This document shows, in pieces, positions 1 to 64,000 of a DNA stretch of 64,000 nt. The notes beneath the pieces were generated by a model. It saw nothing but the letters and a program-made list of their open reading frames with translations, was not told the DNA's origin and ran no database searches. Numbering within the stretch: the stretch's first letter is position 1; each line of letters starts with the position of its first letter. Position numbers and translations under genes: made by a program. This DNA comes from an uncultured delta proteobacterium (GTDB lineage Bacteria > Desulfobacterota > RBG-13-43-22): the NCBI GenBank assembly GCA_963743305.1, contig CAVUPH010000015.1:32001-96000 (forward strand), read 5' to 3'.

Positions 1-1
1 C

Positions 2-340
2 CCGGAACAAAACCGGGTCGAAGCGGAGAAAGAGGTGGAGGGCGGCCGACGGGAAAAGTGGCGGCTGCTGCTCCCGGCGGTATTGACGATTCAAAGCGGA
101 ATCAACAAGCCCCGCTATCCATCACTCTCCCATGTACTTCGAGCCCGAAAGCAGGCCCTGGAAATCATTTCCGCCGCCTCCCTCCCGAACGACGAACCCC
201 GGCAGTCCCTGGTGCGTTTTGTCCTCCCCGAAAAAGTCCGCACCGGCCGGGTGCTTACCGGGACTTCTAAAGAAAAGGCCGGAAGACTCACCGGGATCTT
301 GGGCGACAAAAGGCCTCCTGACCTAAATGGCCCCCCTTGA
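2..340 (+). CDS. etfB: Electron transfer flavoprotein beta subunit, C-terminal part (5' truncated by window edge)
   Basis: Open frame from nt 2 (…VEAEKEVEGG…LPAVLTIQSGINKPRYPSL) matches the EtfB C-terminus; overlaps the etfA start. Confidence 0.85.
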   Translation, partial: PEQNRVEAEKEVEGGRREKWRLLLPAVLTIQSGINKPRYPSLSHVLRARKQALEIISAASLPNDEPRQSLVRFVLPEKVRTGRVLTGTSKEKAGRLTGILGDKRPPDLNGPP

Positions 341-1355
341 GCCCACACTCTTCGTCCTGGGGGACCACGACCAGGGTCAGATCAGCCCGTCCACCTGGGA
401 GGGACTGGGCCTCGCCGAGGAAATTCGGCGCCACCAGCCCGCCCCGGTCACAATTATCCTGATGGGCGACGCCGTGGAGGAACCCGCGGCCCGGGCGGCC
501 AAGGAGGCCCGGGTGGATGTCCTGGCCGTCAAGGTCCCCGGTCTGAAAAGCTTGCCGGGAGAAATCGCCCTGCAGGTCTTGCAGAAATTATTTTTCGAAT
601 CCCCGCCGGTTTGCCTGATCCTGCCCCAAAATTCCCGCAGTGGGGAACTCGCCCCCCGAATCGCCCTGCGCCTGGGGTTGGCCTGCATTCCCGGGGTGAC
701 CAAAATCCTTCAGGAAGACAATCGTCTTCTTTTCAGGCGGTCCCTCTTCCAGGGTAAGCTCCTGGCCGACCTGGCCGTGGAAACCCGGGGGGTGGTCCTG
801 ACCTTCGAATCCGGCTATTTCAAATTTTCAGGATCGCCCCTTCAGGAAAACGGATTTTGGGAGCTGAAAACCCTGTCCGCTTCCGAATCCCGGGCTGAAC
901 TGCTGGGAATTACACCGGCCGTGGAAATCGAAGCGGCCCTGCGCGAGGCGGAGGTGATCGTGGCCGCCGGCCGGGGCATCGGTTCGGAAGAAACCCTCGA
1001 CCTGATCCATCGCCTGGCGGCCCTGTTTCCCCGATCGTCCGTGGCCGGATCCCGTCCCGTATGCGACCTGGGCTGGTTGCCCTACAATCGACAGGTGGGC
1101 CAGACCGGGTCCACCGTCCGCCCCCGGCTATATTTGGCCTGCGGCATTTCCGGCGCCTATCAGCACATTGCCGGCATGAAGGATTCCGGTTTCATCGTCT
1201 CCATTAACCGGGATCCCCAGGCGGCCATCGGCCAATGGTCGGACTTGCGCGTTGAGGAGGATTTAAAAATTTTTTTACCTCTGCTCATCGATGCGGTGCT
1301 AAGATATCGGGAAGGCCGGGGTTGTTCGGAAGAAGGTAACGGGAGGCTGAAGTGA
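327..1355 (+). CDS. etfA: Electron transfer flavoprotein alpha subunit
   Basis: AAGRGIG, GSRP, QVGQTG, LYLACGISGAYQH FAD-binding motifs. Confidence 0.95.
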   Translation: MAPLEPTLFVLGDHDQGQISPSTWEGLGLAEEIRRHQPAPVTIILMGDAVEEPAARAAKEARVDVLAVKVPGLKSLPGEIALQVLQKLFFESPPVCLILPQNSRSGELAPRIALRLGLACIPGVTKILQEDNRLLFRRSLFQGKLLADLAVETRGVVLTFESGYFKFSGSPLQENGFWELKTLSASESRAELLGITPAVEIEAALREAEVIVAAGRGIGSEETLDLIHRLAALFPRSSVAGSRPVCDLGWLPYNRQVGQTGSTVRPRLYLACGISGAYQHIAGMKDSGFIVSINRDPQAAIGQWSDLRVEEDLKIFLPLLIDAVLRYREGRGCSEEGNGRLK

Positions 1356-2041
1356 AAAATACGAAACCGCTTTCCGGAGACCGGATCAAAGGATTGATCG
1401 ACGACTTCATCGCCACGTCTCCCGTCAATAGTATGGGAACCAAAACCGGGGAGCCGGCCTGGGAGGACGCCTTGGTGGGCTTTGCCTCCGGCGCGGACCC
1501 GATTTGGCAGCAATACCAGGAGTACATCGGTCCCTTCCACTGGACCCCCTGGGAGGTCTTTTCCCAAAACCACCCGGAGGAAACCGCGCGCCCGGAGGAA
1601 CTGACCGTGGTTTCGTGGGTCTTGCCTCAACGTCAGGTGGTGCGCCGGGCCAATCGCCGGGCCAAGAAGTATCCCGCCGAGGAATGGGCCCGGATCAGAG
1701 TCTATGGGGAGGAGTTCAATGTGGCTTGGCGTCGCCACCTGGTCCAGCGCCTTGAACAGGCCGGCCACGCGGCCGTCGCCCCCATGCTGGTTCCCAATTG
1801 GGCCATCGTCAAGTCGCAACGGTTTTCCTATGCCTCATTTTGGATTGATGGATCCGGATGCCCTGGGAGCGGAGGCGGCGGCTCTGCAACGCGCCCGACT
1901 GCATATCCGTGGGGGGCGGAGGAGACTTCGCCAGGGGAAGATATCCGCCGGGCTGGGTACGCTCTACGACGCCCTCCTTTCCGCCCTGGAGTGGTATGTG
2001 GCCTCTCCCGATCGTCGAGAAAACTTACCGATTCAGGGTGA
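1352..2041 (+). pseudogene. QueG/epoxyqueuosine-reductase-like Fe-S protein, N-terminal half only (homology ends ~1842)
   Basis: LVGFASGADP, LTVVSWVLP, YPAEEWAR, YASFW fit the family; the expected downstream SERHAA..AGLGTFG segment and Cys cluster motifs are missing and the frame runs into unrelated sequence. Confidence 0.6.
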
Positions 2042-2273
2042 AAATAATCTCGGAGATGATCGGACAGTGTTCGGCCTGCTGGTCAAAGCCGGGGTGATCG
2101 ACGCCCGGTTCGATTATTCAGCCTTTAAACATCTCCTGGACACGGCGCCTCCCGAGTCTTCCACCTATGATTATGCGGAAGTCCTGAATCAAGTGGAGTC
2201 GGTCATGACCCGGATCGGGGTTATGCCCTTCGAAGAGAGCGGGTTGCCCCCCGAGGACCCCTCCACCTATTGA
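1830..2273 (+). CDS. Hypothetical protein (147 aa, MPHFGLMD…)
   Basis: ATG at 1830 inside ORF 1704..2273; protein-like helical composition; ends before the riboswitch promoter. Confidence 0.7.
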   Translation: MPHFGLMDPDALGAEAAALQRARLHIRGGRRRLRQGKISAGLGTLYDALLSALEWYVASPDRRENLPIQGENNLGDDRTVFGLLVKAGVIDARFDYSAFKHLLDTAPPESSTYDYAEVLNQVESVMTRIGVMPFEESGLPPEDPSTY

Positions 2274-2278
2274 TGGGC

Positions 2279-2307
2279 TTGCATTCCCATCATCCAGAGA
2301 TTATACT
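2279..2307 (+). promoter_or_regulatory. Sigma70-like promoter for the TPP riboswitch leader
   Basis: TTGCAT-17 nt-TATACT directly upstream of the aptamer. Confidence 0.6.
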
Positions 2308-2315
2308 GTTTTTGT

Positions 2316-2410
2316 AAAAAATCGGGGAGCTGGGAGGCGCCCGGCTGAGAAGGCCAACGAACCGTGGCCGACCCTTTAAACCTGCTCTGGGTAATGCCAG
2401 CGAAGGGAAC
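2316..2410 (+). ncRNA. TPP (THI-box) riboswitch aptamer
   Basis: GGGGAGC…GCTGAGA…GACCCTTTAAACCTGCTCTGGGTAATGCCAGCGAAGGGAA; upstream of thiM/thiW. Confidence 0.93.
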
Positions 2411-2454
2411 GCAAAATAAAAGCCGGCCCTTCGTGGACCGGCTTTTATTTTGCG
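2410..2454 (+). terminator. Riboswitch expression-platform terminator
   Basis: GCAAAATAAAAGCCGG-loop-CCGGCTTTTATTTTGC hairpin right after the aptamer. Confidence 0.75.
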
Positions 2455-2540
2455 AAATCCGGCTTAGCCGGAAAAACAACCCGGACCTCCTTTTTGATGC
2501 AGAACACGACCACTGAGACGGCCAGGGAGATTTCTAACCT

Positions 2541-3344
2541 GTGGATGGAATAAAAAATAAAATCTCGGTTCTTTTAGACCGGGTCCGAACCAGGAGACCG
2601 GTGGTTCATGCCATCACCAACTGGGTGACCGCGGGGGATGTGGCCAATGCCCTGCAAGCCCTGGGGGCGAGGCCGGTGCTGGCCTTTTCGACGTCCGAGG
2701 CGGCCGAGATCACCAACGAGGCCGACACGCTCTACCTGAACCTGGGAACCCCTACACCCGACCGGATTGCGGCCATGCTGCTCGCGGGACGCCGGGCCAA
2801 TGAAATCGGTCTGCCCGTGGTTTTTGATCCGGTGGGGGCCGGTGCTTCCACTTTTCGGAAGGATGCCTGCCGCCAAATCCTTTCAGAATTAACCCTGGCT
2901 ATTATCCGGGGAAATCCGGCCGAGATCGGCGCTCTGGCGGGACAAGGAGGCCAACTGCGGGGAATCGACAGCGTGTCCGGTCCGGAGGACATCCACGATG
3001 CGGTCCGGGTCCTTTCCGCGAGAACGGGGGCCGTGGTAATTGCCAGCGGAGAGCAGGACCTTATTTTCCATGAGAACCAAATGGTGATGGTCGGAAACGG
3101 CCATCCGCTGATGCTCCGGGTTACCGGTACCGGCTGTATGCTCTCGGCGGTCATTGCCGCCTTTGCCGCCGTGGGCCGCGCCCCCCTGGAAAGCGCCATC
3201 GCCGGGGTCTCCTGCTTCAAACTGGCCGGGGAACTGGCCGGGCAGACAGCCGCCGGTCCGGGGGCCTTTAGAATCGGTCTGATGGACTTTCTCTATGCGC
3301 TCACTCCGGACGATCTTCAAAGTTCCGCTGCCCTTCAAGGCTAA
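2541..3344 (+). CDS. thiM: Hydroxyethylthiazole kinase
   Basis: VHAITNWVT, LNLGT, VFDPVGAGAS, IRGNPAEI, VTGTGCMLS; follows TPP riboswitch. Confidence 0.95.
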   Translation: MDGIKNKISVLLDRVRTRRPVVHAITNWVTAGDVANALQALGARPVLAFSTSEAAEITNEADTLYLNLGTPTPDRIAAMLLAGRRANEIGLPVVFDPVGAGASTFRKDACRQILSELTLAIIRGNPAEIGALAGQGGQLRGIDSVSGPEDIHDAVRVLSARTGAVVIASGEQDLIFHENQMVMVGNGHPLMLRVTGTGCMLSAVIAAFAAVGRAPLESAIAGVSCFKLAGELAGQTAAGPGAFRIGLMDFLYALTPDDLQSSAALQG

Positions 3345-3347
3345 TAA

Positions 3348-3863
3348 ATGGAACCAACCGGCACCAACTCTCGTACTGTGGCCCGAGCGATCATTCTGGT
3401 AGCCATTGGGGTGGCCCTTTCCCCTTTCACCAGTATTCCCATAGGCATCGCCAAAATCAATCCGACCCAGCATTTCGTGAACGTGGTGGCCGCCGTTTTG
3501 CTGGGACCCTGGTGGGCCGCCGGTGTCGCCGGGATCATTGGCCTGCTCCGAAACGCCCTGGGTACCGGGACGCTGCTGGCCTTTCCCGGCGGGATGATCG
3601 GCGCCTTTCTGGCGGGGATCCTTTTTCAGTTAACCCGGAATATCTATATCGGGGCCTTGGGCGAGGTTCTCGGGACGGGAGTGCTGGGGGCCCTGGCCAG
3701 CGCCCTGATCGTAGCCCCGGCCCTGATGGGCAAATCCATGGCCTTGGGGGCCTTGATTATCGCCTTTTCGGGCAGCACCGTCGTCGGGGCCTTTTTAGGG
3801 ATCCTGGGGTTGAAGCTCTTGGAAAAAGCGGGTTACGCGACGATCAACAAGCGGAAAATTTGA
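3348..3863 (+). CDS. thiW: ECF transporter S component ThiW (thiazole precursor uptake)
   Basis: PTQHFVNV..AVLLGPW, LRNALGTGTLLAFPGGMIGA, GEVLGTG signature. Confidence 0.92.
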   Translation: MEPTGTNSRTVARAIILVAIGVALSPFTSIPIGIAKINPTQHFVNVVAAVLLGPWWAAGVAGIIGLLRNALGTGTLLAFPGGMIGAFLAGILFQLTRNIYIGALGEVLGTGVLGALASALIVAPALMGKSMALGALIIAFSGSTVVGAFLGILGLKLLEKAGYATINKRKI

Positions 3864-3889
3864 TGGGTTCGCAATAGAGTCCCCCGAGC

Positions 3890-3924
3890 TGTCATTGCGA
3901 GGAGCGAAGCGACGAAGCAATCCC
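3890..3924. repeat. Half copy of palindromic repeat family A (GTCATTGCGAG…GAAGCAATC)
   Basis: TGTCATTGCGAGGAGCGAAGCGACGAAGCAATCCC, same arm as copies at 6336, 36145, 39140, 41487, 61391. Confidence 0.8.
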
Positions 3925-3966
3925 TAAGAATAAGTAGGAATTTAACCTGAGAAAGGGCTATTTACG

Positions 3967-5604
3967 TTGGTTCTGGCTTTCGAAAACGTCTCTTATCGAT
4001 ACGACGGAATGGAGGACTGGGCGCTCCGCGAAGTCAACCTGACCGTAGCGGAAGGGGAATATGTGCTGGTAGCCGGGGCCAGCGGCAGCGGCAAATCCAC
4101 CTTCTGCCGGCTGGCCACCGGACTGGCCCCCCATTTTCACGGAGGCGACCTGAAAGGCCGGGTGCTGGTCGATGGGCTGGACACCCGGGAAGTTCCGGTC
4201 AGCCGACTTTTCGGTCACGTGGGCCTGGTCTTTCAAAACACCGATGCTCAGTTGTTCAACCGGACGGTGCAGGAGGAACTGGGGTTCGGCCTGGAAGGAC
4301 TCGGGCTGGAACCCCAAGAGATTGAAAAAAGGCTGGAATGGGTGAGCGGGGTGCTGAAACTCGGCGGCCTCTTAGAACGCTCCCCCCACCAACTTTCCGG
4401 AGGCGAAAAACAGCGGGTGATACTGGGGGCCATTCTGGCCCTTCGTCCCCGCCTGCTGCTGTTGGATGAACCTTTTGCCCATCTCGATCCGGAAGGCAGC
4501 GAAGGGCTCCGATCGCTACTTAAAACCCTGCGCGGCGAAGGGCCGGCCGTGATGGTGGTCGAACACCGCCTCCAGGAAGTGGTGGCGGATGTGGACCGGC
4601 TGGTACTCTTTCATCAGGGCCGCCTGACCGCAGACGGTCCACCGCGGCAAGTATTGGAACAGGAGCTGACAGGTTATGGGCTGAACCTTCCTCCGCTGGT
4701 TGGTCTTTTTCGCGCTTGGGGGCTGGACGGTCCTCCCCCACTTACCCCTCGGGAGGCTATACAACTTCTCGCTTCCGGACCTCCCCGGCGGTTTTCCACA
4801 TCCGGAATAAATAACTCTCGGGACGGAGTACCTCCTTTTTCCCATAATCAGGAGGCCGTCCCGGTGGTGGAAATCCAGGATCTCCGGTTCGGTTACCCCG
4901 ACCAGGAAATCCTGGAAGGGGTTGAATTTCACCTTCGGCCGGGAGAATGCGTAGCGATTCTCGGCCGGAACGGCGCCGGTAAGACCACGCTGATCAAGCA
5001 CCTGAACGGACTACTGCAGCCCTCCCGCGGCACGATACTGGTCTTGGGCCGGGACACCCGGGTGACCAAAACCCACGAACTGGCGCGTAGGGTGGGCTTC
5101 GCCTGGCAAAATCCGAACGACCAGCTTTTTCAAACCTCGGTGCGGGAGGAAGTGCTGATCGGCCCGCGTATTCTGAAAGCCTATGATCCCCCCTGGTGCG
5201 AACGGCTTTTTAACCGGTTCGGACTAGCTCCCCTCTTGGAACGATCCCCCTTCCGGCTGAGCGAGGGAGAAAAAAAAAGAGTGGCTTTCGCCACGGCTCT
5301 GGCCGCCCGGCCGGAAATCGTCATTCTCGATGAACCGACCGCCGGTCAGGATGAGCCCTTTCGCCGGGAGCTGGGCGGACTGATTCGGGAGTTGCGGGAA
5401 GAAGGCAAAACCGTGCTGCTGGTGACCCACGACCTGGAATTCGCCGCGGAACAGGCCCCGCGCTGGCTGGTCTTGTCCGGAGGAAAAATCATAGCCGATG
5501 GGTCCCCCGAGACGATCATGGGCGACCGCCGGGCCATGACCGCAGCCGGTCTACGGCCCACACAGCGGTTTGAATTGGCTCAGTTGTTGGGAAACGTGGC
5601 ATGA
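3967..5604 (+). CDS. ECF transporter ATPase with two fused ABC domains (A-A')
   Basis: Two Walker A (GASGSGKS, GRNGAGKT), LSGGEKQR/LSEGEKKR signatures, two LDEP Walker B motifs. Confidence 0.92.
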   Translation: MVLAFENVSYRYDGMEDWALREVNLTVAEGEYVLVAGASGSGKSTFCRLATGLAPHFHGGDLKGRVLVDGLDTREVPVSRLFGHVGLVFQNTDAQLFNRTVQEELGFGLEGLGLEPQEIEKRLEWVSGVLKLGGLLERSPHQLSGGEKQRVILGAILALRPRLLLLDEPFAHLDPEGSEGLRSLLKTLRGEGPAVMVVEHRLQEVVADVDRLVLFHQGRLTADGPPRQVLEQELTGYGLNLPPLVGLFRAWGLDGPPPLTPREAIQLLASGPPRRFSTSGINNSRDGVPPFSHNQEAVPVVEIQDLRFGYPDQEILEGVEFHLRPGECVAILGRNGAGKTTLIKHLNGLLQPSRGTILVLGRDTRVTKTHELARRVGFAWQNPNDQLFQTSVREEVLIGPRILKAYDPPWCERLFNRFGLAPLLERSPFRLSEGEKKRVAFATALAARPEIVILDEPTAGQDEPFRRELGGLIRELREEGKTVLLVTHDLEFAAEQAPRWLVLSGGKIIADGSPETIMGDRRAMTAAGLRPTQRFELAQLLGNVA

Positions 5605-6272
5605 AATCATCGATTCTCGATCCCCGCGCCAAGCTGGTCCTGGCCTTCACCGCCGCCGTGATCTTGGTGTCGCTCGATCAATGGCTGAACCTGCTGGTTG
5701 CCGCCGCCGTAATCTGGGGGATGACTCTCCCCCTGAACCTGGTGCCCACCTGGTTCAAATTTTTCAGGGGTTTGGGCCCGGCGGTCCTTGGTTTCTTCGC
5801 CATCGCCTGGCTGGCCTTCGATCTTCCCACGGCCCTGATATCCGGCCTGCGTTTGTTGGCCCTCGGCACGGTTTTCTTTCTTTTTTTTCAGACTACTTCC
5901 CCTAAAAACCTTTCCCAAGCCTTGGTCCGGATGGGGCTGCCCTATGCATTCAGTTTTGTGCTGACCGTCTCCATGGAATTCATCCCGGTCCTAACCCGAC
6001 GGGCGGCCAACATCCGGGACGCGCAACGGGCCCGGGGGATCCCCCTTCAGGGCGGCCTGCGAACACTCCGTTACTTGCCGGCCCTGTTGGGGCCTTTGCT
6101 GATTCAATCCTTTAAACTGGCGGACGAAATGGCCGAAGCCCTGGAGGCCCGGGGCTTTGGAGCCGCTGCCCGCGGCACCCGTCAGGAATTACCCCTGCGG
6201 GCGTTTGATTGGGGGATCATCTCCTTAAGCCTTCTAGGCATTGCCGCCTTACTATTTTTCAGATATAGCTGA
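5601..6272 (+). CDS. ecfT: ECF transporter T component
   Basis: LDPRAKL N-terminus; AQRARG and ALEARGF conserved Arg motifs. Confidence 0.92.
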   Translation: MKSSILDPRAKLVLAFTAAVILVSLDQWLNLLVAAAVIWGMTLPLNLVPTWFKFFRGLGPAVLGFFAIAWLAFDLPTALISGLRLLALGTVFFLFFQTTSPKNLSQALVRMGLPYAFSFVLTVSMEFIPVLTRRAANIRDAQRARGIPLQGGLRTLRYLPALLGPLLIQSFKLADEMAEALEARGFGAAARGTRQELPLRAFDWGIISLSLLGIAALLFFRYS

Positions 6273-6335
6273 GAAATTTGCTTTCCTGCTTTTCTACTCG
6301 AATTATTTTTGATAAACTCAAAGTGTTCCCAGGGT

Positions 6336-6462
6336 TGTCATTGCGAGGAGTGGAGCGACGAAGCAATCCCCAATAATCAGCTACTTACCAAGGCGGGGAT
6401 TGCTTCCCCCGGATCAGGTCCGGGATCGTGATGACGGTTTTTTCGACTTTTTACGAAACCAT
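6336..6462. repeat. Palindromic repeat family A copy with outer GACTTTTTACGAAACCATC end
   Basis: GTCATTGCGAG…AAGCAATCCCC / GGGGATTGCTTC…GATGAC inverted arms. Confidence 0.8.
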
Positions 6463-6510
6463 CGTTAGTACCGCGTCATGCCCCATGGATTATCAGCAAG
6501 GATCAAAATT

Positions 6511-6849
6511 ATGAATACCAGAAACCTGTTGGACCCCATCACTCCTGGAGAAATTTTGAAGGAAGATTTCCTGGAGCCTTTGAAAATTAGCATCAACCAA
6601 CTGGCTCGAAACATTGGGGTACCCCCCAACCGTATCAGTGAAATCGTCAATGGGAAGCGAATGATTACGGCCGACACCGCCTTGCGGTTACAGCGTTTTT
6701 TCGGAGTGGAGGCCCAGTTCTGGCTCAACCTTCAAATGGAGTATGACCTTCGAATAGCCAAACGGCAACGATGGACGGATATAGAAAAACAAATAACACC
6801 CATTCAACCTGCGCTTAAAATCATTCCGGAAACCTCGAAATCAATCTAA
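6511..6849 (+). CDS. higA: HigA-family antitoxin (HTH-XRE), no adjacent toxin
   Basis: PITPGEILKEDFL, RISEIVNGKR.ITADTALRL, FWLNLQ..YDL. Confidence 0.92.
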   Translation: MNTRNLLDPITPGEILKEDFLEPLKISINQLARNIGVPPNRISEIVNGKRMITADTALRLQRFFGVEAQFWLNLQMEYDLRIAKRQRWTDIEKQITPIQPALKIIPETSKSI

Positions 6850-6920
6850 AAAACAGCGTTCTTGGATGATCGCTTCGATGGCTTTGTCATAGGCCACGGT
6901 ATAATCTCCCCCCTCTGCCA

Positions 6921-7862
6921 CTATTTTTTCTTACGAAAAACCAAAACGGAACTTTCTAGTTCGGGGGGAAGCACGAAGCCGCTCAGTCGCGGGTCCGCCT
7001 GCCACTCAAACCGCTGTTGGCTGGTGTAGACTTCCCAGTTGCCGCCGGCAAATCGGTAACGGCTACCGATGACCACATAGAGATCGACGCTGGGGGTTGA
7101 AAAAACCTCCTTTTCAAAGAGGTTCCCCGGAGGCGGCCAGGAGCAGAGAACAACTTGGGGCATATATTTCTCCAGGGCCTCCTTGGCGCCCAGTTTTTCC
7201 ACCCGGTCCGGGTATTGGATGGCGTGCGTCCAACTGAAGTCGTCGGTGGCCGTGACCGGGACACCGGCCTCGGTCAACAACGCAGCCAGCGTGCCGTCTC
7301 CGGCGGCGATCTCCAGGCAGGAACGACGGTCGATCAGGCCGGCCAAGGCCTCAATCAGAGCGGTTGAGTAGAAGCAGTAAATACCCCGGGACTGCACCAG
7401 CGGCATCAGGAAGCGCTTCTGAGAGATCAGCGGCCACCAGAACCTGAACCAGCCCAGGGAAACCGGTTTGCGTTCCAGTCCTTTCCGGAAAAGAAGGCGT
7501 TGAATGATCAATCCGTTGATCAGGTTGAAGCGAATCTTCCCCGCGGCCTTTCCGCTGGCGGCAGCCAGGTAGCACTTTTCCAGCCCCTGCAGGAGCATTC
7601 GGCTTTTAATCAGGTGCGGCAAAGCGCCGGCGATAACCTGGGGATTCTGACCACTCTTTTCGATGCGCCGGGACCAGAGATCCAGGTCCGACCGGGCTGT
7701 CGTGGCGGCCTCCTCCGTAGTCAGCGCCTTGGCGTTTTTTAACGCGGCCACTAGTCTTGCCCCCGCCTCTTCCCATTCGCCGGGATGGCGGTCCATGAGT
7801 TCCTGAAGGGGAGGATTGCTGTTCAACCACCTCAGAGTGGCCTTCGCCTCGGAGTGCTTCAT
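6921..7862 (-). CDS. Putative class I SAM-dependent methyltransferase
   Basis: CLEIAAGDGTL motif I, ATDD, VLCSWPP; long helical N-terminal region. Confidence 0.7.
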   Translation of the reverse strand: MKHSEAKATLRWLNSNPPLQELMDRHPGEWEEAGARLVAALKNAKALTTEEAATTARSDLDLWSRRIEKSGQNPQVIAGALPHLIKSRMLLQGLEKCYLAAASGKAAGKIRFNLINGLIIQRLLFRKGLERKPVSLGWFRFWWPLISQKRFLMPLVQSRGIYCFYSTALIEALAGLIDRRSCLEIAAGDGTLAALLTEAGVPVTATDDFSWTHAIQYPDRVEKLGAKEALEKYMPQVVLCSWPPPGNLFEKEVFSTPSVDLYVVIGSRYRFAGGNWEVYTSQQRFEWQADPRLSGFVLPPELESSVLVFRKKK

Positions 7863-7995
7863 CGATTCCCTTTTTTCAAAAGCCGCCGGTCAAACTCAAG
7901 ATCTTTGACTTCTAAAGTTGATTTAAATTGACTCCGAGCGGTTGACAGCCCTACCATAGGTAATACGACATCAAGGTGACCAGGATAAGCGAGGA

Positions 7996-8334
7996 ATGAT
8001 GCAACTTTTAATCAAAGTTTCGCTCAGCGTGGCTATTATTCTCCTGGCCACCTTTACCGCCAAGCGATTCCCCTCCATTGCCGGTTTAATTGGTGTCATG
8101 CCTTTGACCGGTGCCTTGGTTTTGGGTTGGGTGTATTTGGAAAACCATGGCGACCCAAAGATCATGACGGCTTTTACCAAGGGGGCCGTCTGGGGCATGT
8201 TGCCCAGCATCTTGTTTTACCTCGTCGCCTTTTTTGGCCTTAAAAAGGAATTTTCTCTGACGACCATTCTCGTGTCGAGCTTCGCGGCCTGGTTCTTGGC
8301 CGCCTTGGTTCACCACTGGGCCTTGAAATATTAA
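7996..8334 (+). CDS. Small membrane protein, DUF3147/GlpM-like
   Basis: ~4 hydrophobic segments; AKRFPSIAGLIGVMPL pattern; GAGG RBS. Confidence 0.7.
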   Translation: MMQLLIKVSLSVAIILLATFTAKRFPSIAGLIGVMPLTGALVLGWVYLENHGDPKIMTAFTKGAVWGMLPSILFYLVAFFGLKKEFSLTTILVSSFAAWFLAALVHHWALKY

Positions 8335-8363
8335 GGATCTTATTTCAAAAATGACTTGCGAAG

Positions 8364-8450
8364 TCCAGATTCCGGCTTTCGCCGACATGACGACAAAAAC
8401 CCGCAGCCCAGGCCGCAAGTCGTCATCCCGGCAAAAGCCCGGGTTCAGGG
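8364..8450. repeat. Degenerate palindromic repeat (GTCATCCCGGC…/GATTCCGGC..GCCG..ATGAC type)
   Basis: Two short GC hairpin arms between convergent genes; a similar arm occurs at 61290. Confidence 0.5.
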
Positions 8451-8585
8451 TCAATCTGTGGACAGGCAGAAAAGTGTTTTACTATTAGACCGTTAATAAT
8501 CGACCTCGGAACCCTCCGAAAAGGATCGCGTAACCATTATAGAGAAATCGAGCCTGACTCCGTCTCCAATGGCCCATTCCAGCGG

Positions 8586-9506
8586 TTAATAGTTCACCAT
8601 TCCCAGACCTTTCAATCCCAGTATCCCCCTGGCTTCATCCGGAGTAGCCGGTTCGATCCCCAGTTCACGGGCGATGCGAATGATCTTGGCAACTTGTTCC
8701 GCGCTGCTTTTGGCCAGGACCCCCTTTTCAAGAAACAGACTGTCCTCAAGACCCACCCGGGCATGCCCTCCAAGGATTAGGGAACCCGTACACATCGGGA
8801 TCTGATATCGCCCCGCGGCGCAAACGGAGAATTCGAATTCCCCAAACTGTTTCCTGGCCGTATCAACCAGAAAAACGAGATTTTCCAAGGTGGCGGGAAT
8901 GCCGCCGAGTATCCCCATGACGAATTGAAGATATATGGGCCTTTGAGCGATTCCTTTCTGAATCAGGAAGGAAAGATTATTAATCATCCCGACATCGTAG
9001 ATTTCGAATTCCGGTTTGGCTCCGTGGTCATAAATGATTTCCAGAAACTGACGCATGGTCCTGAAGGTATTCGGGAAGATGAAATCCTCGGTGCTCTCCA
9101 AATAGGGCTCTTCCCAATTGAATTTCCATTCTTTTATATTGCTCCTAATATGAAAAAGGGCAAAATTCAATGACCCGGCATTTAGAGAAGTCAATTCAGG
9201 TCGAAGATTGGAAGCTACTCGAACCCTGTTCTCTACAGGTTCGCCGAGTTTCCCCCCGGTGGTAAAGCACAGAATGAGATTGCAGCGTTTCTTAACCTCT
9301 TGGGCTACCTGACGGTAAATATTTTGGTCGGCGTTCGGGACCCCGGTTAAGGGGTCACGGACATGGATGTGAACGACCGCCCCCCCCGCCTCGTAGACAC
9401 GAATGGCCTCCTCTATGAGCTGTTCAGGCGTTAAGGGGAGGAAAGGCGACATACTCGGTGTGTGGATGGCACCGGTTAAGGCGGCCGTGAAAATTCTTTT
9501 GTTCAT
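8586..9506 (-). CDS. Beta-keto acid cleavage enzyme (BKACE/DUF849, Kce family)
   Basis: TAALTGAIHTPSMSP, VHIHVRD Zn ligands, SLNAGS, KPEFEIYD, HARVGLED. Confidence 0.93.
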   Translation of the reverse strand: MNKRIFTAALTGAIHTPSMSPFLPLTPEQLIEEAIRVYEAGGAVVHIHVRDPLTGVPNADQNIYRQVAQEVKKRCNLILCFTTGGKLGEPVENRVRVASNLRPELTSLNAGSLNFALFHIRSNIKEWKFNWEEPYLESTEDFIFPNTFRTMRQFLEIIYDHGAKPEFEIYDVGMINNLSFLIQKGIAQRPIYLQFVMGILGGIPATLENLVFLVDTARKQFGEFEFSVCAAGRYQIPMCTGSLILGGHARVGLEDSLFLEKGVLAKSSAEQVAKIIRIARELGIEPATPDEARGILGLKGLGMVNY

Positions 9507-9562
9507 GTTGTATTTCCTTTTTCTTGAAGAATTTGGCGTAAAGGGCGTAATCCCAAGCCGGA

Positions 9563-10456
9563 TTACGGGCCTTCCGCTTTGCGAACATGGGCAACTACTG
9601 CCTCGACAATGAGGGGCCACGCGCTTCCATGGGGCAGGTCATGTCCCATACCCTCAATGATCATCAACTCGGCACCCGGTATCGCCTCCGCGCTATCCAC
9701 CCCTCCCGATACGGGTACCAGCGGATCATCCGCTCCGTGGATCACCAGTGTCGGTGCGGTTATGGAAGCGAGCCGGGGTTTCCGGTTTCCATGTGCCAGA
9801 ATCGCTACGAATTGACGCGCCTTGCCCGGACCATAAAATGCCCGAGCATAGCTGCGACCCGCCAACTTCCTGTGCCAAATCTCATCGAAGGGGAAGCCGG
9901 GGCCAGCAATCGTTCGATATAACTTCATCATATAATCGACGTAGGCCTCGCATTCTTCAGGCGGTGGGGTAAGCAGGAGTTCCATGATTTCGGGTTTTGG
10001 CATCGGGAGATGAGGATTCCCTGTGGTGGCATAAACCTGGGTCAGGCTCCGGACGCGGGAGGGATGTCTATAGGCTATCGTTTGCGCGATAGCGCCGCCC
10101 ATGGAAATACCACAAAGGTGGGCTCTATCTATTTGGATTGAGTCCAGAAGCCCGACAGCGTCGTCTGCCATGTCGTCGAGCGTGTATGGGGCGTCCACTT
10201 TTTCTCCCTTCATTCTGGCCGTCATGGCTGCCCTTAGGTCGGGAACGCCTGCCTCTTCCATTTTCGTAGATAGCCCCACATCACGGTTGTCAAAACGGAT
10301 TACATAAAGGGCTTTTCTCGCCCATTCACTACAGAGTTCCTCATCCCACCCTATCATTTGTCCCCCAATTCCGGCGATCAGCATTAGGGGCGGAGAGGAA
10401 GATTCCCCAAAGGTCTCATATTCGATCTGAATCCCGTTAGCCAATACCCGGGGCAT
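9563..10456 (-). CDS. Alpha/beta hydrolase (esterase-like)
   Basis: RFDNRDVGLS, GISMGG nucleophile elbow, HGADDPL, GMGHDL. Confidence 0.9.
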   Translation of the reverse strand: MPRVLANGIQIEYETFGESSSPPLMLIAGIGGQMIGWDEELCSEWARKALYVIRFDNRDVGLSTKMEEAGVPDLRAAMTARMKGEKVDAPYTLDDMADDAVGLLDSIQIDRAHLCGISMGGAIAQTIAYRHPSRVRSLTQVYATTGNPHLPMPKPEIMELLLTPPPEECEAYVDYMMKLYRTIAGPGFPFDEIWHRKLAGRSYARAFYGPGKARQFVAILAHGNRKPRLASITAPTLVIHGADDPLVPVSGGVDSAEAIPGAELMIIEGMGHDLPHGSAWPLIVEAVVAHVRKAEGP

Positions 10457-10603
10457 AATAATACCTTCTTTAATTATCTTGAATTTAGGGGCTATTCCCC
10501 GTGACACGGCTAACCACCGGGCAAGGCCTTATAATACCGGTAATGATCTCCTTGACCAGAAGGGCATCGAAAGATGGCGTGCCTATCGTCAGGAGAAGGT
10601 TCT

Positions 10604-11536
10604 TCAAGAAAGGGAGGAATCCTGGTTGTTTTTTTTCTGTGGATTCAGAAAGTCGGGTTGGAGAAATTCTGGATTAGGATAGGCGTAAAACCCCTTTCCG
10701 GCCTTGACACCCAACTCACCTCTTTTAATTTTTTCCAGCATGGCCCCCGGTGGTTCGTCTTTTGGATCCTTCGATTCGCTAAAATACACCATTTCGATGT
10801 GGTAGACGGTGTCCAAACCCACTGCATCCATAATTGCAAAAGGCCCCATCTTCATCCCAGTGAAGATTCTCCAGGCACGGTCTACATCGCGGAAATCGAC
10901 AAAACCATTGCCCCAGAGGTATAAGCTTTGCTTCTTGATCGCCCGCCAGACACTGTTAAAGCAGAAGCCCAAAATCTCCTTCTTCACCTGGAGCGGGATC
11001 AGGCCTAACGATCGGAGCCAGTCCGCACCCTTCTCGAGAATCTCCGGGAGGGTTTTTGTCCCACCCATGATGTCCGCCATGTTCATCCCTTGGAGCAATT
11101 GATAGAAATGGGTGTTTAGGCATCTTTCCGGCCTACCGCTACTCTCTTCTATCCTCGATATAGGCAAAGATGAACTGTTGGTGGCAAAAATGGCCTTGGG
11201 GGGGGCCACTTCGCCCATCTGTTTGAATATCTTACGCTTCAGCTCCACATCCTCGGTTACCGCCTCCACAACCAGATCGACATCTTTCAACGATTCTTTG
11301 AGGTCCGATGTAACGGAGACCGCTTGTCTGCATCTTTCCCAATTATCCCAAGGAATCAGGGGTGACACAGCTTTTTCCTTCAGGTCGGCGTGAAGTTTCT
11401 GGTAATTTTCATCTAATGCGTTCTGTCGGGTGTCATAGGCCGTTACCTTGTAGCCAGCATAGGCTGATAACATGGCAATCTGCGTTCCTAAGAAACCTAC
11501 GCCGACAACAGCAATGCGTTCAAAAGGTTTATCCAT
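10604..11536 (-). CDS. 3-hydroxyacyl-CoA dehydrogenase family protein (carnitine/gulonate dehydrogenase-like possible)
   Basis: GVGFLG Rossmann motif, EAVTE, ATNSSS, THF, MGPFAIMDAVGLD. Confidence 0.88.
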   Translation of the reverse strand: MDKPFERIAVVGVGFLGTQIAMLSAYAGYKVTAYDTRQNALDENYQKLHADLKEKAVSPLIPWDNWERCRQAVSVTSDLKESLKDVDLVVEAVTEDVELKRKIFKQMGEVAPPKAIFATNSSSLPISRIEESSGRPERCLNTHFYQLLQGMNMADIMGGTKTLPEILEKGADWLRSLGLIPLQVKKEILGFCFNSVWRAIKKQSLYLWGNGFVDFRDVDRAWRIFTGMKMGPFAIMDAVGLDTVYHIEMVYFSESKDPKDEPPGAMLEKIKRGELGVKAGKGFYAYPNPEFLQPDFLNPQKKNNQDSSLS

Positions 11537-11622
11537 AATTCCTCTTATCCCCTTTCTTCATGCTGGCTGAATTATTGCAAAAATCCCCGGCAGGCGAGCA
11601 GGACTATCGATCACCTCTGCAC

Positions 11623-12336
11623 TTAAACCTCAAGATATTTTTCCCGAATATCCTCTCGGGACGCCAGCTCTTCAGCCGTCCCGGAAAACGCACAGCAGGC
11701 CTTTTTCATTACATAGACCCGCTTGGCCAGGGACAAGGCGATTTTAAAGTTGTGCTCGACCAGGAGGATAGAAACCCCGGTCTTGCTAATACTCTCCAGC
11801 ATGTCCCGAACCTCTTTTTTCAGTAAAGGGGCTAAGCCTTCCGTCGGTTCATCGACAAGGATGAGATCAGGATTGGCCATCAGGGACCGGCCTACGGCCA
11901 ACATCTGTTGTTCACCACCGGAGAGATTGGCGCCTTTGCTCTTTTGGCGCTTCTCTAAAGAAGGAAAGTGTTCGAAGATCTTCTCCACCGTCCAGACGTT
12001 CGGATTCTTCTGGTCTATTTTTCCTCCTTTGATTCCCATAGCCAGGTTTTCCATTACCGTCAGGGTAGGGAAAATCCACCTCTCCTCCGGCACATAACCG
12101 ATACCAGCTTTGGCTACCTTGTATGGTGGATAGCCAGTGATCTTCTCCCCTTTGTAAATCACACTTCCCGATCTTGGTGTGACCAGACCCATAATGCTTT
12201 TCAGGGTGGTGCTCTTGCCCATGCCGTTTCGACCCAGGAGCGCCACAATTTCCCCCTGAGCCACTTTCAATGACATGTCTTGCAACACACGGCTTTCACC
12301 GTAATAGGTATTTAGGCTCTCAACTTCAAGAAGCAT
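11623..12336 (-). CDS. livF: Liv-type ABC transporter ATPase (cluster 1)
   Basis: GRNGMGKST, LSGGEQQML, DEPTEGLAP. Confidence 0.9.
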   Translation of the reverse strand: MLLEVESLNTYYGESRVLQDMSLKVAQGEIVALLGRNGMGKSTTLKSIMGLVTPRSGSVIYKGEKITGYPPYKVAKAGIGYVPEERWIFPTLTVMENLAMGIKGGKIDQKNPNVWTVEKIFEHFPSLEKRQKSKGANLSGGEQQMLAVGRSLMANPDLILVDEPTEGLAPLLKKEVRDMLESISKTGVSILLVEHNFKIALSLAKRVYVMKKACCAFSGTAEELASREDIREKYLEV

Positions 12337-12338
12337 CC

Positions 12339-13085
12339 TTATTCCTCTGTCTCTCCCAGATAAGCATCTTTTACCGCCTGATTTTCCCTTATTTCGTTGG
12401 GGGGACCAGAAGCCAGAATAGTTCCCTGGTGGAGAACAGTAATTCGGTCCGCCAAGGAAAAAACCACATCCATATCATGCTCTATGATCACGACGGTTTT
12501 ACCCTCGGTAAGCTTCTTAATCAGCTCAACCGCATAGTGAGTTTCCTCTTTAGACATACCAGCGGAAGGCTCGTCCAGCATCACCAAGTCCGGATCCGTG
12601 GCCAGGGCCAGGCTGATCTCCAGGGAACGTTGTTGGCCGTAAGATAAAATCCCTGCAAGCACGTCCCGTACCTCATACAGGTTGATCCGTCTGAGGAGCT
12701 CGTCCGTTTCCCGGGTAATATCTTTCATAGCATCCACATACCGGAACATATTGAAACGAACACCACGCTTGGACAAAATACCCATACGGATATTCTGAAA
12801 GGCAGTAAGTCGACTAAAAGTGCTGGTAATCTGAAAAGAACGCCCCATACCCTGTCGTACCAATTGCTCTGGTTGACTTCCGGTGACATCCCTCCCCTTA
12901 AAGAAGACCCTCCCCTTACTCGGCACATAGGTACCGGTGATGGCGTTAAACAGGGTCGTCTTACCGGCACCATTGGGTCCGATGATGGCGTGACGCTCCC
13001 CTTCCTTGACTTCCAGATTGACATCGAAAAGAACCTTCAATCCTTTGAAGTCGTGATATAACCCCTGGGTCTCCAAGATATTCAT
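12339..13085 (-). CDS. livG: Liv-type ABC transporter ATPase (cluster 1)
   Basis: GPNGAGKTT, RSFQ, LSYGQQR, EHDM, AYLG. Confidence 0.9.
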   Translation of the reverse strand: MNILETQGLYHDFKGLKVLFDVNLEVKEGERHAIIGPNGAGKTTLFNAITGTYVPSKGRVFFKGRDVTGSQPEQLVRQGMGRSFQITSTFSRLTAFQNIRMGILSKRGVRFNMFRYVDAMKDITRETDELLRRINLYEVRDVLAGILSYGQQRSLEISLALATDPDLVMLDEPSAGMSKEETHYAVELIKKLTEGKTVVIIEHDMDVVFSLADRITVLHQGTILASGPPNEIRENQAVKDAYLGETEE

Positions 13086-14092
13086 GGTTGGCAGCGATCA
13101 TCCTCCCTGGTTGTTTTTTCTGGCGACTGGGCGAACACTTTGCTCCCGATCAGTGCCAATACCCCGGCAAACCCTTTGGGGAAATACAACATGACCACAA
13201 TGAGGATTAGGCCCATCAACAGTTCGACCTCTTTAATATATCGGCTGGTAAATTCTTGGAGAAGAGTGAAAATAGCAGAACCCCAGATGGGTCCGAAAAA
13301 GCTCCCCGCCCCCCCCACCATAGTGATCAGTATAACTTGAAACGAAGTCCCGGGGCCCAGCGCCAGATCGGGCGCGATCACATCCTGAAAGAGGGCTAAA
13401 ACAGCACCGGCAATCCCGGCAAAACCTGCGGAAATGGCATAGATTACCGCCTTAGTCTGCGGCACCTTGAACCCCAGGTAAGCGACTCGCTTGGCATTGT
13501 CACGAACACTGACCATGAGTTGCCCAAAGGGTGTTTTGGTAAAAAACCACAAAAGCCAAAGGCTGATCCCAATGACCACGACGGCAAAGTAATAGAAGTT
13601 CGTGGTATCTTTCATATCAAAGGAAATGACTCCCGGAATGTTGAGCGCCGGCAGGGGAAACCCACTGACCCCGTCTTCGCCATTGGTTATTGTTCTCAGT
13701 TTCAGAGCCAAGGTATAAATGAGCATGCTAAAGGCGAGGTGCAACATAGCGAAGGCTGTGCCGCTGACTCTGGTAACAATGGGGCCTAGGACTACAGCCA
13801 GGATGACAGAGGCAAAAAAGCCCATAAACAGGGCTGCAAGAAGGGCACAGCCTTTAATATGGACCAAGGCCAGGGCCGTGGCAAAACCTCCGGTCCCGAA
13901 GTACATGGCGTGACCGAAACTGAAAAGGCCCGTATAGCCAAGCAGCAGGTTGAAAGAGACCGCATAGAGGGCAAAGAGAGCGAAGTGAATAAAAACATTG
14001 GTAAAGTAGGGCCCAACGAGCTTCGGGTAGAAAGTCAGCAAGATCAGCATCACTCCCCATAAAACCCATTTGACTTTTCTGTTAATCGTCAC
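13082..14092 (-). CDS. livM: Liv-type ABC permease (cluster 1)
   Basis: NLLLGYTGLFSFGHA, TNGEDG, VGGAGSFFGP. Confidence 0.9.
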   Translation of the reverse strand: MTINRKVKWVLWGVMLILLTFYPKLVGPYFTNVFIHFALFALYAVSFNLLLGYTGLFSFGHAMYFGTGGFATALALVHIKGCALLAALFMGFFASVILAVVLGPIVTRVSGTAFAMLHLAFSMLIYTLALKLRTITNGEDGVSGFPLPALNIPGVISFDMKDTTNFYYFAVVVIGISLWLLWFFTKTPFGQLMVSVRDNAKRVAYLGFKVPQTKAVIYAISAGFAGIAGAVLALFQDVIAPDLALGPGTSFQVILITMVGGAGSFFGPIWGSAIFTLLQEFTSRYIKEVELLMGLILIVVMLYFPKGFAGVLALIGSKVFAQSPEKTTREDDRCQP

Positions 14093-14965
14093 TCATTCCC
14101 TTTCTCCAAAAAAGCCCATGGGTTTTATAGCCAGAACAATGGCCATAAAAGCAAAGGTGAGGACCGGTGCCAGTTGAGATAAAAACTGGACACCGAAAGA
14201 AGAGAGTAGTCCGATGGTCATAGCCACCAGAAAGGCTCCCCCCAGGCTGCCGAATCCTCCCACAGCCACCACGATGAACGCGTCCATTCCCATCTGGTCT
14301 GCCAGTCCGGGGAAGACACTCAAAACCGGAGCGATGGTTACCCCGGCCACCCCGGCCAGAAAGGAGCCCGCACCGAAAACAAACATGAAGAGGAGGGGCA
14401 CATTGATCCCCAGGGCATTGACCATAGTGGCATTGGACACGGCAGCCCGCACCACCATGCCTAATCGCGTTTTAAAGAGAATGAGCGCCATAAGACCCAA
14501 GACCATGGTGGTCAGAACCATAACGAAGAGCCGGTAGACGGGGTAGACCAGGCCTCCGATGGTTGCGGACCAGTTTAGTATTGGGGGCGGAGACACGTAG
14601 AGAAACTCGGTTCCCCAAATGATCTTGACGGCTCCCAGAATTACGAACATGACACCCGTCGTCACGATCAATTCAGCCACATGTCCCAGGGAGTGAATCT
14701 TTCTGAGGAGAAACCTCTCCACCAGCGCTCCCAAGATCCCCGTAGCGATGGGCCCCAGAAGCAGGGCCAGCCAGAAACTTCCGGTCGAGACCGTTATTTG
14801 ATAAGCAAAATAGGCAGAAAGCATGAAGAAGGCGGCATGGGCCATGTTGAGAACACCCATCATGCCGAAGATCAGGGTCAGGCCTGAGGCCACCAGGAAA
14901 AGCACCATCCCGTAGGCCAGCCCATGCACCCCCTGCGTAACATACATTGCGGTTATGGGGTCCAT
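14093..14965 (-). CDS. livH: Liv-type ABC permease (cluster 1)
   Basis: GLTLIFGMMGVLNMAH, TRLG..RA, GGFGSLGGA, KPMGFFG. Confidence 0.9.
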   Translation of the reverse strand: MDPITAMYVTQGVHGLAYGMVLFLVASGLTLIFGMMGVLNMAHAAFFMLSAYFAYQITVSTGSFWLALLLGPIATGILGALVERFLLRKIHSLGHVAELIVTTGVMFVILGAVKIIWGTEFLYVSPPPILNWSATIGGLVYPVYRLFVMVLTTMVLGLMALILFKTRLGMVVRAAVSNATMVNALGINVPLLFMFVFGAGSFLAGVAGVTIAPVLSVFPGLADQMGMDAFIVVAVGGFGSLGGAFLVAMTIGLLSSFGVQFLSQLAPVLTFAFMAIVLAIKPMGFFGERE

Positions 14966-15070
14966 CCATTCAACCTTTACGAATTGATTAAAGCGCTTCC
15001 CCAACCCCTCCTCCTAAGGCGGGGTCTGAGAAGCGCATTTTCTGAATCCATTTATTCATTCCGGATGATC

Positions 15071-16486
15071 TTATTTCGCACCCTTGCATCTATCCATCGT
15101 TGGATCTATCCTCGGCATAATCTTAGCCGCCGGAATAGTAAATCCGTGACCGGCGGAGCTATAGTTTTTGTCAAAATAATAGGGCGGGATGTTGAAAAAA
15201 GCCTTTTGCTGCTCAGGGGGAACAGCTTCGAAGACATGCAGATCCTGAACAGTTTTATGGTCGCAGGCCCTCATATGCTGGATCTTCCCGTTGGCATATT
15301 GATAAGTGTCACCTTCCCAGACTTTGATGATCTTTTCCGGGTCCGCGCTGGCCGCCCGTTCAACTACGCTCAGGAGCCAATAGGTCTGCTCGATGTAAGA
15401 GCCCAGGCTTCCCAAGGGGTGCTCGTAATTCGCGGTGTTATAGGGGGCCTTCCACTTCTTCCAGGCATTGTTCCAGTTTTTATAGTATTTGATAAATGCC
15501 GGATTCTTAAAAACAGAGTCTTCAAACCCGTACCAGCTGAGTTGAACCAGGCCCTTTGACCCCTCTACCCCGATTTCAGTGAGGGAAGGAGGATCCTCCA
15601 CATAGATATGCGCTATGGGAATATTTACGCCCAGTTGTCGAGCTTGTTTGACCAGATTGGCGGCGTCCGGGATAAAGTCCCCGGTATAAATCACCTCTGC
15701 TCCGGAGGCCTTGATCTTGGTCATATAAGGGGCAAAGTCGGCCAGAAACATCTTGTGGTAATCTTCGCCGACGATCTGAGCCTCGGGATAATATTCTTTT
15801 AAACCTGCCTTGAAACCATCAGCGAAAATATGCCCGAAAGTGGAGTCCTGACAGAGAATGTAAAACTTCTTTTCCTTCTTCCGGATCTGTCCATAGTAAT
15901 AGGCCATCGCCCGTCCTATCTGCCCGGAGGACCAGCAGGTCATGAAGGAATAACGGGTGAAGTTGGCACCCTCATAGAGGTCATCCGTTAAGGCCGCCGT
16001 ATCCATGGCAATGACTTTATACTTATTGGCCACTTCATTCATTACTTTCGCATTGGGAGTGCCGGCGGTACCCCATAAGACATTAACCTTTTCCTCGAGA
16101 ATCATTCTTTCGGCGACCTTTTTAGTCACATCCGGCTTGAATTCCATGTCGCCTTTGATAACCTGGATGAGCTTCTTTTTTCCATCAATCATTATGCCGC
16201 CTCTTTTATTGTAATCGGAGGCGGCCCAAAGAGCGGCGATCCAATAGACTTGTCCTATCACAGTCGCCGGGCCGGAAAACGGGGCCAACACGGCTATTTT
16301 AAAAGTATCCCCCGTGGGAATTACCGGGTGGTTCGGATCAAAGCCGGACATGTCTGACATTTTGTTGAAATCAAACTTGGCATTGACTTTGGCTGCGGCC
16401 AGACTTCGGACTGGGTTTGATACCATCACCGCGAAAAAGAAAACAACGGATACCAGAATTATAATCCCTTTGCGTAAACGGTTCAT
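15071..16486 (-). CDS. ABC substrate-binding protein, Leu/Ile/Val-binding fold (cluster 1)
   Basis: Signal peptide, PFSGPA, DFAPYMTKIKASGAEV, MRACDH; strong AAGGAGG RBS. Confidence 0.88.
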   Translation of the reverse strand: MNRLRKGIIILVSVVFFFAVMVSNPVRSLAAAKVNAKFDFNKMSDMSGFDPNHPVIPTGDTFKIAVLAPFSGPATVIGQVYWIAALWAASDYNKRGGIMIDGKKKLIQVIKGDMEFKPDVTKKVAERMILEEKVNVLWGTAGTPNAKVMNEVANKYKVIAMDTAALTDDLYEGANFTRYSFMTCWSSGQIGRAMAYYYGQIRKKEKKFYILCQDSTFGHIFADGFKAGLKEYYPEAQIVGEDYHKMFLADFAPYMTKIKASGAEVIYTGDFIPDAANLVKQARQLGVNIPIAHIYVEDPPSLTEIGVEGSKGLVQLSWYGFEDSVFKNPAFIKYYKNWNNAWKKWKAPYNTANYEHPLGSLGSYIEQTYWLLSVVERAASADPEKIIKVWEGDTYQYANGKIQHMRACDHKTVQDLHVFEAVPPEQQKAFFNIPPYYFDKNYSSAGHGFTIPAAKIMPRIDPTMDRCKGAK

Positions 16487-16666
16487 TTTAGTCCTCCTTT
16501 TATTATTTGGTGTAATTTTCGATTAGATCCTTGAGGAGAAGAAACTTCGTGCATAAAATAGTCCGCTTTGTCATTTGGATCTGTTCTGAATTCAATAAAG
16601 CTTGGGCAATGCCGGGTCCCCTGAGACCGGCTCCGAGGATGCCCATAGGGTCGCTGTTCTGAAGCT

Positions 16667-17267
16667 TCATGAATTAAGGCGTCCTCCCTCCCCCGTCGGG
16701 GTGTAAATAACCAAGAAACATTTAGCTTCCTTGCGTCCTACGGATTCACCGAAATGGGGGAATCCGGAATCAAAATAGATACAATCACCCTCTTCGATGA
16801 TGTATTCCCGGTTTCCGTGAAGAAACTTCATCGTTCCCTCAAGAACAAAGAGGATCTCTTCGCCTTCGTGTTGATGGATCGTTTTCTTCTTGGGCTTGAG
16901 CGGAAGGGTCAGGATGAAGGGTTCCATCCTCTTATTTGGGAAGGTATGGGCAACGGCCTCGTAAGTATAATCTAAGACGGCGCCTTTCCTGGCGATTAAA
17001 GGCCTTTCCCCTTTTTTTACAATGCCGATGGAGGTTTGCTGTTCCTCTTCCCCCACGAGGAATGAGATGGTAATCCCCAAGGACACGGGCGATAATCCCC
17101 AATGTGGAAAGAGGAGGGGATTTTTCGGATTTCTCTATTCTTGAAAGATAACCTCTGGTAAAGCCGGTTTGGTTGGCCAATCTTTCGAGAGTAAATTTCT
17201 TGGTAATTCGAGAAGCCTTAATTCTTCTGCCGATTTCTGACTCAATGAATAGCGATGTTGGTTTCAT
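16667..17267 (-). CDS. XRE-HTH + cupin transcriptional regulator (single frameshift ~17085)
   Basis: HTH (TLERLA..TGFTRGYLSRIE) in ORF 16932..17279 continues after +1 nt into cupin (HEGEEILFVLEG, GDCIYFDS..PH) in ORF 16667..17086. Confidence 0.85.
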
Positions 17268-17414
17268 CTTTGTATACACGTTCAGGGGAAAGATTTGAAA
17301 AACAAATACAAATAGGAAACTTTTAGAACACTAAATGATCACATTTGTAAACTTTTGTCAATGATTTTTAATAAAATTGAAGGTCTTCCTACATGCTCCC
17401 CTAGTTTATTAAGA

Positions 17415-17581
17415 GGTTGTTCGCCCTTTTGGTCTGAGTTTGGGCCTGCTGCAAATAAAATGAGTAATTTCGGCCCGGATTCGAAGTCCGGAGTACCCTT
17501 GGAACCTTTGGCAAGGCCTTTCGCCGAGACCAGATGGCTATACCAGATCTAGGAGGTACCCAACCAAAAGGGCGAAGCGTC
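17415..17581. mobile_element. Non-autonomous MITE, 167 bp, 19-bp imperfect TIRs, 8-bp TSD
   Basis: GGTTGTTCGCCCTTTTGGT … ACCAAAAGGGCGAAGCGTC flanked directly by TATTAAGA at 17407-17414 and 17582-17589. Confidence 0.75.
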
Positions 17582-17740
17582 TATTAAGAACCAGAATGTC
17601 TGTTTTTAGTGGAAAGGACAAGGACGACAGGGGAAACAACAGGCTTTGTGTGGGGGGGGGGGGAGGAATAGCCTAATAATAGAAAGGGCATAAAAAAGAG
17701 CCAAACTTCAAAAACAACATTTCTGGAAGTCACCAACGGC

Positions 17741-17787
17741 TCATCCTGGTTACCGGACACGATAGGCCCATCCGGCAACCAGGATGA
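17741..17787 (-). terminator. Hairpin downstream of acyl-CoA dehydrogenase
   Basis: TCATCCTGGTTACCGGA…TCCGGCAACCAGGATGA; no clear U-tract. Confidence 0.5.
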
Positions 17788-17790
17788 AAT

Positions 17791-19593
17791 TTATTCAAAT
17801 AGTTCCCCCTTGATCTCCACCGTCAAGCCATCCCCTTCCAACAGCCGCCGAGCCAATCCCTCAATTTTCGGTAGCTCGTAGTGAAAGAAATAGGCGAAGG
17901 TCTGGAACTTACCCTGGTAAAAGTTATTTTCTTCTCCCGATAATTCCTTCTCCAGGGCCTTCCGGATAACCAGGGCTTGAACCAGCCACTGCCAAGCCAC
18001 CGCGATGATGCCGAAAAATTCCAGGTAGAGGGTGGCGTCGGCCAGGAAGTATTCGGGTCCTTTCTCCTGGGAAACTTGGACCAGGCTGGCCGTGACCTCC
18101 TTCAGTTTTCCCAGGGCCTCCTGCAGGCGCGCCGCGTACGGGGCCAGTGAGGGGACCTCCCGGGCCGGGGTGAGGGTTAGCTCCACCTCCCGGAGATAAA
18201 GCTGGGCCGCCTTCCCGCCTTTCATGACCATTTTTCTTCCCAATAGGTCCAGGCCATGAATCCCCGTGGTACCTTCGTGGATGGGGTGGATGCGGGCGTC
18301 GCGGTAGAACAGTTCCAGGGGGAATTCATCGCAGTAGCCGTACCCGCCCAGGATCTGCAGGCCTTGACTGACCGAAAGGAGGCCCATTTCCGAGGGATAG
18401 GTCTTGGCGACCGGTGTGAGCAGATCCAGCAGCAGTTCGTTCCGCTCTTTTTCTTCCCCGCTGAGAACCCGGGCCCGGTCCGCATAGAGGCTGCATTGCA
18501 GCAGCAGGGAAAAAGACCCCTCGACCACGGCTCGCTGGAAAAGGAGCATGCGCTTTACGTCCGCGTGTTCGATGATGTTGACCTGAGGCAGCGTGGGGTC
18601 CTTGGCCGCCAGCCGGCGGCCCTGGGGCCGTTCCCGGGCGTATTGCAGCGAAGAATAGTAGGCCGCTGAGGCGATGGCTGTAGCGCTCATCCCCACGTCG
18701 ATCCGGGCCTCGTTCATCATCTGGAACATGTAGGCCAGGCCTTTGTGGGGTTCGCCTACGAGGTAGCCGCGGCAGTCGTTGTTCTCCCCCAGGCTCAATT
18801 GACAAATGGGCGATCCCCGGTAACCCAGCTTATGGAAGCTGCCGGCCACCTGGATGTCGTTGCGCGCCCAAGAGCCGTCTGCTTCGGGGCGGAATTTAGG
18901 CACCACGAACAGGGAGATCCCCTTGACCCCCGGTGAGGCCCCCTTGATCCGGGCCAGCAACAGGTTGACGATATTGTCCACCCCGTCATGGTCGCTGGCC
19001 GAAATGAAAATTTTCTGTCCCCGCAGCAGATAATAGTCCTGATCCGTGGGTTCGGCCAGGGTGCTGAGGTCGGTCAGGGAGCTGCCGGCCTGGGGTTCGG
19101 TCAGAGCCATGGTGCCCTGCCACTCACCGGCATACATCCGGGGAATGTAGGTTTCCTTGAGCGTCTGGGACCCGAAGGACTCGATCAGATGGGCCGCTCC
19201 GGCGGTCAGCAGGGGATAGACGCTGGCCGAGTAATTGGCGGCCGAGAGAATAAAACGGACAACGGCCCCGACCAACAGGGGCAGTTGCTGGCCGCCGTAT
19301 TCGTAGGGGGCCAGCGCGGAGATCCAGCCGCCCTCCCCGCAGGTCCGCATCCACTCCCGGACCATGGGATGGACTTTGACCTCCCCGTCGATGAGTCGGG
19401 GGGGATTTTGGTCCATCTCCCGGAGCAGCGGCTGCAGGATGTCCCGTCCCAGTTTGAGGGCCGTATCCAGGACCAGATCGAAGATTTCCCGGCCGTGTTC
19501 GGCGTAGTACTCATATCGGGTCAACGCTTCGGCATCGAAGACCTCGTAGAGCATGAACTTTACGTTTCTTTCGCTGATGAATTTCTCGGCCAC
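17791..19593 (-). CDS. Long-form acyl-CoA dehydrogenase (~600 aa)
   Basis: GTMALTEPQAGS, GQKIFIS, HKLG, MFQMMNEAR, IHEGTTGI (catalytic Glu); GTG start after GGGAGG. Confidence 0.93.
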   Translation of the reverse strand: MAEKFISERNVKFMLYEVFDAEALTRYEYYAEHGREIFDLVLDTALKLGRDILQPLLREMDQNPPRLIDGEVKVHPMVREWMRTCGEGGWISALAPYEYGGQQLPLLVGAVVRFILSAANYSASVYPLLTAGAAHLIESFGSQTLKETYIPRMYAGEWQGTMALTEPQAGSSLTDLSTLAEPTDQDYYLLRGQKIFISASDHDGVDNIVNLLLARIKGASPGVKGISLFVVPKFRPEADGSWARNDIQVAGSFHKLGYRGSPICQLSLGENNDCRGYLVGEPHKGLAYMFQMMNEARIDVGMSATAIASAAYYSSLQYARERPQGRRLAAKDPTLPQVNIIEHADVKRMLLFQRAVVEGSFSLLLQCSLYADRARVLSGEEKERNELLLDLLTPVAKTYPSEMGLLSVSQGLQILGGYGYCDEFPLELFYRDARIHPIHEGTTGIHGLDLLGRKMVMKGGKAAQLYLREVELTLTPAREVPSLAPYAARLQEALGKLKEVTASLVQVSQEKGPEYFLADATLYLEFFGIIAVAWQWLVQALVIRKALEKELSGEENNFYQGKFQTFAYFFHYELPKIEGLARRLLEGDGLTVEIKGELFE

Positions 19594-19757
19594 TCCGAAT
19601 ACCTCCCTATCGATACAAAGCCCCGGCGTCAAACGATCCCACGTCCTTTTCCGACAAATTCTTGGGATTAGGGGAGAACAGCCGGGCCTGCCTCCTTCCG
19701 CCTTCTACCGGTCTGAGGAGATCCGACTTCGAGGTCCCGTCCGAATTTGTCAAAGGA

Positions 19758-21405
19758 TTAACCTCCATGGGTCTGCCTAATCACTTTTTTATCCAGTTTC
19801 CCCACACTGGTTTTGGGAATGGTATCGATAAAAATATAACGATCCGGAACACCATACTTGGGCAATTTCCCTTCATCGGCAAATCGCCTCATGAATTGTT
19901 TTAAATCTTCCGCAGAGACTCTGTCCCGATATTCCGGTTTAAGGGTGACGACCATCAAAGGCCTTTCACCCCATTTTGGATCCGGAACCCCAATGGCCGC
20001 CGATTCCAGGACGGCTTCATGCCCACTGAGCATGTTTTCCAAATCCAAGGAAGAAACCCATTCACCGCCGGTCTTGATCACATCTTTGATACGATCGGTA
20101 ATCTGCAGATACCCGTCCGGATCAATAAAACCCACGTCACCGCTGTGCAACCAGCCGCTTCGCCACAGATCTTCCGTCTTATCCGGGGCCTTAAAATAGC
20201 CTTGGGTCAGCCAGGGGGATCGCATCACCACTTCACCTTTGGATACACCATCATGGGGCAAGATTCGGTCGTCGGGATCCACCACTTCAATCTCCGCCAA
20301 AGGAACGGGCCTACCGGTTTTGATGACCGTGTCTAACAATTCATCCTTAGACCATTCCAACCGGTCTTCCGGCACAGAGGCTACGGCCATGACCGGGCAG
20401 GTTTCAGACATCCCATAACCAGCCTCAATCTCAATACCGCGCTCTTGGGCTTCTTTAGCCAGTCCTCGCGGCAATCGGGCCCCGCCGATAAGCACTTTCC
20501 AACGGGACAAATCCACCTCGTTTATGGCCGGACAATTTAACAACATTTGCAGAATCGTGGGCACACAGTGGGAAAGGGTTACCTTTTCCCGTTGAATCAG
20601 CCGCAACAGCTTTTCCGGCTCATAGGGCCCCGGATAAACCTGCTTGGCCCCCAGCAAGGTGGCCACGTAAGGAAAGCCCCAAGCATGAACATGAAACATA
20701 GGGGTCAGGGGCATATAAACGTCATTGGATCTAAACCGGCCTAACGTCTGATAACTTCCCTTTAATACCGCTACGGAAAAGGTATGCAGCACCAATTGTC
20801 GATGGGTAAAGTATACCCCTTTGGGATGGCCGGTTGTCCCGGTGGTATAGAACGTGGTGGCTTTGGTATTTTCATCCAGGTCGGCAAAAGGATAAAGGGC
20901 ATCTTCCGCTTGAACCAACTGCTCATAGGCTGCGTCGGCTTTCAATATCGTCTCGGTCCGGCTTTCATCCTCCACAATAACCACCAAGGTCTTGACCGAG
21001 ATAAGATCCTTCCATAATTTTTCCAGGATGGGCAGAAAGGCGGTATGGGTGATGATCATTTTGGCTTCGGCGTGATTCAGCGTGTACAATATTTGCTCAA
21101 CCGACAAACGCCAATTGACCGTTTGGAGCACCGCCCCCATCATAGGGACGGCAAAGAAACATTCCAGGTAGCGCGGACTGTCATAATCCAAAACAGCCAC
21201 CGTATCACCCATCTTGATGCCCAGGCGGCTGAGGCCGTTGGCCAACCGGTGGATGCGATCATGAAGTGTTTTGTAGTTATATCGACTTTTATCGGCATAA
21301 GACAATTTCTCGATCCGGAGAATAGATCAACGGGGTATTCAGCAGTTTCTTGATAATTAACGGATACTGATAATATTCTCCGGGATTATAGTTCTTAGCG
21401 GTCAT
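19758..21405 (-). CDS. Medium/long-chain fatty acid-CoA ligase (frameshift ~21300)
   Basis: YTTGTTGHPKG, GYGMSET, LHSGD, DRIKDVIKTGGEW, KTSVGK; N-terminus MTAKNYNPGEYYQYPLIIKKLL in adjacent frame. Confidence 0.9.
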
Positions 21406-21420
21406 TAAAAAACCCTCCCT

Positions 21421-22116
21421 TTATACTTCCAACCATTCTTTTCGAATGGAAAGATCGTCTTTTAAATCCTCCGGGGTGCCTTCAAAAACAATCCGCCCAT
21501 GACCCATGATGTACAGGCGCTGGGAGATCTTCAAGGCGATGCTCAGCTTTTGCTCCACGAGCAGCACTGAGACCCCCCGCTGGGCGATTTGTTCGATCAA
21601 TTGGCCCATGATTTCAACCAGCATGGGGGCTAAACCCTCGGTGGGCTCGTCGATCATGATAAAATCCGGATCTCCCATCAGCGTCCGGCAGATGGTCAGC
21701 ATCTGCTTTTCGCCGCCGGAGATCAACCCGCCGGCCACGTTGTGGCGTTCACGGAGGTTGGGAAACATTTCAAACACCTGGTCAATGGTCCAGCGGCCTT
21801 TTTGTTTTCGGCTCTTCAAACCCAACTGGAGATTCTGCAGAACCGTCAGGCCGGGAAAAATCCAGCGGTCCTCGGGGACAAATCCGATTCCTTTGCGGGC
21901 GATGATGTGCGGCCTAAGTCCGATGATCTCCTGATCTTGGTAGAGGATCGATCCCTGGGCCGGAACCAGCCCCATGATCGATTTACAGGTGGTGGAACGC
22001 CCGACGCCGTTGCGGCCCAGCAAACTGACGATCTCCCCTTTTCCGACCCGCAGGCAGACCCCTTGAAGAATGTGGCTGAGGCCGTAATAGGCGTGCAGGT
22101 CTTTTATCTCCAGCAT
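21421..22116 (-). CDS. livF: Liv-type ABC ATPase (cluster 2)
   Basis: GRNGVGRST, ISGGEKQML, DEPTEGLAP. Confidence 0.9.
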   Translation of the reverse strand: MLEIKDLHAYYGLSHILQGVCLRVGKGEIVSLLGRNGVGRSTTCKSIMGLVPAQGSILYQDQEIIGLRPHIIARKGIGFVPEDRWIFPGLTVLQNLQLGLKSRKQKGRWTIDQVFEMFPNLRERHNVAGGLISGGEKQMLTICRTLMGDPDFIMIDEPTEGLAPMLVEIMGQLIEQIAQRGVSVLLVEQKLSIALKISQRLYIMGHGRIVFEGTPEDLKDDLSIRKEWLEV

Positions 22117-22872
22117 TTAGGCCAGCTCCTTACCCAGATAGGCTTCCTGAACCTGGACGTTGCCGCGAATGTTACCGGGGGTATCCGTGGCCACCAGCGC
22201 CCCATAGACCAGCACCGAAATGCGATCAGCCAGATCAAAGACCACGCTCATGTCGTGCTCGACCATGATCAGCGTCTTGTCTTCCGTGACGTGGTGAATT
22301 AATTCGACGGCCCGGCCGGTCTCACTTTTACTCATCCCGGCCGTCGGTTCATCCAGCAGGATCACCTCGGCATTGCCGGCGATGGTGACCCCGATTTCCA
22401 GAGCCCGTTGCTCCGCATAGGCCAGAAGACCGGCTGGAATATCCCGTCGGTCGGCCAGGTTGATTTTCTCTAAAAGCGCCTCGGCTTTTTCGTTGACCCT
22501 TTTCAATCGTCCGCAGAGATGCCAGAAGGAGTATCGATAGCCCATGGGCCACAACAAAGCACAGCGAATATTCTCGAAAACGCTCATTCGGGGAAAAATG
22601 TTGGTCACCTGAAAGCTGCGGGAAAGGCCGCTGCGGTTGATCTGATGAGAGTGCAGGCCGGTGATGTCGCGCCCTTTCAGTTCGATGCGGCCGGAATCGA
22701 CCTGATAAAAGCCGCTGATCAGATTAAACAGGGTGGACTTCCCGGCCCCGTTGGGCCCGATGATGGCGTGCCTTTCCCCGCTGAGAAATTCCACAGTAAC
22801 TCCGTTGATGATTTTGGTGCTGCCGAAACTTTTGTGGACCTCGATCAGTTTAAGGGCGGCGGCGGTCATCAC
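22117..22872 (-). CDS. livG: Liv-type ABC ATPase (cluster 2)
   Basis: GPNGAGKST, RSFQ, LDEPTAGM, EHDM, AYLG. Confidence 0.9.
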   Translation of the reverse strand: MMTAAALKLIEVHKSFGSTKIINGVTVEFLSGERHAIIGPNGAGKSTLFNLISGFYQVDSGRIELKGRDITGLHSHQINRSGLSRSFQVTNIFPRMSVFENIRCALLWPMGYRYSFWHLCGRLKRVNEKAEALLEKINLADRRDIPAGLLAYAEQRALEIGVTIAGNAEVILLDEPTAGMSKSETGRAVELIHHVTEDKTLIMVEHDMSVVFDLADRISVLVYGALVATDTPGNIRGNVQVQEAYLGKELA

Positions 22873-24149
22873 GGGGTTCCCTTCTTCATTTCCAGGGTCA
22901 CCTCTTGCCAGGCCTGTTTGACCCTTCTGCCTGCCCGGCGGAGAAACACAAAACCGATGATGAGCAGTCCAAGCGCCACCCCCCAGGGGAGGGGTGACTG
23001 GGCGCTGAAGGTGATTTTGAATAACTTCAGGGGGGCGGTCGGATCGATACTCAGGGAAAGATGGTAATTGATTTCAATCAAAATCATGGCCCCCAGAAAA
23101 ATCACCAGGGTCGGCCAAGCCGCCAGGATATAGGCCGGCAGCAGCCGCTTCAGCAGTCCGGCCTTCCATACCGGTTCATGCATCATGATGAGGCCGGCCA
23201 GCCCGTTCGGCGCCCAGAGCACCATGCCCATAAAGAGCAGCCCGAAATACAGCAGCCAGGCATTGGTGATGTTGGCCAGGGAAAGCTGCATAAAGGTGAC
23301 CAGCACGGCGCCCAGAATGGGTCCGAAAAAATGGCCGACCCCGCCGATATAGGTCATCATCAAGACATTACCGGAGGGTATGTGCCCGATCGTTTCGGCC
23401 GTCACGATTTCGTAGTTTACGGCGAAGAGCCCGCCGGCGATGCCGGCAAAAAAAGCGGCCAGGGCGTACTGGAACGTTCGCACCCGATGGGTATCGTAGC
23501 CGACGAAGGGGGCCCGATCCGGGTTATCCCGGACGGCATTGGCCAAACGCCCCAGGGGCGTCTGGGTCAACAGGTACATTAACACGGTGCTGACCAGGGT
23601 CCAGAAGGCAATCAGATAGTAGACCGTTATTTGTTTGCCGAATTTTATTCCGGTCAACGTGATTCCGGTCATACGATTGCCGGAGATCCCCTGCTCGCCG
23701 CCGAAAAAGCTGGGCAACATCAGGGCGCTGGAGGCGATCAATTCGCCGATGCCCAGGGTAATCAGCGCAAAAGTTGTCCCGGCCCGCTTGGTGGCCAGCC
23801 AGCCGAAGATCAGACCGAAGACAACCGACCCCAATCCCCCGACGAGGGGCATCAGCTCCAGAGGTATGGGCAGAACCCCTCCACTGACCAGATTGAGGAC
23901 ATGGATCGAAATGAACCCGCCCAGGCCATAGAATACCGCATGCCCGAAAGACAGCAATCCCCCTTCCCCGAGCAGCATGTTATAGGAGAGGGCGAAGATG
24001 ATGGCGATGCCCATCTGGCTGAGCATGGACCGGGAGAAACTGGAGCGGAAAATCAACGGCAGAAGACAGGCCAGGATGGCCGCCCCGATCCAAAATCCGT
24101 AGCGGCGCCACCAATAAAGAAACTTCGATTTTTCTTCAATGGGGCTCAT
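22869..24149 (-). CDS. livM: Liv-type ABC permease (cluster 2)
   Basis: Start at MSPIEEK (24149); NMLLGEGGLLSFGHA, FGGEQG, IGGVGHFFGP. Confidence 0.88.
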   Translation of the reverse strand: MSPIEEKSKFLYWWRRYGFWIGAAILACLLPLIFRSSFSRSMLSQMGIAIIFALSYNMLLGEGGLLSFGHAVFYGLGGFISIHVLNLVSGGVLPIPLELMPLVGGLGSVVFGLIFGWLATKRAGTTFALITLGIGELIASSALMLPSFFGGEQGISGNRMTGITLTGIKFGKQITVYYLIAFWTLVSTVLMYLLTQTPLGRLANAVRDNPDRAPFVGYDTHRVRTFQYALAAFFAGIAGGLFAVNYEIVTAETIGHIPSGNVLMMTYIGGVGHFFGPILGAVLVTFMQLSLANITNAWLLYFGLLFMGMVLWAPNGLAGLIMMHEPVWKAGLLKRLLPAYILAAWPTLVIFLGAMILIEINYHLSLSIDPTAPLKLFKITFSAQSPLPWGVALGLLIIGFVFLRRAGRRVKQAWQEVTLEMKKGTP

Positions 24150-25096
24150 GATTCCCGTTTTCCCATCAAGCCTTTCGGACGGAATATGAGCATCAAGACC
24201 ATAAACAGATACGGCAGGATAGGACCGGTATGGGATATCTGGATTCGCAAGAAATCCTTTAACAGGCCACTGGACATAAGATGGATGCCGAAGAGGCCCA
24301 ATACATCGTTCAACGAAACCTGGATTCCAACCGCGAAGGTTTGAATGGCGCCCAGGAGTAAAGAGGCGACAAAGGCCCCGGTCAGGGACCCCATGCCGCC
24401 GACGACGATGACCACAAAGACAATGGGGCCCAAATGGGTGGCCATGGAGGGCTCGGTGATCAAATAGTTGCCCCCGATCACGCCGGCCAGTCCGGCCAGG
24501 GCCGAGCCGCCGCCGAAGACCAGCATAAAGACTCCGGGCACATTGTGTCCCAGCGTGCTTACTCCGTCCGGATGGGTCAGGGCCGCTTGGATAATCAGCC
24601 CGATGCGGCTGCGGGTTAAGACCAGGAACAGGACCACGAACATGCCCACCGAAACGACCAGCATAAAGGCCCGATAGGCCGAAAAATCGGTGCCGAAAAA
24701 GGTAATCAAGGGAAAATCCAGGATGGCCGGGATTTGATAGGCTACGGCGTTCCGACCCCAGATCAGGTTGACGCACTCCTCGATAAGATAGGCCAGGCCC
24801 ACGGTAAACAACAGTTCGGCCACATGGCCGTATTTGTGCACCGTCCGGAGGCCGTAGCGTTCCACCAGGGCCCCTAGGGCACCAACGATCAACGGGGCGA
24901 TCACCAGCCCCGGCCAGAAACCGATAAATTCGCTGACCTGAAAAGCAAAGTAGGCCCCCAGCATGAAGAAGCTGGCATGGGCGAAATTAAGGACCCCCAT
25001 CATGCTGAAAATAAGGGTAAGCCCACTGGAAAGCATGAACAATAGCAGACCGTAGAGAAGGCTGTTGATGGACGAAACAAAAACATATTCCAGCAT
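24146..25096 (-). CDS. livH: Liv-type ABC permease (cluster 2)
   Basis: GLTLIFSMMGVLNFAH, VGGMGSLTGA, RPKGLMG. Confidence 0.9.
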   Translation of the reverse strand: MLEYVFVSSINSLLYGLLLFMLSSGLTLIFSMMGVLNFAHASFFMLGAYFAFQVSEFIGFWPGLVIAPLIVGALGALVERYGLRTVHKYGHVAELLFTVGLAYLIEECVNLIWGRNAVAYQIPAILDFPLITFFGTDFSAYRAFMLVVSVGMFVVLFLVLTRSRIGLIIQAALTHPDGVSTLGHNVPGVFMLVFGGGSALAGLAGVIGGNYLITEPSMATHLGPIVFVVIVVGGMGSLTGAFVASLLLGAIQTFAVGIQVSLNDVLGLFGIHLMSSGLLKDFLRIQISHTGPILPYLFMVLMLIFRPKGLMGKRES

Positions 25097-25223
25097 GGGG
25101 GTTCTCTCGGTTTGGTATGGTGGCCTTACGGATTATACGGTCCTTCGCCACCTGAAAAAAACACGTCAAATCCAGTCAAAAATATCGGGAGACATTCAAA
25201 AGCCGCTGGTCCTCCATACTAAA

Positions 25224-25253
25224 GTCGCCCGCCCGATATACCGGACGGGCGGC
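25224..25253. terminator. Intercistronic hairpin after SBP gene (attenuator or mRNA stabiliser)
   Basis: GTCGCCCGCCCG-loop-CGGACGGGCGGC. Confidence 0.45.
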
Positions 25254-25271
25254 GGTTCAAGAAAGTCTGGT

Positions 25272-26548
25272 TTATTTGGAGGGCCGATTCATTTTGCAGG
25301 TAGTCGGCATCGCGGTATTCGCCGCCTCAACACGCATATTGGTTTTCCAGCCTAACCCGGTATTTTCCACGTCATACTTGACGGCCTTGGTCCCGGCCTT
25401 GGTCAGGGTGGAGATATACAGGGGCTGGATCAACTGATGATCCTCGGCCCGCATGGTCACTGTGCCGTAATAGGTTTTGAGCGTCATCCCTTCCAGGGCA
25501 AAAGCGACGGCCTTGGCATCGGTGCTGCCGGCCTTGTCAATGGCCTTGGCGACCATTTCCATCAGGGTCCGGATACGTCCGTAATAAAATGGATTCTTGC
25601 CCCCATCGGAATATTTCTCTTGATAACCGAGGTAAAATTTTTCGTCCTCCGGTTTCTTCTCTTCGAGCCAGAGGTTGTTGTGCCACTCAGTCACCTGCTT
25701 CACGTGACCCTCGCCGGCGGCGCCGATGGCGGTCGGGCTGCCCAGTCCGCCGCCGTAAAAAGTGAAGTACTGCACGTTGAGCCCGGCCTCTTTTCCGGCC
25801 TTAACCAGCAATGACAGATCCGCTCCCCAGTTGCCGGTAATGACGCTGTCGGCACCGGAGGCCTTGATCATGGCAATGTAGGGTGAAAAATCCTTCACTT
25901 TGGCCAAAGGAACGGAGGGTGTTGCCGACGATCTGGATATCCGGCCGCTTGGCCTTCAGCATGGCCAGGGAGGCGTCCCGAACCGAGTGTCCAAAGACAT
26001 AGTCCTGGTTGAATCAGATAGACCTTTTTGATGTTCTTCTGGCTTTTAATATAATCGGTAATGGCAGCGATCTTCATGTCCACATGGGCATCGAAGCGGA
26101 AGTGCCAGAAGCTGCACCCTTCGTTGGTGAATTCCGGGGTGATCGCCGCGTAATTAAAGTAGACCACCTGCTTGTCCGGATTGCGTTCATTATGCTTGTT
26201 GATGGCATCGATCAGGGCGCCGGCCACACTGGAACCGTTGCCCTGGGTGATGAATCGAATGCCTTGATCGATGGCGCTTTTAAGCTGGATCAAGCTGTCG
26301 TTGGGGCTTAATTTGCCGTCGAAGGGAACGATTTCGAATTTCTTACCTCCCAATACGCCCCCCTTGGCGTTGAGCAGGTTCGCCATGTACTGAAAATGCT
26401 TATAGCCGGCATCACCGACATTGGCCATGGCGCCGGAAAGGGGGTCGATATAGGCGATTTTAATAGTCTCGGCCGCCAGACCAGACCCGCAAACCATGAT
26501 GATAAGTCCTAAACCCACCAAAACCGCAACCATTCTTTTTAGTCCCAT
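25272..26548 (-). CDS. ABC substrate-binding protein (cluster 2; two +1 frameshifts ~26012 and ~25917)
   Basis: Signal peptide, IDPLSG, CSFWHFRFDA, then NQDY.FG in a shifted frame, then KDFSPYIA..KASGAD.VITGNWG, MRAEDHQ. Confidence 0.85.
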
Positions 26549-26620
26549 AATAATCTCCTTTCAGGGGTTAAGTATTTTCTATTTTTGGTAGAATTTCCTT
26601 TTTGCCGGAAAAAGTATCAT

Positions 26621-27343
26621 TTATAAACTGGTCCCGGCTTTTGAAGGGAACGCCCGTTCAATTGAAAGTTTTTTCCCCGGGGGTTTCTCCTTCCCCGAGA
26701 TCAACAGGGTTTGAATGTAACCCATCAGCAGATCCACGGCCTCCTTTCTCGGGTAATCCTTAAGACTCCAGCGCCGCAAGGAAAGGAAGGATAATAGATA
26801 AACCACCAGGTTAGCAAAAAAATAGGTATCTCCGATCCGGGTTAACTCCTTCTTATTGGCCTCATCCAGTAACTTTTTAAACATGGTGATATAGCGAGTC
26901 TCCAGTTCCAGGATGGACTGGAGCATTTCCTTGCTCAGAGAGCCGGATTCGCGATAAAGCAGGATGATCTCATCCTCAAAATCGGAGGATTTCTCCAAGG
27001 CATTCCGGATGATGGCGGCTAATTCCCCGGAGCGGAACTCGAATTCGTCTTCCTGGATTTGAAAAAGGGCGCGATACACGGTGTGGATCATATCCTGATG
27101 AACCAAATATAAGATATCCTCCTTGGTCCGGATATAATCATACAGGTTGCCCATGCTGAAGGAGGTGGCTTTGGCAATATCGCGGATGCTGGTCTGGTGA
27201 TAACCCTTCTCAATAAATATCTTGGTCGCCGCGCTGATTAGTTGCCGTCTTCGGCGTTCGACCAAGCCGGTATTCTTGATCTGGGTGGAAACCGTGACCG
27301 GCCCCCGCGTTGCTGCTCCTATAGTTTTTGCTTTTCCCTTCAT
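26621..27343 (-). CDS. TetR/AcrR family regulator
   Basis: AATKIFIEKGYHQTSIRDIA…MGNLYDYIRTKEDIL HTH. Confidence 0.92.
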   Translation of the reverse strand: MKGKAKTIGAATRGPVTVSTQIKNTGLVERRRRQLISAATKIFIEKGYHQTSIRDIAKATSFSMGNLYDYIRTKEDILYLVHQDMIHTVYRALFQIQEDEFEFRSGELAAIIRNALEKSSDFEDEIILLYRESGSLSKEMLQSILELETRYITMFKKLLDEANKKELTRIGDTYFFANLVVYLLSFLSLRRWSLKDYPRKEAVDLLMGYIQTLLISGKEKPPGKKLSIERAFPSKAGTSL

Positions 27344-27360
27344 CGGGCTTTCCAGATTTC

Positions 27361-27404
27361 CGAGCGAATGCTCGCTATCATACTAATTTAAGGAAATCTG
27401 TCAA
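27361..27404 (-). promoter_or_regulatory. tetR promoter with overlapping palindromic operator
   Basis: Minus strand TTGACA-16 nt-TATGAT followed by CGAGC-N4-GCTCG (27361-27374). Confidence 0.6.
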
Positions 27405-27482
27405 GGATTTTTTAGATTCCTTTGGATCTATTTCGGATTACGATTGCGAAACCATCCACAATCGAAGTGCATCGCTTGGGAG

Positions 27483-29084
27483 TTAGCTGGCCCGGCTGAA
27501 GTAATCGGGGGATATTCCCGGCCAGGGGTTGTCGACCTGCTCCATCTGAACCAAGTCAGGCTCGGCCAGCCGGGTGAAATCCGACAGGTCCTTGGCCGCC
27601 CAGATCAACCGCTGAAACCGCTGATGGTGGTGGTGAAATCGTTGGTTGGCGTATTCCTTGGCCTGGGTGGTAAACAACAGGAAAGGCCAGTCGCTTCCCT
27701 CCATGAGAAGGAGTTCCCGGGCCAGTTGGCGCAATATCCGGTTTCCCCGTTCATCCACCTCCCGGCCCGATAAAGTGACTTGTTCCAAAACTTTTTCCAG
27801 CTCGCGGCTGGAGCCGTTGATATAAGGCCAGATCCAGCCGTGCTCCGGGTTCAGCCAGACGGTGAAGTCGCTGTTCATCCCCCAGGTGCTCACCCCCAAA
27901 TTGATCGTGGAAAAGCCTTCCTTTCGTCGATCTACGAAGTCGCCCAGGCTACCCGTCTTTACCTCCTCTTCTCCGGCCAGGCGGCGGAAGACCCGGTCGA
28001 TCCACTCCACTCCTTCATGCCACCAGTGGCCGAAGAGCTCGCCGTCATAAGGACTGACGATAAGTGGTTCCTGGTTGGAGGTTTCTCGCTCCAGTCGGAA
28101 GGACTCCTCCCGGAGCAAGGAAACAAAATGATCGGCCTGGCTTTCCACCCGTTCCCGGGCCATTTCCGGGTCATAGCGGGCCTTCTCCGGGCCGCCTGTC
28201 ACCCGGCAATAATGAAGACCGGATTCGGAATCCTTGGCATGAAATTCCAGGTACCAGGGATCGCCCGGGTAGCCTGTCTCCGCCGACCAGACCTGGCGGC
28301 CGGTGGCTTCATTGCGTCCGAAAACCCCCACCCCGGAGGGCAGCCGGTATCCCCGGCCGGTGCCGGGCCGGCTTTCCTCATATTGTTTTCCAGGAAGCCG
28401 GCCCGGGTCAGCCCGACCCCCTCCACAAAGAAATAGGTCAGGCCTTCGTCGGCCAGCCACTGGTCGATTCCCTTCCGTTCGCGCTTTTCCGCCTCCACCC
28501 ACTGGGCCGGACGGTAGGCGCACTCCGGCAGCCAGAAACCCCGCGGTTGCCGGCCGAAATATTTCCGGTACGTTTCCACCCCGAGGCGGATTTGAGAGAA
28601 GACGCTCGAGTCCCGTTCCAAGAGGGGCAGGAAGCCGTGAGTGGCCGCCGAAGTCAGGACCTCGATCACCCCTTCTTCCTGGAGCCATTTCAGGGTTCCC
28701 AAGATATCCCGGTAGAAGTCATGAACGTAGGCCTGAAAATGGCCTTGGAAGCGCTCCCGCCAGTATTCGGCAATTCGCCGGTTCTCGGGATTGCCCTGGA
28801 ATCTGCGGCCATCCTCCTCGGCCCGGCGGATCTTATCTTCCAGGTACTCGGTGAACCTTTGGTTCATATAAGGATCGGCCAGTTGCTCGGCCAGAATGGG
28901 AACCACGCCGATCATAATCCCCGGGCGGAGCCCATCCATCTGAAATCCGCGCAGCACCCGCAGCAGCGGGATATAGGTTTCATTCATGGCCTCGAAGAGC
29001 CATTCCTCTCCGGCCGGCCAGACCCCGGACTTACGGCAATAGGGAATATGGCAATGGAGCATTAGGGCAAAAGATACCCGGCAT
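27483..29084 (-). CDS. GH57 1,4-alpha-glucan branching enzyme (DUF1957 type), frameshifts ~29079 and ~28383
   Basis: LHCHIPY, WLFEAMNETYIPL, SAATHGFLP, GFWLPECAY, YPGDPWYLEFH, PYDGELFGHWWHEG, RELLLMEGSDWPF. Confidence 0.9.
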
Positions 29085-29162
29085 AAGAAGATCTCCGACT
29101 CAGCACTTCAATTCGCAAACCGCAGAGTACAAAGAATTGGACCAATCCCTTGAAAAGTTTAG

Positions 29163-29248
29163 AATGCTGGAATAGTGGAATTATGGAAAAAGAGCTTTGC
29201 TGGGAGGCTACACCCATTATTCCAGTTTTCCATTATTCCAATCTTCCC
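29163..29248. repeat. Inverted pair of short 8-mer tandem repeats (TGGAATAG / ATTATTCC type)
   Basis: GAATGCTGGAATAGTGGAATTATGG … CCATTATTCCAGTTTTCCATTATTCCAATCTTCC. Confidence 0.6.
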
Positions 29249-29272
29249 TGCGCCTTTCTTCCATCTTCGTCT

Positions 29273-30451
29273 TTACCCTTCGTTCCGCACGATCAACGCC
29301 ACTCCCTGCCCCCCTCCCAGACACATGGTGGCCAGGCCCAGTTCTTTCCCGGAACGGCGCAGCTCATAGATGAGCTTGGTCAGGATGACCCCGCCGGTGC
29401 CGCTGATGGGATGGCCCAGGGCAATGGCCCCGCCGTTGACGTTGACCCTTTCCGGGTCCAATCCTAATTCGCGGATACAGGCCAGAGACTGGGAGGCAAA
29501 GGCCTCGTTCAGTTCCACCAGGTCGATCGCCGCCAGGGACAGGCCGGTCTTTTTCAGGACCGAGCGAGTGGCCTCAATCGGTCCAATGCCCATCAAGGAG
29601 GGTTCCACCCCGACCGAGGCATAACCGACGATAGACACCAGCGGTTTTAACCCCAGATCGCGGGCCTTGTCCCGGGAGGCCACCACCAGGGCGGAGGCCC
29701 CATCGTTCATGCCGCTGGAGTTGCCCGCCGTTACCGTACCCCCGGAGCGGAATACGGGCTTCAATTTGGCCAAATCCTCCAATGTGGTCTCCGGCCGCGG
29801 GTGTTCGTCCTGTTTAAAAAGAATGATCTTCCCCTTGGATTGCGGCACGGGAACAGGCACGATCTGTTCGTCGAACAGCCCCCCTTTCAGGGCCTGGGCC
29901 GCCTTCTTCTGGCTCTCCAGGGCAAAGGCGTCCTGATCGGTCCGGCTGATCTGATATTTTTCCGCCACATTTTCGGCCGTTTCCCCCATGGTGTTGCCGC
30001 TGATGGGATCGAACAGGACCAACTGATCCATGAGCTGCCCATGCCCCAGCCGGTATCCCCAACGGGCTTTGGTCAGGAGATAACCGGCGTTACTCATGTG
30101 TTCCAGCCCTCCGGCCACCAGGACTTGGGCGTCACCGGCCTTGATCGCCTGGGCCGCCAGAAAAACCGATTTCAGCGATCCGCCGCAGGCCTTGGCCACG
30201 GTAAAATTAGGCACCGGGATGGGGATGCCGGCGTCCACGGATATGGGCCGCGCCATATTGGGCGGCAGCTCGCCGGTCCGGTATTGCTGGGCGAAAACGA
30301 CCTCCTCCACTTGGCCCGGCTCCAACCCGGCCCTTTCCATGGCGGCTTTAATCACCAAAGCCCCCAGGGCCCGGTCGGTGACATTTTTCAGGGTCCCGCC
30401 AAACCGTCCCACCGCCGTTCGCACGGCACTGACAATCACAGGTTCATTCAT
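29273..30451 (-). CDS. Acetyl-CoA C-acyltransferase (thiolase)
   Basis: AVRTAVG, KACGGS, TAGNSSG, NEAF, GHP, CLGGG. Confidence 0.95.
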
Positions 30452-30541
30452 AGTATTCTTCCTCTTTCTTTGCTTTTTTCGTCTTCTTTGCTTCCTTCTT
30501 CCCTCTCCGTCGAAAGCGCCTATGCCGCCTCGGCGACTCAA

Positions 30542-31429
30542 TCAGGCCTTCGTCGGTCCCAGCCGGGTCCCGTCCGGGCCGTATTCGTACCAGCCGCGGC
30601 CGGTCTTGCGGCCCAGCCATCCGGCCTGGACCCTCCGCCGCAGCCCGGCCGGCGGATACCAGCGGGGGTCTTTGGTCTCCTCGTAAATCGCCAGCAGGGC
30701 CCCGTGGGTCACGTCCAGGCCCACCAGGTCTCCGGTTTCAAAGATGCCCATCTTGCGTCCGGAAGCCAGCCGCAGCCCCTTGTCCACATCCTCGATACCG
30801 GCCACGCCCATCTCCACCAGACGCATGGCTTCCAGCGCCGCCGGAAAATTAATGCGGTTGATCAGGAAGCCGGGTACGTCCTTGTGAACCAGGATCGGCT
30901 CCTTTTTGACCTGAAGGACAAACCGTCGTCCGGCCTCAAAGGCCTCGTCGCTGGTGAATTGACCGCGGACGACCTCCACGGCTTCCATCATGGGGGCCGG
31001 GCTGAAGAAGTGCAGACCCAGGACCTTATCGGGTCGTCGGGTCCCGGCCGCCAGGGTACTGATGCTGATGGCGCTGGTATTGGAGGCCAGCAGGGCCTCC
31101 GGCCGGGCCACGGCGTCAAACCGGGCAAAGATCTCCTGTTTGACTTCCAATTTTTCGAAGACGGCCTCGAGACAAAGATCGGCCTCCGCCGCCCGGCCGA
31201 AATCCGTGGTAGTGGCCATGCGGCCCATCACGGCCTCCAACGGCCCGGCCGCCTTTCCTTTTTCAATCAGCTTCCCGGCGCTCCAGGCAATGTTCTTGGT
31301 CGCCTTTTCCAGTACCTCCGGACCGATATCGCCGAGGATTACTTCCAGCCCGGCCTGGGCGCAGACCTGCGCGATGCCCGAACCCATAAGCCCGGCACCG
31401 GCAATAAATACCTTTTTAATTTCCATCAT
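30542..31429 (-). CDS. 3-hydroxybutyryl/3-hydroxyacyl-CoA dehydrogenase
   Basis: GAGLMGSGIA, EAVFE, SNTS, GLHFF.P, PGFLINR, DLVGLD. Confidence 0.93.
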   Translation of the reverse strand: MMEIKKVFIAGAGLMGSGIAQVCAQAGLEVILGDIGPEVLEKATKNIAWSAGKLIEKGKAAGPLEAVMGRMATTTDFGRAAEADLCLEAVFEKLEVKQEIFARFDAVARPEALLASNTSAISISTLAAGTRRPDKVLGLHFFSPAPMMEAVEVVRGQFTSDEAFEAGRRFVLQVKKEPILVHKDVPGFLINRINFPAALEAMRLVEMGVAGIEDVDKGLRLASGRKMGIFETGDLVGLDVTHGALLAIYEETKDPRWYPPAGLRRRVQAGWLGRKTGRGWYEYGPDGTRLGPTKA

Positions 31430-31527
31430 TGTTCCTTCTCCAAAAGCTGTGAGTTGCTTATCCCCTAATGGCTATTCGTAGATTGTTGAAGGCCGAAGGC
31501 CGTTATATAAATTTTTCGAAGAAAAAT

Positions 31528-32683
31528 TTATTTGGCTGTTACGCTTTCCGGCAGCCGTCGGGTGAGTATATCCACGGTTTCTTCGACCAGATCCTCCAGT
31601 ACCTGACGGGCGGGTTTGATCTCCTTGATCAACCCGGAGATCTGGCCGGCGAGGCCGCCTACGTATTCGTCCTGGTTGGCCTCCACGAAGGCCCCTAACA
31701 GCGCGGAAGAAATCAACACCTGGGAAGGAAACGGCAGGGGCTCCAGGCCGGATTGATCCCAGAGATCATGGTACCGGTTGTAACTGGCCCGCAAGGTCTT
31801 GCCCGAATAAGCCCGGCTGACCCGGGTATCCTCATCGGTGGATTCGATGATCCGGCGCTTGTTCACATCCAGGGCCCCGCCCTCGTTGGTGGCCAGGAAC
31901 CGGGTTCCCACCCAGACCCCGATGCAGCCCATGGCCAGGGCCGCGGCCACACCGCGACCGTCGCCGATGCCGCCGGCGGCCAGCACGGGAACCGGGAAGG
32001 CGGCATCCATGGCCTGAGGCAGCAAGGCCATGGTCCCGATCCGACCGGTGTGTCCTCCGCCCTCGTGCCCCTGGGCCACCAGGAGGTCGATACCGGACTG
32101 GGCCATCCGCCTGGCATTTTTGGCGTTTCCCGTAATGCCCAGCACTTTGATGCCCAGGGCATGGGCCTCCTCCACCATAAAGCCCGGGTTCCCCAATCCG
32201 GCGCAGAACAGGGGGACGCTCTCTTCGAGGCAGACCTTCACCGCCTCCAGGGGGCGCATGGTGGTGGTATTCATGCGGACCATGATCTCCGCCTCGGGCA
32301 GGACCATCTCCCGCCGGATTTTTTCGACCCAGTCCCGATGGGCCTGCGGAATGGACTGCAAGACCAGGCTGAGGGGTATCTTATCCGCCCCCGCCTGGCC
32401 GAGTCCGCCGCCCATATCCAGCTTCTGCGGCAAAAGGAGGTCCACCCCAAAGGGTTTATCGGTCAGCGTCTTGATCTGCCGGATGGCCTCTCGCAATTCA
32501 TCCACCGTGTAGCCGCTGCCGCCCAGGACCCCCAGGCCGCCGGCTTCCGAAACGGCCACCACCAGCTCCACGGGCGCGCCGGTCCGCTCGCCGATCAGCG
32601 TCGGGCCCCATGCCGGCGCTGAGAATAGGGTATTCAATCCCAAGAAGATCACAAAGTTTGGTTCGAAGCACTCGTTTGGCCAT
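31528..32683 (-). CDS. Nitronate monooxygenase/FabK-like FMN oxidoreductase (+1 frameshift ~32604)
   Basis: LLGIEYPILSAGMG, VSEAGGLG, AQGHEGGGHTG, LAAGGIGDGRG, GTRFLAT. Confidence 0.88.
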
Positions 32684-32777
32684 ATAGCCTCCTTACCTCT
32701 TCCAATGGTTAATAATTAACGATAGACTATTGATTATTAATAATTTGTTTCCCCTCATCCATGGCCTTCAGTCCCGC

Positions 32778-33843
32778 TTAACCTGCCTGTTCGACGATCT
32801 GTTGCGCGGTTTTTTCCAGTACCCGAACGCCGTGGATCAAAGCGGCAAAACGCTCATCTTTGGTCTGGCCATGAAAATAACGGTAATAGATTTGCTGAGC
32901 GATTACTGCCAGCCGAAAAACGCCGAAGCAGTAATAAAAATCGAAACAGGCGGTGTCCCGCCCGGTTTTTTCGCCATACCGGCCGATCAGTTCCTTCCGG
33001 GTCAGGGCCCCGTCAATATGGGTGGGCATGTTCCGCAGCAGGTGGGCCTCCGGGGGATCGTCTTTCTCGACCCAGTAGGCCAGCGTGTTGCCCAGGTCCA
33101 TGAGAGGGTCTCCGATGGTGGCCATCTCCCAGTCCAGGACCCCGATGATCCGGAAAGGGTCCCGGGCCTCGATCACCAGGTTGTCGAGCCGGTAATCGTT
33201 GTGGACCAGGGTCGGCCGATCGGTATCCGCCGGCATCTGCCCGGCCATCCAGGCCATGACCCCTTCAAAATCGGGGGCGTCGGGCGTTCGGGCCGCCCGG
33301 TATCTTTTGCTCCAACCTTCCACCTGCCGTCGCACATAGCCTTCCGGCTTGCCGAAATTTTCCAGCCCGATTTTTCTATAGTCAATGGAGTGAAGTTCCA
33401 CCAATACGTCCAGGAACCTTTCAAAAAGATTTCGGGCCTGTTCGGGGGTAATCACCAAACCCGGAGGAAGATCTTTTCGCAGGATCAGTCCATCGATTCG
33501 GGCCATGACATAGAACGGGCTGCCGATCACGGATTCATCTTCGGTATAGACTAGGGGTTCCGGACAATACGAATAGACCGGCCGCAGGGCCTTAAGGATC
33601 CGGTATTCCCGGCCCATATCATGGGCGGTTTTGGCCTTGGTCCCGAAAGGAGGCCGTCGCAGGACCAGATCCCGGTTTTTAAAAGAAAGCAAATAGGTCA
33701 GATTGGAAAACCCTCGGGGAAACTGCCGGACGGACAAGGGTCCCTCCAACCCGGGGACCGAAGCCTTCAAAAAAGCCTCGACCCGCGCCGGATCCAGTTC
33801 TTCTCCCGACTCGGATCGCCGTGGCCTGGTCAGTGTAATTCAT
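32778..33843 (-). CDS. APH-family phosphotransferase (LvaA / ACAD10-11 kinase-domain-like; +1 frameshift ~33811)
   Basis: QFPRGFSNLTY, LRRPP, AHDMGREY, HNDYRLDN, LDWEMATIGDPLMDL; N-terminus MNYTDQATAIR in adjacent frame. Confidence 0.9.
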
Positions 33844-33858
33844 TCCCAACCTCCCGAT

Positions 33859-34066
33859 ATTTCAAACTCGGATTCCGAATTCCGAAACAAATACAAATGG
33901 TCGAATTTCAATTTTTGAAAAGTCCCCTCCCCCTTGACGGGGGAGGGATAGGGAGCGGTGGTGAAGCCGTCGGGGTCGATAATTCGCGGGTTCACTCACC
34001 CCCGCAACGTTCGGCTGAGCTCAGTGCGAAGGGTCGTGAAGCCCCCCTCCCGTCGAGGGAGGGGAA
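33859..34066. repeat. Composite intergenic repeat: 7-mer TTCGAA-type arm plus CCCCTCCC…GGGAGGGG palindromic element
   Basis: CCCCTCCCCCTTGACGGGGGAGGG (33924) and CCCCTCCCGTCGAGGGAGGGG (34043) hairpins. Confidence 0.65.
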
Positions 34067-34078
34067 GACAGCTTAGTC

Positions 34079-35284
34079 CTATTTAATACTCTTCCCTTCA
34101 TACTCCCTCAAAATCCGGCGCGCCACGGTAACTTTGTGTACCTCGTCCACACCGTCATAGATTCGTGCGGCCCGTTCGTGACGGAAGTAGAAGGCGATGA
34201 TGGTGTCGTCGGTCATGCCCAACCCGCCGTGCACCTGCAGGGCCCGGTCTATGACTTTTTGCATGACCCCGGCCACATAAAATTTTATCAAAGAAATTTC
34301 CTCCCGGGCCTCTTTTTGTCCCTGATGCTCCATCTTCCAGGCAGCGTGGAGTACCATCAGCCGGGCCGCCTGGATTTCGGCCGCGCACTCGGCAATCCAG
34401 GTCTGGATGATCTGCCGGGTGGCCAGGGCCTTTCCGGGGGCGATCTCCCGCTTCAAAGCCCGGCCGCACATCAGGGAAAAGATACGGTTGCAGATTCCGA
34501 TCCAGCGCATGCAGTGGTGGATCCGCCCCGGTCCTAACCGCTCCTGGGCCATGACAAAGCCGGCCCCTTCGGAGCCGAGCAGGTTTTTTTGGGAAACCCG
34601 GCAGGACTGGTAAAGAATTTCGGCATGACTGGCCCAGCCGGAACCCTCGTGCCCCATGACGGGGATATTTCGGATCCGGTTGAAACCGGGCGTATCGGTG
34701 GGTACGATGATCATGCTGGCCCGCAAGTAGGGAGAGGCCTCCGGGTTGGTTACCGCCATGACGATGGCAAAGGCCGCTCCATCGGCGCTGGAGGTATACC
34801 ATTTGTGGCCGTTGATGACGTAATGGTCTCCGTCTTTTACGGCGGTGGTGTCGAGCATCACGGGGTTGGAACCGGCTAGTTCTACTTCGGTCATGGAAAA
34901 GCAACTCCGAATCTTCCCTTCCACCAGGGGATGGAGGTAGCGGGCTTTTTGATCCTCCGTGCCGTGCAGGTGCAGTATTTCAATGTTACCGGCATCGGGG
35001 GCCTGGGCCCCGAAGACGAAATGCCCCAGGGGCGACCTTCCCAGGGCTTCCGACACCAGGCCGAACTCCACCAGATCGAGCCCCAGACCGCCGTATTCCT
35101 TAGGGTGCTGGGGGGCCCACAGCTCCATCTTTTTTACCAGCCTCCGTTTTTCTTCCAACTCCGGCAGAAGCTCGATAAAATTTTTCTTCAGATATTCGGG
35201 TTCCAGGGGAATGAGTTCCTTGTCCACGAACTCATTCATCATTTCGAGAATAGCCTGCATCTTTTCTGATATTTCAAAATCCAT
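34079..35284 (-). CDS. Acyl-CoA dehydrogenase, ACAD10/11 / LvaC-like (Asp at catalytic position)
   Basis: QAPDAGNIEIL, RSCFSMTE, QERLGPGRIHHCMR, ARIYDGVDEVH. Confidence 0.92.
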   Translation of the reverse strand: MDFEISEKMQAILEMMNEFVDKELIPLEPEYLKKNFIELLPELEEKRRLVKKMELWAPQHPKEYGGLGLDLVEFGLVSEALGRSPLGHFVFGAQAPDAGNIEILHLHGTEDQKARYLHPLVEGKIRSCFSMTEVELAGSNPVMLDTTAVKDGDHYVINGHKWYTSSADGAAFAIVMAVTNPEASPYLRASMIIVPTDTPGFNRIRNIPVMGHEGSGWASHAEILYQSCRVSQKNLLGSEGAGFVMAQERLGPGRIHHCMRWIGICNRIFSLMCGRALKREIAPGKALATRQIIQTWIAECAAEIQAARLMVLHAAWKMEHQGQKEAREEISLIKFYVAGVMQKVIDRALQVHGGLGMTDDTIIAFYFRHERAARIYDGVDEVHKVTVARRILREYEGKSIK

Positions 35285-35382
35285 GATTCACTCCTAATCC
35301 TCTTGAGGTTTTATATTACTCTCTTCTGTCTTCTCTCCTCTTCCATCTTTCCCCTTCCATCTGTTTTTTGCCCCCCGCCTCC

Positions 35383-36090
35383 CTACCTGAAAGTAAGCAG
35401 GCCGGGTTCTTTTTCTACTTCCAGGTGGGCCACGTTGTTGAAGGAAGACAACGTCAAACGGTCGCGGTTATATTTGAAGGTGGAGACGGAGGCGTTTCGA
35501 ACCTGCCAGGACAATTGAACCGTCTCTCGATCCGACAGAGACAAGGCCATTTTCAAGATGGCCGACAACGGCCCTCCCGAAGTGACCAGGGCCACGGTCT
35601 TTCCCGGGCCGCTGGCCGACAGGATGCGCCTGATTCCTTCCCGGACTCGCCGGTTAAAGTCCGACCAGGATTCCAGATCCCCGGCTTCCGGCGATTCGGC
35701 CATCCAGCGGGAAAGAGACCGGTCCAGAATCCGCTGCAGGGCTCGACGATCGGTCTGGAGGCGTGGGAGGTCCTGCTCCAGGGAGGGGTCCTCCCGGATC
35801 AGGTGCGGAAGCTGTGTCCGGATCACGGCCGAGGAATCGTACTCATTGAATTCCGGCAGGATGGACAATTCCGATTGAGGGACGTTAGGCCGGAAGCAGG
35901 ACCGAAGCGGTTCGGCCGTAGCCACCTGTCGTTTCAGGGAGCCGGAATAGATGGCCTCAAACCGCGTGCCGATCCGGTTTAAAAAAGTCTCGAGCAAGCG
36001 GGCCTGCCGGATCCCCAGTTCGGAAAGACGGTCATAATCGGTCTGCCCGAATGATGCCTGGGCATGCCGGATAACGTAAAGATCTCCCAA
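35383..36090 (-). CDS. Histidine phosphatase family protein
   Basis: IRHAQASFG..DYDRLSELG, SGSLKRQ, FNEYD, VTSGG, RNAS, FNNVAHL. Confidence 0.9.
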   Translation of the reverse strand: MGDLYVIRHAQASFGQTDYDRLSELGIRQARLLETFLNRIGTRFEAIYSGSLKRQVATAEPLRSCFRPNVPQSELSILPEFNEYDSSAVIRTQLPHLIREDPSLEQDLPRLQTDRRALQRILDRSLSRWMAESPEAGDLESWSDFNRRVREGIRRILSASGPGKTVALVTSGGPLSAILKMALSLSDRETVQLSWQVRNASVSTFKYNRDRLTLSSFNNVAHLEVEKEPGLLTFR

Positions 36091-36144
36091 TCAATTCACC
36101 TTTTAAATGACCAGAACGGATTATTTCGAAAAAGCTGCCAAGGT

Positions 36145-36234
36145 TGTCATTGCGAGGAGTGAAGCGACGAAGCAATCTCGCATTATTCGAATAGTAGCAT
36201 GGGTGGGGATTGCTTCGCTTCGCTCGCAATGACA
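36145..36234. repeat. Palindromic repeat family A copy
   Basis: TGTCATTGCGAGGAGTGAAGCGACGAAGCAATC…GATTGCTTCGCTTCGCTCGCAATGACA. Confidence 0.85.
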
Positions 36235-36309
36235 GGCGTTTTTGACTTTTTCCAAGCTCATCCAGTTTTTTTTCGTGGTTCGAGTTTCGGATTTCGTGCT
36301 TTGAGTTTA

Positions 36310-37632
36310 TTAGGAGACCTTGAAAAAAGCTTCTTCAAACTCCGGGCGGCCGGCGTAACGCTTCAAGTAAAAACCCGGGGCCAGATCGATATCCTCAAAG
36401 AATTTTTCTTTGACCTCGATTCCGGACTGCTGCAGGGCCTGGACCAATTCATTCCTGGATGGAGGGCAGCCTTTCACCGGGATCATTTCCCGAATATCGG
36501 GATGGTCTTTATTGGCCTGAACCATGCATTTCCCCAGGAGGATAGTCTTCTTCATGCCGGGGGTGGGTTTCATGGCCTTGCCGGTAAGGATTTCCACTTC
36601 ATCCCAGGGGCTTCCCTTCCAGGCCTTGGCGATGGCCATGAGGATTACCCGAGTCAGCCCGGAACAATACGTACACATGGTCAAATCGTATTTTTTGTAG
36701 GAGAGGCCCCGGATGCCCATTTCGGCCATGGGTCGGGGCAGGGTGCCGGCTTCGTTATACGGAAAATAATATTCGTGACGGGCCGCCACCGCCTCGACCT
36801 TTTCCCCGACCACCTCTATTCCCGACAGATCCGGTTGCCGGCCCTGGATTCCGGCGGCGTGAACCAGATGGGGGACCTCGGCCGGTTCATAACCCAGGAT
36901 CTTGGCGCCCACAAAATCGGCTGACAAGATATCCGCCGAGGCAACCAGGAGGTTGCTGCGTCGGATCGTCCCATCGAACCCGGGGCCCCGCTCATTGGTG
37001 TAAATCCCGTCCAGCACGGTCAGACAGGGAGGAACGGCCTTAGCCAGTCGGCCGACCATATAATGCAAATCTTTTTGGGGATCGGCCCCATGACATTTTT
37101 TACGGGAGTTGATATTGATCAGTCCCTTCAGGTTTTTGATCCCCAGGGAGACAACGGCCTGGGCATGGGTTTTCAGGACCGGCAGATCGACCAGGAAGTC
37201 GCTTTCCAGAAAATCGACGTTGAAGTGCAGGGCCACTCCGTCCCCGAGATCCACTTTTTTAAAAGGACGTTCCAGAACGTTGACCACCCGGACCCCATAC
37301 CTTTTTTTCAGCCGGTTATAACCCAGCGTTTCAAAGGCATGGGCTGGGGTTTCCGGGTCCTTGACCGTACGGGTGACCATTCCTTCCCCGATGGTAATGT
37401 CCTCGATCCCTTTTTCTTGCAGCAGGTGGACCAGGTCTTCTACCACCCGGGAAGTGGTGATCACCCCCCATTTGGGAAAAGGGGTGAAGCGGGTCCAGAA
37501 AACGATGTTCGGTTTGATGAACACCCGGGCCTGGGAGGGCAGGTGATCCAGACCGCGGCAGAGCTCGACGGCCCGGCGCACCGATTCCAGGGGTTTTTCA
37601 TAGCGGACAATGGAAACCAAGGAGGGATTCAT
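36310..37632 (-). CDS. DUF362 domain protein with C-terminal Fe-S motif (paralog 1)
   Basis: FIKPN, IGEG, DLPVLKTH, SLGIKNLKG; C-terminal CTYC…GKC…GCPP. Confidence 0.82.
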   Translation of the reverse strand: MNPSLVSIVRYEKPLESVRRAVELCRGLDHLPSQARVFIKPNIVFWTRFTPFPKWGVITTSRVVEDLVHLLQEKGIEDITIGEGMVTRTVKDPETPAHAFETLGYNRLKKRYGVRVVNVLERPFKKVDLGDGVALHFNVDFLESDFLVDLPVLKTHAQAVVSLGIKNLKGLININSRKKCHGADPQKDLHYMVGRLAKAVPPCLTVLDGIYTNERGPGFDGTIRRSNLLVASADILSADFVGAKILGYEPAEVPHLVHAAGIQGRQPDLSGIEVVGEKVEAVAARHEYYFPYNEAGTLPRPMAEMGIRGLSYKKYDLTMCTYCSGLTRVILMAIAKAWKGSPWDEVEILTGKAMKPTPGMKKTILLGKCMVQANKDHPDIREMIPVKGCPPSRNELVQALQQSGIEVKEKFFEDIDLAPGFYLKRYAGRPEFEEAFFKVS

Positions 37633-37668
37633 AGGACCTCTATTTATCATTTCGAAATACAAATCGCC

Positions 37669-37747
37669 GGTTAGGGAGAGGGAACGAAACCCAACAGTAC
37701 AGCAGGCTCCCTACCCGTTGGGTTTCGCATTGTTTTACCTAACCTAC
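37669..37747. repeat. REP-like inverted pair
   Basis: GGTTAGG…CGAAACCCAAC / GTTGGGTTTCG…CCTAACCTAC. Confidence 0.65.
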
Positions 37748-37834
37748 CAAAGGCACAATTTTCAATAATCAATTGTCAATTAACAATTAAGAATTGATTA
37801 TTGATTTTGATTATTAAGTTTTCGCCTGGTTTTT

Positions 37835-39046
37835 TTACCAGTCATAGTCTTCCTTCTCGATAACGGTAGCCACCCCCTGGCCGCCACCAACGCAGGCATT
37901 GGCCAAACCGTAGCGTTTGCCCTTGAGGTTCAGGGTCCGGGCCAGGGTTCCCACCAAACGGATGCCGGTAGCCCCCAGCGCGTGGCCGATAGCCGTACCG
38001 CCGCCCATGGCATTCACCTTTTCCGGGTCGAGGCCCAGTTCCTTGATACAGTTCAGGACCACGATACAGAAGGCTTCATTGATTTCCCAAAAATCGATGT
38101 CCGAGGCCTTCAATCCCGCCTTTTCCAGGGCCATCTTGCTGGCCGGAACCGGTCCCGCCCCCATGATGGTCGGGTCCACCCCGGCAATGCCCATGGACCG
38201 GATAGTCGCCAGGGGCTTGATCCCTTTCTTCTTGGCCGTTTCCTTGGACATGAGCACCATACTGCTGGCGGCGGCGTTGAGGGGGGAGGAATTTCCCGGA
38301 GTGATGACCCCGTCTTTCTTGAAAGCCGGCCGCAGACCGGCCAGCCCTTCCAGGGTTGTGTCGCCCCGGACGGCTTGATCCTTGTCGACCGTCAGGATTG
38401 TTCCGTCGGCTTGTTCGGCCTCTACGGGCAGGATCTCCCCCGCCAGAAACCCATCGGCCTGGGACTGGGCCGCCCTTTGATGGGAGCGAACGCCCCATTG
38501 ATCCAGATCCTCCTTGGTAAGGCCGGACTGAGCGAATAGCTTTTCCGCCGTCAGCCCCATGTTGGTGGACGTCATCATGTCCCAGTGCAGGTAGGCCGGG
38601 TCCGTATAAAGCGCCATATTCGGGACGATATGTCCCCGATCGATGGTGGCCAGGCCCATGGGCACCCGGGTCATGTTTTCATAGCCTCCGGTCAGGACGA
38701 TATCGCAGAATCCCTGGGCGATCTCCATAAACCCGACATGAATGGCCGCCATGGAAGACCCGCACTGCTGGTCCACAAACTTGGCCGGAATCGTTTCCGG
38801 AAAATTGGCCAGGAAGATAGGGTTGCGCCCTCCATAGGCCCACTGCTCGCCCACGGCCGTGGCGCAGCCGACGACAAAATCATTGATCTCTTTGGGCTCC
38901 AATCCGGTCCTCTTGACGACCTCGGGCAGGAGTTTGGCGAGGAGCTCATCTCCCCGCATCTTGCAAAACACGTCCCGGGCCGGGTCGTTGGGCCGGGATC
39001 GGGACTGGGCTGTTCTTAAATATCCGGCAATCACTACTTCCTTCAT
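37835..39046 (-). CDS. Acetyl-CoA C-acyltransferase (thiolase)
   Basis: QQCGSS, TPGNSSP, NEAF, GHALG, CVGGG. Confidence 0.93.
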   Translation of the reverse strand: MKEVVIAGYLRTAQSRSRPNDPARDVFCKMRGDELLAKLLPEVVKRTGLEPKEINDFVVGCATAVGEQWAYGGRNPIFLANFPETIPAKFVDQQCGSSMAAIHVGFMEIAQGFCDIVLTGGYENMTRVPMGLATIDRGHIVPNMALYTDPAYLHWDMMTSTNMGLTAEKLFAQSGLTKEDLDQWGVRSHQRAAQSQADGFLAGEILPVEAEQADGTILTVDKDQAVRGDTTLEGLAGLRPAFKKDGVITPGNSSPLNAAASSMVLMSKETAKKKGIKPLATIRSMGIAGVDPTIMGAGPVPASKMALEKAGLKASDIDFWEINEAFCIVVLNCIKELGLDPEKVNAMGGGTAIGHALGATGIRLVGTLARTLNLKGKRYGLANACVGGGQGVATVIEKEDYDW

Positions 39047-39139
39047 ACTTTGTTCCTCCCTTTTTCACCGCAAAGGCGCCAAGGACTCGCGATGATTTTA
39101 TTTTTAACTTTCGTGGCTTCACAGAAAGCCTGAAAACCC

Positions 39140-39240
39140 GTCATTGCGAGCGAAGCGAAGCAATCTCGTCTTTAGCAATTTGTGGCTCACAAATGAGCTC
39201 ACGGGGGGATTGCTTCGTCGCTTCACTCCTCGCAATGACA
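39140..39240. repeat. Palindromic repeat family A copy
   Basis: GTCATTGCGAGCGAAGCGAAGCAATC…GATTGCTTCGTCGCTTCACTCCTCGCAATGACA. Confidence 0.85.
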
Positions 39241-39270
39241 TCTGGGGGGCCTTTTGTGAACACGTAATCT

Positions 39271-41400
39271 TTAATCCTGGTAGAAAGTCTTATTCCCTTC
39301 GGCCATTTCTTTCAATAGCTGGGCCGGCCGGAAGCGAAAGCCATATTGCTTCTCCAGGGCCAGCAACTTTTCATAGACGTTCTTGACCCCCCATTGATCA
39401 GCATAACGCAGAATCCCGCCCCGGTAAGGTGGAAATCCAGTGCCATAGATCATGGCCAGATCCATATCCCAGGGCCGGTCACAAATCCCTTCCTCAATCA
39501 TCAGAGCGGCCTCGTTGATGGCCAGGGCCAGCATCGTGTCCACGACTTCCTGATAGCTTATCTTCTTAGGGGTGACCGCATTTTCCTTCCAATACTGCTG
39601 AACCACTTCGGCGATTTTCGGGTTAGGGGTTACGGTCTTGCCCTGGTAAATGAAATAACCCGAGCCGGTTTTACGGCCATAGCAGCCGGTCTGATAAATC
39701 CGCTCCGTGAGAGGGTGAATTTTGTAGCGTTCACCCAGCCGCTGCTCAAAAGTTTTGTTGACGTGGTAGTTGATATCGATCCCGGTCAGGTCGGCCAGGG
39801 TGGCCGGGCCCATGGGCATACCGAAATCCATCATGGCCTCTTCGATGATCCGGCCCTCTACCCCGTCAGCCACCAGGAACACGGACCCGCCCATTAGGCC
39901 GCCGAGCTGCCGGGAGACATAGAAACCCGGCCCGTCGTTGACGACGATAGGTATTTTCTTGATATTCCGGCCGAAGGCCACGCCGCTGGCCAGGGTCGGG
40001 TCCGAGGTCTGCTGGGCGCAGATGATTTCCAGAAGCTGCATCCGGTGGGCCGGGTTGAAGAAATGCAGGCCGATCATCCGGCCGGGGTCCTTCAGGACCG
40101 AGGCCATTTCAGTGATCGGCAGGGCGCTGGTATTGGTCCCGAAGATCACCTCGGGACGGCAGATCCCCTCCAGCTTTAACCAGATGTCCTGTTTGACCTT
40201 CATGTTCTCCAACACCGCCTCGATCACCAGGTCCACGTCCTTCAAATCCTCCAGGGCGGTAGTGGTGGTCAGCCGGGCCTGGATCATTCTTTCCAGGTCG
40301 GCCGGGGTCAGCTTCTTTTTCTTGATCGGGTACTCAAAGGTTTTCCGGATGGCGGCCACCCCCTTCTCGAGGGCGCCGTCGTTGATATCCCAGAGGACCG
40401 CTTCGAAGCCGCCCACCAGCAGGAGGTTGACGATTCCGGAACCCATGACCCCGCCGCCCAGCATGGCCACTTTTTTGATTTTCGCCGGTTCCAGGCCCTT
40501 GATCCGGGGCAGCCGCCCGGCCGCCCGGGTGTTCAGGAAGATGCCGATCAGGTTCCTACACACATCGGTCAAGGCGCACTCGCTGAAGAGCTCCACTTCA
40601 CGTTCGATATCCGCTTCGATGTCGAAGCCCAACCCCTTTTCCACGGCCTCGATGGCTTTGAAAGGCGCGATGTAGCCCTTGGCCTTGTTCATGGTCATCA
40701 TCTTGACATAGTTGAGGAAGGGCTTTTTCTCCGCGGCGCTGGGCAACCGGTCGATCTTGTTTCGGGTCCGGCGCAGGTCCAGCCGGGGCCGCCCGGAGAG
40801 AAACCGCTCGGCCGCCTTTAACGCGGCTTCGATCAGCTTTTCCGCAGGGACAACTTCATCCACCAGGCCTCGCTGCAAGGCCTTTTCGGCCTTGATCGGA
40901 GCGCCGGTGGTGATCATCTCGATGGCGTTGGGCAGGCCGATCAGTCGGGGCAGTCGCTGGGTACCGCCGGCTCCCGGAATCAGGCCGATTTGCACCTCGG
41001 GCTGCCCCAGGTTGACCCCCGGCGTGGCCACCCGGTAATGGCCGGCCATGGCCGTCTCCAACCCTCCGCCCAGACAGTTCCCGTTAATGGCGGCGATGAC
41101 CGGCTTGGGGGCCATCTCGATCCAGTTCAGGAAGCGGGCCGCCTCCAGGGCCGGCCCAAATATATCTTCCCTCTTTTTAACCAGTTGCAGCCGGGTGATA
41201 TCCGCCCCGGCAATGAAATTCTTTCCGGTGCCGGTCAGGACGATGGCCTTGACGTCCCCATCCTGCATGGCTTCACGGATAGCCTCCCCGAAGTCCTGCA
41301 TCAATTGAGGGGACATCTGGTTCACCGGGGGGTTGTCTAGCGTTAGAATCGCCACCCCGTTTTGCTGTGTCACTTTTACAGTCTGGTAATCAGTTTTCAT
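39271..41400 (-). CDS. Multifunctional enoyl-CoA hydratase / 3-hydroxyacyl-CoA dehydrogenase (FadB/FadJ-like)
   Basis: FIAGADI, CLGGGLE, QPEVQIGLIPGAGGTQRLPR; GGGVMGSGI, NTSAL, GLHFFNP. Confidence 0.93.
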   Translation of the reverse strand: MKTDYQTVKVTQQNGVAILTLDNPPVNQMSPQLMQDFGEAIREAMQDGDVKAIVLTGTGKNFIAGADITRLQLVKKREDIFGPALEAARFLNWIEMAPKPVIAAINGNCLGGGLETAMAGHYRVATPGVNLGQPEVQIGLIPGAGGTQRLPRLIGLPNAIEMITTGAPIKAEKALQRGLVDEVVPAEKLIEAALKAAERFLSGRPRLDLRRTRNKIDRLPSAAEKKPFLNYVKMMTMNKAKGYIAPFKAIEAVEKGLGFDIEADIEREVELFSECALTDVCRNLIGIFLNTRAAGRLPRIKGLEPAKIKKVAMLGGGVMGSGIVNLLLVGGFEAVLWDINDGALEKGVAAIRKTFEYPIKKKKLTPADLERMIQARLTTTTALEDLKDVDLVIEAVLENMKVKQDIWLKLEGICRPEVIFGTNTSALPITEMASVLKDPGRMIGLHFFNPAHRMQLLEIICAQQTSDPTLASGVAFGRNIKKIPIVVNDGPGFYVSRQLGGLMGGSVFLVADGVEGRIIEEAMMDFGMPMGPATLADLTGIDINYHVNKTFEQRLGERYKIHPLTERIYQTGCYGRKTGSGYFIYQGKTVTPNPKIAEVVQQYWKENAVTPKKISYQEVVDTMLALAINEAALMIEEGICDRPWDMDLAMIYGTGFPPYRGGILRYADQWGVKNVYEKLLALEKQYGFRFRPAQLLKEMAEGNKTFYQD

Positions 41401-41486
41401 AGGCAATAACTCCATCTATTTTTATGATTGCGGTTATTTATTTCTTGATAATTTCGCAAAACGTACATAAACACGAGGCCAATTAT

Positions 41487-41574
41487 TGTCATGGCGAGCG
41501 AAGCGAAGCAATCCCCACTGCGGCTCATAATTGACTATGGGGGATTGCTTCATCGCTTCACTCCTCGCAATGAC
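41487..41574. repeat. Palindromic repeat family A copy
   Basis: TGTCATGGCGAGCGAAGCGAAGCAATCCCC…GGGGATTGCTTCATCGCTTCACTCCTCGCAATGAC. Confidence 0.85.
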
Positions 41575-43261
41575 GGTTTGGGGGACTTGCTGCAAATTTA
41601 TTTTTTATTTTCGCTTCTTCCTCAGCCCGCAGGACTTTGCGCAGGATCTTCCCGACTGCCGATTTGGGCAGGCCCTCCCGGAATTCCACCTGTTTGGGCA
41701 CCTTGTAGGCGGCCAAATGCTCTTTACAGAAACCGACGATCTCTTCGGGTGTGGCCGTCTCCCCCTCCTTCAAGACCACATAGGCCTTGACCGTCTCCCC
41801 CCGGTACTGGTCGGCCAGGCCCACACAAACGGCCTCCTGGATCTTGGGGTGCTGGAAGAGCACTTCATCGATTTCCCGGGGATAGATATTGAAGCCTCCG
41901 GCGATTATCATATCTTTTTTTCGATCGACGATATACAGGTAGTCATCCTCGTCCCAAACGGCGATGTCCCCCGTGTGGAGCCAGCCGTCCCGGAGCTGCC
42001 CCCGGGTTTCCTCCGGGTTGTTCCAATAGCCCTGCATGACCAGAGGGCTCCGGATGAGTATTTCCCCCGGTTCCCCCCGGGGCACATCCTCTTTTCCGGC
42101 GACCACGTCCACCAGCCTGACATCCGTATCCGGCCAAGGGATGCCGATGCTGCCGGGTTTGCGCAGGCCAAACACCGGGTTGCTGATGCCCAGGGAGGTG
42201 GTCTCGCTCATGCCCCAGCCCTCGGAATAAGAAATGCCCAGGTCTTTGACCTGCTCGATCAATTCCAGCGGCATGGGAGCGGCCCCGGAGTTGAGCATCT
42301 TGATCTTTCGGTCCAGGTTCAGCTCCTCCGCCTTGGGATGTTTGAGCAGGGCGTTGATCAGGGTGGGCACGGCCGGGAAAAAAGTGATTTCCTTGAACCC
42401 GGCCAGCAGGCCCATAAATTCTTCAATTTCAAATCGGGGGACCAGGTACTGGGTGGCGCCGTTGATGATGGCCCAACCCTGGCAGACAATCGTCCCGTAG
42501 ACATGGAAATAAGGCAACACGGCCAGGACCGATCGCCGCTCCGGGGGAACCAACCCGGTGGTCATTTTGCCCCAGACGGCCACCTGGACCGTGGCGGCCA
42601 CGATATTCCCGTGGGTGAGCACGGCCCCCTTGGGAATACCGGTCGTCCCGCCGGTGAATTGGATCAGGGCCGGATCTTCGGGCAGGATGGCTACCCGCGG
42701 CACCCGGGTTTGGGTACAGTTTTCAATCAACTGCGAGAAATGGTGCCAGCCTCCCGGCAGGCCCAATTCGGCCGGTGTGCTCTGAGGCATCCCCTGGATA
42801 TAGTCCGTGACCCGGGTCACGACCACCCGCGCAATAGGTACCGCTTGGGTGACCAGCACGATGTTGGGCAGGACCATATCGAAGGTGAATAGCGTGGTAA
42901 GGCCCGTGTCGGTCACGATCCGCTTCAGTTCGTCCGGGGTATACATGGGATTGAGATTGACGCCGACGGCCCCCAGGGAAAGCACGGCATGATAGGCGAT
43001 CACGTATTGCGGGCAAGTAGGCAGATGGAGCCCCACCCGGTCCCCTTTCCGGACCCCCAGTTCCCCCAGGGCATTGGCCAGGCGCAACACTTGCCGACGC
43101 AGGTCGTAGTAGGAAATCTCGCTGCCGTAGAAATGCGTGGCCGCCTTGTCCGGGAACCCGTTGGCTGTATAATGTAAAAAATCCTGGACCGGTATCCGGG
43201 GATACCGTAGGGACAGAGGAACTTCGTAATCGTAGTGGCGTTGCCAGGGTCTGGTTTCCAT
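41558..43261 (-). CDS. Long-chain fatty acid-CoA ligase (FadD-like); true stop may be ~41598
   Basis: FTGGTTGIPKG, EGWGMSET, LHTGD, DRKKDMII.GGFN, KSAVGKIL; C-terminal tail runs through an A-tract into the repeat. Confidence 0.92.
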   Translation of the reverse strand: METRPWQRHYDYEVPLSLRYPRIPVQDFLHYTANGFPDKAATHFYGSEISYYDLRRQVLRLANALGELGVRKGDRVGLHLPTCPQYVIAYHAVLSLGAVGVNLNPMYTPDELKRIVTDTGLTTLFTFDMVLPNIVLVTQAVPIARVVVTRVTDYIQGMPQSTPAELGLPGGWHHFSQLIENCTQTRVPRVAILPEDPALIQFTGGTTGIPKGAVLTHGNIVAATVQVAVWGKMTTGLVPPERRSVLAVLPYFHVYGTIVCQGWAIINGATQYLVPRFEIEEFMGLLAGFKEITFFPAVPTLINALLKHPKAEELNLDRKIKMLNSGAAPMPLELIEQVKDLGISYSEGWGMSETTSLGISNPVFGLRKPGSIGIPWPDTDVRLVDVVAGKEDVPRGEPGEILIRSPLVMQGYWNNPEETRGQLRDGWLHTGDIAVWDEDDYLYIVDRKKDMIIAGGFNIYPREIDEVLFQHPKIQEAVCVGLADQYRGETVKAYVVLKEGETATPEEIVGFCKEHLAAYKVPKQVEFREGLPKSAVGKILRKVLRAEEEAKIKNKFAASPPNRHCEE

Positions 43262-43326
43262 CTTCATCTCCTCCCGCAAAGGGCGTTAACGAAACAGGGG
43301 ACAGCCGCGGATATTTGTGTAGCAAT

Positions 43327-43435
43327 ACTCAATAGTTAACGTTGAGTTGTACTGCCGATTACATAGATAACTATTAATTTTTATTGATGATTTTGTCAAG
43401 TATTTTTTTATTGACAAGCGTTTTAATTTTTCATA
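43327..43435. promoter_or_regulatory. Divergent promoter region (CoA ligase / merR) with palindrome
   Basis: Back-to-back TTGACA (minus 43394-43399; plus 43411-43416); ACTCAA-N9-TTGAGT at 43327-43347. Confidence 0.5.
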
Positions 43436-43514
43436 TTTTTAGCAGAATGGACTACTCTTTAAGGTTTTGCGGCTCAAACCGGCAGCGGCAATTTACTTCC
43501 AGCTTCTCAAAACC

Positions 43515-44213
43515 ATGAAAATAAGCGAACTGGCTGATCGGACTCGGGTCCCCAAGGAAACCATCCACTACTACCTTCGCGAAGGGGTCCTGCGGAAGCC
43601 CCGCAAGACCGGCAAGAACATCGCCGATTATAATGAAAATTACGTGGACCAGATCCGGATCATCAAACAACTCCAGGAACACTATTTTCTGCCCCTTTCG
43701 GTCATCAAAAAAATCATCCGTCGTCATCAGAAACAGTCCCCCTCTGAAAAATATTCCCTGAATTTCTTGAGCGAATATTTTCGCCCCTTGGACCGGTTGA
43801 TCGCCGTGGCCGTCACCGGACGGGAGGCTTTCCGGGAAGCCACCGGCCTGTCGGCCAAATGGTTGGAAAAGTTCGAAGCCTGGGGGGTGATCAGCTTCGA
43901 AATCCATGAGGACCGGCCGGTGTATACCCCGGATGATGTCATTCTCGGCAAATTGATTGTCAGCATGGATCACCTGGGATTCGGTCCCCGGGACGGCTAT
44001 AACCCGGAGGATTTACGGATCATTGCCGATTTTATCCGCGACTATGTCAAGAAAAGTCAGAAAAATTTTTATCGGACCAGCCTGGAGCGTCTGTCTCCGG
44101 AGGAAATTGAGGAGAAAAGTATCAAATTCAGGGAAATCATGAGCTTGTTTCTGTATCATATTTATCGGAAGCTGGTGCGGGAACAATACGGTCGGGTATT
44201 CAAATCCGCCTGA
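43515..44213 (+). CDS. MerR-family transcriptional regulator
   Basis: MKISELADRTRVPKETIHYYLREGVL…ADY…IRIIKQLQ..FLPLSVIK. Confidence 0.9.
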   Translation: MKISELADRTRVPKETIHYYLREGVLRKPRKTGKNIADYNENYVDQIRIIKQLQEHYFLPLSVIKKIIRRHQKQSPSEKYSLNFLSEYFRPLDRLIAVAVTGREAFREATGLSAKWLEKFEAWGVISFEIHEDRPVYTPDDVILGKLIVSMDHLGFGPRDGYNPEDLRIIADFIRDYVKKSQKNFYRTSLERLSPEEIEEKSIKFREIMSLFLYHIYRKLVREQYGRVFKSA

Positions 44214-44249
44214 AAAGCGGAAGAAATAAAGCAACGAAAGGAGTCTGCT

Positions 44250-45497
44250 ATGGGCGTTCACAAGCGTTTCGTTTGGCTGTTGTTTTTTTCGTTGGTGCTG
44301 GGGTGCGGGACCCTCGCTGCGGGGGCCGACAAGACGGTGACCATCGGCTTTACCGGCCCCCTGAGCGGCCCGGCCGCGGAATACGGCCAGGACTGTTACA
44401 CCGGAATTGACTTGGCCATCCAAGAGATCAACGCCGCCGGAGGCATCACCGTTAAAGGGCAGAAGACGATTTTCAAGCTGGAAAAACTGGATGACCGCAT
44501 CGATCCCACTCAGGCGGTCAACAACGCCCGTCGTTTCCGGGACCAGTACAAATCGCCGGCCGTCTTCAACCCCGTCTTCAATACCCTGGCGGCCCTGACC
44601 CAGGTCAACCAGGAGAAAGGCAACGAGTTCCTGATCATGGCCTACACCAGTACTCCCAAGGTGGTCCAAATGAAAAACAAGCTGCTGGCCGCCATCCCCC
44701 CGCCGTTCACCGTTTATGTCCAATCCTTCGGAAATATGGCTTGGGATCAGGGCTGGCGCAAGGGAGCCATGGTTATCACCCTGGGGGCTTACGGGGATGA
44801 ATGGCGCCAGGCCTTCAAGGCCTATTGGGAAAAGAAGGGCGGAACCATTACCGCCGACAAACCCGCCAACTACTATACTGAAACCGACTTCTCCGCCCCA
44901 CTCACGGCGGCCCTGGCTACCAAACCCGATTTCCTGGTAATCGGCGGACCTTCGGCGACCTCAGCCCTGGTCGTTGAGCAAGCCCGGGGCCTGGGCTTCA
45001 AAGGGGGGTTTGTGGCCATCGACCAAGCCAAGATGGACTTCATGGCCAATATCCTCAAGGGGACGAAATTGATGGAAAACCTCATCGGGGTAGTCGCGGT
45101 CGCCAGCGTTCCGGTGCCGGCTGCTCCGCCTTTTGACAAGAAGTACCGTGACACCTTCAAACGCATGAATACCTGGGAATCGGTTCTCAATTATACCGCC
45201 ATGCATGCCTTGGCCAAGGCCATGGCCGCGGCCGGAACGGTGGACGATGCGAACGCCATCCGGGCGGCCCTTCCCAAGGCCTTCCCACTGCTGGGGGATA
45301 AGTTCCCGACTGAAATGTTCGGCCTGAGCGAAGACGGCCGCATGGAAGTCGCCGCGGCCGTCCAAATGATCAAGGGCGGGAAATATACCACCCCCGATCT
45401 CTACAACTGGTGGTCCAAAAGTGAAAAAGAGGTCGCCGCCATGGCCAAAATAAGCAAAACCCATGTCCCGGTTAAATGGCTCAAGGTGGACGAATAA
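44250..45497 (+). CDS. ABC substrate-binding protein (cluster 3)
   Basis: Signal peptide, IGFTGPLSGPAA, EINAAGG, TDFSAPLT. Confidence 0.9.
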   Translation: MGVHKRFVWLLFFSLVLGCGTLAAGADKTVTIGFTGPLSGPAAEYGQDCYTGIDLAIQEINAAGGITVKGQKTIFKLEKLDDRIDPTQAVNNARRFRDQYKSPAVFNPVFNTLAALTQVNQEKGNEFLIMAYTSTPKVVQMKNKLLAAIPPPFTVYVQSFGNMAWDQGWRKGAMVITLGAYGDEWRQAFKAYWEKKGGTITADKPANYYTETDFSAPLTAALATKPDFLVIGGPSATSALVVEQARGLGFKGGFVAIDQAKMDFMANILKGTKLMENLIGVVAVASVPVPAAPPFDKKYRDTFKRMNTWESVLNYTAMHALAKAMAAAGTVDDANAIRAALPKAFPLLGDKFPTEMFGLSEDGRMEVAAAVQMIKGGKYTTPDLYNWWSKSEKEVAAMAKISKTHVPVKWLKVDE

Positions 45498-45506
45498 AAT
45501 ATATCA

Positions 45507-45620
45507 GGGTATCGGGTAGGGTATCGGGGGTAGGGTTGGTGGAGAAAACGGTGGCCATTCTTCCTGGTTCCTGGGAAATTTTGCTTTTTCCCCTTATACC
45601 CTACCCCCTACACCCTACCG
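45507..45620. repeat. Inverted pair of 7-mer repeats (GGGTATC/GGGTAGG … CCCTACC)
   Basis: GGGTATCGGGTAGGGTATCGGGGGTAGGG … CCCTTATACCCTACCCCCTACACCCTACC. Confidence 0.6.
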
Positions 45621-45645
45621 CCTTAAAATTTTAGGCGATCTATCC

Positions 45646-46509
45646 ATGGACCTTTTCCTCCAGCAGATTTTTAACGGGATCATGTTGGGAAGTACCTATG
45701 CCATCGTGGCCCTGGGGCTGACGCTGGTCTTCGGGATCCTCCACATTCCCAACTTCGCCCACGGCCACCTGTACATGCTGGGGGCCTATGTCAGTTATTT
45801 CTTGATCAGTCGCTATGATTTCGGTTTCTGGAGCGCCCTGCTGGCCTCGGCCGTCTTCCTGGCCTTTATGGGCATAGTCGTGGAACGGTTGGTTTTTCGC
45901 CCCCTCCGCCACCAGCCGGCCATCAACTCCTTCATTTCGGCCGTAGGGGCCTTGGTGGTCCTGGAAAACGGTGTGGTGGCCCTTTGGGGTCCCCAGGGAA
46001 AGCGCATTCCCAATCCTTATCCCGATCCGGTGGAATGGCTGGGTATTACCATGACGCAGCAGCGCCTGCTGCTGATCCTCGTTACCCTGGCCTTGATCTT
46101 CCTGCTTCAATTATTTATCAAAAAAACCACCCTGGGCAGCACCATCGAGGCCGTGGCCCAGGACCGGGAAGGCGCCCAGTTGGTAGGCATCAACGTCAAC
46201 CGGGTTTCTTCCCTGACCTTCGCTATCTCGACAGCCATGGCCGCCGTCGCCGCCTCCCTGGTGGCCCCGATTTTCATGATTTCCCCGAGCATGGGCGTTC
46301 TGGTGGGGATGAAGGCCTTTGTCATAGTCATCCTGGGCGGGTTGGGGAGCATCCCCGGGGCCATTGTCGGTGGTATGATCCTGGGTTTGATCGAAGCCCT
46401 GGGCGGAGGCTATTTATCCGCCGCCTATAAGGACGTTTTCGCCTTCGGCGCCCTGATCTTGATTTTAACCATCAAGCCCACCGGCCTGTTCGGCCGCGAT
46501 AGGCACTAA
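45646..46509 (+). CDS. livH: Liv-type ABC permease (cluster 3)
   Basis: ALGLTLVFGILHIPNFAHG, ILGGLGSIPGA, KPTGLFG. Confidence 0.92.
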   Translation: MDLFLQQIFNGIMLGSTYAIVALGLTLVFGILHIPNFAHGHLYMLGAYVSYFLISRYDFGFWSALLASAVFLAFMGIVVERLVFRPLRHQPAINSFISAVGALVVLENGVVALWGPQGKRIPNPYPDPVEWLGITMTQQRLLLILVTLALIFLLQLFIKKTTLGSTIEAVAQDREGAQLVGINVNRVSSLTFAISTAMAAVAASLVAPIFMISPSMGVLVGMKAFVIVILGGLGSIPGAIVGGMILGLIEALGGGYLSAAYKDVFAFGALILILTIKPTGLFGRDRH

Positions 46510-46539
46510 TGATCTCAAAGTTCCTTCACCCACTCCATG

Positions 46540-46686
46540 GTCATTCTGAGTCCCGCGATAGCGCGGGACGAAGAATCTCGTTTTCTTTCACCAGGTCCGA
46601 GATCCTTCACGGAGTTTACCCTGAGCCGAAAGACGAGACCCTTCGTTTCACTCAGGGTGACAGAAAGGCGAAGGGTTCAGGATGAC
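46540..46686. repeat. Nested palindromic repeat (GTCATTCTGAG…GAAGAATCT / GATCCTTC…CAGGATGAC type)
   Basis: Outer GTCATTCTGA…TCAGGATGAC arms with an inner ACCCTGAG…CTCAGGGT palindrome. Confidence 0.7.
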
Positions 46687-46746
46687 GGACGAAGGAGGCA
46701 AGGTGCGACGAGAAACCCTTTGGTTAAACATCGCTGATTTTATCGT

Positions 46747-47718
46747 ATGAAAATATTCCTGAAAAAATGGCCTTATCTGCTGCTCCTGGCGGCCGCCATC
46801 CTGCTGCCCTGGTTCATGCCCAGCCGCTATGTGTTTCAGATCGTCATCAACAGCGCCCTCTTTTCCATTGCCGCCTTGAGCCTGAACCTCATTCTGGGAT
46901 ACACCGGACAGATGTCCCTGGCCCATGCCGGTTTTTTCGCTATCGGGGCCTACGGAGTGGCCCTGTTGACCACGGCCGGACTTTCCTTCTGGCTCTCCCT
47001 GCCGCTATCCGCTTTTCTGGCCGCCGGCATCGGCTTTTTCGTGGGTCTGCCTGCCTTGCGGACCCGGGGCTCCTATTTCGCCATCGCCACCATGTGCTTC
47101 GGGATCATGATGGAGATCATTGCCGGAAACTGGATCACCCTGACCGGTGGCCACAGCGGCATCGTGGGCATCCCCCGGCCCACACCCCTGCCGCTTCCCG
47201 GTCTGGGCCCGGTCAACTTCGAAGGCCAGACCGCCCAGTATTTTCTGGTATTGGCTTCTCTTTTGATCACACTGGCCGTGATGTACCGTCTGGTTTTTTC
47301 ACTCACCGGTCTAAGTTTCATGGCGGTCCGGAACAACGAGATCCTGGCTGAGTCTCTGGGCATCAACAGCTTCGCCACAAAAATGCTCTCCTTCCTGGTC
47401 GCCAACTTTTTTGCCGGGCTGGCCGGAGGGATTTATGCCGCCTTGATCGGCAGCATCAGCCCCACCGTGGCTTCCTTGACCATCACCTTCAACCTGCTGA
47501 TCTTCGTCCTATTGGGAGGACTGGCCTCCCTGGCCGGGCCCATTCTCGGCACCTTGCTTATCACCATCCTCCTGGAATATTTGCAATTTCTTCAGGAATA
47601 CAGCCAGATTATCTTTGGCGTGCTGTTGATCCTGGTCATCATTTATTTCCCTTTCGGCTTCCTGGGGGCACTACGAACCTGGCGAAAGAAGCTCGGTTGG
47701 CGACCTTCGGAAGGGTAA
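46747..47718 (+). CDS. livM: Liv-type ABC permease (cluster 3)
   Basis: LNLILGYTGQMSLAHA, RGSYFAIAT, TGGHSG, LGGLAS. Confidence 0.92.
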   Translation: MKIFLKKWPYLLLLAAAILLPWFMPSRYVFQIVINSALFSIAALSLNLILGYTGQMSLAHAGFFAIGAYGVALLTTAGLSFWLSLPLSAFLAAGIGFFVGLPALRTRGSYFAIATMCFGIMMEIIAGNWITLTGGHSGIVGIPRPTPLPLPGLGPVNFEGQTAQYFLVLASLLITLAVMYRLVFSLTGLSFMAVRNNEILAESLGINSFATKMLSFLVANFFAGLAGGIYAALIGSISPTVASLTITFNLLIFVLLGGLASLAGPILGTLLITILLEYLQFLQEYSQIIFGVLLILVIIYFPFGFLGALRTWRKKLGWRPSEG

Positions 47719-47727
47719 GCGGACCGA

Positions 47728-48495
47728 TTGATGCTGTTAAAAGTGGAAAATCTGGTTAAACATTTTGAAGGCTTGATGGCCATCAATGACGTATCATTTG
47801 CTATCCAGGCCGGGGAGATCCTGACCATCATCGGGCCCAACGGGGCCGGTAAATCGGTACTTTTCAACCTGATCAGCGGACTGCTTCGCCCTTCGGAAGG
47901 CCGCATCTCCTTTAATGGACAGGACATCAGCACCTGGAAACCCTACCGGGTCGCCCGCCAGGGCATTACCCGAACCTTCCAAACCACCTCCCTGTTTGAT
48001 CAACTGCGGGTGGTGGACAACTTGGCCATCGGGTATAAGCTTCGGACCGGATCCGGATTCTGGGGAGCCCTTTCCCGTTCCCGAAGCTGGAAGAAGGACC
48101 GGGAAAAGACGACGACGAAAGTCATCGAAATTCTGCAGTTCACCGGCCTGACCGGCAAGGCTCGCCAGTTGGTCTCTACCCTTTCCCAGGGCGAGCAGAA
48201 AAGGCTGGCCATCGGGATCGCCTTGATCAGCGAACCCCGTTTGCTGTTGCTGGACGAGCCGACCGGCGGGTTGATCCAGGAGGATACGGATGCGGTCACC
48301 GAGCTGATTCGCAGGATCTCCCAGACCGGGACCACGGTCTGCTTGATCGAACATAAGATGCGCATGGTCATGGATCTGGCCCACCGAATCATCGTCTTGA
48401 ACTACGGCAGTAAAATCGCGGAAGGGACGCCCGCAGAAATCAGCGGTCACCCCGAGGTGATTGCCGCCTACCTGGGGAGGAAGCCCCTTGCTTAA
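47728..48495 (+). CDS. livG: Liv-type ABC ATPase (cluster 3)
   Basis: GPNGAGKS, RTFQ, LDEPTGGL, EHKM, AYLG. Confidence 0.92.
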   Translation: MMLLKVENLVKHFEGLMAINDVSFAIQAGEILTIIGPNGAGKSVLFNLISGLLRPSEGRISFNGQDISTWKPYRVARQGITRTFQTTSLFDQLRVVDNLAIGYKLRTGSGFWGALSRSRSWKKDREKTTTKVIEILQFTGLTGKARQLVSTLSQGEQKRLAIGIALISEPRLLLLDEPTGGLIQEDTDAVTELIRRISQTGTTVCLIEHKMRMVMDLAHRIIVLNYGSKIAEGTPAEISGHPEVIAAYLGRKPLA

Positions 48496-49195
48496 GCTTT
48501 CCAACATTTCTACCCGACTGGGGGGATTTCAAGTTATTGACGGAGTCTCTCTGGAAATTCAAACGGGGGAAATCGTGGCCCTGCTGGGGGGCAATGGAGC
48601 CGGAAAAAGCTCTCTTTTTCGGACCATTGTCGGCGTGCTGCCGGTACTTCAGGGAACCATCGAATTCAAGGGGTCCCCCATCCAAAAGCTGTCGCCCGAC
48701 AAGATTGTGGCCTCCGGGTTGGTTCTTTGTCCGGAAGGTCGTCACTTGTTTCCTCACCTCACCGTTCAAAAAAATCTGCTGTTGGGAGGATATACCCGGC
48801 GAAAGAATAAACCTTTATTGCAGCAGACGCTGGAACAGGTCTTTGAGCTCTTTCCCCTTCTCCAAGACCGGCAAAAACAACTGGCCGGAACTTTCAGCGG
48901 CGGCCAGCAGCAGATGCTGGCCATCGGCCGGGCACTGATGGCCCGACCGGAACTGCTGCTGCTGGATGAGCCCTCCTTGGGTCTGGCCCCTTTGGTAGTT
49001 GAACACATTGCCGAAGCCATTCAGACCATCAACCGGATGGGGACCACGGTTTTCCTCTCGGAACAGAATGCGCAAGTGGCCCTCATGATCACCCAGCGCG
49101 GATACGTGCTGGAAAACGGCAAAATGGTACTGGAAGGGACCAATGAGGAATTGATGAACAACGATCAGGTCAAGCGGGCCTATCTGGGGATTTGA
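48488..49195 (+). CDS. livF: Liv-type ABC ATPase (cluster 3)
   Basis: GGNGAGKS, PEGR, FSGGQQQML, DEPSLGLAP; TTG start at 48488 inferred. Confidence 0.9.
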   Translation: MLKLSNISTRLGGFQVIDGVSLEIQTGEIVALLGGNGAGKSSLFRTIVGVLPVLQGTIEFKGSPIQKLSPDKIVASGLVLCPEGRHLFPHLTVQKNLLLGGYTRRKNKPLLQQTLEQVFELFPLLQDRQKQLAGTFSGGQQQMLAIGRALMARPELLLLDEPSLGLAPLVVEHIAEAIQTINRMGTTVFLSEQNAQVALMITQRGYVLENGKMVLEGTNEELMNNDQVKRAYLGI

Positions 49196-49237
49196 TTTTT
49201 TTTGGGGCTCGCGAAAAGTATTTGGAGGTCTAAAACG

Positions 49238-49321
49238 ATGCAGAGGAAAACAGAACTCGCGGAACCCCGAGACAAAATCATGAGTTCCCGAGAAGCCCTC
49301 GAAAAATTGGGGCCGGGTTAG
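49238..49321 (+). pseudogene. 27-aa ORF with strong RBS, probable gene remnant
   Basis: GGAGGT-8 nt-ATG; MQRKTELAEPRDKIMSSREALEKLGPG*. Confidence 0.35.
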
Positions 49322-49345
49322 ATCCTATAATGCCAGGTGGAAAAC

Positions 49346-49410
49346 CCTTTCGCCGAGACCAGACGGCCATACCCGATCTAGGGGGTACCCACCCAAAAGG
49401 GCGAAGCGTC
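49346..49410. mobile_element. Isolated right end of the 17415-17581 MITE family
   Basis: CCTTTCGCCGAGACCAGA.GGC.ATACC.GATCTAGG.GGTACCCA.CCAAAAGGGCGAAGCGTC nearly identical to 17517-17581. Confidence 0.75.
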
Positions 49411-49444
49411 ACTTGATTAACTGTTTGACAGAAACTCAAATTTC

Positions 49445-49573
49445 GCAGGTTGCTCAAAAAGGTCCAGATACAAGGCGGCCGAAATGACTTGGAAGGAGAC
49501 GTAGTTAGATCTACGTCGGAATGACCAGGGATGAGGCAAACGCAGTAGATGGGCCTTTTTCAGCAATCTGTTA
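49445..49573. mobile_element. MITE-like element with terminal inverted repeats
   Basis: GCAGGTTGCTCAAAAAGGTCCA … TGGGCCTTTTTCAGCAATCTG; internal GACGTAG…CTACGTC hairpin; abuts tetR stop. Confidence 0.65.
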
Positions 49574-50293
49574 CCCTTTCAAACTCTTTTTTGCTTTGAG
49601 GGCTCCGGCCATCTTGCCTTCCCCCTTGGGGCTGATTTTATTTTCCCCCTGAGGTTCGCTTTCACTCAAGACCACTCTCAGATTCCAGTCCTTTCCCCCG
49701 TCTCGCGCCTTGATCCCGCCGACAATCAGTTCGGTCAGGGGGTCCACCAATTCCACCAGATTTTCCGGTTTGCCGAGGAGCACCTGCCGGGTTACTTGAT
49801 GCTCGATCGTTCCCAGGATAGCGGAACGTATCAAGAAGGGATCGATATCGGATCGGAATTCTCCGCTGGCTATCCCTTCCTTGATGACGTCGAGCAGGAC
49901 CCGGGAGAGCTCCTGGACATCCTTATAGGCTTCCGTCTCCACAAACTTCCGGTTGGATTTAAGGATCAACATGGCCACGGAGGCGTAGTCTGGATGATCT
50001 TGATAAAAGCTGAGATGGTTGTGGATGTAGGCCCGGATCCTATCCGCCGAACTCCGGATAAATCGGAGCAGGTATTCGAGGTTATCCTTGCCGCGCCGGG
50101 CCGTGGCCCCGGGTATTAAAAAAAGGAGCTCTTCCTTTGAAGTGAAATAATCGTAAATGGTGGCTTCCGAGACCTTGGCCTCTCGGGCCACGTCGGAGAT
50201 GGTGGCTTCCTGGTATCCCTTCTCCGCAAAGGTCCGCTCGGCCGCCTGCAAAATCTGCTCTTTTCGGGTCTGTAATTTTTTTTGAACAGCCAA
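49571..50293 (-). CDS. TetR/AcrR family regulator (FadR/YsiA-like)
   Basis: ILQAAERTFAEKGYQEATISDVA…EATIYDYFTSKEELL; GIASGEFRSD. Confidence 0.92.
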   Translation of the reverse strand: MAVQKKLQTRKEQILQAAERTFAEKGYQEATISDVAREAKVSEATIYDYFTSKEELLFLIPGATARRGKDNLEYLLRFIRSSADRIRAYIHNHLSFYQDHPDYASVAMLILKSNRKFVETEAYKDVQELSRVLLDVIKEGIASGEFRSDIDPFLIRSAILGTIEHQVTRQVLLGKPENLVELVDPLTELIVGGIKARDGGKDWNLRVVLSESEPQGENKISPKGEGKMAGALKAKKSLKG

Positions 50294-50311
50294 GGCCTTT
50301 CCCCTTTTCGG

Positions 50312-51640
50312 TCAACCGACCCGAAAAAAAGTTTCATCGAATTCGGGCCGCCCCTGGTAGCGTTGCAGAAAGAAACCCGGCAGTTGATCGAAACTTTCAA
50401 AAAGACCGGGGTTGGCCTCGATACCCGCCTGATGGAGGGCTTTGACCAGGTCATCCATTTTGGGCGGACAGCCCTTGATGGCGATCATTTCTTGTATATT
50501 CGGGTCTTTTTTATTGGCCTCATAGATGCACTGGCCGACGAGGATGGTTTTCTTCTTCCCCGGTGTGGGCTTCATCATCTTTCCGGTCAGCACCTCCACT
50601 TCGTCCCAGGGCTGGCCTTTCCAGGCCTGGCGGATGGCGGTCAGCATCAGCCCGTTGATCCCGGAACAGTAGGTGCACATGGACAAGTCGTATTTGTGGT
50701 AGGTCAGGCCCTGAAGGCCTTGCTTGGCCAGTGGGACCGGCATGGTCCCGCTTTCATTGGAAACATACGCAAAATCGTATTCGTGCCGGGAGGCCACGGC
50801 TTCCAGTGGTTCCCCGACCAGATCGATGTCGGAGAGATCCAGGGGCCGGCCCTGGTTTCGGGCGGCGTGCACCAGATGCGGGACCTCAACCGGTTCGTAC
50901 CCCAAAACCTTAGCCCCCACCAGGTCGGCGGAAAGCAGATCGGACGAGGCCACCAGGATATTGCTGCGGCGGATTTTGCCGTCAAAACTGGGGCCCCGCT
51001 CGTTGGTATAGATCCCGTCCAACAGGGCAAAGACCGGGGGAATCTGATCCGAAAGCCGGGCGATAAGGTAATTGAGATCTTTCTTTGGATCGGCGCTATG
51101 ACACTTCTTCCGGGAAGGGATATTTAAGACCCCCTTCAGATTTTTGATACCCAGGCTGACCACCGCCTGGTTGTGCGTCTTAAGCACGGGCAGATCCACG
51201 ACAAAATCGCTGTCCAGAAAATCGCCGCTGAATTGAAGCACGATCCCCTCCCCCAGATCGACTTTTTTGAAGGGCCGCTCGAAGACATTGAGGCACTTGA
51301 CTCCGTAGCGTCTTTCCAGCGCCCGATAGCCCAGGGTTTCGAAGGCGTGGGCCGGGGTTTCCGTGTCCTTGGGGTTCATGGTTACCGTGCCTTCGCCGAT
51401 GGTGATGTCGTCAATCCCCCTTTCCTTGAGCAGGACCACTATATCCTCGACCACCCGCGAGGTGGTAATAACCCCCCACTTGGGAAAAGGCACCACCCGG
51501 GTCCAGAAGACAATGTTCGGTTTAATAAAGACCTTGGCCCGGGCTGGAAGCCGGTCCAGTCCCCGGGAAAGAGCAACGGCCCGTCGGACCGATTCTCCGG
51601 GAGCTTCATAGCGGACGATAGCAACGGTATACGGTTTCAT
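50312..51640 (-). CDS. DUF362 domain protein with C-terminal Fe-S motif (paralog 2)
   Basis: Clearly homologous to 36310..37632 along its length; CTYC…GQC…GCPP. Confidence 0.82.
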   Translation of the reverse strand: MKPYTVAIVRYEAPGESVRRAVALSRGLDRLPARAKVFIKPNIVFWTRVVPFPKWGVITTSRVVEDIVVLLKERGIDDITIGEGTVTMNPKDTETPAHAFETLGYRALERRYGVKCLNVFERPFKKVDLGEGIVLQFSGDFLDSDFVVDLPVLKTHNQAVVSLGIKNLKGVLNIPSRKKCHSADPKKDLNYLIARLSDQIPPVFALLDGIYTNERGPSFDGKIRRSNILVASSDLLSADLVGAKVLGYEPVEVPHLVHAARNQGRPLDLSDIDLVGEPLEAVASRHEYDFAYVSNESGTMPVPLAKQGLQGLTYHKYDLSMCTYCSGINGLMLTAIRQAWKGQPWDEVEVLTGKMMKPTPGKKKTILVGQCIYEANKKDPNIQEMIAIKGCPPKMDDLVKALHQAGIEANPGLFESFDQLPGFFLQRYQGRPEFDETFFRVG

Positions 51641-52180
51641 GTTTTTACTCCTGCCTCATTCGACTGATCCTTTCGATCCCCCTAAACGAACAGCCCGGGG
51701 TGAAGAAAGGTTGGGTTGGCCTGGGTTCGATCCTGCCGCCCCATAAGCGGAGGTCGAAGTTTTGGAGTCCTGACTTGATTATTTTTGATTTTTTACACAG
51801 TGGATTTTATTTTCATCTATTTTTGAAAAAGTCTATAGAAAATGTCAAGATAAAAAAAAGTTGCCCTGCGGAAAACGGAAAAAAGCCTTGACTTTAAAAA
51901 GAGCAATTGGTAATAAAATCCGAAAACGGTTTGCAGTTGAAATCCTATTTCCAGCAAGCGCCTTTTTCATTCTAGACCATCTTGAATCAGTTGTTCCCGT
52001 TTCCGTCCCGGGAGTTAAAAGAAGTATACTTTTTAACCTGGATGAACTGGCTTTAAGGATGACCATGGGTAAAGGTGTCCCTCCCTAACCGCTTTTCATT
52101 CCCTCAATGGCTCTTGACGGTGTTCCCTGTCATTTCCGTCCCGTAACTTTAAATTGTCTAATCAAAAGGAGGAGGAAAGG

Positions 52181-53486
52181 ATGATGAAGAAACGAACTGT
52201 TGGATGGACTTTTTTTCTGGTCGTCAGTCTGGTCGTACTGGCGTTATCTCTCGCCGTAGAGGCCAAAACCATTAAAATCGGTGTGATCGGACCGATGCAG
52301 AGTATAGAAGGAAAGCACCATTGGGATGGCGCCACTATGGCCGCTGAGGAGATCAATGCCAAAGGAGGCGTCCAGGTCGGCAAGGAAAAAATGAAAATCG
52401 AGCTGGTCAAGGCCGACTCGAATGAAGATAAGAACCCCGCCGATGCCGCCAACGCCATGGAACGCTTAATGACCAGAGACAAGGTGGATTTTGTAGTCGG
52501 CGGTTTCAGGACTGAGGGCGTTCTGCCCATGCAGGACATCGCTATGGACTATAAGAAGATCTTTATAGGCTGCGGTGCCGCCAGCGATTCGATCTGCGAT
52601 CGGGTTGGCAAAGATTATAACCGCTACAAATATTTCTTCCGGGGCACCCCCTTCAAGTCCAGTTATCTGGCGCGAACCAGTTTTGCCCATCTGGGCTTAT
52701 GCGCAGCAGTCATTAAGAAGGAATTGAATGTCCCCGTCAAAGTCGCTGTCGTGGCCGAGAAGCTGGCCTGGACCGAAGGCATGGTCAAAGCCGCCCAGGG
52801 TATTATTCCCAAGATGGGCTTGGAGCTGGTCGGGGTATGGCAGCCTTCCTCCCTGGCCACGGATGTCACCGCCGAGCTTTCGGCAATACAAAAGAGCGGG
52901 GCCAACTTGATCTTTACCATTTTCTCGGGATCGGTTGGAATTACCTTTGCCCGGCAGGCTGGGGAACTCAAGATCCCCGCCCTCCAAGTGGGCATCAATG
53001 TCGAATCCCAAAAGGAAGGTTTTTGGGAAGCCACTAAGGGTATGGGGAATTATGTCTTTACCATGAACACCTATGCCCGGGGGATTGAATATAATGAACT
53101 GACAAAACCATTTATGGACCACTACATTAAGGAGTTTAAGCAGGTTCCAACCTATACGGCCGACACCTATTCCGCCATCATCTATAGCCTGGTCCCAAGC
53201 ATCGAGGCCGTAGGGAGTCTGGATGCCGATAAGATCAGTCGCCCACCTGGAGAACCGGACGTATAAGGTCCCCAGCGGGGTCGTCAAATATGAAAAGAAT
53301 GCCCAAGGAGTACCGACCCACGATTTGACCTGGGGCCCGGGCTACCTGACCAGCCTTGGCGTCCAGTGGCAGGATGGTAAACTTGTTGGAGTTTGGCCTA
53401 ATAAGTGGAAGCCCACCCCGGATGCCCCGGAGGTCACTTATAAAGGGATGGTCCCAGTTAAGCTGCCCCCCTGGATGAAAAAGTAG
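52181..53486 (+). CDS. ABC substrate-binding protein (cluster 4; +1 frameshift ~53237)
   Basis: Signal peptide, IGVIGP, EEINAKGG, VVGGFRTE, YKYFFR; C-terminus VAHLE…QWQDGK..VWP in next frame; GGAGGAGG RBS. Confidence 0.87.
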
Positions 53487-53659
53487 TAACCATAGAATCG
53501 AATAGTAGATCCTCCTTGGATCCGAAAAGGTAACGTTGCCGAAACCATTGTTGCGAGTTGCGGGTTGAAAGCCTTTGAGCCGACAACCCGTAACCCGTAA
53601 CGGTGATATTTCAGGCTCCCGTTCTTTTTACAAGAGAAAAAGCATTTTTTTGAGGCCTT

Positions 53660-54523
53660 ATGAATATAATTATCACCGGTCTAATCACAGGCAGTCTGCT
53701 GGCCCTTTTGGCCATCGGTTTCTCCCTGATCTTCGGAGTGGCCCGCATCGTCAACATCGCCCACACCGCCTTTTATATGGTCGCGGCCTACTGTATCTTT
53801 TACTTGTCCATCAGGCTTGGGCTTAATGTCATCTTGTCCATGCTGATTGCCGTTATTACCGTCACCCTGCTCGGTTTGCTGGTTTATAAATTTATAATCG
53901 ACCCAATACGCGAACACGAGGGTGCGGTTTTGATTGCCACCATAGCCCTGGCCATGTTCTTTCAAGAGGTCATTCTGCGGCTATTCACCGGGGAATATTG
54001 GAGTGTTGATTTCCTGATTCAAGGGTTCTTCACCATTGGAGGCAATAAGATTTTTTATCAACAATTGCTGACCTTCGGCGTGGTCCTGGTGATTTTACTC
54101 GTCATCTGGTTCCTGTTGATGAAGACCCGTTTGGGCCTGGCCATCCGTTCCACGGCCGAGGATCGGGAAGTGGCCAATCTGATGGGCATGAATGAGAGCC
54201 GGCTGGCCATGATCACGCTGGCTATCTCGGTCGCCCTGGCTGGAGTCACCGGGGCGGTGATCGGACCTCTTTTCGTTCTGACTCCCCATATGTGGATGGA
54301 ACCTTTGATTATCATGATGGCCGTCGTAGTCCTGGGTGGACTGGGCAGCATAAAGGGAAGTTTTATAGCCGCTTATATCCTGGGGTTTACCGAGGCCCTG
54401 GTGGTTTTTCTAGTCCCCACAGGAGCCTTCTTGAAGGGCCCCGTGGCCTTAACTACTATGATCCTGGTTCTGCTGATGCGGCCGGAGGGTCTATTTGGTG
54501 TCGCCTTTGAGGAAGAGAGGTAG
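53660..54523 (+). CDS. livH: Liv-type ABC permease (cluster 4)
   Basis: AIGFSLIFGVARIVNIAH, KTRLGLAIRS, LGGLGSIKG, RPEGLFG. Confidence 0.92.
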   Translation: MNIIITGLITGSLLALLAIGFSLIFGVARIVNIAHTAFYMVAAYCIFYLSIRLGLNVILSMLIAVITVTLLGLLVYKFIIDPIREHEGAVLIATIALAMFFQEVILRLFTGEYWSVDFLIQGFFTIGGNKIFYQQLLTFGVVLVILLVIWFLLMKTRLGLAIRSTAEDREVANLMGMNESRLAMITLAISVALAGVTGAVIGPLFVLTPHMWMEPLIIMMAVVVLGGLGSIKGSFIAAYILGFTEALVVFLVPTGAFLKGPVALTTMILVLLMRPEGLFGVAFEEER

Positions 54524-54529
54524 GAGAGC

Positions 54530-55570
54530 ATGGGGCTGCTGGGGTTCTATTTACGGAAATTCTATTCCCTTGTCCGGGGAGAGGTGCTGGTCCTTCCCAG
54601 TCGAACGATTGTCGGCCTTTTTATTATAGTTATCCTGGGTCTGCCCTTGATAACCCAGGATCCATATCTTCTCCGCATCGTCATTATGACCAGTATCTTT
54701 GCCATCCTGGCCGCGAGCTGGGACCTTCTGTCCGGTTTTACCGGCCAGATGAACTTCGGACATGCCCTGTTCTTCGGGGTGGGGGCCTACACTTCCGCGT
54801 TACTGCATCTTCATATTCATATTCCTCCCTGGGGCAGCGTGCCTTTAGGGGCCGTGGCAGCGGTCCTGGCGGGGCTAATTGTTGGCATTCCCTGTCTGAG
54901 GCTGAAGCATACTTATCTGGCCCTAACCACCCTGGCCTTCCCGATCATCTTATTGGGGATCATTATTGCCCTGCCCGATTTTACCGGCGGTGAATTGGGG
55001 ATGTCCGGTTTGCAGCGTTTCACCAATTCTCTTATGGGCAATTATTATCTTCACGTCATTACCATGCTCGTATTGTGTTTTGTCATGTGGAAGATAACCG
55101 ACTCCAATACGGGGATTATTTTTCATGCCATTCGGGAGGATGAGCTGGCCGTCAAGTCCTCAGGTATCAACACCACTCGTTATAAACTATTGGCCTTTAC
55201 CCTCAGCGGCTTTTTTGCCGGTCTTTCCGGCGGACTCTATGCCCATTATATGCGAATTGCCGGTCCTTCCACCCTGGAGGTATCCATGTCCTTCACGGTG
55301 GTAATCTGGGCGATCTTTGGGGGGGCGGCCACCATCTACGGCCCTGTAGCGGGGGTTTTTATCCTCTATCCGTTGTTGGAAATCGTCCGTTTCTGGCCCG
55401 AGTACCGCATGATGATATTTTCCTTATTCGTCCTGGTGATCCTCTTGTACATGCCCGAAGGTTTCATCCCCTGGGTAAGAGATAAAATTGAAAGAGAATG
55501 CCCCCGGTGCAAGATTAGAAACGTGGCGACCCGGAAAACCTGCCGGGTTTGTACCGCGGCATTGGATTAG
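54530..55570 (+). CDS. livM: Liv-type ABC permease with C-terminal CxxC-x10-CxxC motif (cluster 4)
   Basis: WDLLSGFTGQMNFGHA, YLALTTLAF, TGGELG, AIREDE; ends CPRCKIRNVATRKTCRVC. Confidence 0.9.
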   Translation: MGLLGFYLRKFYSLVRGEVLVLPSRTIVGLFIIVILGLPLITQDPYLLRIVIMTSIFAILAASWDLLSGFTGQMNFGHALFFGVGAYTSALLHLHIHIPPWGSVPLGAVAAVLAGLIVGIPCLRLKHTYLALTTLAFPIILLGIIIALPDFTGGELGMSGLQRFTNSLMGNYYLHVITMLVLCFVMWKITDSNTGIIFHAIREDELAVKSSGINTTRYKLLAFTLSGFFAGLSGGLYAHYMRIAGPSTLEVSMSFTVVIWAIFGGAATIYGPVAGVFILYPLLEIVRFWPEYRMMIFSLFVLVILLYMPEGFIPWVRDKIERECPRCKIRNVATRKTCRVCTAALD

Positions 55571-55574
55571 GTTG

Positions 55575-55756
55575 TTCACCGCAAAGGCGCAAAGGGCGCA
55601 AAGAAATTTATCTTTATTCGATCAGAGAAACCGATCGAACAAGAATAAATTAGAGTTATGATCATCTATCAACCGTTGGCGGAGAGCTTTTCAGTTGGCT
55701 GCCGAAAAGGCGGCCAACTGAAAAAACCTTTGCGGTCTTTGCGCCTTGGCGGTGAA
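55575..55756. repeat. Palindromic element (TTCACCGCAAAG.CGCAAAG type) with two internal hairpins; half copies at ~39064 and ~62700
   Basis: TTCACCGCAAAGGCGCAAAGGGCGCAAAG … CTTTGCGGTCTTTGCGCCTTGGCGGTGAA. Confidence 0.75.
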
Positions 55757-55777
55757 TAAAGAAAAAGGAACTAAACG

Positions 55778-57487
55778 ATGAATCCAAAAGAAACCTATCT
55801 GTCCAAGCCCTGGCTGAAATATTACTCCAAAGGGGTGCCGGCTGAAGTCGACATTCCCGAGGTATCCGTACCGGGACTCTTCGACCAGGTTGTTCAAAAA
55901 TACGGGAATAAGACCGCCCTGATCTTCTACGGAAAAAAGATAACCTATCGGGAGCTTAAAGAGCTGGCCGACCGCCTGGCCACTGCTTTTGCTGATTTAG
56001 GGGTCAAAAAGGGGGATTCCGTGGCCTTGTATCTCCTGAACAGCCCCCAGTATGTCATCGCCTATTTCGCCGCCCTTAAAATAGGGGCCAAGGTCACCCC
56101 CATCAGCCCGGTGTACACCAGTATCGAGGTCAGGCATCAGATCGAGGATAGTGAGGCTCGGACCGTTGTCTGTCAAAATATCCTGTACGACAACCTGGAA
56201 AAGGCCGGGGTCCATCCGGAACGGGTGATTTTGACCAGTATCGAAGAATATCTTCCAGCCATGAAAAAATGGTTCGGCAAGAGCGCCCAGGCCAAGGCCT
56301 ACGGGGGGGCCCCGCCGCCTTCGGTGGATTCGCTAAAAAAATCGGGGGTCTATTCTTTTCAGGATCTGTTGAAAAAATATCCCCCCCAGCCTCCCGCGGT
56401 GGTCATCGACCCCCGGGTAGACCTGGCCGCCCTGCCCTACACCGGCGGCACCACCGGGCTGCCCAAGGCGGCCATGCTGACCCACCGAAACCTGGTGGCC
56501 CTGCAAGCCCAGATCCTCAGTTTCTGGCCCATCTTGGAAGAGGGGAAGGAAACAGTTATGGCTTTCCTGCCTTTCTTTCATATTTACGGCCAAGTAGTGG
56601 TCATGATCGGCGGGCTGGCCATGGGTGCCACCCTGGTCCTGTTCACCACCCCGGACATCGAGGAAATCCTCTCGGCCATGGATCGTTACCAGGCCTCGGG
56701 TTTTTACGGCGTCCCGACCCTCTTCGAATACCTCAAGGAATACGAAAAAACCGACCGGGTCAACTGGAAAAAGCTCAAAATCATCGCCTGCGGCGCCGAC
56801 ACCCTGCATGAATCGACCATCGCGGCCTGGGAAAAGCGTACCGGATCCAGGATCTTTGAGGGCTATGGGATGACGGAAACCACGGCGGTCAGCCACAGCA
56901 CTCCTCTCGACCGACCCAAGAAGGGATCCTTCGGGGTGCCGCTGCCCAATATCAAAGCCGCCATCATGGAACACGAAGGGACCGAATTCCTACCCATCGG
57001 GGAAGTGGGCGAACTGATTCTGAGCGGTCCCAATATTATGCAGGGCTACTGGAAAAGGCCGGAAGGAACCCAAGAGTCCATGCTGGAGATTGACGGGGAG
57101 ATGTGGCTGCGCACCGGAGACCTGGTCAATATGGACGAAGAAGGGTATTTCCACTTCTTTGACCGCAAGCGGGACTTGATCAAATACAAGGGCTATTCGG
57201 TCTTCGCCCGCCACGTGGAAGAAGTGCTTTATCAGCATCCCAAGATCAAGGCCGCCGGGGTAGTCGGGGTGCCGGACCCCAAGGTGGGCAACCTGATCAA
57301 AGCCTATGTGGTCCTGGAGGGCGAGGCCCGGGGCCAGATCTCGGAAGAGGAAATTCTGGAATTTTGCCGCGAGAAACTCGCCCATTATAAGGTACCTAAG
57401 ATCATCGAGTTTCGGGGCGAACTGCCTAAGACCGATGTGGGCAAAGTTTCCCGCCGGGAACTCAGAGAAGAGGGGGAGGAGGCCTGA
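55778..57487 (+). CDS. Long-chain fatty acid-CoA ligase embedded in ABC operon
   Basis: YTGGTTGLPK, EGYGMTET, LRTGD, DRKRDLIK, KTDVGK. Confidence 0.92.
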   Translation: MNPKETYLSKPWLKYYSKGVPAEVDIPEVSVPGLFDQVVQKYGNKTALIFYGKKITYRELKELADRLATAFADLGVKKGDSVALYLLNSPQYVIAYFAALKIGAKVTPISPVYTSIEVRHQIEDSEARTVVCQNILYDNLEKAGVHPERVILTSIEEYLPAMKKWFGKSAQAKAYGGAPPPSVDSLKKSGVYSFQDLLKKYPPQPPAVVIDPRVDLAALPYTGGTTGLPKAAMLTHRNLVALQAQILSFWPILEEGKETVMAFLPFFHIYGQVVVMIGGLAMGATLVLFTTPDIEEILSAMDRYQASGFYGVPTLFEYLKEYEKTDRVNWKKLKIIACGADTLHESTIAAWEKRTGSRIFEGYGMTETTAVSHSTPLDRPKKGSFGVPLPNIKAAIMEHEGTEFLPIGEVGELILSGPNIMQGYWKRPEGTQESMLEIDGEMWLRTGDLVNMDEEGYFHFFDRKRDLIKYKGYSVFARHVEEVLYQHPKIKAAGVVGVPDPKVGNLIKAYVVLEGEARGQISEEEILEFCREKLAHYKVPKIIEFRGELPKTDVGKVSRRELREEGEEA

Positions 57488-57488
57488 G

Positions 57489-58259
57489 ATGGCCGTACCA
57501 TTCCTGGAAGTGGAATCGCTGAACAAGACCTTTGGAGGTCTGCAGGCGATCAATAATATTCATATCCGCATGGATCAGAAAGAAGTCATCGGCCTTATCG
57601 GACCCAACGGGGCGGGCAAGACCACCCTCTTGCGGCTGCTCACCGGCATATTGAAACCGGATACGGGTAGCGTGCGATTCAAGGGTAAGCAGCTTGTAGG
57701 GCTTAAGACCTGGGACATCGTCAACCTGGGGGTGGCTTGCACCTTCCAGAACATGCGGCCATTCCGGCGCCTGCCCATCATTGCCAATGTCATGGTCTCC
57801 TGCCTGTCACCCCGGTCCATGAAACGGGGGGAATGGGTGAAAAAAGTAGAGGCCAAGGCCATGGATGCCCTGGAATTTGCCGGCATCTCGGATATGGCCT
57901 TGGAAAAGGCGTCTACTCTTTCCCAGGGTGACTTGAAGCGGCTGGAAGTGGCCCGGGCCGTGGCCACGGACCCGGAGCTCCTTCTCCTGGACGAACCTTT
58001 CGGCGGACTCAGCCCGGCGGAAACTGATTTGATGGCCAAATCCATCCGCCGGCTTCATAAGGGCGGGCGCTTCGGCCGCCTGCACAGCGAAGGGCCGGCC
58101 ATGATTATTGTCGAGCACAAGCTGCAGCAGTTGATGAAGATTGTGGATCGCATTATCGTCCTCAATTTCGGAACCCTGCTGGCCGAGGGGACGCCCCAGG
58201 AAGTGGTGAACAACCCGCAGGTCATCGAGGCCTATCTGGGTCAGGGAGGAGGGCAGTAA
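57489..58259 (+). CDS. livG: Liv-type ABC ATPase (cluster 4)
   Basis: Start MAVPFLEV; GPNGAGKTT, LDEPFGGL, EHKL, AYLG. Confidence 0.9.
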   Translation: MAVPFLEVESLNKTFGGLQAINNIHIRMDQKEVIGLIGPNGAGKTTLLRLLTGILKPDTGSVRFKGKQLVGLKTWDIVNLGVACTFQNMRPFRRLPIIANVMVSCLSPRSMKRGEWVKKVEAKAMDALEFAGISDMALEKASTLSQGDLKRLEVARAVATDPELLLLDEPFGGLSPAETDLMAKSIRRLHKGGRFGRLHSEGPAMIIVEHKLQQLMKIVDRIIVLNFGTLLAEGTPQEVVNNPQVIEAYLGQGGGQ

Positions 58260-58261
58260 CC

Positions 58262-59011
58262 GTGCTTCTAGAGGTCGCGCACTTATCCGTCCGCTATGAA
58301 AAGGCCGTACTCATTAATGACCTGAACCTGTCTGTGGATAAAGGAGAGCTGGTCAGCCTGGTGGGCCCCAACGGGGCCGGGAAATCCACCACCCTGCGGG
58401 CCATCACCGGACTGGTGGCCTGGGAAAAAGAGATTAAGCGCCGCTCCACGGCCGGGGACATTTTCCTGGAGGGCACGGTGACCTTCAATGGGGAACGGAT
58501 CGATCAGGTCCCGGCCCATGAAATCGTCCGGCGGGGACTCGTGCTTTGTCCGGAACGGCGAAGGCCTTTCCGGGAAATGAGTGTTCTGGACAACCTGCTG
58601 GCCGGGGCCTACCTGCAAAAGGATAAAAAGAAGACCCAGGAAGATCTGGAAAAGATTTACACCATGTTCCCGGTCCTGAAGACCCGTTCCGGCCAGATTT
58701 CCGGGACCCTTTCCGGAGGGGAGCAACAAATGCTGGCCATTGGCCGGGCGCTCATGTCCGAACCCAAGCTGCTGTGCATCGACGAACCCTCCACCGGCCT
58801 GGCGCCTTTGATGCGCAAGGAAGTCTTTGACAAAATCGCCGAGATTAGCCGCCTGGGCATCACCGTACTCCTGGTGGAGCAGGAAGTGAGCACCGTCTTC
58901 CAGATGGCCGTCCGGAACTACGTGCTCTCCTCGGGCAAGATCATCGCCGAGGGCACCGGCCAGCAACTCCTCGAAGACGAGGTCCTCCGCAAGACCTATC
59001 TGGGATTTTAA
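58262..59011 (+). CDS. livF: Liv-type ABC ATPase (cluster 4)
   Basis: GPNGAGKST, LSGGEQQML, DEPSTGLAP. Confidence 0.9.
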   Translation: MLLEVAHLSVRYEKAVLINDLNLSVDKGELVSLVGPNGAGKSTTLRAITGLVAWEKEIKRRSTAGDIFLEGTVTFNGERIDQVPAHEIVRRGLVLCPERRRPFREMSVLDNLLAGAYLQKDKKKTQEDLEKIYTMFPVLKTRSGQISGTLSGGEQQMLAIGRALMSEPKLLCIDEPSTGLAPLMRKEVFDKIAEISRLGITVLLVEQEVSTVFQMAVRNYVLSSGKIIAEGTGQQLLEDEVLRKTYLGF

Positions 59012-59040
59012 AGATAGCCGATAATTTTGATTTTATTGGC

Positions 59041-59265
59041 TCAATTTCGAAATTCGAAACAAATTCAAATGACCAAAATTCAAAATCCGAACCCCGCGGC
59101 TCTTGAACCGCAGCGGCCCACCGGTAAGTGAATCCAACTCGTTACTCCTCCTTCTGATTAGTAAGGGTACGCTGTTTCGGTCATTTGAGTTTTGAACTTC
59201 GTTTATTGATTCGGCCTGCGACGAGCTCAGTCGAGTCGATTTCGGGCTTCGAATTTCGAGTTTGA
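59041..59265. repeat. Inverted 7-mer repeat element (AATTCGAA / TTCGAATT type)
   Basis: TTTCGAAATTCGAAACAAATTCAAATGACCAAAATTCAAA … GTTTCGGTCATTTGAGTTTTGAACTT…TTCGAATTTCGAGTTT. Confidence 0.65.
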
Positions 59266-59343
59266 AAATGCCGCTATTTGACAACGCAAGATAACTTCTT
59301 GGAATTCTAATGATAATCAACTTGAACAGGTAAGGATCAAACC

Positions 59344-61127
59344 ATGTCTCATTTTAAAGTAAACGAAAACGACCTATTATTTATCTTAAAAAATCAATTG
59401 AATTACGGCAGCCTCTGCAAGCTGGAACGCTACCGGGAACTCGATGAGGAGACGCTGGACCTGCTGGTTAAAGAGGCCCTGAAATTTGCCCGGACAGAGA
59501 TCGCCCCACTCCAGGAGATCGGAGAAAAATGGGGGGTGGTCCTGGAAAACGGTGCGGTCCGCTGCGCCCCCGAGTTTCAGGCAGCCTTCCGGCTGTACGG
59601 CGAAAACGGCTGGACCGCCGCGGCCCGGGACCCGGAATACGGCGGCCAGGGCTTCCCCCATATGATGCGTATCGTCATCAACGACCTGATGTACGGGGCC
59701 TGCCAGGCCTTCAACATGGCCCCCAGCCTGACCCACGGTGCGGCCCATCTGATCGAAAGCTTCGGAAGCCGGGAACTCAAAGAACGTTTTATCCCCCGGA
59801 TGTTCAGCGGGCAATGGGCCGGAACCATGTGCCTCACCGAGCCCCAGGCCGGCTCCAATCTGGCCGACCTCCGAACCAGCGCCGTCCCGGAGGGAGACCA
59901 TTACCGGATCAAGGGCTCCAAGATCTTCATCTCCTGGGGCGATCACGACCTGACCGAAAACATCATCCACTTGCTGCTGGCCCGCATCGAGGGCGCTCCC
60001 GAGGGCGTCAAGGGTATTTCCTTGTTTGTGGTGCCCAAGATCCGGGTCAACCCGGACGGCACCTTAGGGGAACCCAATGATGTGCTCTGCGGCGGTGTGG
60101 AAAAGAAACTGGGGCTTCATGCCTCTCCCACCTGTCTGCTGAATTTCGGGGACCAGGACGGTTGTATCGGGTATTTCTGCGGCGAAGCCCACAATGGCCT
60201 GGCCCATATGTTCCAGATGATGAATGCCGCCCGCATCAATACCGGCGTGAGCGGCATGACCCTGGCCAGCACCGCCTACCTCAACGCTCTGGCCTATACC
60301 AGGGAGCGCATCCAGGGAAAGGATGTGGCCGGACGGAAACCCGGCTATGTCCCGATCATCGATCACCCGGATGTGCGCCGTATGCTGCTCTGGATGAAGG
60401 CCACGGTGGACGGAATGCGCTCCATGATCTACACCGGGGCCTTCTGGTCGGAGCTGGCCCTGGAGCTGCCCGCGGGCGAAGAGAAAAATCACTACCAGGC
60501 CCTGGTCGATTTCCTGACCCCGATCATCAAGGCCTACTGTTCGGACCTGGGCTTTAAGGTCTGCGAAACGGCCATCCAGTGCCTGGGCGGGTATGGTTCT
60601 ACCGGGAATATCCCCTGGAGCAGTACCTGCGGGATTCCAAGATCATGTCCCTCTATGAGGGCACCAACGGCATCCAGTCCCTCGACCTGATGGGAAGAAA
60701 GATGCGGTTAAATGGCGGGGCCCTTTTTAAATCGTACCTGTCCGAGATCCAGGCCTTCTGCCGGGAGCAGGCCGACCAACCCCGATTGGGATCGGAAATC
60801 CGAGCCCTGTCCGAGGCCGTCGACCGGTTGGAAGTTATGGCCCGGACCCTGTCTGAAAAGATGAAATCAGATCCCCTGCAGTGGGCTTCCTATACCTACC
60901 CGGCCCTCCTTTGTTTCGGTGATATCACCATGGCCTGGCGGCTGCTGGACCTGGCGGTCATCGCGCAAGAACAGATGGAAGCCGGGAAGGTCACCGATTT
61001 TCTCTCCGGCAAAGTGCTGCAAGCCACCTACTTCACCGGCACAACCTTGCCGCTGACCCTGGCCCGGCTGGAGACCTGTCTGCGGTCCGGACGGGAAGTA
61101 GTGGATATGCCGGAAGGGGCTTTTTAA
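59344..61127 (+). CDS. Long-form acyl-CoA dehydrogenase (-1 frameshift ~60597)
   Basis: GTMCLTEPQAGS, GSKIFIS, KKLG, MFQMMNAAR, LGGYG then YPLEQYLRDSKIMSLYEGTNGIQ in next frame. Confidence 0.9.
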
Positions 61128-61157
61128 TACGAAAATTGAGACGAAACGGAAGAATGA

Positions 61158-61322
61158 ATGGCCTTAAAAACAGGGGCGGAATACCTCGATTCCATTATCC
61201 AGAAATACCTGACCGCCTCTCCGGACAGTCGGGTGGTCGCCCGCATGACTGCCGGGTTTGATTTAATTAAACTTAAAAGGCCCGATGCCGTCATTCCTGG
61301 CCCCGCCTCAAAAGCGGGATGA
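61158..61322 (+). pseudogene. 54-aa remnant resembling joined ends of a 4-hydroxybutyryl-CoA dehydratase / HpaB-family gene
   Basis: MALKTGAEYLDSI followed directly by IQKYL…RVVARMT. Confidence 0.45.
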
Positions 61323-61363
61323 ACTCCAGCCGGGATCCAGGGTTACTACCGGGGAGATTCGCT

Positions 61364-61513
61364 GATGGTATCGCAAAACGCAAGAAACCCGTCATTGCGA
61401 GCAAAGCGAAGCAATCCCCCGGGCAAGTTTGAGGGACCTGATAAGCTACCTGGGGGATTGCTTCGTCGCTTCCCTCCTCGCCATGACAGCCCGGGCGACT
61501 TTTGACGAACACC
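61364..61513. repeat. Palindromic repeat family A copy with outer inverted ends
   Basis: GATGGTATCGCAAAA…GTCATTGCGAGC…GCAATCCCC / GGGGATTGC…CGCCATGAC…GACTTTTGACGAA. Confidence 0.8.
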
Positions 61514-61556
61514 TTTTCACTCAAGGTCCGAGATTTATATTTACCTATAACTTGTT

Positions 61557-62675
61557 ATGAACATCTTGTTCCAACCCATCTCCATCAAGAATTTGACCTT
61601 ACCCAACCGGTTTGTCCGGTCCGCCACTTATGACGGAATGTCTGAAAAAAACGGCCGGGTTACCTCCGAACAAATTAAAATGGTGGAGGATCTGGCCAGG
61701 GGCGGAGTAGGCCTGATCATTTTAGGCATTGCCTACGTTCAGGCCTCCGGCCAAATTTCAGTCTTCCAAAATTCTCTGGCCGACGATGAATGTATTCCCG
61801 GCTTCCGGAACTTGGCCGATACCGCCCACGAACACGGCGCTAAAATTGCCGTCCAACTTTTTCACGCCGGCCGGGAAACGGCCAAGGCCTTTAAACCCCA
61901 TCGCAAACAGGCCCTGGCCCCATCTTATGTCCCGGATGACCCCTTATTCCAGCATCCCTATCGGGAGATCACCGAGGCGGAGATCCAACAAGTCATCCGG
62001 GCCTTCGGCGAGGCCGCCGGTCGGGCCGCGGCGGCCGGGCTGGACGCGATTCAGGTTCACGGGGCCCATGCCTATCTGCTAAGCCAGTTCCTGTCCCCTT
62101 TCACCAACCGGCGGACCGATGCCTGGGGCGGGGTTCTGGAAAACCGCCTGCGCCTTCACCGCGAAATCCTGGGGGCCATCAGGTCCCGGGTGGGTGAAGG
62201 CTATCCGGTCCTGCTCAAGATCGGGGTCCAAGACGGTTTTCCCGGGGGACTGGAATTTCATGAAGGGAAACAGGCCGCGCTCCGCCTGGCCCAGTGGGGC
62301 TATGACTCCCTGGAAATCAGCTCCGGTCTAAGAGGTCCGGGGTACGACAACGCCGAATTCAAGACACGCATCAACCGACTGGACCGCGAGGCGTATTTCA
62401 GATCCTGGTGCCGGGAAATAAAGCCGCAGGTGTCGGTCCCGGTCATGATGGTCGGGGGACTGCGGTCGCCGGCGCTCATGGAGGAAGTGATTCAAAACGG
62501 CGAGGCCGACCTGATCTCCCTCAGCCGCCCGCTGATCAAAGAACCGGCGATTATCAAAGACTGGCAAAACGGTGACCTTCACCGGGCCACCTGCATCTCC
62601 TGCAATAAATGTTTTGAGGCCCTGCTGAAGGGGGAGGCCCTGCGCTGCGTTTATCATGAAGAAACCGGGAAATAG
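61557..62675 (+). CDS. NADH:flavin oxidoreductase (Old Yellow Enzyme family) with C-terminal Cys cluster
   Basis: NRFVRSAT, QLFHAG, HGAHAYLLSQFLSP..NRRTD.WGG..ENR, CISCNKC…C. Confidence 0.92.
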   Translation: MNILFQPISIKNLTLPNRFVRSATYDGMSEKNGRVTSEQIKMVEDLARGGVGLIILGIAYVQASGQISVFQNSLADDECIPGFRNLADTAHEHGAKIAVQLFHAGRETAKAFKPHRKQALAPSYVPDDPLFQHPYREITEAEIQQVIRAFGEAAGRAAAAGLDAIQVHGAHAYLLSQFLSPFTNRRTDAWGGVLENRLRLHREILGAIRSRVGEGYPVLLKIGVQDGFPGGLEFHEGKQAALRLAQWGYDSLEISSGLRGPGYDNAEFKTRINRLDREAYFRSWCREIKPQVSVPVMMVGGLRSPALMEEVIQNGEADLISLSRPLIKEPAIIKDWQNGDLHRATCISCNKCFEALLKGEALRCVYHEETGK

Positions 62676-62775
62676 CCGGCTGACCGAGCGAATAACTATT
62701 TCACCGCAAAGACGCGAAGAACGCGAAGAAAAACAAAAGAAGAAATGGATAATTTTTCGGGTCGAGGAGTATACC

Positions 62776-64000
62776 ATGGAAAAGGAAGATTTAGATCAAG
62801 GCTGGCTGCCGGAGGTCGAGGAACTTCGCCTCCGGGAAACCCTGGCGTCGCAGATGGGCGGGGAGGAAAACCTGGCCCGCCATCGGGCGGCCGGTCGTTT
62901 GAACGTCCGGGAGCGGATTGATCTTCTGCTTGATAAAGGCAGCTTCCACGAAACCGGCGCCATCACCGGGGTCCCCACCTGGGAGGAAGGCCGCCTGGTC
63001 AAATTATTTCCCTCCAATTTTATCCTGGGGACCGGGCGGATCGACCGGCGCCGGGTGGTGGTGGGGGCCGACGACTTCACCATACGCGGGGGTGCGGCCG
63101 ATGCCGCTATCGGGCATAAGGCAGCCTATGCCGAACGGATGGCCCTGGAACTGCGTCTGCCCATGATCCGGTTGGTGGACGGTACCGGAGGAGGAGGCAG
63201 CGTCAAATTTCTGGAGCAGATGGATCGGACCTATGTGCCTTACAACCCGGGCATGGACACCATGGCCGAATTGCTTTCCACCGTACCGGTGGTGAGCGCC
63301 GCCCTGGGTTCGGTGGCCGGACTGGGCGCGGCTCGGGTGGTCTTTTCCCATTTCTCGGTCATGCCCCGGAAAACGGCCCAGCTCTTTGTGGCCGGGCCCC
63401 CGGTGGTGGAACCGGCCCTGGGCCGGAAGGTGGGCAAGGAGGAACTGGGGGGGTCCCAAATCCAGACCGGCGGTTTCGGCGCCGTGGACAACGAGGTGGC
63501 CACCGAAGATGAGGCCTTTGCTCAGATCCGCCTTTTTCTTTCGTATCTACCGGATTCAGTCTATGAGCTTCCCCCGGTGCAGGCGTCTTCCGATCCGGTT
63601 GACCGTCGCGAGGAGGAGTTGGTCCGCCTCATTCCCAAAAACAAGCGCCGACCCTACCCGGTGCGTCGCATCCTGACGCTGGTCCTGGACCAGGGATCCT
63701 TTTTCGAAATCGGAGCCAACCACGGACGCTCGGTGGTCACCGGCCTGGCGCGGCTGAACGGCCGACCGCTGGGGGTCTTCGCCCACGATTCCAACTTTTT
63801 CGGCGGCGCCATCACCGCCCAGGGGGCCGACAAGCTGGTCCGCTTCATCGATCTCTGCGACACCTTCCACCTGCCGGTGGTCAATTTTGTGGACAATCCG
63901 GGATTCATGATCGGGGTGGAGGCGGAGAAACAGGGCACCATCCGCTTCGGGGCCCGCTACATCTTTGCCGTCTACCAGGCCACGGTCCCCTGGTGCTCCA
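62776..64000 (+). CDS. Acyl-CoA carboxylase carboxyl transferase subunit (3' truncated by window edge)
   Basis: Open frame from ATG 62776 (GAGGAG RBS): RERIDLLLD.GSF, DDFTIRGG, RLVDGTGGGGS, QLFVAGPP, EELGG, RFIDLCDTFHLP..FVDNPGF. Confidence 0.9.
   Translation, partial: MEKEDLDQGWLPEVEELRLRETLASQMGGEENLARHRAAGRLNVRERIDLLLDKGSFHETGAITGVPTWEEGRLVKLFPSNFILGTGRIDRRRVVVGADDFTIRGGAADAAIGHKAAYAERMALELRLPMIRLVDGTGGGGSVKFLEQMDRTYVPYNPGMDTMAELLSTVPVVSAALGSVAGLGAARVVFSHFSVMPRKTAQLFVAGPPVVEPALGRKVGKEELGGSQIQTGGFGAVDNEVATEDEAFAQIRLFLSYLPDSVYELPPVQASSDPVDRREEELVRLIPKNKRRPYPVRRILTLVLDQGSFFEIGANHGRSVVTGLARLNGRPLGVFAHDSNFFGGAITAQGADKLVRFIDLCDTFHLPVVNFVDNPGFMIGVEAEKQGTIRFGARYIFAVYQATVPWCS

Follow-up and report, generated by a model that had tools for sequence, protein, structure and literature searches.

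A beta-oxidation operon with a phosphatase-fold, ACAD10/11-like and APH kinase module predicted to act on hydroxyacyl-CoA in a Desulfobacterota genome

How could an anaerobic bacterium bring hydroxy fatty acids into beta-oxidation? The question is raised by an operon found in a stretch of 64,000 nucleotides (the window) from the genome of an uncultured Desulfobacterota bacterium, in which genes for fatty acid degradation surround an acyl-CoA dehydrogenase (ACAD), an APH-fold kinase and a histidine-phosphatase-fold protein. The best reading, to which we give a probability of about 0.55, is that this is a beta-oxidation operon whose three-gene module acts on hydroxyacyl-CoA by phosphorylation and elimination. 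This reading is based on the ACAD scores, the Asp/HHCMR motifs, the phylogenetic tree and the kinase match.

Gene content and setting of the operon

Ten co-directional intact ORFs on the minus strand carry all the domains named by the original prediction, as confirmed by Pfam. The first encodes a FadD-like acyl-CoA ligase of 573 aa (41558-43279; PF00501 and PF13193), whose top NCBIfam models are long-chain-fatty-acid--CoA ligases, each under its own cut-off. There is a multifunctional enoyl-CoA hydratase/3-hydroxyacyl-CoA dehydrogenase of the FadJ/FadB type (39271-41415, 714 aa; ECH_1, 3HCDH_N and 3HCDH), which scores 564 bits against the FadJ model, below the cut-off of 869, and a thiolase (37835-39046, 403 aa; Thiolase_N and Thiolase_C), which exceeds the cut-off of NF005033 (597.7 against 511 bits). 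A DUF362 protein (36310-37662, 450 aa; PF04015) and an atypical histidine-phosphatase-fold protein (35383-36090, 235 aa; PF00300, His_Phos_1) precede an ACAD10/11-like FAD enzyme of the group named here clade A (34079-35284, 401 aa), a predicted phosphate-eliminating 'dehydrogenase' by bit scores, motifs and trees. The remaining genes encode a clade-A APH-fold small-molecule kinase (32778-33770, 330 aa; PF01636), an NMO/FabK-like FMN protein (31528-32652, 374 aa; PF03060), a 3-hydroxyacyl/3-hydroxybutyryl-CoA dehydrogenase (30542-31429, 295 aa; 3HCDH_N and 3HCDH; NF004474 at 284 bits, below the cut-off of 408) and a BktB-like thiolase (29273-30541; Thiolase_N and Thiolase_C; TIGR01930 at 451 bits, above the cut-off of 240). 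The Pfam match of this thiolase begins at residue 35, so that the real start probably lies some 90 nt into the frame. Within the operon Pfam detected no SDR (adh_short) domain, as had been claimed, and no second ACAD; the clade-A enzyme is therefore the sole entry step encoded there.

Three further genomes from the window's family (G001, G002 and G007) have the complete ten-gene order, a fourth (G004) has the operon core on a short contig, and the phosphatase-ACAD-APH core also occurs in further families of the phylum. The arrangement is therefore not due to chance. In a wetland RNA library there are short contigs that match the kinase, ACAD, one thiolase, FadB and 3-hydroxyacyl-CoA dehydrogenase with 1-10 differences, which is a weak hint that the operon is expressed.

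Two overlapping sigma-70-like promoter matches, to the consensus only (10/12 and 9/12 in a consensus scan), lie 5' of the ligase on the minus strand (43370-43417). An AT-rich 20-nt palindrome (37762-37804, inverted repeat I10), located some 100 nt before the DUF362 gene begins, is a candidate operator, and its pattern occurs 6 times against 1.57 expected. The gap between the phosphatase and DUF362 genes holds a REP-like palindromic repeat (36125-36236, inverted repeats I1-I4) with more copies at 39137-39260 and 41487-41592; its pattern matches the window 4 times, where 0 are expected. Contigs from public runs pile up on these repeat sites. Further minus-strand genes identified by Pfam encode a regulator of the TetR type (49571-50293) and another DUF362 protein, paralogous to that of the operon (50312-51640); in the relatives G001 and G002 these two genes are directly upstream of the ligase.

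The ACAD and its kinase

The motifs on which the original prediction was built are all present. IYDG occurs at residue 375 of the operon ACAD and HHCMR at residue 256, while two other ACADs of the window, a 613-aa FadE-type protein (17791-19632) and a split FadE (59344-61127), have IHEG and LYEG, respectively. Against ACAD11 the operon enzyme scores 263.8 bits (2wbi) and 262.7 bits (8v3u), and against the best ordinary ACAD only 169.4. Its catalytic Asp aligns to the Asp whose place is taken by Asn in 8v3v, the second deposited sequence of mouse ACAD11; the HHCMR motif and this inactivating Asp-to-Asn change are described in PMC12440821. In the tree, every ACAD10/11-like row is separate from the ordinary ACADs (SH-aLRT 100), and the operon ACAD lies inside clade A (SH-aLRT 94). 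Scores, motifs and tree thus agree that the enzyme is of the ACAD10/11 type rather than an ordinary ACAD, as proposed, but it belongs to a sister clade and is not an ACAD10/11 orthologue. The operon ACAD and kinase together are members of the ACAD10/11-like superclade, in which they form this sister clade A. All the assayed enzymes fall outside clade A, which counts against the main reading.

The kinase, with its HNDYRLDN and DWE motifs, keeps the HxDxxxxN signature, the Arg/Glu pair and the catalytic residues, and it matches the ACAD11 kinase domain with 171 bits, in line with the kinase type originally suggested. Its nearest solved structure is 9o56 (312.6 bits), which is taken to be the stand-alone 'ACAD10 kinase' of Caldalkalibacillus thermarum; in the alignment, the 9o56 numbering D214, K216, N219 and D234 agrees with the kinase described by Ye et al. 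(preprint 10.1101/2025.09.10.675409). The catalytic Asp, the Asn, DWE and the Arg/Glu pair are common to both proteins, whereas the Lys two residues past the catalytic Asp in 9o56 is Arg in the operon kinase. The preprint reports that the C. thermarum kinase phosphorylates 1-O-alkylglycerols and is stimulated by acetyl-CoA. The substrate of the operon kinase is therefore a prediction, and this nearest relative counts against the main reading.

A survey of 301 sampled genomes of the phylum covered 39 clade-A and 30 clade-B ACADs. An APH gene lies within 4 kb of 31 of the 39 clade-A ACADs. Single-chain fusions of a clade-A ACAD and APH are 742-792 aa long and 50-65% identical, and in 6/6 checked the ACAD part is N-terminal to the kinase, which sets them apart from mammalian ACAD10/ACAD11.

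Many sulfate-reducing Desulfobacterota produce alkylglycerol ether lipids. It is conceivable, if unlikely, that the clade-A kinase and phosphatase act as a pair on lipid alcohols such as 1-O-alkylglycerols or other alcohols with long chains, and that the ACAD and beta-oxidation genes handle the freed acyl or alkyl chains. The closeness to 9o56 and its agreement with the alkylglycerol kinase point this way, and the preprint reports the kinase and HAD domains of ACAD10 as such a pair. In Pseudomonadota, moreover, the phosphatase is found near the clade-A kinase in 22 of 45 loci and a clade-A-like ACAD in only 1/45, which again counts against the main reading; at the single annotated locus (L066), SCP2 lipid-carrier and SDR genes flank the kinase. 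In five genomes searched by way of such loci (three Pseudomonas, one titled Gordonia and one Ectothiorhodospiraceae) the ACADs are just 39-42% identical to that of the operon, and none of them shares the contig or the position of the clade-A kinase, which likewise counts against the main reading. However, the clade-A ACAD retains the phosphate-handling HHCMR and the Asp base, the operon neighbours are a ligase, FadJ and thiolases, and the ACAD-kinase fusions present in many bacteria tie the kinase product to an acyl-CoA enzyme. The acetyl-CoA stimulation is compatible with a CoA-binding substrate site, and the authors of the preprint themselves term the link between the two activities unclear.

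The phosphatase-fold partner, clade B and redox genes

In the phosphatase-fold protein R8, H9, R54 and E83 are invariant, and Ser171 occupies the position of the second catalytic His of the family. The absence of this His makes its activity uncertain, a further point against the main reading. The original prediction regarded the histidine phosphatase as a feature of this particular assembly. This was not upheld, since the survey of the 301 genomes places it no more than 1.5 kb from 25 of the 39 clade-A ACADs, at a distance of 16-140 bp in these 25 places, and from 0/30 clade-B ACADs. Clade-A ACADs are also held by 30 of the 31 phosphatase-bearing genomes. With the Pseudomonadota loci, this makes the phosphatase a constant companion of clade A in several phyla. 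A histidine phosphatase gene is already known from a levulinate-induced cluster of Pseudomonas citronellolis, between the lvaA and lvaC homologs (PMC6692424), where the authors suggest that the protein may help to remove phosphate.

The same genome contains a stand-alone pair of clade-B ACAD and kinase on another contig (C22), which is much nearer to ACAD11 than the operon proteins are (468 vs 263 bits for the ACAD and 287 vs 171 bits for the kinase). Judging by these scores, this pair could perform the classical ACAD11 job alone, which counts against the main reading. Clade A may share the phosphorylate-then-eliminate chemistry of clade B but apply it to another class of substrates, which could differ in enantiomer, in branched or very long chains or in the place of the hydroxyl, with the phosphatase-fold protein as a catalytic phosphotransfer or mutase step instead of a safety valve. 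We consider this improbable. The two clades in one genome recall mammalian ACAD10 and ACAD11, which are reported to differ in chain-length preference (PMC11342911). The kept nucleophile His, two Arg and Glu, with an invariant Ser for the second His, fit altered chemistry better than decay, and the idea of phosphate removal in PMC6692424 goes in the same direction, but all these points are indirect. Moreover, the ACAD alone is reported to be enough in the assayed systems (PMC11342911, PMC12440821), and with a threshold of E <= 1e-20 no phosphatase was matched in 6 of the 36 sampled genomes that have a clade-A ACAD.

DUF362 and the NMO-like protein had been put forward as redox partners of the module, a role that did not hold outside one or two families. 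The operon DUF362 has ten residues invariant among 40 relatives (K50, H166, K176, N177, H191, D218, C330, C333, C379 and C399), including four Cys in its C-terminal part. Co-occurrence analysis found DUF362 in 64 of the 301 genomes, adjoining the kinase only in one other family (f18) and in the window's own; it is probably a redox accessory that is not specific to the module. The NMO-like protein scores 209.6 bits against the FabK model, below the cut-off of 453, and its top PDB matches are FabK enzymes (172 bits). Its orthologs occur in 38/301 genomes, and only in the window's own family were any seen next to the module. Both genes are lineage-specific additions.

In 14 of the 24 loci with at least 3 kb of upstream sequence, ETF genes stand divergently on the upstream side of the module; this counts against the main reading, because a redox-neutral lyase has no need of ETF. 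ETF genes also adjoin a phosphatase paralog just outside the window. Very unlikely, nevertheless, is that the clade-A ACAD is the working acyl-CoA dehydrogenase of an operon that holds no other, passing electrons to the neighbouring ETF, with kinase and phosphatase regulatory or unrelated, since an Asp base and HHCMR are reported to mark enzymes that need no external acceptor (PMC11342911, PMC12440821), the window itself also has ordinary FadE genes of the Glu type, and the kinase-ACAD fusions argue for sequential chemistry.

Proposed pathway and relation to known systems

Returning to phosphorylation-dependent entry into beta-oxidation, we infer the following substrate, activities and phosphatase role for the operon of this Syntrophales-like Desulfobacterota MAG. 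The FadD-like ligase would activate a gamma-hydroxy fatty acid, or a gamma-oxo fatty acid following reduction, to its CoA thioester, and the kinase would phosphorylate the hydroxyl at the cost of one ATP. The Asp of the clade-A ACAD would then take the alpha proton while the HHCMR/Arg pocket grips the phosphate; the FAD would cycle internally and phosphate would be expelled, leaving 2-enoyl-CoA, whose breakdown FadJ, the two thiolases and the Hbd-like dehydrogenase could complete. For the phosphatase-fold protein the most likely role is to keep the phosphorylated intermediate in check or to repair it; it may hydrolyse stray 4-phosphoacyl-CoA or free 4-phospho acid, or restrain the kinase, a role that would have its counterpart in the HAD domain of ACAD10. 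DUF362 and the NMO-like protein would be general redox accessories recruited by the lineage. The pathway originally predicted therefore stands as to the superclade and motifs of ACAD and kinase, but not as to ACAD10/11 orthology, and its 4-hydroxyacyl-CoA substrate is a prediction.

The radical route of anaerobes, through 4-hydroxybutyryl-CoA dehydratase (AbfD), performs the same net task, 4-hydroxyacyl-CoA to enoyl-CoA without oxygen, but its fold is unrelated and it needs no ATP. A possible AbfD remnant had been suggested at 61158. It is not supported: the frame (61158-61322, 54 codons), which adjoins a REP-like repeat, has no Pfam match at E <= 0.01, and a genome search with the HpaB_N/AbfD family model gave matches on contigs C38 and C25 only, the C25 gene being broken.

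The Pseudomonas lva clusters (P. putida lvaABCDE and P. citronellolis LA18T, PMC6692424) are reported to feed 4-hydroxyacyl-CoA to beta-oxidation through separate ligase, kinase and ACAD genes, as proposed here, and the LA18T cluster has, by its description, a histidine phosphatase family gene between kinase and ACAD. In contrast, the operon has TetR-type regulators instead of a sigma-54 LvaR, a long-chain FadD-type ligase and a module set within a full FadJ/thiolase operon; it also lacks an SDR of the LvaD kind, which counts against the main reading.

The mammalian ACAD10/ACAD11 proteins (2wbi, 8v3u, 8v3v; PMC12440821, PMC11342911) have in common with the operon the APH-fold kinase and the Asp-base HHCMR ACAD, and are reported to carry out the chemistry proposed here, in which 4-hydroxyacyl-CoA is phosphorylated and phosphate eliminated to give 2-enoyl-CoA. 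In both, the kinase has a phosphatase-fold companion, of the HAD type in ACAD10 and of the histidine-phosphatase fold in the operon. The operon differs in its separate genes, in its anaerobic host and in an ACAD and kinase of sister clade A, the clade-B pair being nearer to ACAD11. By its sequences, the operon triad forms a bacterial branch of its own, akin to the ACAD10/ACAD11 system that handles 4-hydroxy fatty acids in animals, with a predicted substrate and a predicted role for the phosphatase.

Operon, ACAD and kinase

The source MAG comprises 4.9 Mb in 43 contigs and is 90% complete, and the named close homologs of the window proteins are from MAGs of Deltaproteobacteria, Desulfobacterota and Syntrophales. 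The gene list of the original prediction was confirmed, with ten intact genes on the minus strand and every motif in its place. The operon encodes a FadD-like ligase (41558-43279), a FadJ/FadB-type hydratase-dehydrogenase (39271-41415), a thiolase (37835-39046), a DUF362 protein (36310-37662; PF04015, 131.4 bits against a cut-off of 24), a histidine-phosphatase-fold protein (35383-36090; His_Phos_1, PF00300, 79.5 bits), an ACAD (34079-35284), an APH kinase (32778-33770), an NMO/FabK-like protein (31528-32652; PF03060), a 3HCDH protein (30542-31429) and a further thiolase (29273-30541), with intergenic gaps of 0 to 308 nt. The adh_short domain is absent from all ten genes in the Pfam search, so that the operon has no LvaD-type SDR, as had been supposed. 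In contrast, the lva operon of P. putida (lvaABCDE) includes such an enzyme, which reduces 4-oxoacyl-CoA. On the operon strand, no frame in the 308-nt gap between ACAD and kinase exceeds about 60 codons, and none is of note. Promoter-like sites were found upstream of the ligase by a consensus scan, and the terminator scan gave only matches within genes. Liv-type ABC transporters, TetR regulators, two Glu-type FadE genes, a second DUF362 gene and an ETF-alpha gene surround the operon. The AbfD remnant suspected at 61158 was dropped, as a family search gave no match there.

Several further features of the region were recorded. A REP-like palindromic repeat with a 26-nt core lies in three operon gaps (36125-36236, 39137-39260 and 41487-41592) and at 61391-61416; the core has 4 matches in the window against 0 expected, and since contigs from public runs pile up there with many loose ends, the repeat is widespread in other DNA. 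An AT-rich 20-nt palindrome of TCAAT-type heptads (37762-37804) precedes the DUF362 start by about 100 nt and has a weaker copy in the gap between the kinase and NMO-like genes (32728-32740); it could be a TetR operator or an internal promoter region. Genes for a GH57 branching enzyme (27483-29062), a Peripla_BP_6 binding protein (25272-26548) and a FadE-type ACAD (59344-61127) are each split into two overlapping or adjoining frames by frameshifts or assembly errors. In three comparison loci of relatives (L021, L022 and L033), the second DUF362 gene and its TetR gene lie just upstream of the ligase; the window differs in that a plus-strand cluster of Liv-type ABC transporter genes and two ORFs with no family match (43452-49195) come between.

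The operon ACAD scores 263.8 bits with human ACAD11, 262.7 with mouse ACAD11 and 252.4 with a Mycobacterium abscessus homolog, compared with 169.4 for the best ordinary ACAD. The Asp of its IYDG motif (residue 375) aligns to ADG of ACAD11 and to ANG of the ACAD11 sequence 8v3v, where this Asp is Asn. The segment ERLGPGRIHHCMR, with the HCMR motif and the upstream Arg near the FAD, is kept in alignment with ACAD11. The catalytic Asp, the HCMR motif and the upstream Arg are given as the marks of ACAD10/11 and LvaC in PMC12440821. ACADs of the ACAD10, ACAD11 and LvaC type have Asp instead of the Glu of ordinary ACADs, and the operon enzyme is alike, while the other two window ACADs have Glu at the catalytic position, as noted in the original prediction.

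The kinase is nearest to the solved kinase 9o56 (312.6 bits), followed by 3dxp (178.7 bits) and the kinase domain of ACAD11 (171.1 bits). It keeps HNDYRLDN (HxDxxxxN) and the metal motif DWE, and its VLRRPP (Arg, beta3) and REY (Glu, alphaC) align with 9o56 and ACAD11; the key residues are those named in the preprint of Ye et al. (10.1101/2025.09.10.675409). Because the numbering of D214, K216, N219 and D234 matches this preprint, we infer that 9o56 is its Caldalkalibacillus thermarum kinase. The same preprint reports alkylglycerol activity for this nearest solved relative of the operon kinase.

Two clades in one genome

Two quick maximum-likelihood trees of ACADs (41 and 33 rows, no bootstraps, LvaA, LvaB and LvaC not among the rows) were built with the ordinary ACADs of the same genome as outgroup. 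Every ACAD10/11-like row was separated from the ordinary ACADs in both (SH-aLRT 100). Eukaryotic ACAD10 and ACAD11, a second copy from contig C22 of the source genome and proteobacterial copies form one group, here called clade B (support 97-99). The operon ACAD, its Desulfobacterota relatives, a Nevskia copy and bacterial ACAD-kinase fusions fall outside it in both trees; they make up clade A, which is the sister group of clade B in the second tree (SH-aLRT 94) and appears as unresolved branches at the base in the first. A Pseudomonas APH-ACAD-SDR cluster, used as a stand-in for lva although this identity is only presumed, takes a long branch on the clade-B side (support 88). Thus the predicted kinship held as far as the separation from ordinary ACADs, but on these trees the operon ACAD lies outside the clade that unites eukaryotic ACAD10/11 with closely related bacterial proteins.

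When the operon proteins were compared by BLAST with every reading frame of the genome, the second ACAD (40.5% identity) was found side by side with a second kinase (34%) on C22 (G000:C22:15016-17429; 9049-11432 of the fetched locus L020), with no beta-oxidation neighbours. The neighbours of this pair are helicase genes, a PLD-like gene and an ORF that gave no match. The C22 ACAD reaches 468.4 bits with 8v3u (ACAD11) and 480.2 with 4hr3, compared with 262.7 and 252.4 for the operon ACAD. For the kinases, the C22 protein scores 287.4 bits with 8v3v (ACAD11) and 385.4 with 3dxp (operon, 171.1 and 178.7), and this order is reversed for 9o56 (C22, 218.8; operon, 312.6). By these scores the C22 pair is the closest ACAD11 relative in the genome, far closer than the operon pair.

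Coupling of clade-A ACAD and kinase was followed in 301 evenly sampled genomes of the phylum, with clade-A ACADs taken at >=65% identity. They occur at 39 places in 36 genomes, and at 31 of these 39 places the kinase is no more than 4 kb away. The usual gap between the two genes is about 800 nt and holds a TetR gene in genome G037, compared with 308 nt in the window. Chains that join ACAD and APH Pfam domains number 34 among the matches listed (P0274-P0307; 742-792 aa, 50-65% identity), some of them encoded in MAGs of Myxococcota and Deltaproteobacteria. In all six fusions that were cut, the chain begins with the ACAD and ends with the kinase, whereas ACAD10/11 have the reverse domain order. 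These fusions argue that kinase and ACAD act in succession.

Partner genes of clade A

The phosphatase-fold protein is 235 aa long. A search at E <= 1e-5 gave 596 relatives of similar length, each of them a PF00300 protein, and one at E <= 1e-10 gave no fused forms of greater length, which is weak evidence. Alignments of 17 and 24 members show no variation at R8 and H9 (in RHAQASFG), R54 and E83. The RHG-type motif, Arg and Glu of PF00300 branch 1 are therefore present, but the second His of the superfamily (SHG/GHG) is replaced by an invariant Ser171 (TSGG, as against GHGG of 9mmh), so that one canonical catalytic residue is missing from this bacterial partner.

A phosphatase gene is present in 31 of the 301 genomes, 30 of which also have a clade-A ACAD. 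It lies within 1.5 kb of 25 of the 39 clade-A ACADs, mostly at 16-140 bp, and of none of 30 clade-B ACADs. Six genomes of the sample with a clade-A ACAD gave no phosphatase match, and several of the non-adjacent cases are at contig ends. Kinship among the genomes inflates these counts. A pattern scan with one genome per species returned at least 593 phosphatase loci, of which the best 80 were examined. Among these 80, the 35 loci mostly from Desulfobacterota MAGs include a clade-A-like ACAD (>=55% identity) in 28, a kinase (>=50% identity) in 14 and an ETF-alpha homolog in 18, and the ACAD is found in 25 of the 30 with room after the phosphatase gene. The corresponding figures for the 45 titled Pseudomonadota are 1, 22 and 0. 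One annotated Pseudomonas locus reads SohB peptidase, phosphatase, SCP2, kinase and SDR. Five genomes reached by way of such loci (three Pseudomonas, one titled Gordonia and one Ectothiorhodospiraceae) have only ACADs 39-42% identical to that of the operon, and none of these is on the contig or at the place of the clade-A kinase. Since such loci and genomes pair kinase and phosphatase without a clade-A ACAD, the phosphatase tracks the clade-A kinase more widely than it does the ACAD. It had been counted as part of a possibly novel assembly; a feature specific to this assembly is ruled out by its recurrence across the phylum sample and the at least 593 loci. A levulinate-induced cluster in which a histidine phosphatase gene replaces lvaB is described in PMC6692424, whose authors ask for its analysis. 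For the role of the phosphatase we favour a safety valve or restraint.

Other observations concern the surroundings of the phosphatase and kinase genes. A phosphatase paralog of 54% identity (G000:C15:30481-31185) lies just left of the window, divergent from etfB/etfA (window 327-2041), and a 229-aa ORF after etfA (1352-2041), with no Pfam match, is kept beside ETF in relatives. In locus L066 of Pseudomonas paraeruginosa, a 104-aa SCP2 lipid-carrier gene (9772-10086) is located between phosphatase and kinase, with an SDR after the kinase. In several other lineages (L059, about 12.8 kb; L064, about 12.9 kb; L073, about 4.2 kb) the gene directly after the kinase encodes a 3-hydroxyacyl-CoA dehydrogenase of a distinct NCBIfam equivalog, NF006143 (335-354 bits, cut-off 312), a candidate for the missing 4-oxo/4-hydroxy dehydrogenase. 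Near the phosphatase gene of another Pseudomonas locus (L086) there is a 1298-aa ORF (3709-7605) with ToxA_N and NEL (E3 ligase) Pfam domains, unrelated to the finding.

The DUF362 and NMO-like genes are distributed differently from the phosphatase-kinase-ACAD module. Orthologs of DUF362 occur in 64 of the 301 genomes, and in coordinates compared by eye they adjoin the kinase in seven sampled genomes, all of family f18, and in the family of the window itself. Fourteen loci have DUF362 away from the module, beside ligase-like, ABC-transporter and TetR genes, 11 of them in genomes without any clade-A ACAD match. NMO-like orthologs are present in 38 of the 301 genomes, and by eye none was found beside the module outside the window's own family. 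As neither gene adjoins the module beyond one or two families, both are lineage additions; their distribution rules them out as core partners. The NMO-like protein differs from the enoyl-ACP reductase II FabK in falling under the equivalog cut-off of TIGR03151 (209.6 against 453.1 bits), and only its PF03060 membership stands.

In 40 relatives of the DUF362 protein, K50, H166, K176, N177, H191, D218 and four Cys are invariant. A weak profile match (probability 3.8%, E 0.011) places H166, K176 and H191 opposite PH..GGK..H of the LarA homolog of the genome, whose His, Lys and His presumably hold the nickel-pincer cofactor. No Lar_N match was found in DUF362 by a Pfam scan at E <= 10, its profile gave nothing significant against PDB sequences (best E 0.8), and a protein atlas search returned DUF362 clusters only. 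The C-terminal GCPP stretch is the only part that resembles NuoB and hydrogenase small subunits, at E about 1. DUF362 and the LarA N-terminal domain belong to one Pfam clan, CL0471, according to PMC11770544. The LarA-like residues are a lead only. A LarC (nickel insertion) homolog and a LarA-family protein are encoded in the genome (G000:C24:19835-20968 and G000:C12:65246-65842), so that it may be able to make the cofactor; contig C24 also carries a third, distant DUF362 homolog.

Predicted route and its meaning

Motifs, clade membership and fusions point, with a probability of about 0.55, to a route in which the ligase would activate a gamma-hydroxy acid, the kinase would phosphorylate its hydroxyl and the ACAD would eliminate the phosphate to give a 2-enoyl-CoA, while FadJ, the thiolases and the Hbd-like enzyme would finish beta-oxidation. 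This phosphorylate-then-eliminate chemistry is reported from assays of ACAD10/11 and of Burkholderia and Pseudomonas enzymes (PMC11342911, PMC12440821). The main doubts about the phosphorylation reading are the alkylglycerol activity of the nearest solved kinase, the Pseudomonadota loci with kinase and phosphatase but no clade-A ACAD, the frequent ETF neighbour and the canonical clade-B pair in the same genome.

A bolder view, which we regard as improbable, would make clade A not a copy of ACAD10/11 but a separate three-part system of kinase, phosphate-eliminating ACAD and histidine-phosphatase-fold protein, often with its own ETF and with a substrate class beyond that of clade B. The phosphatase would be an integral catalytic or control element, convergent with the HAD domain of ACAD10, and, in this lineage, DUF362 (LarA-clan, four-Cys) would either provide the correct 4-hydroxy stereoisomer or stand in for LvaD as the reductase of 4-oxoacyl-CoA. 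In combination, they would offer energy-limited anaerobes a radical-free, ATP-priced alternative to AbfD.

Small contigs of one wetland RNA library (131-185 nt, 1-10 differences) match the HCDH and FadB genes and, in two cases each, the genes for the kinase, the ACAD and the first thiolase. As such libraries can contain DNA, this is only a weak hint of expression. None of the public runs held half of the sampled words, the best value being 0.25.

Among the papers that our search covered, we found no study of this system in anaerobes and none in which the bacterial phosphatase was assayed. What is new here is that clades A and B are told apart, that a single genome carries both, that fusions with the ACAD first exist, that the phosphatase is restricted to clade A, and that DUF362 and NMO are demoted to lineage-specific additions. 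A phosphatase-fold protein has become a partner of the kinase twice, as HAD in ACAD10 and as the histidine-phosphatase fold in bacteria, which suggests that the pathway includes a function of this kind. The HAD domain of ACAD10 is read as a kinase brake in PMC11342911 and as an ether-lipid phosphatase in the preprint 10.1101/2025.09.10.675409. With its split genes, the bacterial module is a simple system in which this disagreement could be settled, along with the dispute over the true substrate of the kinase. The predicted route would extend the kinase-dependent use of gamma-hydroxy acids, so far known in animals and aerobes, to Desulfobacterota that are strict anaerobes and probably syntrophic. 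For such organisms its ATP cost weighs, and two clades of the system coexist here in one genome.
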